Below, one piece after another: positions 1 through 64,000 of a stretch of 64,000 bases of DNA. Source of the DNA: a virus. The notes beneath the pieces were generated by a model, which was given only the letters and a program-made list of their open reading frames with translations, was not told the DNA's origin and did no database searches. A program made the position numbers and the translations under genes. The stretch lies in IMG/VR virus record IMGVR_UViG_3300033053_000017, positions 1 through 64,000 of that record, one strand, 5' to 3'. Each line of letters begins with the position of its first letter. Positions within the stretch are counted from its first letter, which is position 1.

Positions 1-5
1 CCACT

Positions 6-33
6 TTTACACCTCGCTTTCTTATGATATAAT
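6..33 (+). promoter_or_regulatory. Sigma-A-type promoter inside IR arm A
   Basis: TTTACA (6-11), 16-nt spacer, extended -10 TGaTATAAT (25-33). It reads rightward, convergent with recT. Confidence 0.6.
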
Positions 34-39
34 ATAAAT

Positions 40-224
40 ATATAACTAAGAGAAAACCGTTATTTAGGCACTCTTAGAGATTATAGAGTACACTCTATAG
101 TTTGCGGTGTTGTCAATCACCGTATCGTAACCTACGTTTGAGATGGGAGGTACTTTGTACCATGTACCATGTGTAGTAGAGTTACAAGCACCCACTTCAA
201 CGAAGTAAGTGGTGTGTCATTGAC
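40..224 (+). ncRNA. Candidate structured untranslated RNA (IR arm A transcript)
   Basis: Lies downstream of the promoter and has no SD-led ORF. Hairpins: 46-52/71-77, 82-88/93-99, 105-109/118-122, 149-153/157-161 (alternative partner 164-168), 189-197/207-216. Confidence 0.4.
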
Positions 225-267
225 GTTTGCCTCCTTTCAGGAGAGAGCATTTTGGATACTCTCTCAG

Positions 268-1212
268 TTAAAATCCTGGGCCTTCTTCATTGCCTAGCAT
301 ACTTTGTTGCCCTTGGATAACTTCTTCTTTGACTTCATTGGCTGGTGTTGGTTCTACATCAATTATCTTTTCTTCTTTTGATTCTTCTTCCTGAATATCT
401 ATAGGCTGAGTATTTGCCTTTTCTTTGATTTCTTCTTTGACTTCATATTCAACATTGTCAACCATATTAGATTTATCATACTTTTCATCATCATCTACAC
501 TTTGAGCATCATTGAAAGCTTCTATCAATACGTCGCTATCGTCTGAAGTATTTACAAACAGCTTACAGCAGCGGTTAATAACAGTCTTCTTCACCATTTG
601 ATCTGTAAAATTCTTATGTGCGCCACTATTGCCTTTTGCATAACCTTGATTCCAAGCTGCCCTTATTTGATTCATATTCATTACTTCAGTGTAGATTGGA
701 CCATGTTCACCCATAACCACAGCAAAAGCACCTTTGATTTTATTATTGTCTACATTCTCAAATTTAGGGTTAAACTTAGTTATCTTTAAGGTACATGTAT
801 CTAAGTCAAATTCCTGCTCAAATTCATCACCTTCGTAAATTACAAAAGCTTTTATATCTTTAACGCCTCTTAATCTTTTTGTAGCTGCTATAGTTCCCAT
901 GTAGGACCTCATAAGGGTTAGTTTCCCACCGTACACTACAAAATAAGCTTGTTTCTTGCTAATGGACAACCCTTGTATTACCATATTAAGAAGTGCATTA
1001 GCTATACTTTCTTTGCTGCATACTTGTAAAGCCGGTTGATGGTTTTTGTCCTCTGTTTCCTGAAGAACTAACCAAGCTGATTTTAAAGCATTAGCATAGC
1101 TGTAGTTTGCTGGAAACTGGAGATTGTTCTCCTTTTCCAAGTCCTTCACCCTATTTAACACTTGATCTGATAAGTTTTTTTCCATTGTAGTTATTGCTTT
1201 ATTATTTTCCAT
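268..1212 (-). CDS. recT: RecT-family single-strand annealing recombinase
   Basis: 314 aa. The core (NLQFPANYSYANALKSAWLVLQ...QAYFVVYGGKLTLMRSYMG) resembles RecT/Bet-type SSAPs from memory, with an acidic C-tail. It is the last gene of a recombination operon. Confidence 0.75.
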   Translation of the reverse strand: MENNKAITTMEKNLSDQVLNRVKDLEKENNLQFPANYSYANALKSAWLVLQETEDKNHQPALQVCSKESIANALLNMVIQGLSISKKQAYFVVYGGKLTLMRSYMGTIAATKRLRGVKDIKAFVIYEGDEFEQEFDLDTCTLKITKFNPKFENVDNNKIKGAFAVVMGEHGPIYTEVMNMNQIRAAWNQGYAKGNSGAHKNFTDQMVKKTVINRCCKLFVNTSDDSDVLIEAFNDAQSVDDDEKYDKSNMVDNVEYEVKEEIKEKANTQPIDIQEEESKEEKIIDVEPTPANEVKEEVIQGQQSMLGNEEGPGF

Positions 1213-1420
1213 TTTCTATTCCCTCCAATGTATTAATTTTTTCTTTAAAAGTTTTCATATCAACCCATGAAGATAAACAAAAATCTTCATGATATAATCT
1301 TATATTTAATTTATTGCCACGTTTGGCTATCAAGGTTTGCATTGGCAATTCAACGTATGCAACATTATTTTCATTTAGCATGTCTTTAAAATCATTAAAT
1401 TGTTTAGACAAATCTGCCAT
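1202..1420 (-). CDS. Hypothetical protein (72 aa)
   Basis: ORF tightly packed between the ATPase and recT, overlapping both neighbours by a few nt. Confidence 0.5.
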   Translation of the reverse strand: MADLSKQFNDFKDMLNENNVAYVELPMQTLIAKRGNKLNIRLYHEDFCLSSWVDMKTFKEKINTLEGIENGK

Positions 1421-3378
1421 TATAATTCCTTCCTCTCTATTTTAAGTTCTTTATCTTTACTTACTACTAAACATACCATTTGTGAATTGGTTGGTAGTAT
1501 ATCGTTGATGCTCTCAGCATTATCTACAAATACAGGAACTTCGATTTTATAATGATCTGATAGAGCAACTATAATATCTAAGCCTGCATTAATTCTCATG
1601 GCTGAGTTAAGACTTTCATATGGAACTCCATTAACCGTAGCTGTGCAGCACTCCTCCAAACCGCCATTTATCAAGCTATTAAACAATTTAAAGTTAACTA
1701 ATTTGAATTTATTGTTTATGCTGCTTTCCATAAGCTCAACTTTAGTTTTAATAAATTCCTCACATAAGAACTCTTGACCCTCTATTTTCGCTATCTGTTC
1801 CCCTAATGCTTTTTCCTGATCCATTAATTCTTGTATTCTAGCTTTTATAGTTTCATTTTGTTCTTTTGCCATAAGTTGCTTTTTAACTTCATCCATCTTG
1901 GCTGTAAATTCTTTTTTCTTATCTCTTAATTCTGAGGCTAAATTATTATTTTCTATTCCTTCAGATCCTTCAGTTATTAAAGCTTTCATGTAATCAATTT
2001 CCTTTAATAAGTTCTGATATTCTTCATTTTTACTTAATACATCTACTGGCTTAAATTCTGATATTGCAATTTCAATTCCTTTAACTTCGGCTGTAAGCTC
2101 CTTTATATCATTTTCTATGTTTCCTATTGCATTGTCTATGCCTTTTATATCCTCTTGAAGTTTTTCAATTGTAGTTTTGCCCTCTTTGCCTTTTTTGCCT
2201 ATGGCTGAAAGTTCTCTTGATTTATTTTGGTTGAAGTTTTCTACTATTTCAGCTTTTTTAGTTTCAACGTCATGTTCTTCGAATGGTCTGTTACATGTAG
2301 GACATATAAACTTAGATTCATCAAATATTAATGCTTTTTTATTAACTTCATGCCATTTTGCCCTTAATTCGTCGTTAGCCTTAGTTACATCGGCTATTGT
2401 ATTTTCACAAATTGTCTTCTTTTCAAATAGGTTATTTAGCTTATCTTCTGCTGATCTCAATTCATATTCTGCCTTTTGAAGCTTGGATTTTAATTCAAAT
2501 AGCGGTTTATCCTTATTGCTGTTAGCTTCGTTTTCTATAGCTTGTAATTTGCTTTGTAAGCCATATAATGCTTTTTGCTTTTCCAAAGTATCTTTAGCGA
2601 CTTTTCCATTGTCTAAAAGCTTATCTTCAATATCTTTTAAGTCATTTTCATAAGTCTGCAGTTGTTGTTCTAAATCTTTCCAATCATATTCATTCAGGGA
2701 GTTATTCAATTCATCTATTCTATAAGGTATTGATTTTATATCGTCATTAAGTTTCTTTCTCCTGGCTGCTGTACTTCTTTTTAATGTGTCAATGTCTTTA
2801 TCCTCTAGTAGCGGTGTCAATGCTCCTAATTCACTGTTATAATTAATTACTCTATCCTTTGTTATATCTCCAACTATGTCTAATATTACATTCCTTCTAT
2901 CCTGCCATTTTAGAACCGTATTAAAGTATAAAGGGTTGCTCACAAGCTTGAATAGTTTTTCATCAATTATGCTATTTATCTTATCCTGGTATTCACTTTT
3001 CTTAACTGGTACCTCATCTATATAATAAAGTGTTTCATGCCCTGTGAATTGCTTTTCTGCTTCTCCTTTTTTCTTAGTCCACTTTTCTTTAAAAGTTTTA
3101 GTTAGCGTTACTGGCTTCTCGTTGACCTCCAATACTGCGGTTACTGTATGTTCTAATCCATGAATAGCTTCGTTATTGCTATCTAGTGTTTTGATCTCAA
3201 AGTCCTTTCTGTCTTGGCTGTCTTTATCGAATAGTAACCAAAAGAATCCATCTGCTATAGTAGTTTTGCCTGTTGCGTTCTCTCCTGAGATAGAAGTTTT
3301 CTCCCCAAATTTTACGTCTAAGTCCTTAACTCCTTTAAAGTTTTTAAGAGTAAGACTTATAAGTTTTATTTTATTCAT
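1420..3378 (-). CDS. Rad50/SbcC-like SMC-family ATPase with zinc hook
   Basis: Walker A GENATGKTT near the N-terminus, a long coiled coil, a central CPTCNRPF (CxxC hook) and a C-terminal Walker B VPVFVDNAE. Confidence 0.8.
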   Translation of the reverse strand: MNKIKLISLTLKNFKGVKDLDVKFGEKTSISGENATGKTTIADGFFWLLFDKDSQDRKDFEIKTLDSNNEAIHGLEHTVTAVLEVNEKPVTLTKTFKEKWTKKKGEAEKQFTGHETLYYIDEVPVKKSEYQDKINSIIDEKLFKLVSNPLYFNTVLKWQDRRNVILDIVGDITKDRVINYNSELGALTPLLEDKDIDTLKRSTAARRKKLNDDIKSIPYRIDELNNSLNEYDWKDLEQQLQTYENDLKDIEDKLLDNGKVAKDTLEKQKALYGLQSKLQAIENEANSNKDKPLFELKSKLQKAEYELRSAEDKLNNLFEKKTICENTIADVTKANDELRAKWHEVNKKALIFDESKFICPTCNRPFEEHDVETKKAEIVENFNQNKSRELSAIGKKGKEGKTTIEKLQEDIKGIDNAIGNIENDIKELTAEVKGIEIAISEFKPVDVLSKNEEYQNLLKEIDYMKALITEGSEGIENNNLASELRDKKKEFTAKMDEVKKQLMAKEQNETIKARIQELMDQEKALGEQIAKIEGQEFLCEEFIKTKVELMESSINNKFKLVNFKLFNSLINGGLEECCTATVNGVPYESLNSAMRINAGLDIIVALSDHYKIEVPVFVDNAESINDILPTNSQMVCLVVSKDKELKIERKEL

Positions 3379-3404
3379 TTTTACATATCCCCTTTCCCTT
3401 TTAT

Positions 3405-3710
3405 CTAAACCTCATAATCCTCTTGAGTCTCCGCTATCAATAGTTCTCTTTCTTCCTTATCCTGCTTCATTAAGTCCTTAGTCATTTTAACCATTTGATC
3501 GTGATACTTCTCAGCATCCTTAAAGCTTATTCCTAATGACTTAGCAAGTTCGTTGATAGCATAAGCCCTGATATTATTGTCGTGTAGCTTCTCTGCATCA
3601 ACATATGGTATATCTTTAGTGATAGCTGTCTTAGCTATTTCAAAACACCTTTCGTTGTCTGCTTTTTTAAGGTTTGTAATATTTTTTATCATTAACTTTC
3701 CCCCACTCAC
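3405..3710 (-). CDS. Hypothetical protein
   Basis: ORF in the recombination operon. The real start is probably the internal Met at 3692 (MIKNITNL), which is preceded by a GGGGGA SD. Confidence 0.5.
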   Translation of the reverse strand: MSGGKLMIKNITNLKKADNERCFEIAKTAITKDIPYVDAEKLHDNNIRAYAINELAKSLGISFKDAEKYHDQMVKMTKDLMKQDKEERELLIAETQEDYEV

Positions 3711-3734
3711 TTATATTTTTACCTCTAAGCCTTT

Positions 3735-3875
3735 TTATTTTTTAAGTTTGTCTTGAAGCTTCATTGTTACGTAGGCATTTTTAGTTATACCTAGTTTTTT
3801 TATTTCTTCTTCGATCTTTTCATTTAATTCTGCTGGGATTCTAATTGAGAACTTTACAAAATTCTTATCTGTCAA
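3735..3875 (-). CDS. Ribbon-helix-helix (CopG/Arc-like) DNA-binding protein, first gene of the recombination operon
   Basis: Below the ORF-track size cutoff. TTG start 7 nt after GGAGG. 46 aa TDKNFVKFSIRIPAELNEKIEEEIKKLGITKNAYVTMKLQDKLKK shows a strand-helix-helix pattern. Confidence 0.55.
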   Translation of the reverse strand: MTDKNFVKFSIRIPAELNEKIEEEIKKLGITKNAYVTMKLQDKLKK

Positions 3876-3901
3876 TGTCTTTACCTCCCTTCCATGATTT
3901 T

Positions 3902-3930
3902 ATTGTATCACCCTTTTAGTTATTTGTCAA
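3902..3930 (-). promoter_or_regulatory. Promoter of the RHH/ATPase/RecT operon
   Basis: On the minus strand: TTGACA, 17 nt, TACAAT. Confidence 0.55.
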
Positions 3931-3995
3931 ACCTTTTTGCAATCTTTTTTCACCTCTATTTAATATTATTTTACCCTTTTTAAATCCTTTTATAC

Positions 3996-4025
3996 ATATA
4001 AAAAGGAACCTTTTTTCAAGGCTCC
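3996..4025 (-). terminator. Rho-independent terminator after the accessory-gene run
   Basis: Minus-sense GGAGCC-loop-GGUUCC hairpin followed by UUUUUAUAU. Confidence 0.55.
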
Positions 4026-4052
4026 TAGTACGTATTGTAGTTGAATTGCGAA

Positions 4053-4394
4053 TTAAGTATGTTGTTCATTAACTGCAATTAGTAGTCTGTTTAATTCATC
4101 ATAGTAGCCATTAGAGTAATGGAGATTGTTAAATCTTGATACCATATTTCTACCCTTGCACTTATTGACTTCTTTTATAAAATTACATATGTTTTTAAAA
4201 TAACATCCATGAACGCTTAACTCGTCTGTAGTCCATTTGTGGTTATCATCACATTTATGTCCTATGAGATACCATATCCCTCTATCTCCCCTGTAATCCA
4301 GTTGAAAAAACACATACTTATCTACATCAATTTCTACTATTGGATATTCAACCCAATCAATTGTCTGTCTTATACATTCTAAATTTAATTTCAT
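4053..4394 (-). CDS. Hypothetical protein (113 aa)
   Basis: Co-directional ORF with no motif I recognise. Confidence 0.55.
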   Translation of the reverse strand: MKLNLECIRQTIDWVEYPIVEIDVDKYVFFQLDYRGDRGIWYLIGHKCDDNHKWTTDELSVHGCYFKNICNFIKEVNKCKGRNMVSRFNNLHYSNGYYDELNRLLIAVNEQHT

Positions 4395-4481
4395 TACCTT
4401 TACTCCCTTCAGTTAATACGCATAATTTTCAGATTACGTTTTATTTGAGGTGGTTTTAAGATGCTTTTACCACCTCATAGA

Positions 4482-4670
4482 CTATTTTTTAATTGGTAAG
4501 TAGTCTGTTACTTTATTCCCATAAAGCCCTCGTTCTTCCGCTGTTCTATTTAATTTGTCCACATCTATTCTTTTAGGTAAAATTTCTTCCTTATCTCTAT
4601 AACAATAGTTGCTGTTTTCGTCCCAACAACCTTTAATCATTTCTGTGCAGTTTCTACAGTCCTTAGCCAT
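4482..4670 (-). CDS. Small Cys-rich hypothetical protein
   Basis: 62 aa with CRNC...C...C. Abuts the upstream ORF. Confidence 0.5.
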   Translation of the reverse strand: MAKDCRNCTEMIKGCWDENSNYCYRDKEEILPKRIDVDKLNRTAEERGLYGNKVTDYLPIKK

Positions 4671-4898
4671 TTATTGTCCCTCCAATTTTTTAAATAATGC
4701 TTCTATTAAAGTTGATTTGCCATGTTCAACATGTCCTATAACACCTATGTTTATTTTCTTTTTATGCTCATAATTTGTGCATTTCTTACCATTCCAAAAT
4801 GTACAATCTCTATAACAATCCCAATTGTTTATTCCTATACATATAGTACAATGTAGCCTTCCTTGTTTATCTTCACTGGTTTCGTTGCTATAGTTCAT
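4671..4898 (-). CDS. Cys-rich protein ending in an orphan translational-GTPase G1 (P-loop) motif
   Basis: 75 aa. The C-terminal INIGVIGHVEHGKSTLIEALFK resembles the GHVDHGKT/STL G1 box of EF-Tu/SelB-type GTPases, but the ORF stops straight after it. Confidence 0.5.
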   Translation of the reverse strand: MNYSNETSEDKQGRLHCTICIGINNWDCYRDCTFWNGKKCTNYEHKKKINIGVIGHVEHGKSTLIEALFKKLEGQ

Positions 4899-5029
4899 AA
4901 AATCACTCCTTCGCCTTTTTTAACTTTCTTATAACTAAAACCAGCATCTTTAATAGTTTTTTCAAATTCTTCATCAGTCATATTGTCAAACATCGAGTTT
5001 AATTCTTTTAATTTTTCTTCTTTATTCAA
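4895..5029 (-). CDS. Small hypothetical protein (44 aa, TTG start)
   Basis: AGGTGA SD then TTG. Its stop overlaps the next ATG (TTATGA). Below the track cutoff. Confidence 0.3.
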   Translation of the reverse strand: MNKEEKLKELNSMFDNMTDEEFEKTIKDAGFSYKKVKKGEGVIL

Positions 5030-5103
5030 AAAATTCACCTCATTTACTTCACATATTTATCAGTTCACTAATTAATTCTTATACAATATTTTCGAATTGT
5101 GGC

Positions 5104-5496
5104 TTACCATCCTGCAAATTCATGTAAATTTTCATATTCTTCCTTTGGCATTTCAAAGCATTTAAAAGTCAATCCTTCAATATCATACTTTTCACCAATA
5201 TTTAAATTCGATATTTTTTCTATGCAATCTTTTATATCAATATTCCATTCTTCACATTCATTAAAATCTTGCACCTCATTATTAAAATCCTTTGGATTCT
5301 TAGTACACCATCCAGTTTCATTGCAATAATAAATTTGATATAACTTAACCATATCATTAATAATTCTACTTTGTACTTTGCCACTAGGAGTAATAACATA
5401 ACCGCCACAATCGCATTTCATTCCATAATCTTTTGGTGTTGTATTGGATATATCATGTTCTTTATTACATGACCAACAATACGCTAAAATTTTCAT
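5104..5496 (-). CDS. Zinc-ribbon-containing hypothetical protein
   Basis: 130 aa with CWSC...CDCGG cysteine pairs. Confidence 0.55.
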   Translation of the reverse strand: MKILAYCWSCNKEHDISNTTPKDYGMKCDCGGYVITPSGKVQSRIINDMVKLYQIYYCNETGWCTKNPKDFNNEVQDFNECEEWNIDIKDCIEKISNLNIGEKYDIEGLTFKCFEMPKEEYENLHEFAGW

Positions 5497-5571
5497 TATT
5501 TAATCTCTCCCTTTTACTTCACAATATCTTCAGGTTGTGCATTTATCATTAAATTTTAAATATTGAGTGAA

Positions 5572-5844
5572 TTACCTATACAAACTTTCAACTATTTTTA
5601 TAACTTCTTCTTTTCTTAAGCCCAATCTTTGAATTTGAGAATTTAAATCTTTTTTAAATATATTTATTTCAGTCTTTTCAATGCTTGAATTACTGACTAT
5701 AAATCTCTCAACTAATGGTAATTCACTTTTACCAATCCATTTTAACCATGCCCCACAATCACCACAAATTAAAGCCTTTTGACTTCCTCTGTCATCAATA
5801 AATACATCTACACTACCACACTTAGTACAAGCATAATTTCTCAT
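5572..5844 (-). CDS. Zinc-ribbon-containing hypothetical protein
   Basis: 90 aa with CTKCGS...CGDCGA pairs. Confidence 0.55.
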   Translation of the reverse strand: MRNYACTKCGSVDVFIDDRGSQKALICGDCGAWLKWIGKSELPLVERFIVSNSSIEKTEINIFKKDLNSQIQRLGLRKEEVIKIVESLYR

Positions 5845-5888
5845 TTTAATACCTCCATTTACTTCACAATATAATCAAATTACGATTC

Positions 5889-6623
5889 TTATTCGGTCAA
5901 TCCTAAATCCATCATTGTGTCTAAATCTATTAAAGCTGCATCATAAAGTTCTTTTATATCATTTTCTAATATGAGTTTTACAAACTCAGTTCCTTTGTCT
6001 TCTGTCCACCCATGCCTTATAGATGTTCCCCAAGAGATAAAATTCGCATGATCCATAAGAATTATCAAGGAATAAGTCAGTGCCTCACTTTCTAGTTTTT
6101 CTTTTATCTGTTCCACATCATACACATAATAAGTCTTTTCGTTTTTAAAAGTACTGAAGGCATCTTTTAAACTTTTTAGTATAGGCATTTCCCCAGTACC
6201 ATAGCAATAGCAATTAAACTTTTCCCACAATGGATAGAATTTTAATATTAATTCTTTGTTTTTTAGCATAGTTTTCGCTTCACTTTTAACAGCATAAATA
6301 TAAAATTTTTTTATTTGAATGTTCTTATTAAATATATTCTTGTTTTCGATAAGTCCATCAAATTTAGCGGCTTCTCTTTCTATGTTTTCTTTTGTGGCAT
6401 CTTTTGAATATAAATCTATAAATAATAGCTTTGTTGAACCATCTATATATTCAATTAAAATTCGTCCACCTTCTTTAAAATGTTTGATAGCTTCTGGCTT
6501 AGGCACTTCTTTCCGTTCAAATTCAAGTGTTCCTTTAATAAAAGGTATGTCGAATTTTTTATCAAACTCTTCTGCACTACAGGTAACTTTACCCATAAAA
6601 TCATTTTTTAACACGATTGTCAC
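5889..6623 (-). CDS. Hypothetical protein (244 aa)
   Basis: Long co-directional ORF with no recognisable motif. Confidence 0.6.
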   Translation of the reverse strand: MTIVLKNDFMGKVTCSAEEFDKKFDIPFIKGTLEFERKEVPKPEAIKHFKEGGRILIEYIDGSTKLLFIDLYSKDATKENIEREAAKFDGLIENKNIFNKNIQIKKFYIYAVKSEAKTMLKNKELILKFYPLWEKFNCYCYGTGEMPILKSLKDAFSTFKNEKTYYVYDVEQIKEKLESEALTYSLIILMDHANFISWGTSIRHGWTEDKGTEFVKLILENDIKELYDAALIDLDTMMDLGLTE

Positions 6624-6748
6624 TCCTTATTATTTAGAATTTATTCTAGTAGTGTGTTTTCTCTCCTTAATTAATCACCTGTCCCACCGCTATAGCAACA
6701 CTTATTCCTGCTAATAGATATATTGCAATTTTTATTAGTTCCATACTA

Positions 6749-7027
6749 CTACTTCCCATATTCACTATTTATATAAAGCTTTGCATCTCTGCCATATCTA
6801 GGCGTTATGGTTATACTTGTATTACATTGAGCAACTATATATTCAGCTCCTGTTTCCGTATCTACATAAATGGATATAGTTCCATCTATAACATTCCCTT
6901 GACTGTATACCTGAATAAACTTATCATTACCGGCCTTGGCTGGTGTATCTGTGCAGCTGGTAAAAGCCATAACACTTAAAGTAACAACTCCCACTGCTAG
7001 CAATAGATTGATTATTTTATCTCTCAT
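6749..7027 (-). CDS. Putative lipoprotein
   Basis: Signal peptide MRDKIINLLLAVGVVTLSVMAFTSC with a lipobox-like FTSC. Confidence 0.55.
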   Translation of the reverse strand: MRDKIINLLLAVGVVTLSVMAFTSCTDTPAKAGNDKFIQVYSQGNVIDGTISIYVDTETGAEYIVAQCNTSITITPRYGRDAKLYINSEYGK

Positions 7028-7573
7028 TTATTTTTCCTCCCCTATTTCCTTTTTAATTATATCTCCCAAAATAGGCATTATTATATCTGCAAAAGCATGA
7101 GCTTGAGGTGAAAAACCTTCTATAATATCAAATGAATACCATGGTTCATCATAATATTTGCGTACAATGCTACTCTCATAACATTGATGCTGTAAACTTT
7201 CACTAGAAAGGTAATAATCAAATTCAATTATTTCATCCCATAATTCTCTTGCCTGTTCTTTGTCTAATTCCCCTTCTTTTCTTGCCCTTATAACTTCTTC
7301 TTTCCAGGCTTTTTCGGTTTTTTCCTCATAATAGTGTTTATCATCTGCTACCTTGCCTAGAAAATATGGTTTATCACTAACTAGTTCTAATATAAAATGC
7401 TTAAAACTTTTTCTGCCATGACTAGGCCAGCTGTATGAATAATTGTCATAATCTGATTGAGCATTAAATAGCCCTCCATTTTCATCTATAGTAATTGTTG
7501 CCCATCCATAATCATCTACTAGCCTTATATCGTATCTTTCACATGTAGATTTTTTAAAATTATATTTTTCCAT
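7028..7573 (-). CDS. Hypothetical protein (181 aa)
   Basis: Co-directional ORF that abuts the lipoprotein gene. Confidence 0.6.
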   Translation of the reverse strand: MEKYNFKKSTCERYDIRLVDDYGWATITIDENGGLFNAQSDYDNYSYSWPSHGRKSFKHFILELVSDKPYFLGKVADDKHYYEEKTEKAWKEEVIRARKEGELDKEQARELWDEIIEFDYYLSSESLQHQCYESSIVRKYYDEPWYSFDIIEGFSPQAHAFADIIMPILGDIIKKEIGEEK

Positions 7574-7644
7574 TTACATATCCCCCTTGATTTATATTAT
7601 CCCCTATATGAACCATAGAGGCACTTTTTAGCTTGTTTTATTAC

Positions 7645-7803
7645 TTAATTGAATAAATCCTTTGCCATCTCAAAATGTATCCCCATATTCGTCATTTCGG
7701 TATTAAACCACTGTTCTAATTTATCAAGTCTTTTTTCATTCTTTTTGCTTAGTGTTGCAGCGGAATTATATTTGTCTAGTAGCTTGGAATATTCTATAAT
7801 CAT
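7645..7803 (-). CDS. Small hypothetical protein (52 aa)
   Basis: Its ATG overlaps the upstream stop (ATGA). Below the track cutoff. Confidence 0.35.
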   Translation of the reverse strand: MIIEYSKLLDKYNSAATLSKKNEKRLDKLEQWFNTEMTNMGIHFEMAKDLFN

Positions 7804-8195
7804 TCTTTATCACCTCTAATAATTTTTAAATTAGGCTTGTTTTTAGGTTCCTCGTAATTTTCGTGATACTCATTTACAAAGTAATCACAATTGCAATGTA
7901 TATATAAATAGCCACTCTGTTTATCCCAACTTAAATGATGTATTCTTCTTATCCTCAATTCTGTTTCAACTCCATGTAATTCATAACCATTACACCATCT
8001 ATCCAACATAGGAGTTTCACTGTATAATGCCACCGGTATTTTTAAATCCTTATTTCTTATACAGCCCCTTTCATCCACTTTGAATACTAAACAACTTTTT
8101 TCATCCCTAGGAGATTCTTGACTAGTACATTCCCCTCCATGAGTGCGGTTTCTGATACAATAAGCACATTGTAGTCTGTTAGGTATAATTTTCAT
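7800..8195 (-). CDS. Cys/His-rich hypothetical protein
   Basis: 131 aa. Overlaps the rep stop by 4 nt, which suggests translational coupling. Confidence 0.55.
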   Translation of the reverse strand: MKIIPNRLQCAYCIRNRTHGGECTSQESPRDEKSCLVFKVDERGCIRNKDLKIPVALYSETPMLDRWCNGYELHGVETELRIRRIHHLSWDKQSGYLYIHCNCDYFVNEYHENYEEPKNKPNLKIIRGDKE

Positions 8196-8896
8196 TCTTC
8201 ATCGCCTCCGCTTATAATTTCTATATTTTCAAACTCAAAGTATTTTCTAAGATGTATTTCAATTAAAACCAAAAACTTGTTTTCAATCATTCCCTTTACA
8301 AAGTCATTAGGACATTGAATTATGATCTTATTTTCATTTTGGCTTATATCCAGGACATTAATAAAAGAATAAAAACCTATTTCTGAATTTCTCTCTATCA
8401 TATCAGCTTTTATAGAATTAAAAAACTTATCTAGGTCATTAGGGGAGAGAGAGGCTTCTCTATTCTTCCTCTTAGTATTATTAGAGTTAGTATTATTAGA
8501 GTTAGTATTATTATATATACCCCCTTTTCCATTACCTGCGTCCCCCATATCTGAATTATCCATAGTACGGGTATTCAGTACATGGCTTTCATCTAATAAT
8601 TCATATTCATAGTGGAAAATACCTTTCTCATTTTTTAACTTATATTGCACTAAATACCCCTTGTCTTTAAGTTCTTTCCATGTTGAATTGAAAGAATCTC
8701 TACCTTCTGAACAATCTTTTTTTAATTTGTTTTTATATAGAATATAATTTTCCATGGTTATATAAGATTGAATTAAAGCATACAAACCCTTTGCTTTTAA
8801 ACTTAAACCCGGATCTCTTAAAGCCTCATTGCTAACCTGAGCAAAATAAACCTTCTTTTTTCTAAAAGCTCCGTTATCATTCAAATTACCATTCAC
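8192..8896 (-). CDS. Plasmid/phage-type replication initiator (winged-HTH N-domain plus DnaA-N-like C-domain)
   Basis: N-terminal FAQVSNEALRDPGLSLKAKGLYALIQSY is typical of Firmicute Rep/DnaD-like initiators. The C-terminal SFINVLDISQNENKIIIQCPNDFVKGMIENKF resembles the DnaA N-terminal domain. An RHH gene lies upstream. Confidence 0.55.
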   Translation of the reverse strand: MNGNLNDNGAFRKKKVYFAQVSNEALRDPGLSLKAKGLYALIQSYITMENYILYKNKLKKDCSEGRDSFNSTWKELKDKGYLVQYKLKNEKGIFHYEYELLDESHVLNTRTMDNSDMGDAGNGKGGIYNNTNSNNTNSNNTKRKNREASLSPNDLDKFFNSIKADMIERNSEIGFYSFINVLDISQNENKIIIQCPNDFVKGMIENKFLVLIEIHLRKYFEFENIEIISGGDEE

Positions 8897-8987
8897 TTCC
8901 TTTGAATATTTCTATAAAATCGTAGTATACTAATAGTACATATAAATTTTAATATCCCTTTTGTTTTCCGGTGAAGCAAACACCGGT

Positions 8988-9137
8988 TTATTTTTTTACC
9001 TCCTTTCCGTACTTTTTAAATAAATCCTCTAGGGCTTCATCTACTAGCCTAGCCATAGGTATTCTGGTTTCTTTTGCTAGTTCTTCTATAGCTGTTTTGT
9101 AAGTATCTTCAGTCATTGTGTTGAATTTTATTCTCAT
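8988..9137 (-). CDS. Ribbon-helix-helix (CopG-like) protein upstream of rep
   Basis: 49 aa MRIKFNTMTEDTYKTAIEELAKETRIPMARLVDEALEDLFKKYGKEVKK. GGGAGGTGA SD. Below the track cutoff. Confidence 0.55.
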   Translation of the reverse strand: MRIKFNTMTEDTYKTAIEELAKETRIPMARLVDEALEDLFKKYGKEVKK

Positions 9138-9158
9138 TTATTCACCTCCCTTAAACTT

Positions 9159-9188
9159 ATTATATCATGATAATTCATGATTATGCAA
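9159..9188 (-). promoter_or_regulatory. Promoter/operator of the RHH-rep operon
   Basis: Minus strand TTGCAT, 18 nt, TGATATAAT. The spacer carries direct repeats TCATGAT(A/T)A at 9165-9173 and 9175-9183. Confidence 0.55.
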
Positions 9189-9219
9189 CACCTATTTAGA
9201 AATATTTTCAAATAATTAT

Positions 9220-9339
9220 TTGCAACAAGATATAACTTGATGTACAATATAATTGTTAAGTAATCGTGGCAAATTCGACAAGTCAAATTCCCTAGTTAAT
9301 TAAGAAAGAGGCCTGCTTATATCCAGGGGCTTCTTTTTT
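9220..9339 (+). ncRNA. sRNA cassette A (own promoter and terminator)
   Basis: TTGCAA (9220-9225), 17 nt, TACAAT (9243-9248). The transcript is about 85 nt and ends in a bulged hairpin 9305-9333 plus T6 (9334-9339). No ORF. Confidence 0.45.
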
Positions 9340-9341
9340 AT

Positions 9342-9455
9342 TTGCAATTGTAAATATTTTGCTTTATAATAATCTTGTGTTTATGTTTATATTTGTTTTT
9401 CAATAATCACTAACCCTTTACTCGAAAGAAGTAGCTTGCAGACTGCTTCTTTTTT
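9342..9455 (+). ncRNA. sRNA cassette B (own promoter and terminator)
   Basis: TTGCAA (9342-9347), 17 nt, TATAAT (9365-9370). Hairpin 9427-9450 plus a T-run to 9455. Confidence 0.45.
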
Positions 9456-9457
9456 AT

Positions 9458-9593
9458 TTGCAATTATTTTCCTTTAGGTATATAATGTAAATATATTTAT
9501 ATTTATAAGGCTCATTTATCAATTCTCAACTCATTTGACAAATACATATTCCCTAGCCAAAAGGAAGTCGATAATGCCTAGACTTCCTTTTTT
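9458..9593 (+). ncRNA. sRNA cassette C (own promoter and terminator)
   Basis: TTGCAA (9458-9463), 17 nt, TATAAT (9481-9486). A 9-bp hairpin 9561-9569/9581-9589 plus a T-run to 9593. Confidence 0.45.
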
Positions 9594-9636
9594 ATTTGAA
9601 TTATAATTAAAATATCAAATACATAGAGGTTTGATA

Positions 9637-9696
9637 TGAGGTAACAACATGGAGCTATGCTGTGACATAGTGTGGGTTCAAGTCCTACTATCTCAT
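9637..9696 (+). ncRNA. tRNA-like element lacking a D-arm (acceptor stem, one hairpin, canonical T-arm)
   Basis: The 7-bp acceptor TGAGGTA (9637-9643) pairs with TATCTCA (9689-9695). T-arm is GTGGG-TTCAAGT-CCTAC (9672-9688). Only 28 nt lie between, holding one hairpin (CTATG/CATAG). No encoded CCA. Confidence 0.3.
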
Positions 9697-9704
9697 ACAA
9701 GACA

Positions 9705-9726
9705 ATAGAGGGTTTTCACCCTCTAT
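9705..9726. terminator. Bidirectional terminator hairpin between the sRNA array and mob
   Basis: ATAGAGGG-TTTTCA-CCCTCTAT followed by TTTTATTT on the plus strand. It lies directly after the mob stop on the minus strand. Confidence 0.55.
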
Positions 9727-9727
9727 T

Positions 9728-10681
9728 TTATTTGCTCATAGTTTTATACCTCTTACCGCTAAAACCTCTCTTAAAAGCGTGCTTATTGTCATTCTGAAGT
9801 ACTTCCTCTTTGCCATTCATATTCTTTTTTAATTCCTCTATTATTTTCAATAAAGTTTTATTCTCCTGCTGAAGCTTTTCATTTGTTTCATCCTTCTGCC
9901 TATTCATGTGCTGGAATGATTTTAAAGTCTTATCCATGTAGTTTACTTTCATTTTAAGCATTTCTTCATGGGCCGCTTTAGCCTGTAAAGTTTGCATGTC
10001 TGTTTCTTTAGAGTTATTATTAATCCTTGCATACCAATTGCGAATGCTAACATGTTTTGCTTTGCTGTACCGGCATCCTCTCTGCATTACAGGAAAAACC
10101 TTCTGCATATGGTCTGCGTAACTATCCTGCATATCTCTTAAAGCCTGGTATCCGTTGAAATACTTATAGTTTTGCAAGGTATAGCAGCCTTTTTTCTCAT
10201 TCCATATCCGGGGTATTAAAAGGCAATGCAAATGTAATGTTGTTTCGTCATCATGGGCAAAAACCGCTCTTATATTATCTTTGAAAGTTTCCTGCAGCCA
10301 TTCCAAATTAGTGTTTTTCCATAATTCTATTTCCTGTTTTGACATGCCTTTAAAGAATTGAGGTGTAGCGGTCAATAACAATTCTCTGCCAATCACGCTG
10401 TTTTTATATATCTTTGTGTCTTTTAGATATTCTTTAGTATCTTCGTATAAATCATTGGATCCTAAAAGCTGCTCATTATATTTAAATCTCTCAGGATCCG
10501 CATTAGGTGTTTCCCTTTCTCTTTTCATATGTTTAACAAATCCTTTAATGGATGGAATTGTTTTGAACTTTTTCTCCGATACTCTGAAAATACAATAAAT
10601 GGGCATTTTGTTATTAAAAGCATAAGGCATATCTTTTCTGTATTCGTTGGTTACTTTTTCCTCTTTAAGTCTAGCATCCAT
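9728..10681 (-). CDS. mob: MobV (Mob/Pre family) relaxase
   Basis: HMKRERE matches MobM motif I (HNQRER). AHDDETTLHLHCLLIP matches the HxDE..PHxH motif III (VHNDEQTPHMHLGVVP in pMV158 MobM, recalled from memory). Confidence 0.8.
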   Translation of the reverse strand: MDARLKEEKVTNEYRKDMPYAFNNKMPIYCIFRVSEKKFKTIPSIKGFVKHMKRERETPNADPERFKYNEQLLGSNDLYEDTKEYLKDTKIYKNSVIGRELLLTATPQFFKGMSKQEIELWKNTNLEWLQETFKDNIRAVFAHDDETTLHLHCLLIPRIWNEKKGCYTLQNYKYFNGYQALRDMQDSYADHMQKVFPVMQRGCRYSKAKHVSIRNWYARINNNSKETDMQTLQAKAAHEEMLKMKVNYMDKTLKSFQHMNRQKDETNEKLQQENKTLLKIIEELKKNMNGKEEVLQNDNKHAFKRGFSGKRYKTMSK

Positions 10682-10700
10682 TTTCTCAACTCCTATTCAT

Positions 10701-11057
10701 TTAGTAAAAACTAATTATCAAGCTATTAGAAGAAGGATACATTGTATATTCCACTTCCCTATTAATAACCGAATTAAAATCAATCTTTTCGATCCCTTCC
10801 TTGTCTTTCAAATTCTTTTTAACAAAATTTACATAATTATTGATCTTTATGCTCTCCAAAAGTTCGTCTAAATCTTCATTTTCTGTAAGTTTAAATTTCA
10901 TTATAGATGGGAATATACAATTTTTTTTGCCACAAATTATTAACACATCTATATATTTCTTAAACCAATTGCAATCTTTTACAAACTTAACAAAACATTT
11001 CTTAATATCATCATTATTGGAATTGACTTTTATGTCTTTACAAAATATTCCTAACAT
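10701..11057 (-). CDS. Hypothetical protein (118 aa)
   Basis: ORF immediately upstream of mob on the same strand. Confidence 0.5.
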   Translation of the reverse strand: MLGIFCKDIKVNSNNDDIKKCFVKFVKDCNWFKKYIDVLIICGKKNCIFPSIMKFKLTENEDLDELLESIKINNYVNFVKKNLKDKEGIEKIDFNSVINREVEYTMYPSSNSLIISFY

Positions 11058-11063
11058 GAATAA

Positions 11064-11213
11064 TCATTCCTCCCTCTTTAACTGCTCCAATACTTTTTCA
11101 TACACACATTTGCTGCACTCAAAATAAACTGGACAACTATCACAACTTTCCTGACTTTCACAAAGTGATTTATACATTTCAAATAATTGTCTTACCAATT
11201 TGGTATCTACCAA
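11064..11213 (-). CDS. Small Cys-rich protein (49 aa, TTG start)
   Basis: TAAGGAGG SD 7 nt before the TTG. Contains CESQESCDSCPVYFECSKC. Below the track cutoff. Confidence 0.35.
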   Translation of the reverse strand: MVDTKLVRQLFEMYKSLCESQESCDSCPVYFECSKCVYEKVLEQLKREE

Positions 11214-11243
11214 GATTATTCCTCCTTAAAATTGATAAAAACG

Positions 11244-11277
11244 AGATATACAGGTTATAAAGATATACAGGTTATAA
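11244..11277. repeat. Perfect tandem 17-bp direct repeat (AGATATACAGGTTATAA x2) next to a nic-like motif; candidate oriT
   Basis: Read directly at 11244-11260 and 11261-11277. It is followed by ACACACTACT, whose minus-strand reading is AGTAGTGTGTTTATAAC. Confidence 0.9.
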
Positions 11278-11296
11278 ACACACTACTAAAATAATT

Positions 11297-11800
11297 TTAT
11301 TTAGCAAAACTTCTCTGATTATTATTAACTTTCCTGTTAAAATTATGCTTCACAATTTGATTCTCTTTTTTAATCTCGACTACTTTTTCCTTGTCTTTAT
11401 ACTTCTGGTTTTCTGTTGTAAGTCTATTATTTTCAGCAGTAAGTAACTTTAGTTCATTTTTGAGCTTTTCATTTTGCTTGCTAACATTATCTACAATATG
11501 ATTAACTGTATCTATAGATTTCTGTATGCTCTTATTTTCGCTTTTAAGAGTGTTGTTTAATTGAAGCATCCTTTCATATGCTAACTTGTATTTAACGTCT
11601 TCCTTGGCTTCTGTGTTAGTTTTAAGGATATTATTTTCTTTAGCTAAGTATTCCTTTCCTGATTCTAATTCCCTGATCTTTTCATTAAGTTCATATATCT
11701 TATCAAACAGAAACTCCTTGCTTACTGCATACATATACTGAACCTTACCTTTACTGATTTGTCGTAGTAAGATATTGTTTAGCTTTTCTTTAATTGACAT
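11297..11800 (-). CDS. Coiled-coil protein (possible relaxosome accessory)
   Basis: 167 aa, heptad-rich with a basic tail. Lies between the T4CP gene and the oriT-like repeat. Confidence 0.55.
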   Translation of the reverse strand: MSIKEKLNNILLRQISKGKVQYMYAVSKEFLFDKIYELNEKIRELESGKEYLAKENNILKTNTEAKEDVKYKLAYERMLQLNNTLKSENKSIQKSIDTVNHIVDNVSKQNEKLKNELKLLTAENNRLTTENQKYKDKEKVVEIKKENQIVKHNFNRKVNNNQRSFAK

Positions 11801-11801
11801 T

Positions 11802-13256
11802 TTACTGGCCCTCCTTCATATTCTTATTTAAAAGCATTGCTTTGTCTTCATAGTATCTATACTGCTTCGCTAATATTGGTTTTAAGTTTTGGGATATAAT
11901 AAGAACTTCATCTTTTTTTAGCCTTCTAATTTCATCAGGAGTAAACACATTTTTTTTCATCTTTACAGTTCTATTGCCCTGCACTATAGGAATCTCCTTA
12001 TCACCATTTAGTGTTGTAAATTCTCTTAACATTTCTACCTCTGAATAAGCTGGTAAGATGCACTTCGTCTGCATAGCATTTAAAATTGATCTAGTTCCAT
12101 TCCTTCCGTATACATCAATCAACGCTGAAACAGATTGTAGGACAAGTAGGAAAGCATAATTTGACTCTCTTGAACTATTTACTGTTTGTGCTAAGGTTGG
12201 TATTCTGCCTAGGTTTTGCGCTTCGTCTAAAAGCCAAACAATGTTATTTTTATTGTTATCATAATACTTTTTACATTTTTCTATTAATTGGGTATACATG
12301 ATGCTCATTAATGGGGAAAGATAGTTTGAATCTTCAGGGAAGTATTTAATGTAAAGAGAAACCCTTTCATCTCTTAACATTTTATAATTAAAGTCTGAAT
12401 AGCTTGTTTTAGATGCTATCTGAGGGTCAAGCCAAAACTTTGTATTTGTTGCTAGTGTACTTAATATAGATGTTAATGGTCCACCACTGCTGTCTTCATC
12501 CTGTGGAACTGACATATTGAAAATGTTGAATTGTTTTACAACATTTTGATTTTTAGAATTACCAAATACTATTTCTATGTCTTCTGGTTCATTACTAATT
12601 AAAAAATCCACCGCTTCAGATATTGTGTTGTGTGGCCTTTTTAAATCTTTATGATAAAACAAGCTTGCCGCTAAAAGTGCTGTAGCTGCTTGAATCCAAA
12701 AAGCATCATTGCTGCTAAAACTTCCACCGCCATTACCTGAATCCAGTTTGATTGCTAGTGTTCCAGACATAAGAATGTCTTTTGCTAGTTTCTCTACTTC
12801 TGAATAAGTTTCTGCCCATTCTAAAGGGTTATAATGTCCATGTGTGCCTAGCGGTTCAAATAAAAATATTTTTCTGCCTATGCTTTTTTGATAACATGAT
12901 GTGTCTCTCCATAGTTCTCCTTTAGAATCATTGATTACTATGCTTGTATTTATAGGAAAATGATTAATTAGAAGCTGAGTATACACAAACGGAGTAGTTT
13001 TGTGCTGCCCTGGAGGGCCTATAACAATTACATTTTGCAATGAAGATTTCCAACTTAATTGATATTTTTTACCGATTTTATTTTTTCCAATTATAAAACC
13101 ATCTTTGCCTTTAATGTCTTCTAAGTCATTAGTAACTCCACCTGTAGCACTCTTAGTTCTACCTTCAAAAACAATTGGTATAGCAGCACTAGCAGCGCAA
13201 AAAGCCATCCCAGCGTAAAAAACCTTGTTTATTAATTCCATATCTAATCCATACAT
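11802..13256 (-). CDS. Type IV coupling protein (TraG/TraD/VirD4 family)
   Basis: N-terminal TM segment, Walker A GPPGQHKTT, and WLLDEAQNLGRIP...LLVLQSVSALIDVYG, which matches the TraG-D_C / TraM-recognition region. Confidence 0.8.
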   Translation of the reverse strand: MYGLDMELINKVFYAGMAFCAASAAIPIVFEGRTKSATGGVTNDLEDIKGKDGFIIGKNKIGKKYQLSWKSSLQNVIVIGPPGQHKTTPFVYTQLLINHFPINTSIVINDSKGELWRDTSCYQKSIGRKIFLFEPLGTHGHYNPLEWAETYSEVEKLAKDILMSGTLAIKLDSGNGGGSFSSNDAFWIQAATALLAASLFYHKDLKRPHNTISEAVDFLISNEPEDIEIVFGNSKNQNVVKQFNIFNMSVPQDEDSSGGPLTSILSTLATNTKFWLDPQIASKTSYSDFNYKMLRDERVSLYIKYFPEDSNYLSPLMSIMYTQLIEKCKKYYDNNKNNIVWLLDEAQNLGRIPTLAQTVNSSRESNYAFLLVLQSVSALIDVYGRNGTRSILNAMQTKCILPAYSEVEMLREFTTLNGDKEIPIVQGNRTVKMKKNVFTPDEIRRLKKDEVLIISQNLKPILAKQYRYYEDKAMLLNKNMKEGQ

Positions 13257-13347
13257 ATAAACACTCCATTTAATTATTTTTTATGAATAATAAATTATGT
13301 ACTGGGCATAATAATAGTATCGAATAAAACAAAAGGAGATGATTTTT

Positions 13348-13416
13348 ATGTATATAATCGTAGCCGGAGGATTATTAACTTATGCCGGATATTGTATATA
13401 TCAAATTTTGATGTAG
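13348..13416 (+). CDS. Possible 22-aa hydrophobic peptide
   Basis: AAAGGAG SD 9 nt before the ATG. Sequence MYIIVAGGLLTYAGYCIYQILM. It lies antisense to the T4CP operon leader. Confidence 0.25.
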   Translation: MYIIVAGGLLTYAGYCIYQILM

Positions 13417-13483
13417 TATACTTACTACTACTTTTAATATATTCTATGATTATAGATTTAAAATTGATACAAAAATTTGCAAA

Positions 13484-13516
13484 TTAAAAACCACCAGTTA
13501 TTAATTTACTGGTGGT
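13484..13516 (-). terminator. Rho-independent terminator of the HTH gene
   Basis: 9-bp stem ACCACCAGT/ACTGGTGGT overlapping the stop, followed by UUUUUAAUUU on the minus strand. Confidence 0.6.
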
Positions 13517-13704
13517 TCATCATAGTTATATTCAATTATTTTATTTTTCTCTTTGTACCACCTATCTACATCAGCCACCACAAAAATTACGCTTCTTCCT
13601 CTCCTCTTGAAAGGCATTCCCTTCTTCATATATCTTTCTATAGTAGTACGACTAACGCTATAATATTCACACAAATCCTTAACAGTACATTCTTTCTTTT
13701 CCAT
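13501..13704 (-). CDS. Excisionase/MerR-type (HTH_17-like) DNA-binding protein
   Basis: 67 aa. CTVKDLCEYYSVSRTTIERYMKKGMPF...VDRW fits the Xis/AlpA-type winged helix. The gene is monocistronic. Confidence 0.65.
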   Translation of the reverse strand: MEKKECTVKDLCEYYSVSRTTIERYMKKGMPFKRRGRSVIFVVADVDRWYKEKNKIIEYNYDEPPVN

Positions 13705-13780
13705 CTTATCGCCCCCTAATACAATATATGCAACATCTTATAAATAATTGCAAAAATAATTTTAAAAAAGTATGCAACAT

Positions 13781-13809
13781 TTAGCAATGTGATACATAGT
13801 ATGTAATAT
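13781..13809 (+). promoter_or_regulatory. Candidate promoter of the plus-strand cassette
   Basis: TTAGCA, 17 nt, TAATAT. A 10-mer TATGCAACAT is repeated at 13727-13736 and 13771-13780. Confidence 0.4.
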
Positions 13810-13841
13810 AAAGATTTAAAAATTAAAAAGGGGATATGTAA

Positions 13842-14078
13842 ATGAAAACATTCAGATTCAATAGAGAAGGGCTAAATCAATGTATGGCATATACAGATTA
13901 TAAAGAAATAGCTAAAGAGATGCTTGAAAACAACCCTCAGATACTCCCAATGGTATTAATAGGTGTATTAGGTCTGTCAATATTTTTAATAAGTCCTGGT
14001 GCATCACAAGTCGCATATAAGGCGTCCTTAGATGATACAACATCTATTATCGCATTTAAATTTTTAGGAGGTTTTTAA
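13842..14078 (+). CDS. Small membrane protein (78 aa)
   Basis: GGGGA SD and a central TM segment ILPMVLIGVLGLSIFLISPG. First gene of the only plus-strand operon. Confidence 0.55.
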   Translation: MKTFRFNREGLNQCMAYTDYKEIAKEMLENNPQILPMVLIGVLGLSIFLISPGASQVAYKASLDDTTSIIAFKFLGGF

Positions 14079-14081
14079 TAT

Positions 14082-14297
14082 ATGGATAATTTAATAAGCG
14101 GAATGATATTAGTTGAGAAAACATACGGAGATTTGCACTTGCTTTGTGCTACTCCTTATGGCTGGAAAGTGGTTGATGCAAATGGGAGTTATATCGAATT
14201 TGATCCTAGCAATTATTCAAAGGCTTATATTCCTGAAAGTTACGAAGATCCTTGGACACCATTAGCAGGCACGATAAAAGGAGGAGAAAGTATCTAA
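14082..14297 (+). CDS. Hypothetical protein (71 aa)
   Basis: Begins 3 nt after the previous stop, with an AGGAGG SD. Confidence 0.55.
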   Translation: MDNLISGMILVEKTYGDLHLLCATPYGWKVVDANGSYIEFDPSNYSKAYIPESYEDPWTPLAGTIKGGESI

Positions 14298-14497
14298 TGG
14301 AGATAACAAAATACTTGCAATTCCAAGGGAAGGAACTAGAGATTGATTCTTTAGAAAAAGAAGTTAAAGGCATATGGAAGAAACAAGGCAAGCTATTAAA
14401 AGATATAAAGGCATTGAAGTTGTATATAAAGGTTGAGGAAGGTATGTGTTACTATATAATAAATGATACTTATAATGGGAGTTTTTCAATAGAGTAG
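14297..14497 (+). CDS. Hypothetical protein (66 aa; internal start of track ORF 14252..14497)
   Basis: ATG at 14297 preceded by AGGAGG and overlapping the upstream stop (TAATG). Confidence 0.5.
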   Translation: MEITKYLQFQGKELEIDSLEKEVKGIWKKQGKLLKDIKALKLYIKVEEGMCYYIINDTYNGSFSIE

Positions 14498-14513
14498 GTT
14501 TTGAGCCTACTCT
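14491..14513. terminator. Terminator hairpin between convergent genes
   Basis: AGAGTAGG-loop-CCTACTCT followed by ATGTTATTTT on the plus strand. It lies 4 nt from the minus-strand holin stop. Confidence 0.55.
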
Positions 14514-14516
14514 ATG

Positions 14517-15005
14517 TTATTTTGCTTGTATATTAGTTGCTGCAGTATTCACTTGGTCGGTAACTATAGAAGGACTAATCAAAGGAGTTAATTCAGTCCC
14601 ATCTGGTGCGACATATTTTGTTACAGGTGTTACTGTGATTTGTTGAATAGTCTGTTGTTCTGTTTCTTTTACAGCTTCTTTACATTTATTAACTTCTCCT
14701 GCTATTGCTTGTCTTACTAAATTAATTTCTGCATCTGTTATGCTAGGGAATTGTTGCTTTATCATAGCTTCAAAAGTATTAATCTTAGTATCTGCTAGGT
14801 TCCCTAGCCTTGCATCTTCTTCAATTGCACTAAAAATATCTGCTGCAACAGTTTTTAATTTTCCGTAATTAGCAAATCCTGCTTTAGCAATCAATAGCTT
14901 AACAGCACTAGGAACTACTTTTTTAATCTCATAAACTAAAAAACCACTAACACCGGTAACAACATAAGGTATTGCCGCATTAATTAAACTTGTTAAATCA
15001 ACCAT
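14517..15005 (-). CDS. Holin-like protein (LL-H type architecture)
   Basis: N-terminal TM (IPYVVTGVSGFLVY) followed by a soluble helical region. Downstream of the amidase. Confidence 0.5.
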   Translation of the reverse strand: MVDLTSLINAAIPYVVTGVSGFLVYEIKKVVPSAVKLLIAKAGFANYGKLKTVAADIFSAIEEDARLGNLADTKINTFEAMIKQQFPSITDAEINLVRQAIAGEVNKCKEAVKETEQQTIQQITVTPVTKYVAPDGTELTPLISPSIVTDQVNTAATNIQAK

Positions 15006-15179
15006 TTAAATATCCACTTCCTTTTTATCTATTTCTATTTGTATTATGTACTTATCTTCTTTTATCTGCATTTTCACCTTTGCACCTTTTAATTCCCTTC
15101 TTGCCAATTCTTTGTATATAGCATAGAGAGAAACATTTTTAAGCGGGCTGGAATAACCGCTGTTAAAAGTATGCCCCAT
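15006..15179 (-). CDS. Small hypothetical protein (57 aa)
   Basis: AGAGGTGG SD and ATG at 15179. Fills the gap between the amidase and the holin. Below the track cutoff. Confidence 0.35.
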   Translation of the reverse strand: MGHTFNSGYSSPLKNVSLYAIYKELARRELKGAKVKMQIKEDKYIIQIEIDKKEVDI

Positions 15180-15191
15180 AAAACCACCTCT

Positions 15192-16025
15192 TTAAAACAA
15201 TCTTTTAGAACCGCCTTGGCCCTTATTATTATTCCAAAATACTTCAGGTGCGCCGCCTTTTCTTAAAGTCACATAATTACCTCTATCTAAATGAACACCC
15301 ATGTCACCATCTGCTCTTTTTTCAATATAAAAGCCTGTGTCACCTAAAGGGAAAATATTAGGCCCAGTTGGTATACTTTCGTCATAAGTTGGTGCTTTCT
15401 GTGTGGTAGTTTGACTTGTTGTTGCTTGTACTGTTTGCCCTGTTAAGGCTTGAACTATTGCGTTTGCTATTTTATCACTACCTAATGAGTTATATAAATC
15501 TGCATCTGATTGAGTATCCACAAAACATACTTCTATCAATATTGCTACTGGGCTACTATGTCTTATAACATATAAACCGCTACCATCTTTTACGCCACGA
15601 TTAACAAAGCCCAATGCTACTAGATTAGTTAAAACTTTAGAGGCTAAAGCTTTTCCAGCAGCACTCATAGCAAATACTTCTGTCCCTTTTCCTTTTCCTG
15701 CGTTTAAATGAATAGAAACTAAATAATCGGTTCCACTTGCAGCATCACATCTTCTTTGTAAACTATCTGTAACACTTGAAGCCTTGGTTGGTCTTGTATT
15801 CCATGCTGTATGTCCTAAAGCTTCTAATTTAGATATAACTTTGTTAACTATATCTAAAGAACAATCTTGTTCATTTAAATACCCTTCTGCTCCTGTATCT
15901 GGATAAATTCCATGTGCTGCATCTATAGAAAACTTACTCATGTTTTCCAACATCTCCTTTTTTTGAATTGCCCAAACAGGCATATGTACGATCATCAATT
16001 CGAGATATTCTTCTTTGATTTTCAA
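15192..16025 (-). CDS. N-acetylmuramoyl-L-alanine amidase endolysin (Amidase_3 type)
   Basis: SIDAAHG...LVSIHLNAGKGKGTEVF...PVAILIEVCFVDT motifs. The probable true start is the Met at 15941 (MSKFSIDAAHG), which overlaps the holin stop as ATGAGTAA. Confidence 0.9.
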   Translation of the reverse strand: MKIKEEYLELMIVHMPVWAIQKKEMLENMSKFSIDAAHGIYPDTGAEGYLNEQDCSLDIVNKVISKLEALGHTAWNTRPTKASSVTDSLQRRCDAASGTDYLVSIHLNAGKGKGTEVFAMSAAGKALASKVLTNLVALGFVNRGVKDGSGLYVIRHSSPVAILIEVCFVDTQSDADLYNSLGSDKIANAIVQALTGQTVQATTSQTTTQKAPTYDESIPTGPNIFPLGDTGFYIEKRADGDMGVHLDRGNYVTLRKGGAPEVFWNNNKGQGGSKRLF

Positions 16026-16281
16026 CAGCTATCTCTAAAATTGTGTCCAATTTATTATTTGTTTCTTTCTGATCCTTGTCATTAGTAACCATTTCTCTGG
16101 TCAATGTTGTTACTAATGTGTCTATTTTGTCACACAGTTTGTCTACCTTTTTATCACTTGATGTGATAACTTTACCGTTTTGCCTTGAATTTAGAATTAC
16201 GCTTATTAAAACTATTAATAAGGCTGCCCCTGCAATTCCTAACTGTAAATATCCATTTGTAATTGTATCTGTTACCGGCAT
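15934..16281 (-). CDS. BhlA/UviB-like holin
   Basis: One N-terminal TM (LQLGIAGAALLIVLISVIL) plus a charged coiled-coil tail. Directly upstream of the endolysin. Confidence 0.5.
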   Translation of the reverse strand: MPVTDTITNGYLQLGIAGAALLIVLISVILNSRQNGKVITSSDKKVDKLCDKIDTLVTTLTREMVTNDKDQKETNNKLDTILEIAVENQRRISRIDDRTYACLGNSKKGDVGKHE

Positions 16282-16301
16282 GGTCCACCTCCATTGTAAG
16301 T

Positions 16302-16352
16302 AAAAAAGAGTGGTATACTTACTACTATTCTTTAAGTAAATAATACCACTCT
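16302..16352 (-). terminator. Leader terminator/attenuator upstream of the holin gene
   Basis: 10-bp stem AGAGTGGTAT/ATACCACTCT with a 26-nt structured loop, followed by U6 on the minus strand, 20 nt before the holin SD. Confidence 0.6.
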
Positions 16353-16377
16353 TTACAAATGTTTGCTACAGGTTTAA

Positions 16378-16405
16378 TTTATAATGTTCTTGAATTGCAT
16401 GTCAA
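16378..16405 (-). promoter_or_regulatory. Candidate promoter just upstream of the leader terminator
   Basis: Minus strand TTGACA, 16 nt, TATAAA. Confidence 0.45.
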
Positions 16406-16563
16406 TCTTCATCTACATATTCAAAACCATTTTGCTTTCCCTCTGCTTTCAACTCAATTAACGCTCTATTAAAAAAACAGGTTTCATCAAGAATAGTGCC
16501 ATCTTTAAGCTTTACATAGTGTTCAAATTTTTCAATTTCACGTCCACAATCTTTACATCTCAT
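16402..16563 (-). CDS. Small Cys-containing protein (53 aa)
   Basis: GAGGTGA SD. Sequence MRCKDCGREIEKFEHYVKLKDGTILDETCFF... It is the first ORF downstream of IR arm B. Confidence 0.4.
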   Translation of the reverse strand: MRCKDCGREIEKFEHYVKLKDGTILDETCFFNRALIELKAEGKQNGFEYVDED

Positions 16564-16657
16564 GGTATCACCTCGATTCACATTTTATTCAAATTACGTC
16601 ATTACTTTTATAGTGCCACAACTTTATGTTCTATAATTTATAACATAAAAAAGAGCT

Positions 16658-16841
16658 GTCAATGACACACCACTTACTTCGTTGAAGTGGGTGCTTGTAA
16701 CTCTACTACACATGGTACATGGTACAAAGTACCTCCCATCTCAAGCGTAGGCTACGATACGGTGATTGACAACACCGCAAACTATAGAGTGTACTCTATA
16801 ATCTCTAAGAGTGCCTAAATAACGGTTTTCTCTTAGTTATA
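16658..16841 (-). ncRNA. Candidate structured leader/sRNA (IR arm B transcript)
   Basis: Same hairpin set as arm A. The conserved part is followed by CUCUUUUUUAU (about 16645-16655). Confidence 0.4.
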
Positions 16842-16847
16842 TATTTA

Positions 16848-16875
16848 ATTTTATCATAAGAAAGTGAGGTGTAAA
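16848..16875 (-). promoter_or_regulatory. Sigma-A-type promoter inside IR arm B
   Basis: Minus strand TTTACA, 16 nt, TGaTAAAAT. It reads toward the small ORF and the lysis cassette. Confidence 0.6.
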
Positions 16876-16980
16876 AGTGGTAAGTATAAGAAGTTGCTTG
16901 TCAGCAAGTGGCAATTCCTCCCCCACTTTAGAAGTAGAAGTATCCTTGCCACGAATGGATGAAAGCTATAGCTCTTAATA

Positions 16981-17289
16981 TTATTTAGTTTTAGCTTTTA
17001 ACATCTCACTAGCTTTACGGATGCAATAAACATTAATTACAAAACCTATTGTACCATTTGTAAAGAAAGTTCCTAGTAGAACTAATATAGCCATCATAAA
17101 GGTTCTTTGATAATCAAAATACATTGAAAAATGTAATCTAAAGTAGCATAACGCAACAACCGCATCTAGTATTACAAGTATTATAAGCTTCTCTGGTGAA
17201 TCAGGAAAAAAGTTAAATGCAACAATGCTACACCCATAAAAAATAATCATACTTAAAATTAATAAATTTTTGTTTTTCTTTATATCCAT
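16981..17289 (-). CDS. Small integral membrane protein (3 predicted TM segments)
   Basis: 102 aa and hydrophobic throughout. Last gene of the polyvalent-protein operon. Confidence 0.6.
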   Translation of the reverse strand: MDIKKNKNLLILSMIIFYGCSIVAFNFFPDSPEKLIILVILDAVVALCYFRLHFSMYFDYQRTFMMAILVLLGTFFTNGTIGFVINVYCIRKASEMLKAKTK

Positions 17290-17295
17290 TTTGAA

Positions 17296-17340
17296 CCACC
17301 CCTTTCTATTATATACCTAAAAGGGGTGGAAAAGTCCACC
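17296..17340 (-). promoter_or_regulatory. Mutually exclusive hairpins that sequester the SD of the membrane-protein gene
   Basis: Minus sense reads TAA-GGUGGA-CUUU-UCCACC-CCUUUU...AAAGGGGUGG-UUCAAA-AUG. CCACCCCUUU pairs with the SD AAAGGGGUGG (10 bp) or, alternatively, with the upstream GGUGGA. Confidence 0.45.
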
Positions 17341-20300
17341 TTAATTGTCATAAGGATTAGCTTTTCCTTTTTTCTTTGTAGGTGCTTTTCCTTTCTTTAA
17401 TACAGCAGCTTTATTAGATAAGCTTTGAAGTAATTGGCTTTTCTTTTCTAGTGATATATTGGCTTTAGAGATTAAATCCGCTTGCTGTCTTATATAAGTA
17501 GCTTTGCTGGAAGTATTATATTTTATATGGTCTTCAATGTTAGACTTCAGTTCAGTTGGAGAAACTATGCTACTGTCACCATTCATAAGTTTATTTGCCT
17601 CTGCTGCTGTATCTATTATTTGCTGTCTTAAAGATTTAACTTTTTCTGTTTCTCCGTTTTGCATAGCTTCAAATACTTGTTTTGATAAATCCGCTATAGT
17701 TTTATTGGCTTTAGTAAATTCACTGGACACATTTTCCTCATGCGTAACAACTTTAGAATCTATGTTTTCCGAGAAGTTTTTATCCGCTGCTGCTGTTTTG
17801 GATTTTTGCATGTTGTCGTAGAAGTCCTGTACATCCTGGTTATTATATAACGGATCTGCTGTAAATCTTGTGGTAACAGGAGAAAGTATATCATCTAATT
17901 TGCTGTCGCCTTTTGTGTTTGACAAAGTTGTCATTGGAAGTACAAACTGTCCTATAACGCCAGTGTAGGATTTAATAACATAGTCTACCTGTTTAGGTGA
18001 TAAGCCTAGCTTTCCAAATAGCTTTCCTATTTCACTGGTCTTTTCATCATACTGTAACTCCGCTGAACGTCCTTCTATTGACTGGGGAACAATTGCCCTT
18101 CCAGCAAAATCCTTATTAGAAGGCAAATTATAAATAAGAGGAGAAAATATATTATTTTCAATAGGGTCAGTTGGTGAAAAGTTTGTTGCTATTGTATTGC
18201 CAAATCCTTTAAAAGCTTCATCATCGCCATTAGACTTCCTCCAAATACGTTCAAATAACGATCCGAATATTACACCATATTCTCTTGACTTAGGTATCTT
18301 TATGAATTTATCGCCATAAGGAATTAAATAATAAGTATCTTTAGTTCTATTGTCTAATTTATCATAGTTTGGATTATCGGCATTTACTATATTCTGAAGT
18401 ACACTTAATGATGTAACACCTATTAATCCCTTAGCTACTGTTGGAATAGCCTTTTTGCCTTTAAACTGTCTAACTAATTTGTCCAAGCCTTGAATACTGG
18501 CGTTTAGGTAAGGAACCCAAGCATCAACTTTCTTTGTAACATCTCCACCTCTGCTGAAGTTCGTTGTGACTTCGTTTGAGTCAAATAAAGCTTTTTCTAT
18601 ATCGCCAGTCTTAGCTAAAGTCCTTTTAAATTCTGCAAGCCTTGGCGCGCTTTCAAGGGCATTGTTAAAGGCTTCAACCTTGTTCCCTATTCTACTTAAT
18701 AAGCCTTCTTTTCTTAGTTGTGCTGCTGACTTATAAGTCTTTTCGCTGTCAAAGAAGTTAGAACCTCCACCGCCTACGCCTTTATATTTTTGGTAACTTT
18801 CGGCATTAGTTAGAACATCTTTAAATGCACTCCCTAAATTGCCTACAGCTTTTAAAGGATTATTTTCCTTAGAGTTTATCATATACGTTGGAATATCTCT
18901 TGATACATTGGATATTGCAAATAGTGGATTTTTAGTTGTTATCAATGCTTTAAATAAATTCGTAGCTGCTTTTGCTTTCCTCGTTATATCTCCTAAGTCA
19001 CTTTTGTTAACAGCCTTTAAAGCATCTAGGAAAGGTTTATTATTAATCTGAAGATTAACACGTTCTCCATTTTCTAGCACTGTAACAATGTTGTCGTGAT
19101 TATGATTAATCTCAACATCTTTAGGAATTATTTCAGCAAAACCTTGTAATTCTGTAGGATGCTGTCTTATTGAATTTAAAGCCTCTTGACCTACTTCATT
19201 ATATTTTGCAGTTCTTACAGTACGATTAACTAAATTCATAATGTTTTCCACTGGATTTTTTATATCTCTATCTGAACCTTGGGCTCTGCTTAATGGTGTA
19301 GATTGGTCTACAAATCCTTTACCGTTAGTCTTTTCTATCCCACCTTCTAATTCTGTAAAGCTTCTATTAGTTGGTATATAGTTAGGATATTTCTTTTTCA
19401 AGCTGTTCCATAAATCATCCGATATTAAACCGCTCTTATGGCCCCATTCTTCCATGAAAGTTTTTAACCACTTAGTAACATTGTCTCCGGCTCTTTTTAA
19501 ATCAGGATTCAATTTTTCAAACTCGTTTACTATATTCTGTGATGATTCACTGTTATGTTTTGGATAAACAGGCTTGTTTTCTGCATATCTTTGAACATTA
19601 TGTCTATGCAGCATATATTCCCAGAACTCATTTTCTTTTCCTTTAGGAACTTGATTGACTAATTCTCTTAATGAATTACCTATCTTTTTGCCTTTCATAT
19701 CTACTAATGCACTTGTTAGTATATGATCCACTACACCGCCTACATTTTTAGAGTTAGTAGATTTTATATATGCTTTATCTCCGCTTACCTTGGAAAAATC
19801 CGCAGTAGGTTTATTGGTATCGACTATCCTAGTATAGAATTTATTCCAAGAATTTTTAAAACTAAACTTACTATCGTTTTTGCTGGATACTATTTTAACG
19901 TCATTTTCAGGCATATTAGGTCTTACTACGTCTTTAAGCTGTTTAAGTCTTTGCTCTGCTGCAAATAGCTGTAGATTAATTGATCTTACTTTTTTATTAT
20001 CTTTAGCTTTTACAGCTTCTTTTACAGCAGTTTTTAAATTGCTTATATGTTCTTTTAAAGTATTTGCATCATCTATTTTATTAAAATCTATTGAAGCATC
20101 ATTGGTCTTAACATCGTTAACTTTAACATCATTGCTTTCCATCCTGGTCCTATTCAAGTCGTTAAAAGTCTTTTTGCTAATAGTAATATCTTTTCCGCTC
20201 TTATGAGTAGCTATGACATTCTTACCATTGATAGATTTTACAGTAACCTCGCCTATATTCTTAAGATTATATTTTTCGTTCTCTATTATAGGCTTTTTAG

Positions 20301-23300
20301 GATTCATTAAGCTAGGCATTTTTTTACTAGAATATTTAGTGCTTTGTGGTACTACTTTAGTTGTTTCATGTATTACTTCTTTATATCCGCTTACTTTATT
20401 TCCTTTTGGCTTTTCACCTAGTTCTTTTGCTTCGTAGCCCTTCCATACAGGTGTAGATTCTTTCTTTACAGTTTTATAAGGTTGCTCTTTGTATCCGCTA
20501 AATACAGGCTTTGTTTCGTGGCTTACTTTTTCCACTGTCTCATATTTAGGATTATTTGTTGCAACTCTATCAGTTGTCTTTTTAATAACTGATTGTTCCC
20601 TGTATCTGTTTTCCCTAAATTTTTCTTCAGTCTCATTTACTCTAACGCCCTTGCCAACATCTTTGCCCATCCATTTAGTGTTATTTACTTTGTCAGGTCT
20701 TATGCCCATGTCTTTACGCAAGCTTACTGTAGATTCTTTAGTGTTAATTAAAGCATCATTTATATGGCCTTTTCTAACTAAGTTAGACAAGCTCTCCGTT
20801 GCTCCTTCACCGTTAGCATTTACAAATACGGAAGTTGATCCAAATTCTTTCATTCTGCCCCTGAGATAATCTGTTGTTGCTTTCTCATTCTCTAGTATCT
20901 TACTAGGGATTTCTTGTATTGCCCTTACTTTTAATTTACTGTCCATATAAAATACTGCACTTTGATTGCTGTCAAGCTGTAGTTCTTTACTTGTAATAGC
21001 TAGTTGTTGAGGATTCTTTATTGTTTCACCTAATAGTGGATGATCTAAGCTAGGTTTTAATATCTTGTCTTCTCCCATGCCTAAGTCCAATATATCACTT
21101 TCAAGCCCTTTGCCTATTGTTGCATACTTTTCACTGTTAATAACTACATGTCCCTTAAAGCCTTTAACATTATCTCTATATGCTTTAGTAGCTTCCAAGT
21201 CAGGCTTTGAAGGCGTAGGCTCTCCTGAAGGATGATTATGTAATAAGTAATATCCATCTGCTTTCATTCTTTTCATTCTCTGATTCATTTCGAAAAATGC
21301 AGCAGGCTTATTCTTTAAAAATGCAACAGTTGAACCTGGTATTCTTGAAGTCATAGCTTCATGCCCTACTATCTCATTTCCACGAGTATAAATAATACGG
21401 AAAGTCTCATATTGAGGGTTTCGGAATATTTGGCCCATTACAGCTACGTCTTTTACATCATTTACTTTTCTTCCTCTAAGTTCGACGTATCCTTTGTGTG
21501 CAAGTTCTTTTGAGAAGGAAACACCGACTGTCTTGATGCCATTTCCACTAGTTGTTCCTCCGGTGCTTCGTACTCTATCTTCAAGTTGTCTTGTGCTTTC
21601 AATTGCTTCACTTGCAAGGTTCATTGCCTCCTTATCTTTATTTTTGTATAAATGTTGAATTTTACCTAGTAAGTCCGTTTTGTCTTTTTGTTGACTGCTT
21701 TTTTCTCCATCCTCTATGAAAGACTGTTTTTCTTCTTCTAATATATTTTTACTATTTAAATCAAATTTAGAGTTGTTGCCTATAGATGATTTAATTTGAT
21801 TAGGAGAAAAAACAGCATAAGTTTCAGACTTTAATTCCTTCCACACTAAACCATCAATGTCATTATCTTTTAATGCTTTTACAAAATTATTATTGTCAAA
21901 GTACATGTAAGCATCCCATTTACCGTTCCTGATTTGGTCTGCAACTTCTTCCTCGTAATTAGGATGCTCGTTAAGTAAGCCCTCTTTCTCTAATAATTTT
22001 CGTCTTTGTTCAACTTCACTCTTGTAATAATCATTAATAACAGATGTAGCTTTTTCTCTAGTTATCCCAGAATTTACTAATATATGTCCCGCTGTCACCT
22101 GGTCATTTAATGACATGCTCCTTAGATCTAATGGGTTTTCAAGTTTTAAATAAACAGGTGTAATGTTAGCACCCTTCTTTAACTTGTTTTGTTTTCTACC
22201 ACCCATAGCAAATGTTTCTGCATGTTCAGCATCTTTAGCAAACCAAAAAGCATTACGTCTGCCGCCAAAAGTGCTTATTCCTTTTTTATCTTTTCCAACA
22301 AACGTTGAACCATGATAAACCACTAAAGGATTACCCTTTTCATCAGTAACCTTGCTGTCACCAAACCATTTTTTAAATTCAGGTGTTTCCACTTTAGCAC
22401 CTTCAAAATTATTACTATTAACATTATTATATGCTTCTGCCTTTTCTTTGACTTGATTGCTTTCAGGCTTATCAATAACAACCAATCTAGTATTTACACC
22501 TGTGGATCTGTCACTTTCTTTAAAACTACCTTCAGGAAGCTTTTCAGATGTACCGCCTAATCCATCTAGCCATTCTCTAAATTCTACACTCTTTTTATCG
22601 TTGGCGAAAAACGGATGTTCACTCATTATAGCTACTATTCTTCCACCTGGTTTAAGCTGTTCATAAGCGTGTTGAACGTGGATAACATCTTGATTCTTTT
22701 CAAAAGGTGGATTCATTATTATTTTGTCATACTGCCCTTTATGTTCCAAGAAGTCTTGACTTACTACATTATGCCCTTTTGCTTTTAAAATTTCTGACAG
22801 TGAATTATTATATTCTCCGACTTCTAAGTTATTCTTTGGATGCTCTGCTTTTATCATATCTGCAATATGTCCGCTTCCAGCTGAAGGTTCCAATATACTT
22901 TCACCATCTTTAATATTAGCTTCTTCCAGCATCCTATCGACTACCTTTTTAGGTGTAGGGAAGTAGCTTTCAAACTTCTTTCCTATAATGCCTCTTTCAA
23001 GTTCTTTAACTTTCTTGGCCTGTACTTCTTCAGGAGATAACTTAAAATCACCTTTAGCTTTTTGAAACTCCCTTAACGCAGCTCTAAGCATAGTTGTGTT
23101 TTTGATGCCCATAGTTTGAAGCCTTTTATAATCTACTAAATCATAATCTCTACTAAAATCTTTACCTGATCTTTTGAGCTTGTCGTAAAGTTCAATAATA
23201 TCCTCTGCTATGTTTTTAGTGTCAATATAACGTTCCTCACCTTTAACCTTATTTTGTACTACAGCTTTATCTATTTTCTGTCTTAATCTAGCAGTATTAG

Positions 23301-26300
23301 GTATACTTACAGTTTCTTTCGTTAGCTGCTTTAATGTTTCGTCGTAAGTTTTAGTTAGTGGATATTCTGCTGTATCTATAGAATTAAATTCAACTTCAGG
23401 TTTATCTTTCAATTCTTGTTCATATCGCTTCTTAGTTTCATATGTTCCACTGTTACCAGGATATTTTTCATCAATCATTTTTGAAACAAGCTTATTTTTA
23501 GTTGTCCTTAATACGCCTTCTAAGGTTTCAATATGAGTTTTTGCAGTAACACCGTCTAAATGTTTTGCTTCTCCGCTTTCAATTAAATCTGCTATGTTTC
23601 TAATGATTTTCTGCTGTTTCTTTAGTGCCTCTCCTTCTGCTTCAGCGTTAGCTGCCATACTTGCCCTTCTAGCTGTGTTGGTTTGTCTATCTGCAAATTT
23701 ATTATCTATAGTTGATTGCATGTTATCAGCTACAGTTCTAAGTTTGTTGGCAACTTCTTTTTTTCTGCTTGGCTTAACTTCTTCTTTTGCAGTTTCTACT
23801 ACATCGCCTTTTTTAATAGAGTTAAGTTTTTCAGTAGGATCAAAGTAAAAATTAAATCCTCTTGTAAATCTTGAATAGCCAGCACCGCCCAAGTCCTTCA
23901 TTTGTTTATTTAAAGTCTTAAAGTCTCCACTCTTATCCTTAAATTTAACTACCCATAAATCTCTTTTATCCCTGGTATCTTGCGTTTTAGATATATCATA
24001 TTCACTATTAGATTCTAGGTTTGTTACTGTCTTAACTCCTTTTTCTTTCTCTTTAGCTTTAATATCTAAGGACTTTAATTCTTCGTACTGTCTTTGTTCC
24101 TCTGTGCTTAATTTTTTCACTCTTTTAGCTAGTTCAAAATCTTCTAATGTGGTAGGATTTTTAATGCTTTCAATTTTAGCCTTTCTTTCTTCTGCAGCTT
24201 TATTGTAAGAACTCTTTTTCTTTTCTAGCATTGAATCAAGTTTTTCCTGTGTAAGTTTTTCTAATGAGGATTTAATTTTGCCTTTCATCTGGTCCTCTAA
24301 GCGTTCCTTACCGCCATAACTTAAACCGCTTAATGTATCAGTATCAGCTATATCATAGTAAGTTCTATTTAATTGGTTATTGTAAATATGTTCAACCTTA
24401 TCTTGCTTCTTAGTATAGTCTTTAGCTCTCCATCCTATCATCTTGTCAAGTTCAGCGTTTTTAAGTTTAGATAGTTCGGATTTTATAACATCTTCATTGT
24501 TCATAATATACTCAGCATGGTTTTTAACTTCTTCTGCAGTAAGTGGTTCACCTTTTCTAATTTTGCTATTTGTTTTAGTTATAGTAGTTAAGGGGTTTTC
24601 TTGTTTAGCTTCTTCTTTTTTTGTTAACTCAGGATAATCTTTTGCGACTTCTTCAGGAACCTGTCTTCCTTCCTTTAGTGCATTTCTAACTGATTGTTCA
24701 TGTTCATATTGAAGTAGCTCCTTAGTTGCCCCACGAGTTTTACCAACATATTCAGCCTTTGTTTTTAAGTAAGCTTCTTCTTGTGCTTTTCTTGAATTAT
24801 CATATTTTTGTTTCAATTCTTGTTCATGTTCTTTCTTTAGCTGCTCTCCTTCTTGTTTTTTAATTTCTTTAACTTTATCTTCTGTTTGTTTAGATAGTTC
24901 TTTTGCTGTAGGTTTTCCCTTGCTTTTTTCCATTTCACTTTTAAGCTTTTCAGCATCTTCTTTAATTCCAGGATACTCTTTCAAAACTTCTTCAGGCACA
25001 TTTTTGCCTTCGATTAAAGCACTTTTAATTGAATTTTTATGCTGAATTTCTCCTAGTGGGTTCCACGATTCTTCTGTCCACCCTTTTTCTGATCTAACTT
25101 TTTTCATTTCTGCCTTGGTCAATTGCCAGTGTTCCTGTGGCTTTTCTTCCTTAACTTCAGTATTTAATTTCTGTCCGCTACCTTCAATATCATTCTTTTT
25201 AGATACGTAATCTTTATTAGCTTCAATGTCATTGCCCATCATATCTTTATATCCGTTACTTAGCCTGCTATCTATAACAAGTTCTATCTTCTTACTCTTA
25301 GCGTTATTTTCTTTCCCATCATCTGATATAAGTTTATTTAATCCTTCTTCTATGTCTTTATATCCCATTTTATATTGATCTCTTAAATAAGCTATATCAC
25401 CACTTGTTACCCTCTGCTGGCCCCATGTTGTGCCATCTTCTCTTGTGCCTTTTTCACCTTTAGAAGTGTTTTTCAAATCATCCAGCAAGGATTTTGCATC
25501 ATCTTGAATATGGTGTTTTAGTTCAGGATGTAAATACTGATAAGATTGAACCTTTCTATTTCCTACATTTGTGTTGTCTCTTTCATCTATAGGAAGTTGT
25601 TCTTTCGCTGTAGGCTGTGATTTTATGCTTTCATATTGTTCGCCATTCTTTTTAGCTAGTACATAATCACCTTCAGGTCTTTGTATTTCAACAGTACCAT
25701 CATTATTTATCTTGTGTATAGTCCCTGCATCCAGTTTATTATTATGGTTTAATAATACTTCGTCATTTACTTTATGTGTTATATTCTCCATAGAAGCGTT
25801 TTGAGCAGCATTATTTTCTACAGGTATATTTGTATCACTAAGTGCAACTTCATTTGTCTGTGGCTGTTCTGTGGTCTTAACATTATCTTCTACTGTATTT
25901 GCTTTTCTATTATTTTTCATTTCTTGTAATTTTTTAAATTCAGCACTCATATTATTTAATGTTGATTGATTTTCAGGTGTTATTTGTCCATTATTATCGG
26001 CTAGTATTTTTTTAGTTCTTTCAGTTAGATCATTTATTCTTTTATCTACAAATTCACTAGAAAGTTTAGGCTGTCTATAACTTCTTACTACTGGAATTTG
26101 TTCAGTACCTTCTGCATAATTTGTAACGTCTTTATATTGTGGTAGTCCTGTTTCCTGCTTTTGATAGTCAACATTTCTTTCTTTTTTAACACTTACCAAA
26201 GGCACTTGCTCATTTGCAGTAACAGGAACATTTTCTTTATAGGTCATTACACTTGGAACTTGTTCTTTTGCTGTAGGTTCTCTATAGGTTCTTACATAAG

Positions 26301-27849
26301 GTATTTGTTCTGTGGTCGTTTCTTTTACTGGATTAAATGTTGTGCTGTCTACTCCTGCAACCTGTCTTAGCCTTTGCCTATCACCTATTGCTCTTATATC
26401 TGTTTTAGCTGTTTCAGCATCTTTAACCAGCTGTTCTAAGTCAATTCCTAACTCTGGCTTTATTCTTGCCATTTCTTCAGGAGTAAGTTTATTAGTTCCA
26501 AAATGATTTCCTATAGCATCCATAGCATCTTGCAATTTCTGCTGTGCTTGTTCTGGAGCTGTATTTTTAACTGTATATGTGGTTCCTCCTGGTTTGCCTA
26601 ATCTTGTTTTTAATTCATTGTTTATAGCATTATTGCTTATATTATCAGGATTTAAGCCCATGTTGCTCATGGAGTTCTTAGTTTCATCATTATATTTTTT
26701 AGCCGCTAATAGTTCAGGAGCAGTATATGAGGACAAGTCATTACTTGTATTAACGCTATCTATAGTTGATTTAGGTATTGTCTGTGCTGTACTGTCAAAG
26801 GTTGTTTTGTCTATATCATGTATATTACCAGCTTCATCCTGTACTCTTACATTTTGCCCATCATCATTTAGAACTTTAACTTTTCCTTTGCCTTGTAAAT
26901 AGTGAGTGAAGGCATCTCCTACAAGCTTACCGCCTGCGCCCCACAACGCCCCTTGTTCAAAACCTTCTTTTACTGCTTCGCCTACATCTTGACCATTTAC
27001 AGCACTATTTATTCCTTCATTTAATCCAAACTCTGCACCTGTTTTTAAGGATTTCGTAATATAATCAGGTGTGTTTTTAATTGCATATCCTGTGCCTTGT
27101 GAAAGTTTATTAAGGGCATAATTGCCCCATTTATTTTCAACATTGTTTGCTAAATTAGATATATTTCCTTCTACTCTATTGCCTAAATTAGTAGCTTTAT
27201 TGGTAAGATCGTATTTACTAGCTAATTTATTTAAAGCATTTTCCGTAGGTTGTCCGATAACTTTATTCATGGCATTACCTATGGAGAAGTTAGCACCAGG
27301 AAGATTTGCACTGAACCCAATACCGCCCCCAATGAAGTCTGCTACTGAATCCGCTAAGTCACTTCCTGTACTGTATTCTTTATCTTTTAAAGCATTGCCG
27401 CCTGTCATAACATCCGCTGCAGATTGCCCAGCCCTAGCTATCCCACTAGTTATAGGATTACTACTGATTAAATCATCAAACTTAGTATTTAACCAGTCCT
27501 CACCTTTTCTAACAGTTCCCCAAAAGCCGGTATCATCATCACTACTATTGCTAGAACTACTAGAAGGAGTTATGCCATCAAAAGAAAATGAAGTATCGCT
27601 ATCATTACTATTATTGTTATTAGAACTATCTACAAACATATCAGCATATTTTGGATCTATTTGACTATCCGAACTATTATTACTACTTGATATATCCGAA
27701 CTTGCACTAGAGTTATCACTTGTTTCATCTTTTTGGTGGACTAAAGGATCATTTAGAAAACTAGGCAATTTACTTGATTGACTTTGAGATTGACTCCCGC
27801 TTGAAAAGCCATCAAGATAACTAGGTAATTTCTTTTTCTTTTTAGCCAT
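17341..27849 (-). CDS. Giant polyvalent protein (3502 aa) with N6-adenine MTase, PARP/DT-like ART and RadC/JAB domains
   Basis: MTase motif I ILEPSAGSGH and motif IV NPPF (aa 1713-1716, nt 22702-22713). VVYHGS...NAFWFAKD around aa 1846 (about nt 21900-22360). YYLLHNHPSGEPTPSKPD at aa 2204 (about nt 21130-21520). The N-terminus is Ser-rich and low-complexity. There are repeated ALxEG(K/R)xVPEEVxK(E/D)YP modules. Confidence 0.9.
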   Translation of the reverse strand: MAKKKKKLPSYLDGFSSGSQSQSQSSKLPSFLNDPLVHQKDETSDNSSASSDISSSNNSSDSQIDPKYADMFVDSSNNNNSNDSDTSFSFDGITPSSSSSNSSDDDTGFWGTVRKGEDWLNTKFDDLISSNPITSGIARAGQSAADVMTGGNALKDKEYSTGSDLADSVADFIGGGIGFSANLPGANFSIGNAMNKVIGQPTENALNKLASKYDLTNKATNLGNRVEGNISNLANNVENKWGNYALNKLSQGTGYAIKNTPDYITKSLKTGAEFGLNEGINSAVNGQDVGEAVKEGFEQGALWGAGGKLVGDAFTHYLQGKGKVKVLNDDGQNVRVQDEAGNIHDIDKTTFDSTAQTIPKSTIDSVNTSNDLSSYTAPELLAAKKYNDETKNSMSNMGLNPDNISNNAINNELKTRLGKPGGTTYTVKNTAPEQAQQKLQDAMDAIGNHFGTNKLTPEEMARIKPELGIDLEQLVKDAETAKTDIRAIGDRQRLRQVAGVDSTTFNPVKETTTEQIPYVRTYREPTAKEQVPSVMTYKENVPVTANEQVPLVSVKKERNVDYQKQETGLPQYKDVTNYAEGTEQIPVVRSYRQPKLSSEFVDKRINDLTERTKKILADNNGQITPENQSTLNNMSAEFKKLQEMKNNRKANTVEDNVKTTEQPQTNEVALSDTNIPVENNAAQNASMENITHKVNDEVLLNHNNKLDAGTIHKINNDGTVEIQRPEGDYVLAKKNGEQYESIKSQPTAKEQLPIDERDNTNVGNRKVQSYQYLHPELKHHIQDDAKSLLDDLKNTSKGEKGTREDGTTWGQQRVTSGDIAYLRDQYKMGYKDIEEGLNKLISDDGKENNAKSKKIELVIDSRLSNGYKDMMGNDIEANKDYVSKKNDIEGSGQKLNTEVKEEKPQEHWQLTKAEMKKVRSEKGWTEESWNPLGEIQHKNSIKSALIEGKNVPEEVLKEYPGIKEDAEKLKSEMEKSKGKPTAKELSKQTEDKVKEIKKQEGEQLKKEHEQELKQKYDNSRKAQEEAYLKTKAEYVGKTRGATKELLQYEHEQSVRNALKEGRQVPEEVAKDYPELTKKEEAKQENPLTTITKTNSKIRKGEPLTAEEVKNHAEYIMNNEDVIKSELSKLKNAELDKMIGWRAKDYTKKQDKVEHIYNNQLNRTYYDIADTDTLSGLSYGGKERLEDQMKGKIKSSLEKLTQEKLDSMLEKKKSSYNKAAEERKAKIESIKNPTTLEDFELAKRVKKLSTEEQRQYEELKSLDIKAKEKEKGVKTVTNLESNSEYDISKTQDTRDKRDLWVVKFKDKSGDFKTLNKQMKDLGGAGYSRFTRGFNFYFDPTEKLNSIKKGDVVETAKEEVKPSRKKEVANKLRTVADNMQSTIDNKFADRQTNTARRASMAANAEAEGEALKKQQKIIRNIADLIESGEAKHLDGVTAKTHIETLEGVLRTTKNKLVSKMIDEKYPGNSGTYETKKRYEQELKDKPEVEFNSIDTAEYPLTKTYDETLKQLTKETVSIPNTARLRQKIDKAVVQNKVKGEERYIDTKNIAEDIIELYDKLKRSGKDFSRDYDLVDYKRLQTMGIKNTTMLRAALREFQKAKGDFKLSPEEVQAKKVKELERGIIGKKFESYFPTPKKVVDRMLEEANIKDGESILEPSAGSGHIADMIKAEHPKNNLEVGEYNNSLSEILKAKGHNVVSQDFLEHKGQYDKIIMNPPFEKNQDVIHVQHAYEQLKPGGRIVAIMSEHPFFANDKKSVEFREWLDGLGGTSEKLPEGSFKESDRSTGVNTRLVVIDKPESNQVKEKAEAYNNVNSNNFEGAKVETPEFKKWFGDSKVTDEKGNPLVVYHGSTFVGKDKKGISTFGGRRNAFWFAKDAEHAETFAMGGRKQNKLKKGANITPVYLKLENPLDLRSMSLNDQVTAGHILVNSGITREKATSVINDYYKSEVEQRRKLLEKEGLLNEHPNYEEEVADQIRNGKWDAYMYFDNNNFVKALKDNDIDGLVWKELKSETYAVFSPNQIKSSIGNNSKFDLNSKNILEEEKQSFIEDGEKSSQQKDKTDLLGKIQHLYKNKDKEAMNLASEAIESTRQLEDRVRSTGGTTSGNGIKTVGVSFSKELAHKGYVELRGRKVNDVKDVAVMGQIFRNPQYETFRIIYTRGNEIVGHEAMTSRIPGSTVAFLKNKPAAFFEMNQRMKRMKADGYYLLHNHPSGEPTPSKPDLEATKAYRDNVKGFKGHVVINSEKYATIGKGLESDILDLGMGEDKILKPSLDHPLLGETIKNPQQLAITSKELQLDSNQSAVFYMDSKLKVRAIQEIPSKILENEKATTDYLRGRMKEFGSTSVFVNANGEGATESLSNLVRKGHINDALINTKESTVSLRKDMGIRPDKVNNTKWMGKDVGKGVRVNETEEKFRENRYREQSVIKKTTDRVATNNPKYETVEKVSHETKPVFSGYKEQPYKTVKKESTPVWKGYEAKELGEKPKGNKVSGYKEVIHETTKVVPQSTKYSSKKMPSLMNPKKPIIENEKYNLKNIGEVTVKSINGKNVIATHKSGKDITISKKTFNDLNRTRMESNDVKVNDVKTNDASIDFNKIDDANTLKEHISNLKTAVKEAVKAKDNKKVRSINLQLFAAEQRLKQLKDVVRPNMPENDVKIVSSKNDSKFSFKNSWNKFYTRIVDTNKPTADFSKVSGDKAYIKSTNSKNVGGVVDHILTSALVDMKGKKIGNSLRELVNQVPKGKENEFWEYMLHRHNVQRYAENKPVYPKHNSESSQNIVNEFEKLNPDLKRAGDNVTKWLKTFMEEWGHKSGLISDDLWNSLKKKYPNYIPTNRSFTELEGGIEKTNGKGFVDQSTPLSRAQGSDRDIKNPVENIMNLVNRTVRTAKYNEVGQEALNSIRQHPTELQGFAEIIPKDVEINHNHDNIVTVLENGERVNLQINNKPFLDALKAVNKSDLGDITRKAKAATNLFKALITTKNPLFAISNVSRDIPTYMINSKENNPLKAVGNLGSAFKDVLTNAESYQKYKGVGGGGSNFFDSEKTYKSAAQLRKEGLLSRIGNKVEAFNNALESAPRLAEFKRTLAKTGDIEKALFDSNEVTTNFSRGGDVTKKVDAWVPYLNASIQGLDKLVRQFKGKKAIPTVAKGLIGVTSLSVLQNIVNADNPNYDKLDNRTKDTYYLIPYGDKFIKIPKSREYGVIFGSLFERIWRKSNGDDEAFKGFGNTIATNFSPTDPIENNIFSPLIYNLPSNKDFAGRAIVPQSIEGRSAELQYDEKTSEIGKLFGKLGLSPKQVDYVIKSYTGVIGQFVLPMTTLSNTKGDSKLDDILSPVTTRFTADPLYNNQDVQDFYDNMQKSKTAAADKNFSENIDSKVVTHEENVSSEFTKANKTIADLSKQVFEAMQNGETEKVKSLRQQIIDTAAEANKLMNGDSSIVSPTELKSNIEDHIKYNTSSKATYIRQQADLISKANISLEKKSQLLQSLSNKAAVLKKGKAPTKKKGKANPYDN

Positions 27850-27861
27850 ATGTGTTCCTCC

Positions 27862-29382
27862 TTAGAATCTGAACTCAGTGTCAGAATCGTAACTATTGCC
27901 GGCATAATCGGTACTGGTTCCACCGCCTCCACTATCTGAAGCACTAACATCATCTAACTGCTTTAACAATGAATTATATGTACTATATCCAGCCTTTGTT
28001 ATTAATTCGTCTCTATTGTTGGATAACCAGTTCGATAAATCAGATGTAGTTGCTGTACCATCCTTAACCTGTTGAAGCATATCAGCAAATTTAGCTTGTG
28101 TCATATTGACAATATCTGATTGTGAATAATCATCTGCTGTTGCAGCATCTTTTTCTTTATTATAATCAAAAGTTTGCTGCCAGTTTGATTGATCCACGCC
28201 TTTCCAGTAGTTATTGTTATTAAATTCTTGTTGCCAATTGCTCTGATCTACACCTTTCCAATAATTATTATTATCAAAAGTTTGCTGCCAGTTTGATTGG
28301 TCAACACCTTTCCAGTAATTGTCGTTGTCGAAAGTTTTTTGCCAGTGGTCATTGCTTGTATCAAATTCTTTCTGCCAATTGCTTTGTTGCTGATCCTTAT
28401 AAGCTTGGTCTGCATTAAAGTTTTTATTTTGCCAGTAATTACTATTAGCATTACTATAAAGTTGCTGCTGTCTATTAAATTGGTCATTATATAATTGATA
28501 AGCCCTATCATAAGCTTTGTCATAATTAGCGGATGCCATATTATTAACTTGTTGTTGATTAGCTAAATCGGCATACATAATGTCTTTATTCCTATAGGCA
28601 TTTATTTGATCGTCCCTATTTCCAGCATAGCTGCTTCTTGCCAGTCCTCTCCTTAGAGTGTCATTGTCTGAATTTTCTACTTGGGTATCGTAGTTATCAT
28701 TAATTTTTATCTTTTCCATTTCCAATTGCGGAGATAATAAGTTTTGAGCCTGGTCTAAATAATCCTGCATACTGCCATTGAAAGTAAAAGCATCATTTGT
28801 AGGTGCTAAAGAATTTACATAACTTGACCCCATTTTATCCGCTGTTGCTGCTTCGTCCTTACCGCCCACTCTAGTTACTCCCAAGGAATTAAGCATATCA
28901 TCTGTTATATTCGTGTTAACGCCTGTTCCTCCAAGAAGAACACTGCCGGCTACCATTGAATTAGGGTTGAAACTCTGCTGAGATACATCAACAAATTGAT
29001 AGTTTGGATTGTTACCATATAAGTTTTTGGCATTTGCTAAATCTCTATCTGACCCATAAACTATTTTTTTACCCATAGCATTAGCTAAAGCTGTTTGCGT
29101 TCCTGCTTGGTTATCACCCCATAATCTAGTCACACCTTTACTGTTAAGTAGATTATCAGTAACATTGCCGTTAACTGCCGAACCCCCAAGCATCCATGAA
29201 CCGCTTACCATTGAATTAGGGTCAAAACCTTGGGCTGAAGTATCTACAAATTTATAGCCAGCGTTGTTACCATAAAGGCTTTTAGCATTAGAAAGATCGC
29301 TCCCCGACCCATATATATATTTAACTTGATTAGCATTATTATTAGCTGTATTTGTTGTAGAAGTTGTATTTGCCATATACAC
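27862..29382 (-). CDS. Cell-wall-binding (CWB2-like x2) protein with a W/N/Q-rich repeat region
   Basis: Two repeats of about 95 aa (YGS.SDL.NAK.LYGNN..Y.FVD...VTR..G.) resemble CWB2. These are followed by NYWKGVDQSNWQQ x3. Confidence 0.7.
   Translation of the reverse strand: MYMANTTSTTNTANNNANQVKYIYGSGSDLSNAKSLYGNNAGYKFVDTSAQGFDPNSMVSGSWMLGGSAVNGNVTDNLLNSKGVTRLWGDNQAGTQTALANAMGKKIVYGSDRDLANAKNLYGNNPNYQFVDVSQQSFNPNSMVAGSVLLGGTGVNTNITDDMLNSLGVTRVGGKDEAATADKMGSSYVNSLAPTNDAFTFNGSMQDYLDQAQNLLSPQLEMEKIKINDNYDTQVENSDNDTLRRGLARSSYAGNRDDQINAYRNKDIMYADLANQQQVNNMASANYDKAYDRAYQLYNDQFNRQQQLYSNANSNYWQNKNFNADQAYKDQQQSNWQKEFDTSNDHWQKTFDNDNYWKGVDQSNWQQTFDNNNYWKGVDQSNWQQEFNNNNYWKGVDQSNWQQTFDYNKEKDAATADDYSQSDIVNMTQAKFADMLQQVKDGTATTSDLSNWLSNNRDELITKAGYSTYNSLLKQLDDVSASDSGGGGTSTDYAGNSYDSDTEFRF
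28174..28335. repeat. Tandem 54-bp repeat x3 (coding)
   Basis: The period-54 spacing of the CAGTTTGATTG motif was read directly. It encodes (T/E)F(D/N)N(D/N)NYWKGVDQSNWQQ. Confidence 0.9.
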
Positions 29383-29435
29383 TACCTCCTTTACATAAAT
29401 TTCATGTGAAAAATTATTTACATATTTATACTTTT

Positions 29436-29465
29436 ATTATACATAAGGAAAAGGAAGTTGTACAA
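29436..29465 (-). promoter_or_regulatory. Promoter of the CWB2 / polyvalent-protein operon (overlaps the terminator)
   Basis: TTGTAC, 18 nt, TGtTATAAT on the minus strand. Confidence 0.5.
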
Positions 29466-29470
29466 CTTCC
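29441..29470 (-). terminator. Terminator after the fibre genes
   Basis: Perfect palindrome GGAAGTTGTACAACTTCC followed by UUUUCCUUAUG on the minus strand. Confidence 0.6.
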
Positions 29471-29472
29471 CT

Positions 29473-29973
29473 TTAAACAAAGTACTTAGGACAACTAGTC
29501 CAGTTTGTAGCTTGACCCTTGTAAGGGCAACTTTGCCAAGGTATACTTCCTGTGGTCATATATCCCTGAGAAGTAACCCATGATTGTGTAGCATAACCCG
29601 TAAGCCAAGGTGATATAAAGCTTCCTAGATTGTTCGATGTTATTATATCGTGTCCACCTATACTACCACTATTAGGGGCTAATTGAGTTGATTGTGAACC
29701 ATCTGCATTTAAAACCGCAAATTGTCCATTGCCATTCATTGTAGCCCTGACATTGCCACTTGCATCATAAAGATTTATAAATCCACCGACGCTAGTATCG
29801 TCACCTGACATATAAGCCAAAGTCGTTGTCAAGTCGGAGGCTTTTTGACTAATAGGTACATTTACAGTGCCTCTCGTTATACCTTTAGCATTAAGATTAA
29901 ATAGCTTTTGTTCCAAGGTTTCGACACGTTCTGTTAAATATCTTATTTTCTTTTCCATTTCTTCTACAGTCAT
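29473..29973 (-). CDS. Fibre-associated protein with an N-terminal coiled coil
   Basis: 166 aa. EEMEKKIRYLTERVETLEQKL followed by a Gly/Ser/Thr-rich beta region. Sits in the tail-fibre cluster. Confidence 0.5.
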   Translation of the reverse strand: MTVEEMEKKIRYLTERVETLEQKLFNLNAKGITRGTVNVPISQKASDLTTTLAYMSGDDTSVGGFINLYDASGNVRATMNGNGQFAVLNADGSQSTQLAPNSGSIGGHDIITSNNLGSFISPWLTGYATQSWVTSQGYMTTGSIPWQSCPYKGQATNWTSCPKYFV

Positions 29974-29986
29974 TTAATCACTTCCT

Positions 29987-31486
29987 TTAATCTTCGTCTA
30001 CATCCATTAAAATTTTAGGATTTATTAATGTGAAAGAACTTCCATCAACATTACTGAATTTAAAATTAAATCTCCGGCCTTTATTCCTTAACCTTTTTTT
30101 TATTACTGTAGGTGTACTTGGTAAATCTATTGTGATGCTTTTGGTTGTACCATCAAAAGTAGCATCTATTTTTATTTGTCCTTCTCCCTGAAAAGTGCCA
30201 TAAAGATATGTACTTGTTTTAGTTGCATTTGGTGCATCCCAATCGGTATTTGGCGTGCCCCAAAAGGCTTCTATCTTCTCACCATCTAATGTAGTCCCTG
30301 TGTCATATTCGTAAACATCACAAACATAAATCTTTACAGGATTTCCAGACTCGTCCGTAAATGTGCTAGAAACTCTTTTCTTACCATTTGTAAATATTAA
30401 AGTATCGTCATACTTTACAAAACTATTAACACTTATTCCTGTTCTAATATTAAAAGTTTTATTTAATACGTCATATTCTATAATAGTATTGTTTTCCGTA
30501 GCATCTTGGCCCACTGGAACCGCAAGTATGTATTTACCATCGTGGAATATGCCTACAGCTTTATCTATTACATCTTTAGTTAAATTATCTATTATATTCT
30601 TTATAGGAGTTGATATAAGCTGTGTCTCTGTACCCTCATAGACATATATTCCATCCTCAGCTAAAAAGAAAGCCATCGTAACCGCATTAGCAATGCTTCT
30701 TTTAGCAATAGCACCTATGCTTGTGTAGATTGTTTTCTTTTCATATTCGCCCGGGTAACTACCGTAAATTTTAAAGATATTTTTCTCTTTGAAAACAACT
30801 ATATTGTCAAAGATACTCATAACCGCAATACATTTGCTGCCATCCCAGGTAGGCATATCAATTAAACCGCCGGTTGTTAAAGTTTGTGTCCATACTTCAG
30901 GGTTTAAATCATCTGAATAATAAACGCTGTTAGGTTCAGTACTAATGCCAGTACCCCAAACTCTTTCATAATGCAGAGCCAAGGATGAAAACTTTGGAGG
31001 TGTACCGCCTAAATTCGCCACTGTCGTACCATCATATTTTAAAACATTATCTACACCATTTGTCATTATGATTAAATCTGTATCGTTCTTTTGATAGTTG
31101 ATATATTCAAAGTACCCATTGGTTAAGCCTGTTTTAATCGACTGCCACCCTGGACCATCTGAAAGCTTATAATTTGCCATATCTAACTTATAGATTGCAC
31201 TTTCAGTAGCAGCTAAAAGGTATGATGATACTGTCCCATCGTCGTTATTGGTGTAGAAAGGCATTAAACTTTTAATGCCTGTTTCTGTTTCTGATCCTAA
31301 TATCAATGCTTGGTTTTGATTTACAAACTTTTTATATCCTTTGCAAGTGTTTAAATTTCCGTCCCTAATGTCCATATTCTGAGCATTTTGTGTTTCCCCT
31401 GTAGAAAGGAATTGACTATGACTAGATTGATTGTATCCTGTAAATCTATGAATGGCATATTGCTGACTAACTTCGTCTTGCGCCAT
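29987..31486 (-). CDS. Virion structural protein (tail/baseplate-like, 499 aa)
   Basis: Lies between fibre genes and has a beta-rich composition. No specific motif recognised. Confidence 0.5.
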   Translation of the reverse strand: MAQDEVSQQYAIHRFTGYNQSSHSQFLSTGETQNAQNMDIRDGNLNTCKGYKKFVNQNQALILGSETETGIKSLMPFYTNNDDGTVSSYLLAATESAIYKLDMANYKLSDGPGWQSIKTGLTNGYFEYINYQKNDTDLIIMTNGVDNVLKYDGTTVANLGGTPPKFSSLALHYERVWGTGISTEPNSVYYSDDLNPEVWTQTLTTGGLIDMPTWDGSKCIAVMSIFDNIVVFKEKNIFKIYGSYPGEYEKKTIYTSIGAIAKRSIANAVTMAFFLAEDGIYVYEGTETQLISTPIKNIIDNLTKDVIDKAVGIFHDGKYILAVPVGQDATENNTIIEYDVLNKTFNIRTGISVNSFVKYDDTLIFTNGKKRVSSTFTDESGNPVKIYVCDVYEYDTGTTLDGEKIEAFWGTPNTDWDAPNATKTSTYLYGTFQGEGQIKIDATFDGTTKSITIDLPSTPTVIKKRLRNKGRRFNFKFSNVDGSSFTLINPKILMDVDED

Positions 31487-31501
31487 ATAACTCCCTCCTT
31501 T

Positions 31502-33820
31502 CTATCCTAATATAGTTGCTTTTGTTTGAATAACATGAGTATAAGGGACATATTCAGTAGCAAAAATGCATCCACCAAAAACGCCAGCTTTTGCAAATCC
31601 TGAATTGTCTACATAAGCGGTTCCCATCAATCTGTATTGCCATATTAGCACTCCATTAGGACTATACCCCCTGCCAATCTGAGTTGAATTTGACGTACTA
31701 GCAGCAGATTCAGCACCGACACTTAACATAAAATAGTTTTCGTTTGCATCTAAAAAAGCTCTCCCAGCCGTGGAATATATATATGGATTTACTGACCAAA
31801 GCAACGTACCAACGCTATTATATTTATAAATTGCACCAGTTCCAGCTAAACTAGCTAAATAAACATTTCCGCTTGAATCAACCTGTAAACTATTATATAC
31901 ATAGGAACCTGAAGGAATTGTTACTAAAATTGTCGCTCCTGTAGATGTGACTATATATATATTATAATTGGTACTATAGCGGCTTTTAGCTATTGCCCTG
32001 TTATTAGCTGCATCGTAACATACTTCTGCTGCGCCTGAAGAAGAAATCGTGTAGCCCCATTGTATAGCGTTATTAGAATGAAACTCAACAACACCTGATG
32101 ATGTACCAATGTAAAACTCAGTATCACTTTTTTTGGAAAAACAAGATATTGTACCTGAGGCTGTCGCACTTACCGCTACAGGAGCAACGCTATTAGGGTC
32201 ATTGCCTGCTGCTATTTTATAAATAATATAATTGTTACTATAATAAAAATTATTCGAGCTATCAACATATATATGATTTTTACTTCCAGAGATTGTATAA
32301 GACCACACTAAAGTTCCATCTGAAGCGTGCTTATAAATTAAAGTATCATTCGTAGAATAAACATTCCCTAGGCTATCTATAGCTAAATTTGAATCCGTTG
32401 CTGAACTTGTACTAACATTTATATATGAATAGCTTTGTTGTGAATTTTTTATAGTGTCACCCACGCCATAAAGCAGTTTATTTCCTGTTATTCCAGCTAC
32501 AGTAACATCCTTTTTCAAAACATCTGCTGTTAAATTAGTTAAATCTAAAGTTCCCTGGACAACTCCGTTCTCAGTTCCTAGGGTTTTCGTACTTCTTACA
32601 TCGCTTGCGGTTGCTGTTCCATACTCACCTCCTTCACCCAATGCAATAAAAGCCGAACCATCAAAGTAAAATAAATATGAACTTGAATACATGCTTGTTT
32701 TGTTATCACCATTTTGTTTATTTACATTGTAAGATGTTCCACCATTTAGCGATAGCGTAACATTACCGCCAGACGAAGCTGTTTGCATGGTCAATGTAAA
32801 TCTATCTCCTATTCCTATTGCACAAGATGTAGTTACATCGTAAGCACCAAGCCCAGTTGAATCCGTTGCTATCCCTAAATGTGGAATATGAGTTGTATAA
32901 TCAGTTTTATGGTCTACTAATGAATCATTTGTAGCTTTTACTGTTTCTGTAGTTCTTCCAGTGCCAGCGAGATTATCAACAACAGATTGAGTTATAAAAG
33001 CTGGTGGGTTTGTTACGCCTGTCCATGGTACACTAGAGGCAACATCTGCTGCATTTACTACATTGTCTCCATTAGTGTCATAACTTGATGCTACCATATC
33101 CCCCGAACCGCTTCCAGAAGGTCCAATCGGTCCTTGTTCCCCTGTGTCTCCTTTATCACCCTTGGAAACAATTAAAACCCAATTGGCATTATCTGTGCCT
33201 TCTGTTGGAGAGACACCAGTACAACCAACTATATTTACATAACTGCTACCATTTAAACAAACCTTGTTACCAGGAATATAAGGCTTTGAAGGGTTATAAG
33301 TTTCCCAAACTTTTCTTGCATTTTCATTTGCTATTCTTGTATTCTCGTTAGTGGTACGAATACCATCGTTGCTTATTATGTCACTTTCTATAGTATTTAC
33401 GCTTGCAATTAATTCTGAAAGCACATTGTATTCATTGGAACTTGTAGCCCCGCCACCATCACTTAATTCATCAACTACCTTGAATTTTGATTGTGTTGTT
33501 GTTGTTCTAGCACCATTGTTATATATCTCTAATGTGTAAGTGACGTTTCCTACAGCACTTATGGCTTGTGTACTTACTGTATATGTACATTTTCCTGATG
33601 TTGCATCTGTTATAGCACAAGAATTAACAACCTCGTTTCCATCTGGTTTTGCCATTGTGATTGTTATTGTAGTACCTGTGAGGTCTAAAACTACCCCAGC
33701 TTTTGTTATGGTAAAGTTAAATATATTACCACCTGTATCTCCTTTTACAAGTGATATAGTTTCACCTAGAATTTTGTATATAGTATCTATACTAATTGAA
33801 TATTCTTTTGCGACTGACAT
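31502..33820 (-). CDS. Tail fibre / receptor-binding protein (BppU-like N-domain, collagen-like segment, beta-propeller-like C-terminus)
   Basis: N-terminal VKGDTGGNIFNFTITKAGVVLDLTGTTITITMAKPDG. Collagen-like GDKGDTGEQGPIGPSGSGSG. C-terminal repeated SSGNVY/SLGNVY blades. Confidence 0.7.
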   Translation of the reverse strand: MSVAKEYSISIDTIYKILGETISLVKGDTGGNIFNFTITKAGVVLDLTGTTITITMAKPDGNEVVNSCAITDATSGKCTYTVSTQAISAVGNVTYTLEIYNNGARTTTTQSKFKVVDELSDGGGATSSNEYNVLSELIASVNTIESDIISNDGIRTTNENTRIANENARKVWETYNPSKPYIPGNKVCLNGSSYVNIVGCTGVSPTEGTDNANWVLIVSKGDKGDTGEQGPIGPSGSGSGDMVASSYDTNGDNVVNAADVASSVPWTGVTNPPAFITQSVVDNLAGTGRTTETVKATNDSLVDHKTDYTTHIPHLGIATDSTGLGAYDVTTSCAIGIGDRFTLTMQTASSGGNVTLSLNGGTSYNVNKQNGDNKTSMYSSSYLFYFDGSAFIALGEGGEYGTATASDVRSTKTLGTENGVVQGTLDLTNLTADVLKKDVTVAGITGNKLLYGVGDTIKNSQQSYSYINVSTSSATDSNLAIDSLGNVYSTNDTLIYKHASDGTLVWSYTISGSKNHIYVDSSNNFYYSNNYIIYKIAAGNDPNSVAPVAVSATASGTISCFSKKSDTEFYIGTSSGVVEFHSNNAIQWGYTISSSGAAEVCYDAANNRAIAKSRYSTNYNIYIVTSTGATILVTIPSGSYVYNSLQVDSSGNVYLASLAGTGAIYKYNSVGTLLWSVNPYIYSTAGRAFLDANENYFMLSVGAESAASTSNSTQIGRGYSPNGVLIWQYRLMGTAYVDNSGFAKAGVFGGCIFATEYVPYTHVIQTKATILG

Positions 33821-33832
33821 TTATATCACCAC

Positions 33833-34369
33833 CTATTCTTGATTCTGTGCCGCTTGTACCGCCTGAATATTGCTGTTAGGCATATATAAATTAAATTCCT
33901 GCAGTAACATTTGTGCTGCAGAATACTTCTTCTTGCCTAATTGATATACATAACCGGCATATGCTGAGACTGCACCTGTATAGGCATCCTTTAGTCTTAA
34001 AACATCTGTATCATTGACTAATTTACCAGGAAAACATACATATGTAAGAGTAATGTCACCAGAAGTCATGTCTTTGCTTTTAAAAAACAGAATATCATCT
34101 CTTTTTTCATAATCCAGTTTGCTTATTTCTCCCAGCAATTCGTGTTCTACCATTACTATTTCGACAAAATCTAAAGGTAAAGGAAGTTTATTATTGTAAT
34201 CTTCTAGTGCTAATACCTTTGTTGCGGTTCTTTTATCCACTGAACCAGCTAATAACAGATAAGCATTGTTTATAGCATCCTTTATCAACGTTAACGTTAC
34301 TGCTTCCACATCTTCTATGCTTTCATCTACTCTTATCAGTGCCATTGTTTGTGCTTCTAAAAAGGTCAT
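33833..34369 (-). CDS. Head-tail connector/adaptor candidate
   Basis: 178 aa. Call is by position only, between the capsid and fibre genes. Confidence 0.45.
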   Translation of the reverse strand: MTFLEAQTMALIRVDESIEDVEAVTLTLIKDAINNAYLLLAGSVDKRTATKVLALEDYNNKLPLPLDFVEIVMVEHELLGEISKLDYEKRDDILFFKSKDMTSGDITLTYVCFPGKLVNDTDVLRLKDAYTGAVSAYAGYVYQLGKKKYSAAQMLLQEFNLYMPNSNIQAVQAAQNQE

Positions 34370-34380
34370 GTACTCACCTC

Positions 34381-34935
34381 CTACCTAAAAATAGGAGCCT
34401 TGATTCTTGCCCCTCGTCTTTTTTCTCTCATAAGCTTCATATTTACATTTTCCGTAGCATTATTAAAATCACTTAAAAGTTTACTAATCCTAGGATCATT
34501 AGGATTAGCTTGTAACAGTATTTGCGCTGCTACATAGAAAGGCAAGGCCCTATGATATAATACATTTATTCCAGGAATATCTGTATAAAGTTCTTTCTGA
34601 TATATTTTTCTATCAGTTAATGCTGGATTCTTTATGTATCTTACAGCGTAAGTCCCTTTATAATCAAATGTTATGTTATTATCATATACCGTAAAGCAAT
34701 TAAATTTGACATTATCATTTAAAACTTTGGTAACTCCGATGCAATCTTCAGGAAGTGCATACTCAGAGTTAGTATCAGTACATGTAATAGTTGTACTATC
34801 TGTATTACATGCTGTGTCATAGTTAGCCGCTAACATCTGCATAGCTTCATTAATGTATCGCCTAGATTTAAAATAATCTATTGCCAAGCCACCTGTTAAG
34901 GTAATGGCTTGGTCTGCAATTTCTTTTATATTCAC
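34381..34935 (-). CDS. Head-tail connector/adaptor candidate
   Basis: 184 aa. Call is by position only. Confidence 0.45.
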   Translation of the reverse strand: MNIKEIADQAITLTGGLAIDYFKSRRYINEAMQMLAANYDTACNTDSTTITCTDTNSEYALPEDCIGVTKVLNDNVKFNCFTVYDNNITFDYKGTYAVRYIKNPALTDRKIYQKELYTDIPGINVLYHRALPFYVAAQILLQANPNDPRISKLLSDFNNATENVNMKLMREKRRGARIKAPIFR

Positions 34936-34941
34936 TGCTTA

Positions 34942-35373
34942 TCACACCACCTCTTTAAAATATTTGCTGTTAGCATCTATTGTTTCTTTGCTTTCATGTG
35001 TATTCAAATATCTAAATATGTCTTTGGTTACTACCTCAGTTACCTCTTTTAGTTCTTTATCTCCTTTGGTTTCTAATTCTACATTATGTCTATCCATTTC
35101 AGCTATAATATTGTCTATGTATTGAATCTGTGTTTCTCTTACTCTCTGCAATGTTCTTTCGTCTAGTTCGTTGAAAGGAATATTCAAGCAAAAAGTACCG
35201 CCTATCTGTTTCCAATGGTGAACCTCAAATTGTTTAGTAGCATGATTCCTTACAAGAAAATAGTCTGAGTCAATTTGCTTTAATCTAGCTGGTATATTAT
35301 GAGTAGAATTTGTTATGATCTCTCTATCCTTATCTATGTACATAAAATCACCTTTCTTTATAAGAAAAGGCAA
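34942..35373 (-). CDS. Hypothetical protein downstream of the capsid gene
   Basis: 143 aa co-directional ORF. Confidence 0.5.
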   Translation of the reverse strand: MPFLIKKGDFMYIDKDREIITNSTHNIPARLKQIDSDYFLVRNHATKQFEVHHWKQIGGTFCLNIPFNELDERTLQRVRETQIQYIDNIIAEMDRHNVELETKGDKELKEVTEVVTKDIFRYLNTHESKETIDANSKYFKEVV

Positions 35374-35420
35374 GGTTTTATCCCTGCCTTATTCAACATA
35401 AGTTATTATTCAATAATTTC

Positions 35421-36611
35421 TTATTGCTCTGTTATTCCTGTCATATCAGCCTGGCCGCCTGGATGTGAACATAAAAGTTCGAGGTATCTTACTAATGAAG
35501 CAGTCCACACTGGTGTTCCTGCAACCTGTGTTAATACTGAACCCATTGTTCCTTGTAACCAGTCCCAGTCTCCCATATGATAGAACTTAAAATCATCGGT
35601 ATTTAAGAATTTTAGTGTTCCTGCTGGTGCAAACTTTGAACTTACAAGAGGTGTATTATTATAGCTTAGGGCTGTAAAGCCTCCCTTTAAATCCAAGCTA
35701 TTAACATTTCTCTTAGTGGATTCCAAGTATGCTTGATATGATCTCTTAACTCCGCTTGAACACAATAAGAAGTTAACCTTTGATCCTGCAACTTCATCTA
35801 GGTAGTCGATTCCTGATTGAATAGTAACATCATTTATTGAACCTATTGAACCTTTAATGTATGGGACCATCCAATAGTTAGCTGATCTGTCCACTCCATA
35901 AAGTGATCCACTACTCTTGAATATCTCTCCAAGTCCAATTATTTCTGCATTGTATGATTGCTGAACAGTAATTATTTCTGTCCCTGCTAAAGTAACATTT
36001 CCACCTTCAGTATCTAATGTAATAGTAGGACTAGCTCCTCTTACCACATTTACTATTCTTCTTGCTGATCCATTTGTTACTGCTGCATGGCTTGAAGCAT
36101 CTAATATATCTATTGTTAAACCTTCAATAAGATATTTATAGCTTGATACTCCAAAAGTTAGCCCTGCTGTAACTGCTGAAGCTGTAGCTAATATTCCAAC
36201 GCCATCACCATATAGCATACGTGAAAGATTGAATTTTGCTGTTTTCTTTAATCCTTCAAGTTCTGCTTGTAATAGTGATAGAAAAGCTCCTTCATTACCT
36301 TGTGTAGCTTTCATACTCTTATCAGATATGGTTACTGTACCATATAAGTTTTTAAGAGTTGATACGAATTGTTGATATTGGTTTCCATTAGATTTAGGTA
36401 AATTACCTGTTTCACTGCCGGCTCCAATACCACCGTTAACACCAAATGGTGCGGCTACTCTAACTTCTTTACCTGTCACGCCCTCAACTGAAGTTCCAAT
36501 TGCGTTATAAAGCGGATCAGTTTCAGTGTTTAATTGGTTTGCTAAAAGTTCTCTATATACGATTTTAAGTACCTGATCGGCACTTGCCATAGTTACTGCC
36601 ATATGTATCAC
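35421..36611 (-). CDS. Major capsid protein
   Basis: 396 aa, directly after a Q-rich scaffold gene and the portal gene. Strong SD. Call rests on position and size. Confidence 0.65.
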   Translation of the reverse strand: MIHMAVTMASADQVLKIVYRELLANQLNTETDPLYNAIGTSVEGVTGKEVRVAAPFGVNGGIGAGSETGNLPKSNGNQYQQFVSTLKNLYGTVTISDKSMKATQGNEGAFLSLLQAELEGLKKTAKFNLSRMLYGDGVGILATASAVTAGLTFGVSSYKYLIEGLTIDILDASSHAAVTNGSARRIVNVVRGASPTITLDTEGGNVTLAGTEIITVQQSYNAEIIGLGEIFKSSGSLYGVDRSANYWMVPYIKGSIGSINDVTIQSGIDYLDEVAGSKVNFLLCSSGVKRSYQAYLESTKRNVNSLDLKGGFTALSYNNTPLVSSKFAPAGTLKFLNTDDFKFYHMGDWDWLQGTMGSVLTQVAGTPVWTASLVRYLELLCSHPGGQADMTGITEQ

Positions 36612-36629
36612 TCCTTAGTTTGAATTATT

Positions 36630-37721
36630 TTATCCTTGCAACATTTTTAAAGCCATTGCTCTTGCTTCTTCATTATTCTGTGGTTTATTCTCAGGAACCC
36701 CAGGTGCTTGACCATTTGCCTGTCCAGCCTGACCAGTAATAACTGTAGGCGCTTGATTGCCTTGTTTCAAGCCTTGCAAATATTCCTGAATAACTTGATT
36801 TTTAGCTTCAGGCGGCATATTTTGCAATACATAGTTTGTATCCTGGAATATTGCATTAGGGTCTTTATAGCTTTCTCCCTTTGCCATCTTGTAAGCTATT
36901 TGAATAGCGTCTCTTGGGTCCATCTGGTTTAATGCTTGATTACTTGATAATATTTGCGCCATTGCTGGTTTAAATTGGTCAAAATCCGGTGTAGCATCTG
37001 CAAATTGCTTTGTAGCTACATTCCTAGCGTTAGCCATCTGTTGCTCCTTGAACTGCTGTTGAATTGGTGCAATTTGAGGCATAATAGATTGTTCTATTGC
37101 CTGCTGAACCATCTGTTGAATACTCTGTGTAGGGTTTTCATAGAATTGGTTCATAAATTGCTCATTCAATTCTTCTGGGCTTGGTTGCTGTTGCTGCTGT
37201 TGAGGATTAATAACGCTTGCCATTTGCTGCTTCATTTGCTCCATAGCTTGTGCCATAGCTTGCATTTGTTGGTCTTTAGCGGCTAGTTCTTGCCTAGTTT
37301 GGGTGTAGGCTTTCTCAACGTTAACATAACCATTTGCCAGTTCTTGAGGGGTTTTAAACTTCCCTACTAACAATTCGCCTTGCATATTTGGGGCCTGCTG
37401 TTGTTGAGGTTGTCCCTGCGTAGGTTCTTGATTAGGTTGTTGTCCCTCTGTTTGTCCATTATTATCCACTTGTTGTGGACTGTTTTGTGGACTATTATCA
37501 CCTGTAGGTTGCGGTTGTCCCTGTGGGGCCTCTCCTGCTGGTGCTGTTCCACCATTCTGTAAAATTGCCATAGCCCTAGCAGTTAAATCTGCTTGACTAG
37601 GCTGAGTTTGTGGGTGTGGGTGTCCTTCTGCTGGTGCTGTGTCTGAAAATCTCTGTAAGTCAATCAGAAAAGGCACTCTAATTTTTTTAGTTTCTTGGTT
37701 TGCCATATGTATATCCTCCAA
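36630..37721 (-). CDS. Scaffolding protein (Gln/Pro-rich, helical)
   Basis: 363 aa, low complexity and Q-rich. Lies between the portal and capsid genes. Confidence 0.55.
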   Translation of the reverse strand: MEDIHMANQETKKIRVPFLIDLQRFSDTAPAEGHPHPQTQPSQADLTARAMAILQNGGTAPAGEAPQGQPQPTGDNSPQNSPQQVDNNGQTEGQQPNQEPTQGQPQQQQAPNMQGELLVGKFKTPQELANGYVNVEKAYTQTRQELAAKDQQMQAMAQAMEQMKQQMASVINPQQQQQQPSPEELNEQFMNQFYENPTQSIQQMVQQAIEQSIMPQIAPIQQQFKEQQMANARNVATKQFADATPDFDQFKPAMAQILSSNQALNQMDPRDAIQIAYKMAKGESYKDPNAIFQDTNYVLQNMPPEAKNQVIQEYLQGLKQGNQAPTVITGQAGQANGQAPGVPENKPQNNEEARAMALKMLQG

Positions 37722-37787
37722 TCACTCTATTAAATGTTATCCCTATTGGCTTTCAGGGCATCTAATAGGCTGTAGTTATTTTTTAAA

Positions 37788-39899
37788 TTATCCTCTTTGA
37801 TTATTTATAGGGTCCCTTGGGCCTTTTATATTATCATGTGTTATCTTAGCCTTGCTGTTATTTTGTTGTGGCTGTTGGCCTCCTTGGGCTTGTATTTGTG
37901 CCATCATCTGTTGTCTCTGCGCCATCTGTATAGCTTGTTGATGCACTAATACATGATTATCAAAATATGCTGCTAAATCAGGTCTGCTGCGTTCTAAATC
38001 ATTGTATTCAGAACTTAACCTAAATTTATTATGTTCCTCTATATGTATTACGTGGTTATCAAAATCTCTTACTCTTATTTGATTACCTTCTTGTATCTCT
38101 AAATTTTCTCTTAAAGCTTTATTTATGTGCATCTGGTCAATGTCGTTTCCATCTTCCCAGTTACCGTAATTCAATATTTCCATGACTTTAGCTCTTGTGC
38201 TTCTATCCATCTTTCCAGTATCAGGATCATTAAACAGTCCTAACTGTAATAGATTCATAGCTTGCTGCTTTTTCTGTGCTGGTGTTTGGGCTAAATCATC
38301 ATCTGTAAGTGGCACAACATCATCACTTGTAAGCTGATCTTTATTCCAATAGCTAACATATACAGCATCATTGTTTCCTACTAGCCTTGACATTCTTGGA
38401 CCTGAAGAATACTGCTTGTATAACCTTAACCATTGTTTAGCTACTTCAAGTATAGCCTGCCTTATATTGTCTGCTGTAAGACTTATTCTTGTATCATCTT
38501 GTTCTTTTAAAACTTCAAGAGCTACTCCACTTCCTGCCCCATTTGAAGCATTACTAGAAGCTGACAACTCAGAAACACCTGATATTTCTCTAAATTCCTG
38601 CATTAGTTTTTCTTCTTCATTTTCGAAACTAGCTGGCAAGGTTCCGTTTTCTATAGCCTGTGGAGGTGCTGAACCCTGTTTCCTAGGTATTAAAGTTCCT
38701 GGGGCCATCCCATCCTCTTCCAAAACCTCTGCATCAATTGAGTTTTCTTCATAGGTGTATGCTCCTACCGCTAATCTATTCATATAATCATGTTTCTTAT
38801 TTTTCATAGCATTATAAGCACGTTGTATAGGCAAACATCTTTCTGCTACTGATATACTAAAGAATTGTCCGCTATCTTTTACACATTCCTGTCTCACAAA
38901 AGGCAATGCTATTTTGCCATTTTCCCCTATCTGATAAGGGCAAGTTCCATAATAAAGAAGTTCATCTGCAGTTGTTATAATAAGTCTACCTTTTGGGTAT
39001 ACTTTACTAGGCAATTCGTAATATTCCATTACAACTTGACTTTTCTCCTTGGTTGTTCTAGCTGCTGTAGGCACTGTAGCATTATATCCCATACCACCTA
39101 CGCCAGTTTTAGTTGAACCAAGTGAGTATACATCAACGTCCGTTCCCTGTACTTTTACATTCCACGTTTCAAATATTTCATCCTCTGTAAATGCTTTAGC
39201 ATGAATTAAGCTTTTACACTTACCTACTCCATCATTTACACAACTATCAGGGAAGATTTCAAAAGCTGGCACGATTACTGTCTCAATATCGCCTTCGTAT
39301 ACTGGAGTTTGGCTTTCTTCGTCAAGCTGTATATGTCCTACTAGCTGTCCGCCTTGGCTGTTCCATACAGTTTTATAAAATACAGATCCACATATTTCAG
39401 CCCACGAATTAGCTTCGCTTATTTTCTGTGGCATCTTTTGGCCTTGATATGTACTATCTACTATAGCTTTGCAAACTTTAGCACTTGCAATATCGTCATT
39501 ATCCGAGGTCATTGGTCTAACTGTCATATTAGGCTTTAATCTTCCTAACTTAGCCAATCTAACCTCTACTATTGCCGCTATGTGGTTATATACTTCTCTT
39601 TGCTGCCACCAATACAGCGGAGGTTGCTGAACTATGGTATTAGATGCTTCGTTTATGTCGCAGTATTGATTGCCTCTTATAAAGTTTTGCGTTAAAATCC
39701 ATCTAAGTTCATAAGGAGTTCGTTCTTCCTGCCTTTTATCAAATTCCTCTTTTACAAAAGATATAAGCTGTTCTTTGAATATGTACTCTTGAACATCACC
39801 CACAATAGGCTTTGACTCTACTATGTTTTTCTGTTTAGATTGTTTACTGTCAAAATATCCATTGATTATTGTTTTAATATTTCCTAAAACACCAGGCAA
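37788..39899 (-). CDS. Portal protein
   Basis: 703 aa, upstream of scaffold and capsid, with an acidic/Q-rich C-tail. Call rests on position and size. Confidence 0.6.
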   Translation of the reverse strand: MPGVLGNIKTIINGYFDSKQSKQKNIVESKPIVGDVQEYIFKEQLISFVKEEFDKRQEERTPYELRWILTQNFIRGNQYCDINEASNTIVQQPPLYWWQQREVYNHIAAIVEVRLAKLGRLKPNMTVRPMTSDNDDIASAKVCKAIVDSTYQGQKMPQKISEANSWAEICGSVFYKTVWNSQGGQLVGHIQLDEESQTPVYEGDIETVIVPAFEIFPDSCVNDGVGKCKSLIHAKAFTEDEIFETWNVKVQGTDVDVYSLGSTKTGVGGMGYNATVPTAARTTKEKSQVVMEYYELPSKVYPKGRLIITTADELLYYGTCPYQIGENGKIALPFVRQECVKDSGQFFSISVAERCLPIQRAYNAMKNKKHDYMNRLAVGAYTYEENSIDAEVLEEDGMAPGTLIPRKQGSAPPQAIENGTLPASFENEEEKLMQEFREISGVSELSASSNASNGAGSGVALEVLKEQDDTRISLTADNIRQAILEVAKQWLRLYKQYSSGPRMSRLVGNNDAVYVSYWNKDQLTSDDVVPLTDDDLAQTPAQKKQQAMNLLQLGLFNDPDTGKMDRSTRAKVMEILNYGNWEDGNDIDQMHINKALRENLEIQEGNQIRVRDFDNHVIHIEEHNKFRLSSEYNDLERSRPDLAAYFDNHVLVHQQAIQMAQRQQMMAQIQAQGGQQPQQNNSKAKITHDNIKGPRDPINNQRG

Positions 39900-39902
39900 G
39901 TT

Positions 39903-40145
39903 TTACTCACCCCCTTGTTGTTTTTCTATCTCATTAATCTTTCTTTTTATGTGATTTTTAATTCCTGTTTTGGGCTTTTCATTATCTGGCTTAATATCAA
40001 TGCCTAGATGCTTATACAGCCCTCTCCTTTCATCATAATGCAACTTTGTCAAGTACGCAATACATAAAATGAGCAAAATTGTTACAATTGATAGTAAAAT
40101 TATTGAAACAAGCGTAAAATCACCTCCTAAGAAGCACTTATTCAA
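39903..40145 (-). CDS. Small membrane protein (80 aa)
   Basis: TM segment VSIILLSIVTILLILCIAYL followed by a basic tail. Confidence 0.5.
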   Translation of the reverse strand: MNKCFLGGDFTLVSIILLSIVTILLILCIAYLTKLHYDERRGLYKHLGIDIKPDNEKPKTGIKNHIKRKINEIEKQQGGE

Positions 40146-40170
40146 AACAAATAAGTGCTTTTATTTATAC

Positions 40171-40461
40171 CTATTGCAATAATCCTAAGTCCTTTGCAAG
40201 CTTAACTTGTTCTAATTTAGCCTGTATTTCTGCTTGGTTTATCCCTTCTAATGCCTTTTGATCTACAAAATTATTATAGTTCTCTGCTGTATCTGTAGGA
40301 CAATCTGATAAGGATAAATTAACTCCTATTTTGTCAAAAGGAATCTCTGTAAGTAGTTCTTGCTTTGCTTCATCTGTATACACTTCTACCTTTCCTACTA
40401 CTCTTAAAGGTAAATTGTCATGTATATTTGTTATTAACTTGATTACTGTATAGTAAAACAT
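40171..40461 (-). CDS. Hypothetical protein (96 aa)
   Basis: Co-directional ORF. Confidence 0.5.
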   Translation of the reverse strand: MFYYTVIKLITNIHDNLPLRVVGKVEVYTDEAKQELLTEIPFDKIGVNLSLSDCPTDTAENYNNFVDQKALEGINQAEIQAKLEQVKLAKDLGLLQ

Positions 40462-40473
40462 GTTTTCACTCTC

Positions 40474-43400
40474 CTATCTATTTAATTCGACCTTGATTGA
40501 AAGATAGTCTAAATCTACTTCTGAAGATATACAACCATCTGATTTATAAGTTGAGTAGACTAGAGCATAAACCTTATTCGATGTGGTAATCATATTTTGT
40601 ATCTCGGACAATACTGTCCTTGCACTTGAATTAAATTTTGCAATTGAAGACGATATGTTTCCACCATTACTATATCCCCATGTTGATTCGTTGACCGCCC
40701 ACAATTTGCCTTGTGTATTATTGCCTAACTGATTCACATTACTACCTGAACCCATAGCATAAATATCTGCTTGAATACTCTTTAAAGCACTTTTTAAAGC
40801 ACTATTACTACCACCATATAAAGCATTAGCAATTGGAGTTAAATCTAGTTCTATTAAATAAGCACTTGCCTTGGCATTAGTAGTCACGCTTACCTCTGCT
40901 GAATTATTTGTGAAGTATTCATATCCTACAGTATCAGATTTAAAAGATAAAGTTAATTTCACGTAGTCCGTATTTATAACTGAAGCTGTTACTCCATCAC
41001 TTGCGTTTGTATAGGCAATTACATTTGTAAATCCGTCAGTACTGATTATCTGACTTGGAACATCCCCAAAACTTACTTCATTTTCTACAGTAGCTACAGC
41101 TACAGTGGACAAGGTATGACTTCCTGTCCCTCTTACCTTCCATGCAGAACCCGCTACATCCCAAAAACATATTCTTGCATAATTTCCACTAGGACTACTT
41201 CCAAAGCCATACCAATCACACTTAATACTTCTTAGATTATCCTTCAGCCATTGAATCTTTGTTGCTGTGTCTGCTCCTGGGATTGATGTTCCTAATGCTT
41301 TTTCTGCTATTGCTATTAAATTGAATTGGAATAGCTGTTGGGATATATGTCCGCTAACCAAACTACTAACAGTTCTACAAGTTCCATTTAAATTTGTTAT
41401 TTTACTATAATCGTTTGTAATATCTTCCCAAGTAAATACAGATGGATTTTGGGCTACTGAAAAGTCAGGAGATACTGCTGTCTTGTTAGGATTTTCAACT
41501 ACACTTCCGCTAACCTTACCTGTAAAATCACTAATCATATCACCTATTTGTCTTTTAACTAAAACTATATCTGTAAGTCCTGCATCCCTTCTAGTGTTAA
41601 CATCTGTAAAGAAGTCATAAGTGGGTAGATATTTCAACTTGATTGTTAGTTTTACGTAGTCTGTATAAATAGTGCTTGCTGTAACTCCGTCGCTGGCATC
41701 TGTATAAGCTAGAAAGTGAATCATGCCGTTAGTATCAATATTATTCGCCACTTTAAAGTAATCTAAGGCATGGTCATAGGCTAACCCTATCGTACAATTG
41801 CTTGGTGAAGATGCTGTATTTCCGCCACTACCGTCATTCCATGCACCTGACCCATAAGACCTAAATGATGCTTTGTTACCACTAGGGCAACTTCCATATC
41901 CAGTCCATACACAGGTAATCCTATTTATAAAGTCCTTACACCACTGCACCTTATCTACTGCTGGAATACTTTGACCTAGTGCTTTTTCTACTGCTGTTAC
42001 TATGTTGAAGCTGAATAGTTGTTTTCCTATTGCCCCATTAGTCAAACCTGTCCCAAATGCTCCACAAATGGAGTCTAGAGTTTTAATTTTGTCAGTGTTA
42101 GTCTGCCCATTTTCAGTATAGCCTGCACTTGATGGAGCATCTAAAGTACTAGAACCGCTCCACTTGAATATATTAGCATTCTCACTAGTACTTCCTGAAA
42201 CCTTACCAGTATAGTCCGTTACAATATCACTTAATGTATTTGTTGCTGTAATCTTGCTCTCAGGAGCTTTTAAAGTTAGTTCTAAGGACACATAATCTGT
42301 GTAGATTGTGCTAGGTATTACTATATCATTTGCTACCTGAGTTCCTGCATAATTAAGTAATTGGAACGCATCACCGCTTGCTTGCCCTGTTATTGCTGTC
42401 TGACAGGTCAAAGTGTTAGCATCAACTACAGTAACTTTACTTGATATATAACCTCTAGTATTATTAATTATCCAGTCATCAGTGCTTAAACCATGATTAG
42501 TTATCACAATTGTTGTAGAACTCGTTCCACTTTCTGCTGTTTTATTCGTAGGTTGTTTATGAAATTTTTTAATAGTGTCTCCTGCTACCTGCCCAGCTAT
42601 AGGGGCTGATAATGATAATGAGTTTGCTAAAGAAGGCTCTGTTTGAAGTTGACTCATTTTACCTCTTGTAACATTTTCCACAATATCTAATCTTGATAAC
42701 CCATGAGCATTAAGCCCTAAGAAAGTAGAATTTGTTGTACCTTCTGCTGTTTGTGTGCCTAATAATGGGTAAACATAAATTATATCTCCTGTTGTCTGTC
42801 CTGTAATAGCAGTATTGCAAGTTATTGTATTGGCATCTACTACAGTTATCTTAGATAATGCCCAGCTCCTTGTATTATTTTTTATAAAATCCCCAGTGCT
42901 TAAACCATGATTAGTTATCTTAAGGGTAGTTGCATCTGTTCCGCTTTCAGCAGTTAAATGAGTAGTATTTCTATACTTCTTAATGCCGTCACCTGCAACT
43001 TGTCCTGTAATAGCTGTTGTGGGTATAAAGTTAACACCAAAACTACTTCCATTTACTACACTTATAGTATTGCTTCTAGTCACATTTTCCACTATATCCC
43101 CACCTGTTAAACCATGTGCTGTTAATACTAGTCCAGTCGAGTCTGTAGTTCTAGCACTATCTGTGTAAGCTAGGAAGTGGACGAATCCATCTGATTGAAT
43201 ACATGCACTAATATCATCCCATGTAGCACCTTTTGATAGTGCTTTTACTAATAATGATGAAGAAGAAGCAGTATTGTTAAGTGAACCTGTCCAATTTGTA
43301 CTATTCCAAGATTGAAGATAAGCTTTATTACCTAGTGGTCCAACTCCATAAATATACGCTTTTGCTATAATGGTAGTTAAATTAGCCTTTAACCAAGCAA

Positions 43401-43983
43401 CCTTCTCTGCTGTAGTTTCTTTTGGTATTGAACCGAATTTTCTCTCAAACATTTCTATGATGTTGAAGGAGAATAGCATTTGAGGAATTTTGTTCGCTAC
43501 AAGTGTGCCTACATTGTTATTTACTGAATTTTGCGTTGCTATATTAGCATAAGTAGTTCCCCATGAACCTGTTTCTGTAGCAAAATTTGATGGTAACTGT
43601 AATGTAGTCTCTGCACTTAATTTACATACATGTGGATTCTCTATAACACTTCCAGTTGTTTTCCCTACAAAATCATCCACCACTTTTAAAGTCGCTGTCT
43701 TAGTCAATGTCTTACTATTCCAAGTAACTGTACTGTGATCTGTAGCTATTGCACTAACTGTCAATTCATTTTGTGCTTTTAACTTATCTAAAATAGTTTG
43801 TGAGGTTATTTCATTCCATCCTGTTAAGGGGTCAGGTAACGCAGAAGGGTCTACCTCTTGCTTATATATTTTCAATGGACATTCTGTTACTGAACCGCTT
43901 ACTTTATTTTTAAAATCGTAGAATAACGCTAATTTAGTGATTTTTGCTAAGTTTCTATGTATTCCTAACGCTAAACCAAACAT
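40474..43983 (-). CDS. Large repeat-containing fibre/adhesin-like protein (1169 aa)
   Basis: Four modules of about 200 aa each end in ...(H)FLAYT(D/N)(A/S)...YTDYV(K/S)L(T/E)... There are also four units of about 55 aa, HGL(T/S)xGD(I/F)(V/I)xN(V/N)TR...ITGQxxGD. Confidence 0.7.
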   Translation of the reverse strand: MFGLALGIHRNLAKITKLALFYDFKNKVSGSVTECPLKIYKQEVDPSALPDPLTGWNEITSQTILDKLKAQNELTVSAIATDHSTVTWNSKTLTKTATLKVVDDFVGKTTGSVIENPHVCKLSAETTLQLPSNFATETGSWGTTYANIATQNSVNNNVGTLVANKIPQMLFSFNIIEMFERKFGSIPKETTAEKVAWLKANLTTIIAKAYIYGVGPLGNKAYLQSWNSTNWTGSLNNTASSSSLLVKALSKGATWDDISACIQSDGFVHFLAYTDSARTTDSTGLVLTAHGLTGGDIVENVTRSNTISVVNGSSFGVNFIPTTAITGQVAGDGIKKYRNTTHLTAESGTDATTLKITNHGLSTGDFIKNNTRSWALSKITVVDANTITCNTAITGQTTGDIIYVYPLLGTQTAEGTTNSTFLGLNAHGLSRLDIVENVTRGKMSQLQTEPSLANSLSLSAPIAGQVAGDTIKKFHKQPTNKTAESGTSSTTIVITNHGLSTDDWIINNTRGYISSKVTVVDANTLTCQTAITGQASGDAFQLLNYAGTQVANDIVIPSTIYTDYVSLELTLKAPESKITATNTLSDIVTDYTGKVSGSTSENANIFKWSGSSTLDAPSSAGYTENGQTNTDKIKTLDSICGAFGTGLTNGAIGKQLFSFNIVTAVEKALGQSIPAVDKVQWCKDFINRITCVWTGYGSCPSGNKASFRSYGSGAWNDGSGGNTASSPSNCTIGLAYDHALDYFKVANNIDTNGMIHFLAYTDASDGVTASTIYTDYVKLTIKLKYLPTYDFFTDVNTRRDAGLTDIVLVKRQIGDMISDFTGKVSGSVVENPNKTAVSPDFSVAQNPSVFTWEDITNDYSKITNLNGTCRTVSSLVSGHISQQLFQFNLIAIAEKALGTSIPGADTATKIQWLKDNLRSIKCDWYGFGSSPSGNYARICFWDVAGSAWKVRGTGSHTLSTVAVATVENEVSFGDVPSQIISTDGFTNVIAYTNASDGVTASVINTDYVKLTLSFKSDTVGYEYFTNNSAEVSVTTNAKASAYLIELDLTPIANALYGGSNSALKSALKSIQADIYAMGSGSNVNQLGNNTQGKLWAVNESTWGYSNGGNISSSIAKFNSSARTVLSEIQNMITTSNKVYALVYSTYKSDGCISSEVDLDYLSIKVELNR

Positions 43984-43985
43984 AA

Positions 43986-44288
43986 TTATAACCCCTTGTA
44001 AGCCATTATTTTTCCGCTTGTTAAGGTAACGGATTTAAATCTTCCATAAATAACAGTACCCACTGTCAATATGTTGCCTGTTAGCGTATTCCCTGTGATT
44101 AATGCTCCTGTATCTGTGGTATAAGCAGAGATTATTGCATCACTTATTACCTGTAGGGCTGTAAAAACATTTGTTGTTGTATGTGCTGCTGTATCTGATA
44201 TGAACTCAGATCCTTTCCAGCCGGCTTGTGATTCTGCTAAATCCACCATATTAATCTCTTTTCCGTCTTCTTTTAAGCCTCTATACAT
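43986..44288 (-). CDS. Hypothetical protein (100 aa)
   Basis: Co-directional ORF that abuts the 1169-aa gene. Confidence 0.5.
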   Translation of the reverse strand: MYRGLKEDGKEINMVDLAESQAGWKGSEFISDTAAHTTTNVFTALQVISDAIISAYTTDTGALITGNTLTGNILTVGTVIYGRFKSVTLTSGKIMAYKGL

Positions 44289-44290
44289 GT

Positions 44291-44728
44291 TTATTCCTCC
44301 TTTGATTCTATGTAATTTATCAAGTCAATTTTGGACATGCCCACTTTAAACTCTAGGCCCTTATTTACAGCTATCTCCTTAACTTCTTTAAAGGGGAGTG
44401 CATCTAAATTTGATGGGTTCCACAATCCTTTTTCATAAGCTTCAACTAACTTTTTAACATTGTTAGCTTCTTCACCTTCAAGTGCCTTTCCCACGTTTTC
44501 TAGCTTTTCTTCTGTAGTTTCTTCTTCGATCTCTGCTAGTTCTGGTCTATTTAATATCATCTCTAGCGGTGCAGTATTAATAATTCCCTGTAGGCACTCG
44601 TCACAATATAATATCTTTTGTGCCTGTCCTTCTCCCACTTTACCTATAACATGTTTGGCTATATTACTGCATCCATATATATCGCAAGTAGTATTGTATT
44701 TATTTTCTGTTCTCTCTGTTTGTGCCAT
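44291..44728 (-). CDS. Protein with an N-terminal Cys cluster and a C-terminal Rho_N/SAP-like helix pair
   Basis: CDIYGC...CDEC at the N-terminus and LPFKEVKEIAVNKGLEFKVGMSKIDLINYI at the C-terminus. Confidence 0.5.
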   Translation of the reverse strand: MAQTERTENKYNTTCDIYGCSNIAKHVIGKVGEGQAQKILYCDECLQGIINTAPLEMILNRPELAEIEEETTEEKLENVGKALEGEEANNVKKLVEAYEKGLWNPSNLDALPFKEVKEIAVNKGLEFKVGMSKIDLINYIESKEE

Positions 44729-44985
44729 TATTTATCAGTCCTTTCATAAGTTTTTTCAAATATATCTGGTTTACATGGATAAACTTCGTGAATTACACCT
44801 AATATAATATAATCGCCTTTATTAGCTTTCATAGTTCCTTCTAGCGTTTCTATGTCGCATGTACCGTCCTCATGAGTAATAATTGTATTATTACTTACTC
44901 TACTTGCAAACCAGTCTGGCATAACTTCGTCTATTTGAAACCTAAACGCTTCAATTTCAACTGGTTTCTTTCTGTATTTAGCCAT
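44728..44985 (-). CDS. Hypothetical protein (85 aa)
   Basis: The N-terminal KKPVEIEAFRF is a common small phage-protein pattern. Stop and start are coupled with the neighbours. Confidence 0.55.
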   Translation of the reverse strand: MAKYRKKPVEIEAFRFQIDEVMPDWFASRVSNNTIITHEDGTCDIETLEGTMKANKGDYIILGVIHEVYPCKPDIFEKTYERTDK

Positions 44986-46807
44986 TTATATAACTCCCTT
45001 TCTAAATCTTTTCAAAGCTTTTATTCTTCTTTCAAGGTCCTTTTGGATTAAAGTCTTTTCTTGCTTTGGTAGTTTAATTTTAGTTATCATCTGTCCTCTA
45101 ACTTTATTAGCAATTAGCCAAGAAAGTACGCAATCGTCGTGTTGACCTTCCGCTGCTTGTGGTTTTCCATCAATCTTTTGGAAGACTATCATCTCACTTA
45201 GGGTATCTATGTCATTGATTAAGCCTACACTTTCTCTAACTATCTCTACACCATCACCAACTAATACTGGCCTTGTAGCTTTATTAGTATTCCATCCGAA
45301 TTTCTTTTCTAATTTACCGCTAATATTGTCTACAGTTTCTCTCATATATTGGTTAGGATAGCCCAATCTTTCCAATTCTTTTACTGGATGCAAATCAAAA
45401 TTCATTTCAATTGCTTCCAGTGCTTTATTGTACCACATGCCAAGTGCAAACATATCTTTAGCAAATAAATCTGTGTCTGTCCTATCTCTGTACTTAGCAA
45501 CTTGCTTTCCACTGCTATTATCTAATGCTTGGCCAACACAATAATCTTCTCCACCTTCCGCAGTATCGCCGCCAATTACATAAGGATAGCCATATTTAGG
45601 CTTTTCATATACAATCAATGGCCCATTAGGGTCTTCTACAAATTCTATTGTGTCTATGATGATTCTCTGAGTAATTTCATCATATTTATACTTCATCCTG
45701 CCTCTAAGTGGAGGATTTTTCTTATATTCCTGTATTAAATAATCCCTTCTCTTTAGCACTGCTTCAATATCAAATACTGGCAAACCGCTAGAAAGGAAGG
45801 CTTCTAGCGGTGTACATGGGTATTCTTGATCTAACAACTCTTTTAAGTCCTTTTCCTTTGAAGAATACCAATATAGTTGCGACCAATCCAACCCTTTAGT
45901 ATCCAGCAACCATTTTAATTTATGCTCAAATTTTGTAGAGGGTTTATTCACTCTATTTTTAAAGATTTCCTCTGCTTCTGTGCTTTCAAAGTCTAGTCTA
46001 TATTCAGAAGTCTGCCACCATTCGAAAAATAAAGGCTCCCAGTTATTTTCTTTCTGTTCACCTTCTACCCATAAAACTCTATATTCATTAAATCCATTGG
46101 CTGTAGACTCTATTATTTGGATACTGTCTTTAGTTAACGCCTGTCCTAAACCTCCCATAATAGATTGAATACTATCAAAGAAGGCTCCTTCTGACAAATG
46201 TACAAAATTTATGGTTTTAGAACGCCCTATTTGCTTATTGCCAGCTGTTGCTATTCTCCATTTGCTATTTAATTTACTAAAATGGAGTTCTTGCCTTGTA
46301 TTGTATTTTTCCTGGGGTTGTAATAATATTGGTAATAAAGAAAATGGGAATTTAGCTTTATCTTCAAAAATAGTTGATGTGTTGTCACTGCTGTCTGCTA
46401 CTGTCATACCTGTGAAGTTCTTGTTGGTAATGGTTTTACTAAGCTGATATGCTGTAATAAATGTTGTGAAGCCGGGCCTGCCTCCCTTTGAGAACTAAAA
46501 ACTTTAGGTGGTGTCGTTTGTTCTCTTTGTATTCACCTATAGCCTTATTTAGCGTGTCACATAGTTTTTGCTGTACTTCATTTAAAAAGAAAGGCATAGC
46601 TTCTTGAAGCTTATTTACTACAGTGAAGCACATTTCAATTAGATATTCAGGATGTTCTTTAACCTCCTGCCTTAGCAGTTCTCCCTGCTTATCTTCTGCA
46701 CACAGCTTTTCCGCTACTGCCCATATATATTCTTTGTCCTGCTCTGCATCTTTATTCTTATTCCATAATTCTTTACGCTTATTAATTAAATCCCTACAGT
46801 TTAACAT
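44986..46807 (-). pseudogene. terL: Terminase large subunit interrupted by a 1-nt frameshift inside the Walker A region
   Basis: ORF 46439..46807 ends ...FLVLKGRQARLHNIYYSISA*. Skipping one C of CAGGCCCGGC (plus-strand GGG at 46474-46476) gives KGRQAGFTTFITAYQ...GMTVADSS, in frame with 44986..46407. That ORF carries Walker B FVHLSEGAFF, ESTANG, and the nuclease motifs GGDTAEGGED and HDD. Confidence 0.8.
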
Positions 46808-46930
46808 GTTATCACCTTATTCTTAAAATATTGAAAGGAGGGATCTTCTTTTGTACACTAATTAATTTTTACGCTTTTGTTATCTATATTAAAAGATAAT
46901 AAGCTTTATATATTAAAAGCCAAATCTTTT

Positions 46931-47140
46931 TTAAGATTCGGCCATTAGTCCAGCTGCTTTTAATTTTGTAAGTAGTGCGTTAAAATCTGTTTTTAGTCCT
47001 GCTACGTCTGAAGCTGTGCTTGCTGCTTGTACTGGCATTTGTGATCCTACTCCTGCCTGAAGTTCATCTCCAAGTTTTACATCTCTTGCTACTGGACACA
47101 TATTATTTAATTTAGCCTTTTGTGCATCTGATATTGCCAT
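46931..47140 (-). CDS. Small Ala/Gly-rich protein between terS and terL
   Basis: 69 aa ending LKTDFNALLTKLKAAGLMAES. Locally less AT-rich than its surroundings. Confidence 0.5.
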   Translation of the reverse strand: MAISDAQKAKLNNMCPVARDVKLGDELQAGVGSQMPVQAASTASDVAGLKTDFNALLTKLKAAGLMAES

Positions 47141-47326
47141 AACTTATCACTCCTTTGTAATGGTATTATGTGCAGCGGTTCAGTGATTATGCCATAATAA
47201 CCGCTATGCGAATATGTTTTATTAAAGGTATAAATGTATTGCCTACCCTTGAAAACTCTCTTAGAATTGCTCTATGAAAGTATACCTTTTTAGTCAGGTT
47301 CGCTAAATCTCTATTTAACGATTATC

Positions 47327-47761
47327 CTAGAAAAAGTCCTCCAGTTTCTTAACTGATAGTTCTCCTTTTATTTCCATTTTATCTGTAAACATTCCTAGAT
47401 GCTTTCCAATTAATTCCGTTGCCTTGTTGGCTCCTGCTGGATCAAATTTAAATTCCCCAGTTTCATTGCCATCTTTGTCTATAACTGGTGTTGCCTGTAC
47501 ACATCTATCTGATATCAGCTTTAGTCTTTCAAGTACCCATTGTGCATCTAACTTAACTTCTTGGGCTCTTTCTGTCTGCATTTCATTGATTCTAGTGTAT
47601 ATCCTAGGGTTTTTCAGTAGCTTATGTGATTCTACTCCAGCCACTTTATCACTTTTAGCAGAATAGCCAGCATCCTTATAAGCTCTTGTAGCATTAAAGT
47701 CTTTACAGTATTCCAAACAGAATAGTTCCTGCTTTTCAGTTAGCTTATCACCTTTAGCCAT
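47327..47761 (-). CDS. terS: Terminase small subunit
   Basis: LTEKQELFCLEYCKDFNATRAYKDAGYSAKS...KLLKNPRI matches the Terminase_2-type N-terminal HTH. Confidence 0.8.
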   Translation of the reverse strand: MAKGDKLTEKQELFCLEYCKDFNATRAYKDAGYSAKSDKVAGVESHKLLKNPRIYTRINEMQTERAQEVKLDAQWVLERLKLISDRCVQATPVIDKDGNETGEFKFDPAGANKATELIGKHLGMFTDKMEIKGELSVKKLEDFF

Positions 47762-48030
47762 TAATACTACACCTCCCTTGACAACATTAGTTTCAAAATA
47801 TTTCTATCTACTTTCAATTTACCACATCTTGTATACTGTTGCAAATACTTTTTTAAAAACAAAACTTTTTATTGACAAGATTTAAATGTTCTGTTACCCT
47901 TATTAATTTAATATATACAGTAATATATAGGCGTTAGCCTATATATTACGTTAATAAAAGAATACTACGTATTAATCGCCTAAGGGCGATTTAATATAAG
48001 TGTTAATATAAATATATAGTTTATATATAA

Positions 48031-48055
48031 ATAAAAAGAAGCCCTCTTAGGCTTC
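48031..48055 (-). terminator. Terminator closing the early region
   Basis: GAAGCC-loop-GGCUUC overlapping the stop of 48047..48247, followed by UUUUUAUUUAU. Confidence 0.6.
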
Positions 48056-48247
48056 CTCAAACACAAAACTTATTTGGTTATATTTTTTCTCTGCAATAAT
48101 CAAGTTTTCAAATTTAAGCAACATCTCAAGTTCTTCTTCATTCGCTAGATGATTTAATATTCCATGATCCTTAACACTGTATTTACTCTCTAAGTACTCG
48201 TAAAACTTATTCCTTGATATTTCTAGGTTCTTTATATATTCTTCCAT
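48047..48247 (-). CDS. Hypothetical protein (66 aa)
   Basis: Co-directional ORF. Confidence 0.5.
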   Translation of the reverse strand: MEEYIKNLEISRNKFYEYLESKYSVKDHGILNHLANEEELEMLLKFENLIIAEKKYNQISFVFEEA

Positions 48248-48355
48248 TTATCTACCTCCTAGTAATATACTTACAGCATATATCATAGTCCAAGCTGTAA
48301 AACCTACTAGCCCTACTGCAATTGACAAGCCGACAAATATTTTCATTTTATTCAT
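48248..48355 (-). CDS. Small membrane peptide (35 aa)
   Basis: MNKMKIFVGLSIAVGLVGFTAWTMIYAVSILLGGR. Packed between two ORFs, and its stop overlaps the next SD/ATG. Confidence 0.35.
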   Translation of the reverse strand: MNKMKIFVGLSIAVGLVGFTAWTMIYAVSILLGGR

Positions 48356-48356
48356 G

Positions 48357-48680
48357 CTATGCAACCTCCTTATCAATCTTTTTAACCTGATCTATAGTGA
48401 ATAAGCTGGACTTCTTTAAGAACATCTTAGTACCTTTTTTCTCTTTATCGTCCTTATCTTTTTCTTTGAATTTACATGGTGTCCATAGTTCAACTTGTAG
48501 CAATGCCTTTTGTCCCTTCTGTACTTGGTATCCTGCTGCTTTCCATGCTGCATAAGTCTTTAAGTTAGTTCCATCATACTCAAAATCAATCTCAAAAGCT
48601 TCTAATGCCAATCTTATAATGCTTTGATTGTCTTTACCTCTCTTATTAGCTAAGTTCATCATTGTACTTGTAATTTCCAT
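48357..48680 (-). CDS. Hypothetical protein with an ArdC-N/DUF1738-like motif (tentative)
   Basis: LKTYAAWKAAGYQVQKGQKALLQVELW resembles the W..GY.V.KGEK segment of the ArdC N-terminal ssDNA-binding domain. The similarity is weak. Confidence 0.5.
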   Translation of the reverse strand: MEITSTMMNLANKRGKDNQSIIRLALEAFEIDFEYDGTNLKTYAAWKAAGYQVQKGQKALLQVELWTPCKFKEKDKDDKEKKGTKMFLKKSSLFTIDQVKKIDKEVA

Positions 48681-48735
48681 AAATCATATCCCCTTTTGCA
48701 TTTTACTAGGTTGTTTGCCTCAACCTTATGTATTT

Positions 48736-48764
48736 ATTATACAATTACATACCCACATTTTCAA
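48736..48764 (-). promoter_or_regulatory. Promoter with an embedded AATGTGGGTA motif
   Basis: Minus strand TTGAAA, 17 nt (ATGTGGGTATGTAATTG), TATAAT. Confidence 0.55.
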
Positions 48765-48865
48765 ACTCTATTTTAGGTTAAATTCCATTATATTCTTCTA
48801 ATTCCATACCCACAATTAGAATATCTTTGAATATCTCCTATTTTCTCCAATTCCTATTTCTAGGC

Positions 48866-48890
48866 AATAAAAAAGCAGCGGTTAAGCTGC
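48866..48890 (-). terminator. Terminator after the RHH gene
   Basis: GCAGC-loop-GCUGC followed by UUUUUUAUU. Confidence 0.6.
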
Positions 48891-49045
48891 TAATCTCCAA
48901 TACATATAGATATAAATCTTTTCAATACTTCTGTCATATCCTTCTTGTTATTCTCGCAATACTTCTTAAACGCTTCTCTTTCATGTTCTGTTACTCTGAT
49001 CTTAATATATTTTACTGCCCTGTCTTGATCTTCTTTTTTATTCAT
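48890..49045 (-). CDS. Ribbon-helix-helix protein (51 aa)
   Basis: AAGGAGG SD. KYIKIRVTEHEREAFKKYCENNKKDMTEVLKRFISICI shows a strand-helix-helix pattern. Replaces the plus-strand track ORF 48827..49114. Confidence 0.5.
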   Translation of the reverse strand: MNKKEDQDRAVKYIKIRVTEHEREAFKKYCENNKKDMTEVLKRFISICIGD

Positions 49046-49096
49046 CTTATTACCTCCTTATATTTAAAAAAGCGGCTTTTATACCGCTATGCTTTA

Positions 49097-49480
49097 CTAT
49101 TCAATTGGTTCTAAACATATATCATAGTATTTAATTTCTCCATAATCTTCGTCTGAAGAAACATAAGTTATCTTAAATTTTTGAGTTAAAGGAACTAAAA
49201 CCTCACATTCATTTTCGCATCCTTCAGCTCCTAATATTTCACATTCTTCTTCATCCTCATAATCTACCTCATGACCATTTACAGGTTTTTCGCATCTAAA
49301 GAAGTATTGATATTTTCTTTCATTTTCAACATTGAATATTCCATATTTAGTACACCAGCTCATTCCTAAATTATCTACTATCTGACCTACTTCAAAATTT
49401 AATTTCTCATCTACTAAAATTGTTCTATATATATCTCCAAAATAATTAATATCTTTTGCTATTTCTGATTTATTACTCAT
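49097..49480 (-). CDS. Acidic hypothetical protein (127 aa)
   Basis: ORF with its own promoter. Confidence 0.55.
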   Translation of the reverse strand: MSNKSEIAKDINYFGDIYRTILVDEKLNFEVGQIVDNLGMSWCTKYGIFNVENERKYQYFFRCEKPVNGHEVDYEDEEECEILGAEGCENECEVLVPLTQKFKITYVSSDEDYGEIKYYDICLEPIE

Positions 49481-49526
49481 TCAACATATCCCCTTTTTAT
49501 TTAATTTTGTTTCACTTGATGATTTA

Positions 49527-49555
49527 ATTATAATCTCAATGCCCACATTTTACAA
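49527..49555 (-). promoter_or_regulatory. Promoter with an embedded AATGTGGGCA motif
   Basis: Minus strand TTGTAA, 17 nt (AATGTGGGCATTGAGAT), TATAAT. Confidence 0.55.
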
Positions 49556-49630
49556 TAATCAAAAATCCTTAAATTAGCTAAATGCCTACCCACATTTTAA
49601 ACTATCTCTTTATATCTCCTTTTTCTTTCA

Positions 49631-49661
49631 AAATAGAAAAGAGAGGAATTAATCCCCTCTC
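49631..49661 (-). terminator. Rho-independent terminator
   Basis: GAGAGG-loop-CCUCUC followed by UUUUCUAUUUU. Confidence 0.55.
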
Positions 49662-49794
49662 ACCTTCTTCAGCAATTCCTGATCTATTCTCAGCATCTCT
49701 TGATATGTTGCAACCTGTCTTAACTCTCTAATACTATAAACTCTATATTTTCCCATAAGCCCTGCTATATAATCCGTAGCCTATCACCTCTTTT

Positions 49795-50127
49795 TTATTC
49801 ATAAATTATCGTTTTTCCCTGTGCTGAAGCATATTCATATTCAACTTTCGCACCTATGCTATCTTTCCAGTTTTTAAGCATATATATAGCATCACAACAA
49901 TTTATCATAGCAACACAAATAGGTAAATATGCTTCATACGGAAAACCTTCAGGCAATACACTTGGATTCATACAAATATGCCCTCTTACCTTCCAATACT
50001 TTTCTGCTTTATCAAAATTTTCTTTATAATTTGGTAAACCGTTTATTTTTCCTGCAATGTATATTTTCATATTTATCACCCCACTAAAACCAGTTCCAAA
50101 AGCTAGTCCACCTATTAGCCTTTTCAA
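49795..50127 (-). CDS. Nucleoside 2-deoxyribosyltransferase-like (DUF4406-type) protein
   Basis: MKIYIAGKINGLPNYKENFDKAEKYW...CDAIYMLKNW. The likely true start is the Met at 50070, preceded by a GGGGTGA SD. Confidence 0.6.
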   Translation of the reverse strand: MKRLIGGLAFGTGFSGVINMKIYIAGKINGLPNYKENFDKAEKYWKVRGHICMNPSVLPEGFPYEAYLPICVAMINCCDAIYMLKNWKDSIGAKVEYEYASAQGKTIIYE

Positions 50128-50176
50128 ACATATTAAATATACTCTTTAGATCCTTATAATTAGTTTTTCTTTTCAT

Positions 50177-50839
50177 CTATTTCTCCTTACATTGAAAACA
50201 AGTAACACCGCATTTTCTAGCCTTATATCCCACAAATGGAACTATTCTTTCAACTTGTTCTAGCATCTTATCGGCTAGTTCTCTAATTTCGGCTTGGGCG
50301 TGAATGCACAATCTTTCTGATAAGAAGTGTCTAAAATTACGTAAATCCGCTGTAACTATTAAATTTGTAGTAGTTCCATTAGGCAAAATACATCTCGCAT
50401 CTTCCTTTTCTATTCCTGCTGCAATCATTTCATCATATAGGTTCCATATATCAGATAAGATTTTACTTACTTTATTATCATAATCTTTATAAGTAACGTT
50501 ATGTGGCATTATAAAACTAAAAGCATCTCCATTTACATATCTTTGACTTTGTACTGAGAATTTAAAGGTTCTATGTCTGGTTATTTGTGCTAATAACGCC
50601 CTGCTTACTCCCTCTATAGCAAAAGTAAATGATACATGCTCCAATGGGCTCTCATGTTGTAGGTCTATCTTATCTTTTATAAACTTAATCATTTCTCCGT
50701 TATTTGGGTAATTCCCCATTGATGTTTCAACTGTTGGTATTTCTATTTCTGTAGGAGGCAACGCACTATAACAAGTACGATATGCCTTGAATATGGTTTG
50801 GATTGGTCTTTCTGTTCTATCTATTATCTTTACATTCAT
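50177..50839 (-). CDS. thyX: Flavin-dependent thymidylate synthase
   Basis: ThyX signature RHRTFKFSVQSQRY, plus HESPLEH and the C-terminal DLRNFRHF. Confidence 0.9.
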   Translation of the reverse strand: MNVKIIDRTERPIQTIFKAYRTCYSALPPTEIEIPTVETSMGNYPNNGEMIKFIKDKIDLQHESPLEHVSFTFAIEGVSRALLAQITRHRTFKFSVQSQRYVNGDAFSFIMPHNVTYKDYDNKVSKILSDIWNLYDEMIAAGIEKEDARCILPNGTTTNLIVTADLRNFRHFLSERLCIHAQAEIRELADKMLEQVERIVPFVGYKARKCGVTCFQCKEK

Positions 50840-50854
50840 TCTCTCGCCCTCCGC

Positions 50855-51238
50855 TTATAATAAAAATTTAAGAATTAGAATTCCAATTCCAACCGCTACT
50901 AGGAAACAGATTAAAACTACAACACCAACTGCTCCTCTGTCAACCTTGCTAGAGCTATATTCAGTGTTATCACTCGCATTGCTTTGATTATTAGTTGTTT
51001 CATTTTGTACATGTGGCACAACTACTGGTGTAACAGGTTTTGGCGTTACTGTTTCCGTAGGTGTTGAAACGTGTGGCGTAACTACTGGTTCACTTACATG
51101 TGGTGTAACTACTGGTGTAGAAACATGTGGCGTTACAGGTACAGACACATGTGGAACAACTACTGGTGCAGCTTGCACCTTGTTATATATTAAAAATTCA
51201 CTAATTAAAGCTAGGCTTAAAACTTTTTTTACATTCAT
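50855..51238 (-). CDS. Secreted/anchored Pro-Val repeat protein
   Basis: Signal peptide, then P(V)VTPHVS x5, then a C-terminal TM segment GVVVLICFLVAVGIGILILKFLL. Confidence 0.6.
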   Translation of the reverse strand: MNVKKVLSLALISEFLIYNKVQAAPVVVPHVSVPVTPHVSTPVVTPHVSEPVVTPHVSTPTETVTPKPVTPVVVPHVQNETTNNQSNASDNTEYSSSKVDRGAVGVVVLICFLVAVGIGILILKFLL

Positions 51239-51402
51239 TATTTTTCTCCCCCCTTAAATTCCACTTCCTTAAATTCTTTCTGTTCATCTATTAAAATTCT
51301 CATGCAAACTACTACACACTCATTACATATATCAGCATCTTTAGTTATTATCATTCTTTTAACTTGCTTCTCTGTTTTACCGCAAAAACTACATACTTTC
51401 AT
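51238..51402 (-). CDS. Stand-alone ClpX-type C4 zinc-finger protein (54 aa)
   Basis: MKVCSFCGKTEKQVKRMIITKDADICNECVVVCMRIL matches the ClpX N-domain pattern CSFCGK...IC.EC...C. TAATG overlaps at both ends. Below the track cutoff. Confidence 0.5.
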   Translation of the reverse strand: MKVCSFCGKTEKQVKRMIITKDADICNECVVVCMRILIDEQKEFKEVEFKGGEK

Positions 51403-51710
51403 TATTTTTCTTCCCCCTTAACACTCTTAACTTCATATAATTCAAATCTATACTTTTGCCCTGTAGGATTTTCTTTCCCTTCTGGAACTTCTTCATTGAA
51501 CATTTCATAAGGCCTTACATATGCATTGCAATCTCCATATAAAGCTCTATAAACAACCATCATTTTGCCCGTTTCGGTATGTTCTGCAAATTCTAAAACT
51601 AAATATAAATCACCTTTAAAATGCCGAACTACTTTGCCTAAAAAACCGACTGTTCTCATCATTTCTTCAAGTTTTTGTATTCTCTTTTTAAGTTCGGTAT
51701 CTTTGTCCAC
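51402..51710 (-). CDS. DUF1653-like protein
   Basis: RHFKGDLYLVLEFAEHTETGKMMVVYRALYGD...VRPYEMF. Confidence 0.65.
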   Translation of the reverse strand: MDKDTELKKRIQKLEEMMRTVGFLGKVVRHFKGDLYLVLEFAEHTETGKMMVVYRALYGDCNAYVRPYEMFNEEVPEGKENPTGQKYRFELYEVKSVKGEEK

Positions 51711-52259
51711 CTAAACAACCTTCTTTCCTTTTGATTCATTCTTTAACCCTTTTATATCTTCTAAGCAATAAGCATACTTACAGTGTTTCCACTCATAGTC
51801 AGGTTCCATAAAGGGTTCTTCTACGTTGTTCTTGATAAACTCTTTAGCATAATCACAATCACCTTGACATTTACTACAATCTAAACAATTATTTGCTATA
51901 ACAAGTTCACATAAATCATAATAATGAGGTTCTCTTTTAATCATTAATTCTTTTTTAGCTTCATCTATTTTTCTTAACATATTTTCAAAAGCAAATTTAT
52001 CATATACATATACTGCGTAATTTTCCTGTTTATTTTCATAAGCACTTATACCTTTTTTGCTCATTCTTTTCATTACCTTTTGCCATGCTTTTTCTCCCCA
52101 CGTAAGAGACATTTTAAAGCCTTTTCTTTCTTCAGGGGAAAGGTTGCCCCTTCCCTCCCAATTCTTAATAAATTCGTCAAGCATATCCATCAGCTTTCCT
52201 ATTACAGCCATGTCTATTGTTTCTTTAGTGTTAAGGTAATCTTTCAACTTCTTCGACAT
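51711..52259 (-). CDS. Hypothetical protein with a Cys cluster
   Basis: 182 aa with CLDCSKCQGDC. Confidence 0.55.
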   Translation of the reverse strand: MSKKLKDYLNTKETIDMAVIGKLMDMLDEFIKNWEGRGNLSPEERKGFKMSLTWGEKAWQKVMKRMSKKGISAYENKQENYAVYVYDKFAFENMLRKIDEAKKELMIKREPHYYDLCELVIANNCLDCSKCQGDCDYAKEFIKNNVEEPFMEPDYEWKHCKYAYCLEDIKGLKNESKGKKVV

Positions 52260-52275
52260 AATCTATCCCCTTTCT

Positions 52276-52527
52276 TTATTTGTCCTTCAATTCATCCCTG
52301 CACACTTTACAAATACGCTTTTCCTTAAATTCTGTTAACTCTCCAGGCTCCCCACATATAGAACAAGTTGCCTGATACTTTCTGAGTATAATATTTTCAC
52401 CTTCAACCAAAATCTCAAATGGATCATGTGCTTTTACTCCTAATGTCTTACACAAACTCCTAGGAATAACTACCCTACCTAATTCGTCTAATCTGCGGAC
52501 CATGCCAGTACTAACAACCTTTACCAT
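52276..52527 (-). CDS. AbrB/SpoVT-family DNA-binding protein with a C-terminal zinc ribbon
   Basis: GMVRRLDELGRVVIPRSLCKTLGV...ILRKY, followed by CSICGE...CKVC. Confidence 0.8.
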   Translation of the reverse strand: MVKVVSTGMVRRLDELGRVVIPRSLCKTLGVKAHDPFEILVEGENIILRKYQATCSICGEPGELTEFKEKRICKVCRDELKDK

Positions 52528-52960
52528 TTTTAATATCCTCCTTCAACTTTTTATTCTTTTTTCTTATTTTTTGAAGTTCGCCATATTCAATCCAACCATC
52601 TTCATTCCCATACTTTAAGCTTCTAGCTATCCATATAAGCTTTATATTAGGATACAAGCTGTCAAATAGTTTCCTTCTAAGTTCTCCTTGCTGAGTGCTA
52701 AAGCCTTTAACATCTATAAGTTCCTCAGTACCATCTAAATGATAAATTAAGAAGTCTGGTGTATATGTTGTTTCTCTGTGAGTCTTGCCATACTTTTCAA
52801 ACTTAGGTATTAAAACATATTTAGGTTGCAATTCAAAGTTTAATATCTTGCCCTCTGCCTTTAGTTTTAAAAGATATTTATAATACTCTGATTCCTCGTG
52901 ACTATCAAAAGTAATACCGTCCTCAGTTACTTTTTTAGATTTATATTTACTCATATTCAT
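52511..52960 (-). CDS. DUF1064-type PD-(D/E)xK protein (phage resolvase-like)
   Basis: FDSHEESEYYKYLLKLKAEGKI...YTPDFLIYH...ELIDVKG. Confidence 0.65.
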   Translation of the reverse strand: MNMSKYKSKKVTEDGITFDSHEESEYYKYLLKLKAEGKILNFELQPKYVLIPKFEKYGKTHRETTYTPDFLIYHLDGTEELIDVKGFSTQQGELRRKLFDSLYPNIKLIWIARSLKYGNEDGWIEYGELQKIRKKNKKLKEDIKNGKGC

Positions 52961-52966
52961 ACCTCT

Positions 52967-53173
52967 TTACAGTGTAGAAACTATTTTAAGTACTCCCATT
53001 GCTCCTGCTAAAAACATAACTCTATATTTAAACTCAACTCCCTTACTTAGTGCTGGAATCAAGCATCCTGCCGCATAAACTATAGCTGTACCCATTATAA
53101 TTTCTTTACTTATTAACATTAAATTTCCCCCTTTAATCCGCTTAAAATCCAAGCTATTACATCTACTGTCCAT
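52967..53173 (-). CDS. Small membrane protein
   Basis: The likely start is the Met at 53119 (MLISKEII...), overlapping the dcm stop as TAATG. Two hydrophobic segments. Confidence 0.4.
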   Translation of the reverse strand: MDSRCNSLDFKRIKGGNLMLISKEIIMGTAIVYAAGCLIPALSKGVEFKYRVMFLAGAMGVLKIVSTL

Positions 53174-54147
53174 CCATTGCCAATGGCTTTTATTCTATTG
53201 CCATCTGTCATACCTTCAATCTTAGTATAGTTATCAGGTAATGTTTGTAACCTTTCACATTCTAAGGGCGTTAGCTTTCTTATTTGACCATGTATTAATA
53301 CTCCATGCCTATCCTGTGCAGTCAAAGTATAGAATTTTGCATTAGAAGGTTTAAACCGCTGCCCGTTTTGTCTTTTATTAACTCTATCAGGTGTTATACA
53401 AGGCATCCAATAAAGTCCTGTTTTAGCTCCCCATCCACCGCCTAATGCACTTATAGTTACGGATTTATCGTGTATTGTGTATATTCTATTTCCTTGGCTG
53501 TCTGTGCCTATATAAGCTATTTTGCCTTTCTTGGCTTCTATATTGCATATTTCTATAGTTCTATCTGTGCTTATATAATATTTTTCGTCTACTTCATCCT
53601 CAAGTATCTCGTTCAGCATTATTCCTTTATCTTCAGGTTGAACTATTCCTGGTATATTAGTCCAATACAAACGCTTGCGATTTTGTGCCGATAGAAGTGA
53701 ACTATTTATACATATACAATCAACACCCAAGACTGCTGTAATGGTTTCTTTATCACTTTTTTTCATACTTGCCACATTTTCAAATAAAAAATATCTAGGT
53801 TTAACCATTTTCAAAACTCTCACGTATTCCCAAAACAACTTTGATTTTTCACCCATCAAGCCAGTACCATCACCAGCAATACTTAGATTTTGGCATGGAC
53901 TGCCACCTATTAATAAATCTACAGTTCCCAATTCTTTAAGTTTTTCTTGAGTAAGTTTTGCGACGTCACCTAATTGAATTGTATTAGGATAATTCTTTTG
54001 TGCTATCTTCATAGCATTTTTATCAATTTCACTGGCATAATACTTATCAACCTTTATTCCTGCCCTTTCCAGTGCCACCATTCCGCAACTTATGCCATCG
54101 AACAATGAAAGTACCTTTATTTTTTTCATGCAACCCCATCCCATCAA
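53119..54147 (-). CDS. DNA (cytosine-5) methyltransferase
   Basis: Motif I LSLFDGISCG, motif IV GGSPCQNLS, motif VI FLFENV, and the C-terminal TLPDNYT and GNGWTV. Confidence 0.9.
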   Translation of the reverse strand: MMGWGCMKKIKVLSLFDGISCGMVALERAGIKVDKYYASEIDKNAMKIAQKNYPNTIQLGDVAKLTQEKLKELGTVDLLIGGSPCQNLSIAGDGTGLMGEKSKLFWEYVRVLKMVKPRYFLFENVASMKKSDKETITAVLGVDCICINSSLLSAQNRKRLYWTNIPGIVQPEDKGIMLNEILEDEVDEKYYISTDRTIEICNIEAKKGKIAYIGTDSQGNRIYTIHDKSVTISALGGGWGAKTGLYWMPCITPDRVNKRQNGQRFKPSNAKFYTLTAQDRHGVLIHGQIRKLTPLECERLQTLPDNYTKIEGMTDGNRIKAIGNGWTVDVIAWILSGLKGEI

Positions 54148-54148
54148 A

Positions 54149-54676
54149 TTAATAATTTGTTTTCTGCCTAATTATATTGGTTCTATTTTTTTCTCCATAC
54201 GCCGCTTTGATCTCTTGCACTGTATACTGCATCGTCTTAGCTATATCAAACAATGCCAAGAAACATTTAAAGTAATATTTCTCTATATTGTGTTTAGGTT
54301 CCCTATTAACGGACCAGTATTTCCAGGACCTCACCGCATTACAGAAGTCACTGAATTTCACATTAAAATTTAATATTGCATCCGAGTAATTATTTTCGAT
54401 ACTTTGTGCATATAATATATTAATATCATGTTTTTCGATACACTCACTTATATTAACCGCAAGTCCACAGCTTAAAAGGAAGTGCAAGCAATCTATAAAT
54501 TCTTCCTTTTTGAGATCGTGGTCTTTTTCTTTTACAAACTCTCCAATCTCCACGCTTACTGAAAGTAATCTTTGATTTATAAGCTGTCTATGTGTAATTT
54601 CTTTTCCAACTCTTTCACATAAATTCTTTACGATTAGATCATCTAGTTTTGCCTGTTTCTCAAATAGTTTTTTCAT
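54149..54676 (-). CDS. Dimeric (all-alpha) dUTPase-like protein
   Basis: KQAKLDDLI...VEIGEFVKE...EFIDCLHFLLSCG...WKYW...YGEKNRTNIIRQ fits the phage dUTPase_2 family from memory. Confidence 0.7.
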   Translation of the reverse strand: MKKLFEKQAKLDDLIVKNLCERVGKEITHRQLINQRLLSVSVEIGEFVKEKDHDLKKEEFIDCLHFLLSCGLAVNISECIEKHDINILYAQSIENNYSDAILNFNVKFSDFCNAVRSWKYWSVNREPKHNIEKYYFKCFLALFDIAKTMQYTVQEIKAAYGEKNRTNIIRQKTNY

Positions 54677-54681
54677 TTTAT

Positions 54682-55140
54682 TTATCTCCCTTCGTTGCTT
54701 CTGTATATTACAACCATACTTGGGAATGGTGCTGCATTTTTAGAATTACCAAATTTCAATCTGCCACGAATAAACCTAATTTCTGACTTATGGTATATAT
54801 AGTCATGAAAATATTTTGTATCTGTCCTGGCTGGTATCAGCATTACAATTACCTTAGCAGGTTTCAAGCCCATAGATTCATAAAAACATTTTTCCACCCA
54901 TTTTTTTAATTCTCTACCATAAGGAGGGTTGCAAAATACTATTTCATTTTTCCATGTCTGTTTTAGTCCATCATCTTCTATGGTAAAATATCTGCTACAT
55001 TTAGCATTTTCCTTTGTTGCACAAGCATCAAGTGTAAAATGGAACTCTTTGTCTAGTTCATTAAAAAAGTCTTGCGGTGTTGCCCATTCGCTGCTTTTAC
55101 TGCTAAACATTAATTCAGTATTCATCTTACTTTTTGTCAC
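54682..55140 (-). CDS. Phage-type DNA N6-adenine methyltransferase
   Basis: EWATPQDFF..EFHFTLDACA and catalytic NPPYG. The likely ATG start is at 55125; the track start is GTG. Confidence 0.8.
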   Translation of the reverse strand: MTKSKMNTELMFSSKSSEWATPQDFFNELDKEFHFTLDACATKENAKCSRYFTIEDDGLKQTWKNEIVFCNPPYGRELKKWVEKCFYESMGLKPAKVIVMLIPARTDTKYFHDYIYHKSEIRFIRGRLKFGNSKNAAPFPSMVVIYRSNEGR

Positions 55141-55264
55141 CTCTTATTCTAATTAGCCAAGGTCTTTCTAAATCCTTATCAGCTTTTGAAGCTGCTTTAC
55201 ACATTGCCCATACTATAAAGTCAATTATTAATGCAATTCCGCATACAATTAATACTAATTTCAA
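55127..55264 (-). CDS. Small membrane protein (45 aa, TTG start)
   Basis: AAGGAAGGGA SD. Sequence KLVLIVCGIALIIDFIVWAMC... Below the track cutoff. Confidence 0.35.
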   Translation of the reverse strand: MKLVLIVCGIALIIDFIVWAMCKAASKADKDLERPWLIRIRGDKK

Positions 55265-55282
55265 TTATCATCCCTTCCTTTG

Positions 55283-55495
55283 CTACAAGCTCTTTCTGAC
55301 TTTAACTACCTGTCGTAGTACCTCGCACTCTACATGTGCCACACAACACACCAATTCACAAAATTCAGACTTTATAAAGTATTCTGCATCCATTCTTTGC
55401 AATTCAGATTTACTTTTCATGTCTGCAGCTGCTTGTTTAAGTATTGCACTTGCTAATAGTTTCATTACCTCACTTTCCTGAATAAATTGATACAT
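55283..55495 (-). CDS. Hypothetical protein (70 aa)
   Basis: Co-directional ORF. Confidence 0.45.
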   Translation of the reverse strand: MYQFIQESEVMKLLASAILKQAAADMKSKSELQRMDAEYFIKSEFCELVCCVAHVECEVLRQVVKVRKSL

Positions 55496-55515
55496 TTTGC
55501 ATCACCAACTTTAGT

Positions 55516-56109
55516 TTATTTAAGGCTTTCATAAAATTTTGAATACTGATCTATATAATCCCATCTATCAATGTATTGGTTGTATTTTAAATTTCTTCCT
55601 AAATTCAATGACGTCTGCTTTAATTTGTTGCCTGGTATAATTAAAGTTTTTTCTACATTATCCGTTTCGTCTAATAGTAATATCAAATATAGATCACATG
55701 TAGCATACTTTTTATTTAAACCGACCACATAAATTCTTTCACCGTTATACACAGGCCTAGCCGCTTTAACATCAATGCTTATATTGTTGTTTACTAATAA
55801 ATCAAACGGATATTTAGTTGTCATTCTTATAATCTCGTATCCTCTCTGATTTAGCATTTTAATAGCTACTTCTTCAAAGCCTTTTCCAGTTTGGGTTTCA
55901 CTTTTTTTAATTGATAGTCCCATTTTTTTAGACCATTTATACAGCCCACCTCTACGCCTAATTGCATTACTTAATCCGCTGCTTTTTAAAACTTGTATTA
56001 TTTCAGTATTACTAGGCATCCTATCAATGTTTAAAGCCGAAACAACTTCAAGTATCTTATTCCTAATTTCAGTATCATTCCACTGAACACCAATGTTGTT
56101 ATAACCCAT
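55516..56109 (-). CDS. PD-(D/E)xK nuclease-fold protein (resolvase/endonuclease-like)
   Basis: GKGFEEVAIKML...YPFDLLV...ISIDVKAA gives an E...D...D-x-K arrangement. Lies next to ssb. Confidence 0.45.
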   Translation of the reverse strand: MGYNNIGVQWNDTEIRNKILEVVSALNIDRMPSNTEIIQVLKSSGLSNAIRRRGGLYKWSKKMGLSIKKSETQTGKGFEEVAIKMLNQRGYEIIRMTTKYPFDLLVNNNISIDVKAARPVYNGERIYVVGLNKKYATCDLYLILLLDETDNVEKTLIIPGNKLKQTSLNLGRNLKYNQYIDRWDYIDQYSKFYESLK

Positions 56110-56127
56110 ATAAATTCCCCCTTTTGC

Positions 56128-56553
56128 TTAGAATGGGATCGGATCCCCATCGTCCACTGGTGTTATATCCGCATTAAATCCTTCTGTATTTCCTTCACTG
56201 TTTCCTGCTGCTGGTGTGTTGTTATTGCTGGATTTTTTCTCATTCATAAAATCAACTTCTTCAGCCACAACCTCAGTTACATACACCGTTTTATCCTCTT
56301 TGTTTTTATATGTCCTGGTTTGTATTCTTCCTACAATTCCTATCTTATCGCCTTTAGAGCCACAATAATTAGCTGTACTTTCCGCTTGCTTTCCCCAAAT
56401 TACTATGCCAATAAAATCTGCTGATTGTTCTCCCTCTTTTTTAAACCTTCTATCTACTGCAATAGTTCCTGTCAACACTGCTGTACCATTACCACTTGTA
56501 AATTTTAGTTCTGTGTCTTTTACCCAACGACCTACTAATATTGATTTATTCAT
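56128..56553 (-). CDS. ssb: Single-stranded DNA-binding protein
   Basis: OB-fold N-terminus (MNKSILVGRWVKDTELKFT), a Gly/Asn-rich linker, and the acidic tail DDGDPIPF. Confidence 0.9.
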   Translation of the reverse strand: MNKSILVGRWVKDTELKFTSGNGTAVLTGTIAVDRRFKKEGEQSADFIGIVIWGKQAESTANYCGSKGDKIGIVGRIQTRTYKNKEDKTVYVTEVVAEEVDFMNEKKSSNNNTPAAGNSEGNTEGFNADITPVDDGDPIPF

Positions 56554-56758
56554 TTGTCAATACCTCCTCTTCTTCTAAAACCATTCCACTTATGTGATTA
56601 ATAGCTATTACGCTTTCAATCATTCTAATGCCATTTGCAAAACATTCGCTTGTCATTGTTCCATCTTCCTTTTCTTTAAATCCTACCAACACATAACTTT
56701 CAAAATCTTCGACTTTCCCATCTTCACTTAATATCATAACTTTGCTCATATTTGACAC
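56546..56758 (-). CDS. Hypothetical protein (70 aa)
   Basis: Overlaps the ssb start by 8 nt. Confidence 0.5.
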   Translation of the reverse strand: MSNMSKVMILSEDGKVEDFESYVLVGFKEKEDGTMTSECFANGIRMIESVIAINHISGMVLEEEEVLTNE

Positions 56759-56763
56759 GCTCC

Positions 56764-57063
56764 TTACGCTATTATTTTAATTCTTCCTTGCAAAAAGTCT
56801 GCAAACCCAAAACTTTCTTTTCTGCTTGACGTCCTAATTACGACAAGAAAGTCTGTAATTTGTATAACTGTCCCTTCAACAATTCTGATCGGTGTTTTCT
56901 TGCTGTCTTCCTTAACTCTCAGCTTAGTCCTTTTGTCCTTCTCGAATTGCTCTTTTACAGTGTGCATATATCTAGTTTTTAATCTTCCTTCTAATTCGTT
57001 AGTAGATTCCTTCTGTCCTGTAGCTACTTTTTTGTACTTAGTTTTACCGACATATTTGCTCAA
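56764..57063 (-). CDS. Hypothetical protein (99 aa, TTG start)
   Basis: TAGGAGG SD before the TTG. Confidence 0.5.
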   Translation of the reverse strand: MSKYVGKTKYKKVATGQKESTNELEGRLKTRYMHTVKEQFEKDKRTKLRVKEDSKKTPIRIVEGTVIQITDFLVVIRTSSRKESFGFADFLQGRIKIIA

Positions 57064-57083
57064 TTTAAAAACCTCCTAAACTC

Positions 57084-57112
57084 ATTATATATTTAAATCA
57101 CGTTTAAATCAC
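57084..57112 (-). promoter_or_regulatory. Promoter with a tandem GTGATTTAAA operator-like repeat
   Basis: Minus-strand TATAAT at 57084-57089. GTGATTTAAA occurs twice at an 11-bp period (plus strand 57092-57101 and 57103-57112), covering the -35 region. Confidence 0.4.
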
Positions 57113-57191
57113 TTCTAAGCCATTTTAATTCTAAGACAACCTAGACTATTCCTTCGAGTGTTTCTTGCTTTCTGTGTGGCTGTATGGTTTG

Positions 57192-57710
57192 TTAAACAGC
57201 ATTTACTTTCACACCATCAAAGTATTTCGTATATTCGTTTCCGTTTATAACTTTAAACCTTGTTATTGTGCTACTTGTTTTTTGCCTTCCTGGTTTTCTC
57301 ATTTTAACACCAAGTTTTTTAAGATAAGTATTCATGGTAGATACACAACATCCATATTTCTTAGCCAGGTCCTTTGATAAGGCTCCTTTGTTGTATGCTT
57401 TTATGATTTCTTCACCATTTGCATACATCATAGACTTAAATCCTTCTTGGTCTAAATTAGCTACGGAATTTTTTATATATTCTATTTGTTCTTTTAGAGA
57501 TACATTAATTTCTAATCTAGATTTTCCCTTGACTTGTTTTCCTGCGATGTGTGCTGCTGCGATAAGATCTTTTACTGTGGTTTCTGCTGCAATTGGTCCA
57601 TTGAATTGTAATTTGTGTATGTAGTAATTCATTAATTCTTCTTTTGTAACGACTTTTGGTAGTGCTGGTTTTAGTGCTTCGGCTACTAGGACTATATATC
57701 TTTCGCTCAT
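57192..57710 (-). CDS. HTH protein (sigma-70 region-4-like C-terminus)
   Basis: ALSKDLAKKYGCCVSTMNTYLKKLGV. Confidence 0.5.
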   Translation of the reverse strand: MSERYIVLVAEALKPALPKVVTKEELMNYYIHKLQFNGPIAAETTVKDLIAAAHIAGKQVKGKSRLEINVSLKEQIEYIKNSVANLDQEGFKSMMYANGEEIIKAYNKGALSKDLAKKYGCCVSTMNTYLKKLGVKMRKPGRQKTSSTITRFKVINGNEYTKYFDGVKVNAV

Positions 57711-57991
57711 TTTTCATATCTCCCCCTTGGTTTAGCTGGAAGATCCATTCTTTTAAGAAACTCTTTAACTGTAAATCTAGTGCATTTATAAATTTTTCCT
57801 ATGTCTGCAAGTGACATATTTTGTTCGTAGTAGTAAGCTTTAACAATTTCCTTTTGATCATCTTCAATCAGGTGTTTAAGCTTAACAGGTGCATCAATCC
57901 CTATTTCTTTTAATGCTGCTTCAGGCTCTAAGTTTTTAACTATACTCACTACTAAAGCATAAGCATTTTCTTTAACTATTTCCCCTTTCAT
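57707..57991 (-). CDS. HTH protein (sigma-70 region-4-like)
   Basis: MSLADIGKIYKCTRFTVKEFLKRM. Confidence 0.5.
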   Translation of the reverse strand: MKGEIVKENAYALVVSIVKNLEPEAALKEIGIDAPVKLKHLIEDDQKEIVKAYYYEQNMSLADIGKIYKCTRFTVKEFLKRMDLPAKPRGRYEK

Positions 57992-58157
57992 CTTCTTCTT
58001 TCCCCCAATAAAATAGGATCATAATATTTCCGCTTCTTTGCTTTATGTCAAATACATTATGTGTCTTTTGAAACTCTGTGGCCTTTTGGTCTACTTCTTC
58101 TGCTGTGGCTCCTGTTATGAATTTTACTTTCTTTTCGTAGGTTTCATAGTTTTCCAT
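57972..58157 (-). CDS. Hypothetical protein (61 aa)
   Basis: Co-directional ORF. Confidence 0.45.
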   Translation of the reverse strand: MENYETYEKKVKFITGATAEEVDQKATEFQKTHNVFDIKQRSGNIMILFYWGKEEDERGNS

Positions 58158-58167
58158 AGCTACACCT

Positions 58168-58968
58168 CTACAACCTATAATTATTTTCTCTGCCTATAAT
58201 CTCGCAAGAATAATCCTTAGACATTTCGTAGATTCTACTGGCTGTTGCTTCGTCTTTGTCTAATAGTTTGTCTATTGCAAACTCTGTGCTTATAATCATA
58301 GGTAATCTTTTTAAGTATCTATAGTTGATTATCTCAAACATGATATTTATATCTGTTTCTGTAATCTTGCCTTTGAATAAATCATCTATGAATAATACTT
58401 CTGCTTTTTTATATTTACCTACTTCTTTTTGATAAAATTCTTCGTCACACATATTTTGCTTTAGCCCTGTAATAACTTCTCTATAACTCATATACACTAC
58501 GCCTATTCCTTTACTAAGTAAATTTAGGCTAGTTGCTATACAAAGATGCGTTTTGCCGCTCCCAGGCTGGCCCATAAAAAGTAGTGAGTTTACTCTATCT
58601 GTTTTGGCCTTTTGAAAGTTTTTAGTGTAATTATAAGCTATACCTTTTGCTTTCTTTGCTATATCACTAATTTCTTTAAAAGTTTTGAACGTCTTTTCTT
58701 TACTGTCCGGATTAAAGCCTGATCTCTCCCACTTCTTTTTAATTTGGTTTATAGTGTAGCAGGAACATCTGCTCATTACCTCATAACCTTCTTCATCTAC
58801 TTTTGAAACCCATCCAGTATCGTTACAGATGTTACATGATGTCTGGGTCGTTAAAGTCAAAGTCTCCTTCTTTGAACTCGTGTTCTTTGATTTTAAAGTC
58901 CGCCCATTTTCCTTGGCCTTGGCTTGTATTCTGTTTACTATTGAACTTATTCTGTCCGTTGTTATCAT
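58168..58968 (-). CDS. DnaC/IstB-like AAA+ helicase loader with an N-terminal zinc-binding motif
   Basis: Walker A GQPGSGKTHL, Walker B VLFIDDL, and CNICNDTGW...SRCSC. The start is uncertain because the track ORF overlaps the organizer gene by 137 nt. Confidence 0.8.
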   Translation of the reverse strand: MITTDRISSIVNRIQAKAKENGRTLKSKNTSSKKETLTLTTQTSCNICNDTGWVSKVDEEGYEVMSRCSCYTINQIKKKWERSGFNPDSKEKTFKTFKEISDIAKKAKGIAYNYTKNFQKAKTDRVNSLLFMGQPGSGKTHLCIATSLNLLSKGIGVVYMSYREVITGLKQNMCDEEFYQKEVGKYKKAEVLFIDDLFKGKITETDINIMFEIINYRYLKRLPMIISTEFAIDKLLDKDEATASRIYEMSKDYSCEIIGRENNYRL

Positions 58969-59632
58969 CCCCCTTTAGTGGGAAAACCCCCTGCCAGCTA
59001 TTAACAATGCTTTGATTTAATATTTCTATTTGAATATTTTCATCATTGCTAAGTTTTTCTAATTTACTCAGCATTAAGTCAATTGCTTTTTCAGTCATTG
59101 GCTTTTTAATTGTTTTCCTCATTTTAATAAAATCTTTTATAGTTTCATCTAATAAAGAATTTTCACTATATATATTTTTCTTATTATCATTATTATCATT
59201 ATTATCATTATTATCATTATTGTTTGTGTCTTTTTTTGGTTTTTTTATGGTCTTTTTATGGTCTTCTTGTGGTTTTTCTGTGGTTTTTTCTTGGTTTTCC
59301 AAACCTTGATAAATGTTGTAGTTTACTATGGTTATGGTGGTTTTTTTCTTGTCACTATTTTTAATTATCATGTTATCATCTTGAAGTAATTTTAAAAAAC
59401 TTCTTAATTTAGTTTTAGACCATCCCCACCGCTCCATAAGCTTTAGTTCTGAAGTTACAAAACTTCCTCTAGGTATTAAAATGAGTTCATTACCTAATTT
59501 AACTTTATTTTCTTGGTGATTAGCACTTAATATTAAATCTAGCCACGCATGAGTTTTATCAAATGGTTTATCATCCCAAATCCAACTTTCCCTAATTCGT
59601 CTATGAACACTTATCCATCCCTCTTGTGACAT
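58832..59632 (-). CDS. Replisome organizer / DnaD-like replication initiation protein
   Basis: N-terminal WISVHRRIRESWIW...AWLDLILSAN...GSFVTSELKLMERWGWSKTKLRSFLKLL winged-helix pattern. Lies directly upstream of the DnaC-like gene. Confidence 0.6.
   Translation of the reverse strand: MSQEGWISVHRRIRESWIWDDKPFDKTHAWLDLILSANHQENKVKLGNELILIPRGSFVTSELKLMERWGWSKTKLRSFLKLLQDDNMIIKNSDKKKTTITIVNYNIYQGLENQEKTTEKPQEDHKKTIKKPKKDTNNNDNNDNNDNNDNKKNIYSENSLLDETIKDFIKMRKTIKKPMTEKAIDLMLSKLEKLSNDENIQIEILNQSIVNSWQGVFPLKGDDNNGQNKFNSKQNTSQGQGKWADFKIKEHEFKEGDFDFNDPDIM
59181..59300. repeat. 9-bp tandem repeat (TTATCATTA x4) followed by phased T-tracts inside the organizer gene; candidate origin
   Basis: Read directly. 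The repeats span 59181-59222. TGGT(T/C)TTTT recurs about every 10-11 bp across 59228-59300. Confidence 0.6.
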
Positions 59633-59648
59633 ATCACCTCACCTACTT

Positions 59649-59837
59649 TTATTTTTCAGTTCTTCTAATATGGGTTTCATATCCTGCTTCGATAAATCTT
59701 TTAGCTACTTTTAAAAGTTCTACACAGTCTTCATCGTAAATTGTTATGGCTGGAAAAACTTCATTTTCATTTGCTTCATTTGCTTCGATGCTCAGTTCGT
59801 ATTCATACATTTCGTTATTCCTCCTCCCTCTTTTCAT
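59649..59837 (-). CDS. Hypothetical protein (62 aa)
   Basis: Co-directional ORF. Confidence 0.45.
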   Translation of the reverse strand: MKRGRRNNEMYEYELSIEANEANENEVFPAITIYDEDCVELLKVAKRFIEAGYETHIRRTEK

Positions 59838-60000
59838 TCTGTTCCTGTCTCCATTGCTCCACTTCTTCAGCGTTAAATCTTACTAAGTTTCCGATCCTAG
59901 TACATGGCAAACCTTTGCTTGATGCCCAATAATAAACTGTTCTCTTAGGAACTTTGAAGTTCTTTGCTACATCCTCTGCTGTTAAATTGTACTCTTTCAT
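59815..60000 (-). CDS. Excisionase-type (HTH_17-like) DNA-binding protein
   Basis: LTAEDVAKNFKVPKRTVYYWASSKGLPCTRIGNLVRF. First gene after a strong promoter. Confidence 0.6.
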   Translation of the reverse strand: MKEYNLTAEDVAKNFKVPKRTVYYWASSKGLPCTRIGNLVRFNAEEVEQWRQEQNEKREEE

Positions 60001-60056
60001 TACCTTTTTTCACCTTCTTTCATTGAACTGTATACGTTGATTGCTTCCATGATTTT

Positions 60057-60085
60057 ATTATATACTTGTTACGCTGGAATTGCAA
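60057..60085 (-). promoter_or_regulatory. Strong promoter of the replication operon
   Basis: Minus strand TTGCAA, 17 nt, TATAAT. Confidence 0.6.
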
Positions 60086-60175
60086 CCCTTTGTATCCATA
60101 TTTTTAAAAAATATACCATCTTTTTGTCATCAAATTAACCCTAATTTCGACTACTTTATTCGACTGTTTTTACGC

Positions 60176-60204
60176 AATAAAAAAGAGGAGTGTTTAACTC
60201 CCCT
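60176..60204 (-). terminator. Rho-independent terminator
   Basis: AGGGGAGU-loop-ACUCCUCU (one mismatch) followed by UUUUUUAUU. Confidence 0.55.
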
Positions 60205-60209
60205 GATTA

Positions 60210-60686
60210 TTACTTCGCTATCTCACATGCTACCTGCCAGTATGCTTCAAGTAAATCATGTCCTAAGTCCCAGTATTCATTAATGGTCTTTAATTCTTCT
60301 GAACAAATTTCTATTCTATATCCTCTAAAGCCTTTATCATCATAATTAAGATACATACAATCAACTTTTCCATTGAGTTTTCCTTCTATAAATTTTCTTA
60401 GTTGTCCCTCTGTAAATAGTGGAACTATGTTATCAATAAATTGCACATTCCAGCTATCTATAGAAGCACTTGGACTTTTGTATTCATATGATGGGTATTT
60501 ATGTCTTAAATCTATGGTTACTATTTCATATTTTTTTACTTTTATAACTATATATTTTTGCCTTTTGTCGTTTAATTTTCTATAAAATAAATCATATTGC
60601 CTAATATTTGCTTTCCACCAATCTTTTAAAATCTTCCGTACCTTCTCGGGCTGCTCTAAAAATGTTTCTGCTTTAATATATTCCAT
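60210..60686 (-). CDS. Hypothetical protein (158 aa)
   Basis: Co-directional ORF. Confidence 0.55.
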   Translation of the reverse strand: MEYIKAETFLEQPEKVRKILKDWWKANIRQYDLFYRKLNDKRQKYIVIKVKKYEIVTIDLRHKYPSYEYKSPSASIDSWNVQFIDNIVPLFTEGQLRKFIEGKLNGKVDCMYLNYDDKGFRGYRIEICSEELKTINEYWDLGHDLLEAYWQVACEIAK

Positions 60687-61124
60687 TTATTCTTCCTCCC
60701 CTTCTTCTAGTTCTGCCTCGCTTACCTCTTTCTCCTTATTCTCATAAATATTACCCATAACTTCAACATCTTCTGTTATATTAATATCATCCATATCAAC
60801 TGTTTCTCTATTGGTAAAATAATAGCATAAGCTATCTGAATCGTACTTAACTACGCCAATATTTTCATAATTATCATAATCATAACTTTCGCCACATCTT
60901 GAAGCATCAGGATACTTAACAATATCTCCTTCATAAATTTCTTTTCCGTTCTTATCGTTAAGTCCTGTATACTGCATATATTCAAGTCCGTAATCATCAT
61001 AATTAAGTATTGTATTGATTACATCTACAGGGTTAGCATCATATTCTATATGGCCACTTTGTTCTTTGCTATATACCATCATTTTTAATTCTTTATCCCA
61101 CGCCCTAAATTTAATTTGTCTCAT
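60687..61124 (-). CDS. YopX-family protein
   Basis: MRQIKFRAWD...YTGLNDKNGKEIYEGDIV. Confidence 0.75.
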   Translation of the reverse strand: MRQIKFRAWDKELKMMVYSKEQSGHIEYDANPVDVINTILNYDDYGLEYMQYTGLNDKNGKEIYEGDIVKYPDASRCGESYDYDNYENIGVVKYDSDSLCYYFTNRETVDMDDINITEDVEVMGNIYENKEKEVSEAELEEGEEE

Positions 61125-61296
61125 TAACTTCTTCCTCCCTTATCTGATCTTCAAATATCCACCTGCAGTTTGTAGTTTTTAAATCATCAATTGGTCTAAC
61201 TTCATAGAAGCCTTGCTTATGCCCGTTGCAGTCTCTCCTGTCCATGCAACTACCTACAATGGCTTTCCCTTCTTCTGGTATTATTGCAACTTTCAC
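61111..61296 (-). CDS. Hypothetical protein (61 aa)
   Basis: Co-directional ORF. Confidence 0.45.
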   Translation of the reverse strand: MKVAIIPEEGKAIVGSCMDRRDCNGHKQGFYEVRPIDDLKTTNCRWIFEDQIREEEVNETN

Positions 61297-61308
61297 TTAT
61301 AACCCCTC

Positions 61309-61557
61309 CTATAGATACTTTAGAATCTTTACAACAGTAACATTCCTAGCAGTTATAACTATTTTTATATTTTCAGTAGCTTCTTTAATTTCCGTAATGT
61401 TTGCTGTCGCTCTTGCAATTATGTCATTAAACATATACAGCCTTGTGCCTACCAATAGCCCCTTCCAATCCCACTCGGTGCAGAATGTTTGATTATAAAG
61501 CTCTTTCTCCTCTCTATCATTCCAAAAATCGTAATAATACAAAATTTCATATTCCAT
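61309..61557 (-). CDS. Hypothetical protein (82 aa)
   Basis: Co-directional ORF. Confidence 0.5.
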   Translation of the reverse strand: MEYEILYYYDFWNDREEKELYNQTFCTEWDWKGLLVGTRLYMFNDIIARATANITEIKEATENIKIVITARNVTVVKILKYL

Positions 61558-61575
61558 ATAAACCCCTCCTACTTT

Positions 61576-61788
61576 TTAAAGCTTATCTCTAAATTCTTGC
61601 AATCCATCTAAAAACTCATAGAAACAAACTAAAGTATCTCCTATTTCGTTTTGCAGCTCGCTTATATCTCTTTCTACGCTTTCAACGTCCTTACCATCAT
61701 GGATAGCTTCATCTACTGCACTTGTTAGATTATCATTAGCACTTTTCAACCTTCTAAGTAACATCTTAGCTACTGCTATACTTATCAT
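61576..61788 (-). CDS. Hypothetical protein (70 aa)
   Basis: Co-directional ORF. Confidence 0.5.
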   Translation of the reverse strand: MISIAVAKMLLRRLKSANDNLTSAVDEAIHDGKDVESVERDISELQNEIGDTLVCFYEFLDGLQEFRDKL

Positions 61789-61800
61789 TTATACAACCTC

Positions 61801-61995
61801 CTATAAAAAACTCTCCTGAACTACTTTTCTTTTTTTAACCTTCTTTACTGGCTTTATTACTTCTCCGCCTTCCATCTCCGCTATTCTTCTTTTTAAGTCC
61901 TGCTGGTGTTTCTTGCTTATGCTGTATTCTAAAGATAGTTTTAATAACTCTAGTTGTGTTAGTTCCTTGATAGCCAAATTAACACCTACTTTCAA
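61801..61995 (-). CDS. Hypothetical protein (64 aa)
   Basis: Co-directional ORF. Confidence 0.45.
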   Translation of the reverse strand: MKVGVNLAIKELTQLELLKLSLEYSISKKHQQDLKRRIAEMEGGEVIKPVKKVKKRKVVQESFL

Positions 61996-61997
61996 AA

Positions 61998-62267
61998 TTA
62001 TTTTTTATCATAGAATTTACATTTTCTAGTTGTTTCGCCCCACATTGCACGCCAGCCATCTTCTCTGCTACAGCAGGGCATAAAAGCATAACCCAATCCT
62101 GCTTGATACTTATCTAGGTGTGAACAGCTATCACATTGTTCTCTTTTTTTAACGTCACCTTTTTTATTTACATGTTTAATGCTTATCATATTACCTTTTC
62201 TTACGATTTTACTTTTATCAGGTGATATATTAATCATGCCTAATAAATCAAATTTATCCATTAACAA
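61998..62267 (-). CDS. Cys-containing hypothetical protein (89 aa)
   Basis: Co-directional ORF. Confidence 0.5.
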   Translation of the reverse strand: MLMDKFDLLGMINISPDKSKIVRKGNMISIKHVNKKGDVKKREQCDSCSHLDKYQAGLGYAFMPCCSREDGWRAMWGETTRKCKFYDKK

Positions 62268-62273
62268 CCCCTC

Positions 62274-62564
62274 CTATTCAATTTTTAATCTATCGCCACA
62301 TGTAGCTCCATCAATATTATTAAGCTTCTTTAACTTCTCTGCACTGATCCCAAATTTCTTAGCTACTGTATTTATATTTTCCCCCGGCTTTAATTGATAT
62401 ATCATCTGTATATTATCCTGTCCTTTGCATATACTATATACTGCAGGGATCTGAAAGATAATTATAGCAGCCACAACCAATAAGATTAGTTTAATATTTA
62501 ATTTTCCCACTTGTACACCATCCAATCTTCTGATAAGATAGGTGTATGAGTTTGAACCGCTCAT
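62274..62564 (-). CDS. Membrane-anchored LysM-domain protein
   Basis: TM segment LILLVVAAIIIFQI followed by YQLKPGENINTVAKKFGISAEKLKKLNN. Confidence 0.65.
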   Translation of the reverse strand: MSGSNSYTYLIRRLDGVQVGKLNIKLILLVVAAIIIFQIPAVYSICKGQDNIQMIYQLKPGENINTVAKKFGISAEKLKKLNNIDGATCGDRLKIE

Positions 62565-62616
62565 ACACGAATTAAAACTTCTATGCTCGGATAGTCTATG
62601 TGCAGACTATCCTTAT

Positions 62617-62835
62617 TTATTTACCTGCAATCATTTCTTTTATGCTGTTAGCCAGTTTAAGTCTGCTTCCACTGTTTATATAATTTACTGCATCTTGTTT
62701 CGTGTTAAATTCAGTATATTTAACAAATATACCATCTGCTTTCCCTAGTAATATTTCTTCCCCATTATGGTTTACTGCTATGTTATATTTTCCTGAACTT
62801 CTGTTGTATTTAGGTCTAGCCATCATTATTCCCAT
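62617..62835 (-). CDS. Hypothetical protein (72 aa)
   Basis: Co-directional ORF. Confidence 0.5.
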   Translation of the reverse strand: MGIMMARPKYNRSSGKYNIAVNHNGEEILLGKADGIFVKYTEFNTKQDAVNYINSGSRLKLANSIKEMIAGK

Positions 62836-62837
62836 AG

Positions 62838-63203
62838 TTATTCCTCCTTAACTATAATTGTATTTTCACAAGCTTCGTTGAATAAAAATACTGCATTCTT
62901 TCCGTTGTCTATCCACCAGCTACCGTCATAAAACTTCACTTCCCCAGTAAAATCTATATCAGGACTGCCAATTAAAACCGATACTTGGTGTACAATATCG
63001 CCTTCATATATCTCGTTTCCATTGATGTCATTCTGTTCTGTATATTGCAATGGTATTAAATGCTTGTTGTTTTCAGTTCCTTCTATTATTCCGTCTTCAT
63101 CAAAAGATTGAATCCCTTCGCCATTTATATCAACGCTGCAGTTTAAATAGTTAACAACCTCATTATTCTTTGTGTCAAGTAATCTAAATTTTATTTCTCT
63201 CAT
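62838..63203 (-). CDS. YopX-family protein
   Basis: MREIKFRLLD...YTEQNDINGNEIYEGDIV. Confidence 0.75.
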   Translation of the reverse strand: MREIKFRLLDTKNNEVVNYLNCSVDINGEGIQSFDEDGIIEGTENNKHLIPLQYTEQNDINGNEIYEGDIVHQVSVLIGSPDIDFTGEVKFYDGSWWIDNGKNAVFLFNEACENTIIVKEE

Positions 63204-63249
63204 AAATATTTAACTCCTCTCAGAATATATTTGAATTGAGACTAAAAAA

Positions 63250-63423
63250 TTATTTATTTGCTTCGTTAAGTTTCATAGCAAAATATAATCTTTCTATATC
63301 TTGTTTGGATAACAAAACCTCTCCATTAATTTTGTCATTATAGTCATATGTCTGTATTTTATAATGATAAAACCCATCTGTAACTTTAATATTGTCATTT
63401 TTTAAAATTATATTTTCTTCCAT
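63250..63423 (-). CDS. Small hypothetical protein (57 aa)
   Basis: ATG at 63423. Fills the gap between neighbouring genes. Below the track cutoff. Confidence 0.35.
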   Translation of the reverse strand: MEENIILKNDNIKVTDGFYHYKIQTYDYNDKINGEVLLSKQDIERLYFAMKLNEANK

Positions 63424-63475
63424 AATTCCACCCCATTACTATTTAAATTAGTTCACAATATAATCACAATGCGTA

Positions 63476-64000
63476 TCAAAACACATTTAAATCAACTTCT
63501 AGTCCTTTTTCAGCAATGTAAACCGCTTTGCCTGTAGCTTTCTCTATCTCGGATTTAAATTGCCTAGAATCGCTGTTATCGTTACTGAGGTGGATTAGAA
63601 TTATATTATTAACTTTCTCCAAGTCTGTAGCTTTTAAAAACTCTTTTGCGTTGTCCAAGCTAAAATGTGATTTTGTTACTCTTGCAGCTAATCCCACTGG
63701 AATAATTTCGTTTTCTATATTTTCTTTTAAAATCTCTTTTGAGTAATTGCACTCTACCATGATCGTGTTTACATTTTTAAAATTATATTTGCAGTAGTAG
63801 CTGTCAGTAAGGAATAAAACTTTTTGCCCTTCGCATTGTATTAAATACCCTAGGTTGTATACGTCATGTTGCAGTTCGAAAGGAAGAACCGTAAACCCTC
63901 CTACCTTGAATTGTTTTTCACTTTCTACATGATGAACTCTATGTCCTTCAGCTCCACAGGCTTCAGCAGTTTCTTTACTGGTATAAACATCTATTCCGTT
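63476..64000 (-). CDS. MBL-fold metallo-hydrolase (5' end outside the window)
   Basis: The frame of track ORF 63476..63760 stays open to the window edge (NGIDVYTSKETAEACGAEGHRVHHVESEKQFKVGGFTVLPFELQHDVYNLGYLIQCEG...LIHLSNDN), a typical phage beta-lactamase-fold C-terminal half. Confidence 0.6.
   Translation of the reverse strand, partial: NGIDVYTSKETAEACGAEGHRVHHVESEKQFKVGGFTVLPFELQHDVYNLGYLIQCEGQKVLFLTDSYYCKYNFKNVNTIMVECNYSKEILKENIENEIIPVGLAARVTKSHFSLDNAKEFLKATDLEKVNNIILIHLSNDNSDSRQFKSEIEKATGKAVYIAEKGLEVDLNVF

Follow-up and report, generated by a model that had tools for sequence, protein, structure and literature searches.

MobM and its oriT in pMV158, a streptococcal mobilizable rolling-circle plasmid, constitute the prototype of the MOBV1 relaxases. 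This 5.5-kb plasmid encodes no coupling protein (CP) and carries one oriT upstream of mobM. In pMV158 oriT, IR1 lies upstream of the G/T nick at a distance of 8 nt, and the sequence contacted by MobM is ...TAGTGTG (PMC5863519). Integrative mobilizable elements (IMEs) of Firmicutes carry a relaxase, an oriT, and sometimes their own CP, but no mating pore, and they pirate the type IV secretion system (T4SS) of a helper; the known MobV IMEs lack a CP, and MobC relaxases are found in the mobilizable elements reported to have their own VirD4 CP (PMC5704250). Phage-plasmids are abundant in Clostridia (PMC7969092), and conjugation genes are rare in them, being found in 6 of 222 phage-plasmids of E. 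coli (PMC10123127). Among P1-like elements, mob/oriT occurred in only two phage-plasmids, and the gain was accompanied by phage gene loss (PMC10879196).

The source contig has 64,378 bases, and the window analyzed here covers 64,000 of them. As had been described in the initial annotation, terminase, portal, capsid, tail fibre, and lysis genes were identified on the same molecule as the genes of a MobV relaxase and a type IV coupling protein (T4CP), and no match to a mating-pair-formation (MPF) family was obtained among the ORFs of the window (Table 1). Tail proteins, a polyvalent giant protein, and replication genes are also encoded. Virion, packaging, and lysis genes are combined with plasmid-type replication genes in one replicon, as in the phage-plasmids P1, N15, SSU5, and the clostridial/IEBH-type communities (Pfeifer et al. 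2021). The locus follows the same mobilization logic as Firmicute IMEs, whereas the integrase/excision module that defines IMEs is absent and the carrier is a complete phage. The earlier reading of a mobilization module within a phage genome is supported by profile matches above the cut-offs and by the recurrent phage context described below. We estimate a probability of roughly 60% that this is a genuine conjugative-mobilization cassette and that a tailed phage of the Clostridium type, most likely a phage-plasmid, carries it as a conserved accessory module.

Table 1. Positions of the MobV-T4CP cassette, its neighbors, the candidate oriT sites, and phage genes in the window.
Feature	Position	Strand	Remarks
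RecT	268-1212		phage gene
Candidate oriT site B	6635-6659	+	inverted relative to site A; hairpin TAGAA-TTTA-TTCTA (6635-6648), then GTAGTGTG/TTT (6649-6659); predicted nick G6656/T6657
Replication-initiator-like protein, 234 aa	8192-8896	-	winged HTH and DnaA_N-like C-terminus
Ribbon-helix-helix (RHH_3, CopG-like) protein, 49 aa	8988-9137	-	PF12651, E 5e-11
Non-coding stretch, largest of the window	9138-9727		between mobV and the RHH/initiator operon
MobV (MOBV/Mob_Pre) relaxase, 317 aa	9728-10681	-	PF01076 and NF041497 profiles
Conserved protein, 118 aa	10701-11057	-	L001 homolog
Cys-rich (CxxC...CxxC) protein, 49 aa	11064-11213	-	ORF; predicted leading region
Tandem direct repeat, 2 x 17 nt, TTATAACCTGTATATCT	11244-11277	-	two 100% identical copies; abuts the nic core
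Candidate oriT site A	11276-11299	-	hairpin TAAAA-TTA-TTTTA (11299-11287), then core GTAGTGTG/TTT (11286-11276); predicted nick G11279/T11278
Coiled-coil protein, 167 aa	11297-11800	-	weak coiled-coil-type Pfam matches only
VirD4-type T4CP, 484 aa	11802-13256	-	T4SS-DNA_transf PF02534, E 7e-60; TrwB_AAD_bind PF10412, E 5e-19; TraG-D_C PF12696, E 2e-17
HTH_17 (excisionase/MerR-like) DNA-binding protein, 67 aa	13501-13704	-	directly upstream of the T4CP gene
Endolysin	15192-16025		phage gene
Tail fibre	31502-33820		phage gene
Major head protein	35421-36611		phage gene
Portal	37788-39899		phage gene
TerL	44986-46407 (plus 46439-46807)		phage gene, split
TerS	47327-47761		phage gene
Second, phage-type DnaD/DnaC replication module	58168-59632		

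Both ORFs assigned to mobilization were found on the minus strand at exactly the annotated coordinates with all the motifs quoted for them (HMKRERE and AHDDETTLHLHCLLIP in the 317-aa ORF; GPPGQHKTT, LLDEAQNLGRIP, and LQSVSALIDVYG in the 484-aa ORF), and the profile searches placed both in conjugation families above the curated cut-offs and neither in a non-conjugative family. The 317-aa ORF scored 104 bits against Pfam Mob_Pre (E 9e-30; cutoff 25.5) and 107.8 bits against NCBIfam MobV (cutoff 100). Its relaxase domain is N-terminal (about residues 28-216) and is followed by a C-terminal coiled coil. A profile built from eight phage-borne MobV homologs reached the MobM structure 4LVI at an E of 6e-16; this match was absent when MobV was searched as a single sequence. 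In the same profile, motif I (H51-x-x-R54) and motif III (H143-x-D145-E146-x3-H150-x-H152) were invariant. The relaxase domains of MobM and MobV are therefore homologous, sharing HxxR and HxDE..HxH, and by inspection the C-terminal half is a coiled coil in both proteins. Judged by these matches, the 317-aa ORF is a MobV relaxase whose catalytic motifs are intact.

The 484-aa ORF carries a single hydrophobic segment, located at the N-terminus, and its ~40 close homologs form a group of their own (437-493 aa) that adjoins MobV in phage contexts. Its best NCBIfam match was the CD1115-family VirD4-like profile (conju_CD1115; E 2e-47), with which it shares the domain set and a comparable length (442 profile positions); because its 162 bits were under the 250-bit cutoff, it is not a conju_CD1115 equivalog. 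PDB Cag5/VirD4 (8DOL) was matched at an E of 4e-13, the aligned part being the C-terminal NTPase/TraG-D_C region. From its domain content, the 484-aa ORF is classed as a VirD4-type coupling protein. It differs from both relatives in its Walker A motif, GPPGQHKT, in which the non-canonical GQHKT has His where a conserved Gly precedes Lys (family consensus APTGEGKT, 43 homologs compared); Walker B is VWLLDE. Similar Walker A variants were seen in homologs P0002, P0004, P0017, and P0031, and the His-bearing motif could impair ATPase activity. Since the known MobV IMEs are without a CP and the reported VirD4-CP elements use MobC, the combination of MobV with a VirD4-type CP is an unusual pairing. 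In contrast to the situation in pMV158, the relaxase resides in a ~64-kb phage with its own T4CP, and there are two nic-like sites, inverted relative to each other.

A coiled-coil protein, an intergenic repeat, and two small ORFs (49 and 118 aa) lie between mobV and the T4CP gene, in agreement with the initial annotation, which regarded the repeat as oriT-like. This part of the claim has to be shifted: the 17-nt tandem repeat is not conserved in L001, L003, or L018 and may be an accessory-protein or promoter site, whereas the hairpin and GTAGTGTGTTT at its 5' edge (site A) are conserved. Site B, an exact second copy of the core in the window, is intergenic between the ORFs at 5889-6623 and 6749-7027 and falls outside the interval originally assigned to the module. 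In both the window and the sister phage L001, two inverted core copies flank mobV. The exact 11-mer GTAGTGTGTTT was also found in L001 (two copies), L002, and L003, and L018 matched at 10 of 11 bases, all of these sites being intergenic and adjoining mob; in all, three related elements have the exact core at five separate intergenic sites, with the L018 variant as a sixth site. Stems of at least 5 bp were present at five of the six sites, compared with 3.3% of random positions; these five stems were perfect and ended 0-1 nt before the core. Among the core sites, the stems differ through compensatory changes. The two hairpins of the window are weak (-1.1 and -1.3 kcal/mol) and have 5 bp, compared with 7 bp in pMV158. 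On the other hand, the candidate nick region shares TAGTGTG/T and the geometry of hairpin, 8 nt, and G/T with pMV158, and an IR2-like repeat with the nick in its loop was found at four of the six related sites. These features suggest that the hairpin and GTAGTGTG/TTT form a conserved candidate for a pMV158-like nick site. In the more distant relatives L004, L005, and L006, the 11-mer was absent and a different hairpin was found.

Among 21 related loci, the T4CP-then-MobV pair adjoined phage genes in most, and no mating-pore gene was seen in any. The cassette usually directly followed the lysis genes and often adjoined ParM, ParA, or Rep genes. In the 64-kb sister contig L001, T4CP and MobV were 61% and 57% identical to those of the window, and the same order was found in L003, L004, L005, L007, L008, L009, L013, L017, and L018; in the listed relatives, MobV followed T4CP either directly or with one to three small ORFs in between. 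The closed circular C. botulinum phage-plasmid NZ_CP022398.1 (48.5 kb), from a cultured isolate, carries T4CP-MobV together with terminase, baseplate, holin, and ParM genes. In C. caldaquaticum, the pair is located at the edge of an integrated sipho-type prophage, and it was present in 9 of 9 IMG/VR viral contigs. T4CP-MobV thus recurs as a cassette in clostridial phages and phage-plasmids and is not peculiar to the phage of the window. Decayed copies were also encountered (mob split in L009/L025; T4CP split and mob truncated in L018), indicating that the cassette is not always maintained. The relatives resemble phage-plasmids in bearing ParM, ParA, or RepA_N, one of them being a closed circular plasmid; by contrast with known phage-plasmids, this cassette type is conserved in many apparently complete phages, and a partition system was undetected in the window.

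If the cassette functions in mobilization, transfer would start in a lysogen co-hosting a conjugative plasmid or ICE. MobV would nick the phage replicon at the G/T of the core and remain bound to the 5' end, and the membrane-anchored T4CP of the phage would dock the relaxosome onto the type IV secretion channel of the helper. A single strand of the entire phage genome would then be pumped into the recipient, recircularised, and replicated from the rep module adjoining the cassette. Besides spreading as a virion, the replicon could in this way pass on by mating, with no need for the phage receptor; since the same kit is present in many related phages and phage-plasmids, spread by bacterial mating would be possible. 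Mobilization would be of little use to a strictly lytic phage. No integrase, transposase, partition gene, or CI-type repressor was found in the window, and given the lack of a partition gene, integrase, and CI-type repressor even its temperate or plasmid lifestyle is presumptive. The initial annotation further proposed that a terL frameshift might leave mobilization as the main route. The frameshift exists, but a 1-nt indel (in a GGCCCGG run) on a single metagenomic contig is weak evidence of inactivation and may be an assembly error.

A co-opted or relic cassette, whose T4CP and MobV would serve the phage-plasmid itself without intercellular transfer, is rather unlikely. MobV proteins were originally described as Pre recombinases, and the PDB title of 4LVI is 'plasmid recombination enzyme'. 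MobV could accordingly act as Pre on the two inverted RSA/oriT-like sites, which simple mobilization would not need in the window or L001, and resolve multimers or invert the ~4.6-kb segment that separates these sites; tyrosine recombinases of the relatives are, however, available for resolution. It could also be the nicking initiator of rolling-circle replication, although the phage has separate replication modules. T4CP could be a DNA translocase or be decaying. Its non-canonical Walker A motif, the decayed copies in L009 and L018, and the lack of helper or MPF genes nearby would fit a co-opted or relic cassette, but a membrane-anchored VirD4-type T4CP is not known to have a role beyond the coupling of substrates to a T4SS. 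Furthermore, phages with widely differing backbones share T4CP and MobV as an intact, co-conserved pair (36-66% identity), which speaks for joint selection on the two.

A nested IME or small mobilizable plasmid, recently inserted or cointegrated into the phage genome and carried as a passenger, is improbable. When the window is compared with L001, conservation is highest in the cassette proteins, as expected of a horizontally exchanged unit, and no match exists for RecT, the lysin, or the giant protein; however, about 20 loci with podo-like, myo-type, or sipho-type backbones have the cassette in this same place downstream of the lysis genes, a pattern that points to old modular exchange and not to a recent insertion. 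The cassette is located where late and early genes meet, a place at which morons and insertions collect, and has the excisionase-like HTH_17 gene at one edge, but neither an integrase nor a transposase occurs anywhere in the window, a repeat search revealed no flanking direct repeats or att-like sequences, and strand and G+C content equal those of the rest of the genome. An assembly chimera, in which a mobilizable plasmid and a phage were wrongly joined from metagenomic reads, is hardly credible even though the window rests on one contig and no other record contains the identical T4CP protein, because the composition is uniform, all genes are co-oriented, and the same junctions (lysis genes, T4CP-MobV, replication/recombination genes) recur in independent assemblies (ENA, JGI, Logan, and IMG/VR) and in the closed circular plasmid of the cultured isolate; the phage context is genuine.

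The 67-aa protein matched Pfam HTH_17 (E 7.5e-8; 33 bits, cutoff 27) and a PHROG of the HTH/excisionase-regulator type, and its score against the NCBIfam excise domain (26.1 bits) was under the cutoff of 28.8. An L001 sequence is 43% identical to it, and small HTH_17 genes adjoin mob in L001 and L009; it is a candidate regulator or relaxosome accessory factor. For the 167-aa coiled-coil protein, the PHROG search gave no family, and the L001 protein in the equivalent position is 44% identical. In L003, L007, L017, and L018, the interval between T4CP and mob encodes proteins of similar size (178-252 aa), for which no homology to the 167-aa protein was detected. It is a candidate relaxosome accessory or scaffold protein. 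The 118-aa protein, for which neither a Pfam nor a PHROG family was found, shares 55% identity across 115 aa with the ORF that immediately precedes mobV in L001 and is conserved along with the mobilization module. The Cys-rich protein had no match in the Pfam and PHROG searches.

Downstream of mobV, the RHH_3 gene, which has a counterpart downstream of mob in L017, is the first gene of a putative plasmid-type rep operon. The 234-aa protein matched PHROG replication initiation/DnaD-like families (E 1e-8 to 1e-13), all its Pfam matches being under the cutoff, and was 48-49% identical to a DnaB_2/DnaD-domain protein that adjoins the mob-ParM block in both L004 and L006, the latter a closed C. botulinum plasmid. 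The RHH_3/initiator-like pair is homologous to the Rep adjoining ParM in L004 and L006. An Rfam search of the adjacent non-coding stretch yielded no family. This stretch contains three tandem ~116-nt units on the plus strand, each with a promoter (TTGCAA-17-TATAAT or TACAAT) and a terminator-like hairpin. It has 14 promoter-like sites, compared with 4.7 +/- 2.4 in shuffles, and 4 terminator-like sites, compared with 0.3, and the units possibly represent countertranscript RNAs or a replication-control region.

Both ORFs of the mobilization cassette were found at the coordinates given in the initial annotation, with all of the motifs quoted there. The 317-aa ORF, described as a MobV relaxase, scored above the cutoffs of Pfam Mob_Pre (PF01076; 104.4 bits, E 9e-30, cutoff 25.5) and of the NCBIfam MobV equivalog NF041497 (107.8 bits, cutoff 100). 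A phmmer search of PDB with a single MobV sequence gave no match, and a profile of 8 phage-borne MobV proteins was therefore needed to reach the MobM relaxase domain (4LVI; E 6e-16). In the resulting alignment, motif I (H51-M-K-R54) was aligned with "kHnER" of MobM, whose catalytic histidine, H22, is part of the motif I HxxR. HxxR was invariant in the 8 homologs, as were the H, D, E, H and H positions of motif III (H143-D-D145-E146-T-T-L-H150-L-H152), which has Leu where MobM "HLDESTPHMH" has Pro. By profile and motif, the protein is thus assigned to the MOBV relaxases with its catalytic motifs intact, and nicking activity is predicted. The MobV profile found at least 218 relatives, of which the named ones were from Clostridium and many were located on contigs of 39-65 kb. 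Among GenBank phages, tblastn gave at best 27-33% identity for MobV and 20-25% for the coupling protein, mostly on unannotated human-gut "Bacteriophage sp." contigs.

The claim that the 484-aa ORF is a coupling protein (T4CP) was borne out by three profiles above their cutoffs: T4SS-DNA_transf (203.7 bits, E 7e-60, cutoff 20.1), TrwB_AAD_bind (68.8 bits, cutoff 20.5) and TraG-D_C (63.8 bits, cutoff 22). Its best NCBIfam match was conju_CD1115, a VirD4-like type of C. difficile CTn elements, at 162.3 bits against a cutoff of 250; judged by this score, the protein is related to conju_CD1115, yet outside that equivalog. About 40 homologs (36-66% identity, 437-493 aa) formed one group with it, and an exact-protein look-up returned no record. 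The Walker A sequence, GPPGQHKT, departs from the canonical (G/A)xxxxGK(S/T) in that His replaces the Gly before the catalytic Lys; Lys and Thr are kept. Of the 42 homologs aligned at this site, 37 have GK. A residue other than Gly was found at the same position in P0002, the closest homolog (same as the window), P0004 (NDKT), and P0017 and P0031 (both EHKT). GPPGQHKT could be a tolerated variant or the sign of a weakened ATPase. The Walker B sequence is VWLLDE, and its acidic D/E-E pair was kept in 43 of 43 homologs. One hydrophobic stretch, judged by eye, was seen at residues ~11-30 (VFYAGMAFCAASAAIPIVF); classical VirD4 proteins have two TM helices.

The coiled-coil ORF, repeat and two small ORFs that had been placed between mobV and the T4CP gene were all confirmed. 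The "oriT-like repeat" (2 x 17 nt) is present and abuts a candidate oriT, site A, but it is not conserved in relatives, and the tandem repeat was therefore rejected as the oriT core. The 11-mer GTAGTGTGTTT occurs as two exact, inverted copies 4.6 kb apart, which enclose mobV and the rep genes: one in site A, where the stop codon ending the coiled-coil ORF opens the hairpin, and one in site B. A 64-kb sister contig, L001, also has two inverted copies, 2.8 kb apart and flanking mobV, and the related contig L003 has one. In L018, a variant, GTAGTGTGTTC, lies immediately upstream of mob and is preceded by a 7-bp stem. At 5 of the 6 distinct sites, the core is preceded at a distance of 0-1 nt by a perfect stem of 5 bp or more, compared with 3.3% of random window positions (binomial probability ~2e-7). 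The stems differ by compensatory changes (TAAAA/TTTTA, TAGAA/TTCTA, GAAAA/TTTTC, GTTTTT/AAAAAC and GAATTAT/ATAATTC), and a second repeat places G/T in a loop at 4 sites. In the oriT of pMV158 (PMC5863519), the G/T nick lies 8 nt beyond the end of IR1 and within IR2, and ...TAGTGTG is the sequence contacted by MobM. The candidate sites, each a hairpin followed by GTAGTGTG/TTT, share this layout of a 5' hairpin and G/T. On this sequence evidence only, sites A and B match a MOBV-type oriT, with an inverted repeat ~8 nt 5' of G/T in a GTGxGT-type core, and from the shared architecture the nick positions in the table are predicted.

The 11-mer was absent from L017, a 4.2-kb fragment, and from the more distant relatives L004, L005 and L006. 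Another conserved hairpin, AACCGTAA-TAAG-TTACGGTT, lies between T4CP and mob in these three relatives, with the form CCGTA...TACGG in L005; this hairpin may serve as a terminator or as the oriT of these elements. As for the inverted arrangement of the two nic-like sites, two convergent oriTs are one possibility and a substrate for MobV/Pre-mediated inversion is the other. Service of the pair in Pre-type recombination or inversion is a live alternative to transfer.

Features of the window and of related loci
Sequence	Feature	Position	Strand	Details
Window	RecT, SbcC-like ATPase	268-3378		Profile scans
Window	Site B	6635-6659	+	Intergenic; hairpin TAGAA-TTTA-TTCTA, then 11-mer (6649-6659); predicted nick G6656/T6657
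Window	RHH_3 and initiator-like genes	8192-9137		
Window	Largest non-coding gap	9138-9727		Promoters TTGCAA-17-TATAAT or TACAAT at 9220, 9342, 9458
Window	MobV, 317 aa	9728-10681	-	
Window	Between T4CP and mobV			167-aa coiled-coil ORF, 83-nt intergenic, 49-aa ORF, 118-aa ORF
Window	Site A	11276-11299	-	Hairpin TAAAA-TTA-TTTTA (11299-11287), then 11-mer (11286-11276); predicted nick G11279/T11278
Window	T4CP, 484 aa	11802-13256	-	Walker A, residues 78-85 (13006-13029)
Window	Small ORF cluster	13842-14497	+	78 aa, 71 aa, 81 aa (DUF6465)
Window	Polyvalent protein, 3502 aa	17341-27849	-	LPD38, ART-PolyVal ADP-ribosyltransferase, MTS methyltransferase, RadC/JAB
Window	TerL ORF, 473 aa	44986-46407		
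Window	122-aa ORF	46439-46807		Junction with TerL ORF ~46440-46475
Window	Phage-type DnaD-like loader, DnaC/IstB-like ATPase	58168-59632		Profile scans
Window	SSB, Dam and Dcm methylases, dUTPase, thymidylate synthase			Profile scans
Window	TerS, TerL, portal, major head protein, tail and fibre proteins, endolysin			Profile scans
L001	64-kb sister contig			T4CP 61%, MobV 57%; giant helicase protein, amidase, ParM-like ALP, RecT
L001	11-mer	12286-12296	+	
L001	11-mer	15128-15138	-	
L003	18.8-kb contig			T4CP 45%, Mob_Pre 48% identity
L004	Gene order			Baseplate wedge, holin, lysozyme, then T4CP, Mob, ParM, DnaB
L004	Hairpin	9750-9790		
L005	Neighbor			ParM-like ALP adjoining T4CP-MobV pair
L005	Hairpin	11385-11405		
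L006	Hairpin	41310-41350		
L007	Neighbors			LPD38 protein, holin, amidase
L008, L009	Neighbors			Holin and lysozyme, primase; L009 also RepA_N
L009	Decayed Mob_Pre	11444-12434		Split into 150 aa and 170 aa
L011	Integrated sipho-type prophage			At its edge, beside housekeeping genes, C. caldaquaticum
L013	Neighbors			Primase-helicase, ALP, sigma factor, ERF
L018	Neighbors			LPD38, XhlA, amidase, ParA, CI/Cro pair, ERF
L018	Decayed T4CP and Mob	7345-8782, 10001-10786		T4CP split into 233 aa and 232 aa; Mob truncated to 261 aa
L019-L027	IMG/VR viral contigs			T4CP then MobV in 9/9

In every readable context, T4CP was followed by MobV directly or after 1-3 small ORFs, and phage genes adjoined most of the pairs. 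The IMG/VR contigs were found with an alignment query, a single-protein scan of IMG/VR having given nothing; a scan of genome contigs gave 6 loci only, too few for a census. The 39-41% relative L006 (NZ_CP022398.1), from a cultured strain of C. botulinum, is a closed, circular plasmid of 48.5 kb. Its genes run in the order terminase, head, baseplate, holin and lysin, then T4CP, a "plasmid recombination protein", ParM, DnaD and DnaB. Despite its MobV relaxase and T4CP, PLSDB/MOB-suite types this plasmid as "non-mobilizable"; standard typing misses this MobV clade, and an annotation gap is thereby exposed.

The cassette was seen with virion modules of podo-like (the window), myo-type and sipho-type phages. 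The genes most conserved between the window and L001 were those of the cassette proteins, and no match at all was obtained for RecT, the lysin or the giant protein; by this comparison, the cassette behaves as a module traded among mosaic phages. The recurrence of the pair, together with NZ_CP022398.1, argues against a recent private insertion. An IME is recognized by its own integrase/excision module and att-bounded ends, and the cassette had neither: no window ORF scanned matched a recombinase family, and the only direct repeats bounding the cassette were short, chance-level pairs, on which ground its reading as a recent IME was rejected. An assembly chimera is excluded by recurrence across loci and by the closed circle of NZ_CP022398.1. 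Decayed copies also occur; mob is split in L009 and L025, and L018, in which both genes are damaged, still carries the best hairpin-plus-core site.

The claimed absence of mating-pair-formation (MPF) genes, which mark a self-transmissible element, was supported: no window ORF of at least 300 aa matched any MPF family. MPF genes, such as that of a VirB4-type ATPase, were not seen in the related loci either. The protein families, the intact catalytic motifs, the conserved nic-like site, the failure to detect pore genes and the repeated association with genes for phage functions and plasmid maintenance, all established here, support the identity and context of the cassette; its function is plausible. 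We infer that the phage replicon would be mobilized through a helper's pore. In a lysogen with a co-resident conjugative plasmid or ICE, MobV would nick the episomal phage DNA, and the phage-encoded T4CP would connect the relaxosome with the pore of the helper. The entire replicon would then be transferred, and the rep module next to the cassette would re-establish it. If transfer started at site A, the leading segment would comprise the small ORFs, mobV and the rep region; if it started at site B, this segment would also lead, on the opposite strand.

A wider reading, to which we give a tentative probability of about 0.35, is that clostridial temperate phages and phage-plasmids, a broad group including replicons of C. 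botulinum-group strains, routinely spread both by virion and by cassette-driven mobilization. Beyond MobV, their own T4CP and oriT, all that they would require is a mating pore supplied by a co-resident element. Selection would act on the cassette, which would be exchanged among podo-like, myo-type and sipho-type backbones, and the inverted nic pair would be functional, e.g. in bringing the rep/mob segment into the recipient first or in MobV-mediated inversion.

Phages and conjugative elements are usually viewed as using exclusive transfer routes. With such a cassette conserved across many apparently complete clostridial phages, a prophage could use a T4SS to spread beyond what its virion's receptor and host range allow, could survive loss of packaging functions and could move among infection-resistant strains. 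MOBV relaxases, VirD4-type T4CPs and phage-plasmids are known kinds of part; what is unusual is the combination of MobV with its own VirD4-type coupling protein, the stable residence in complete phages and the inverted nic pair. Known MobV IMEs have no coupling protein of their own, and mobilizable elements with their own VirD4 coupling protein carry MobC relaxases (PMC5704250). According to a survey, few phage-plasmids carry conjugation genes (PMC10123127), and in P1-like elements the gain of mob/oriT is linked to phage-gene loss (PMC10879196). A literature search, in which subscription journals were not covered, found no description of the cassette in clostridial phages. The analysis provides a concrete candidate oriT and an unusual MobV/own-VirD4 module, and the finding, which extends to a family of clostridial phage-plasmids, is of interest for the mobile-element field.

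The phage genes claimed on the same molecule were recovered by profile scans (TerS, portal, MCP, tail proteins and lysin), and the window resembles a complete tailed phage with a podo-like virion module by gene content, the TerL split excepted. Of the 64,378 bases in its contig, the window takes in 64,000. All of its substantial genes are on the minus strand, and its G+C content is uniform (~30-36%). The portal relatives in deposited phages were only ~22% identical, and megablast of 8000-14000 against phage and plasmid collections gave no match; on these comparisons, the phage itself is new. The terL frameshift was seen as a 1-nt indel, but this is a single metagenomic contig, which cannot support a claim that mobilization is the only route left. 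The 122-aa ORF ends ...FLVLKGRQA, and the continuation, GFTTF..., crosses a GGCCCGG run in the adjacent frame into the 473-aa TerL ORF, so that the single-base indel splits TerL within Walker A. A true pseudogene, a programmed shift and an assembly error are all possible explanations of the split.

Profile scans of the window found no integrase, CI-type repressor or partition gene; tblastn found no ParM remnants, and ParA was likewise absent. Relatives with ParM, ParA or RepA_N exist. The cassette has the lysis genes on one side and the early genes on the other, and is followed by the RHH_3 and initiator-like genes. The initiator-like protein was 48-49% identical to a DnaD/DnaB_2-type protein beside the mob-ParM block of L004 and L006. 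There are two separate replication modules, one phage-type and the other, with RHH and initiator-like genes, beside mob, a likeness to P1-type phage-plasmids with their separate lytic and plasmid replicons. The largest non-coding gap contains three tandem ~116-nt units. They read on the plus strand, antisense with respect to every gene, and each has a near-consensus promoter and a terminator-like hairpin. The gap has 14 promoter-like sites against 4.7 in shuffles and 4 terminator-like sites against 0.3; Rfam gave no match in 6000-17400 at E <= 0.1. As in plasmids of the pMV158 or pIP501 type, the units could encode countertranscript RNAs that regulate an operon, here that of the RHH and initiator-like genes.

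The only convincing plus-strand genes form the cluster between the lysis genes and the cassette. L001 has an equivalent, oppositely oriented cluster, in which one ORF shares 63% identity with the 71-aa protein; this L001 cluster also contains a ParM-like gene that the window lacks. The 3502-aa polyvalent protein, immediately upstream of the lysis genes, probably has an anti-defence role after injection; polyvalent anti-defence proteins are typical of conjugative elements too. At the same position, 1361-1377-aa proteins of no family on record are encoded in L008 and L009, and giant proteins in L001 (helicase domains, 4428 aa) and in L007 and L018 (LPD38).
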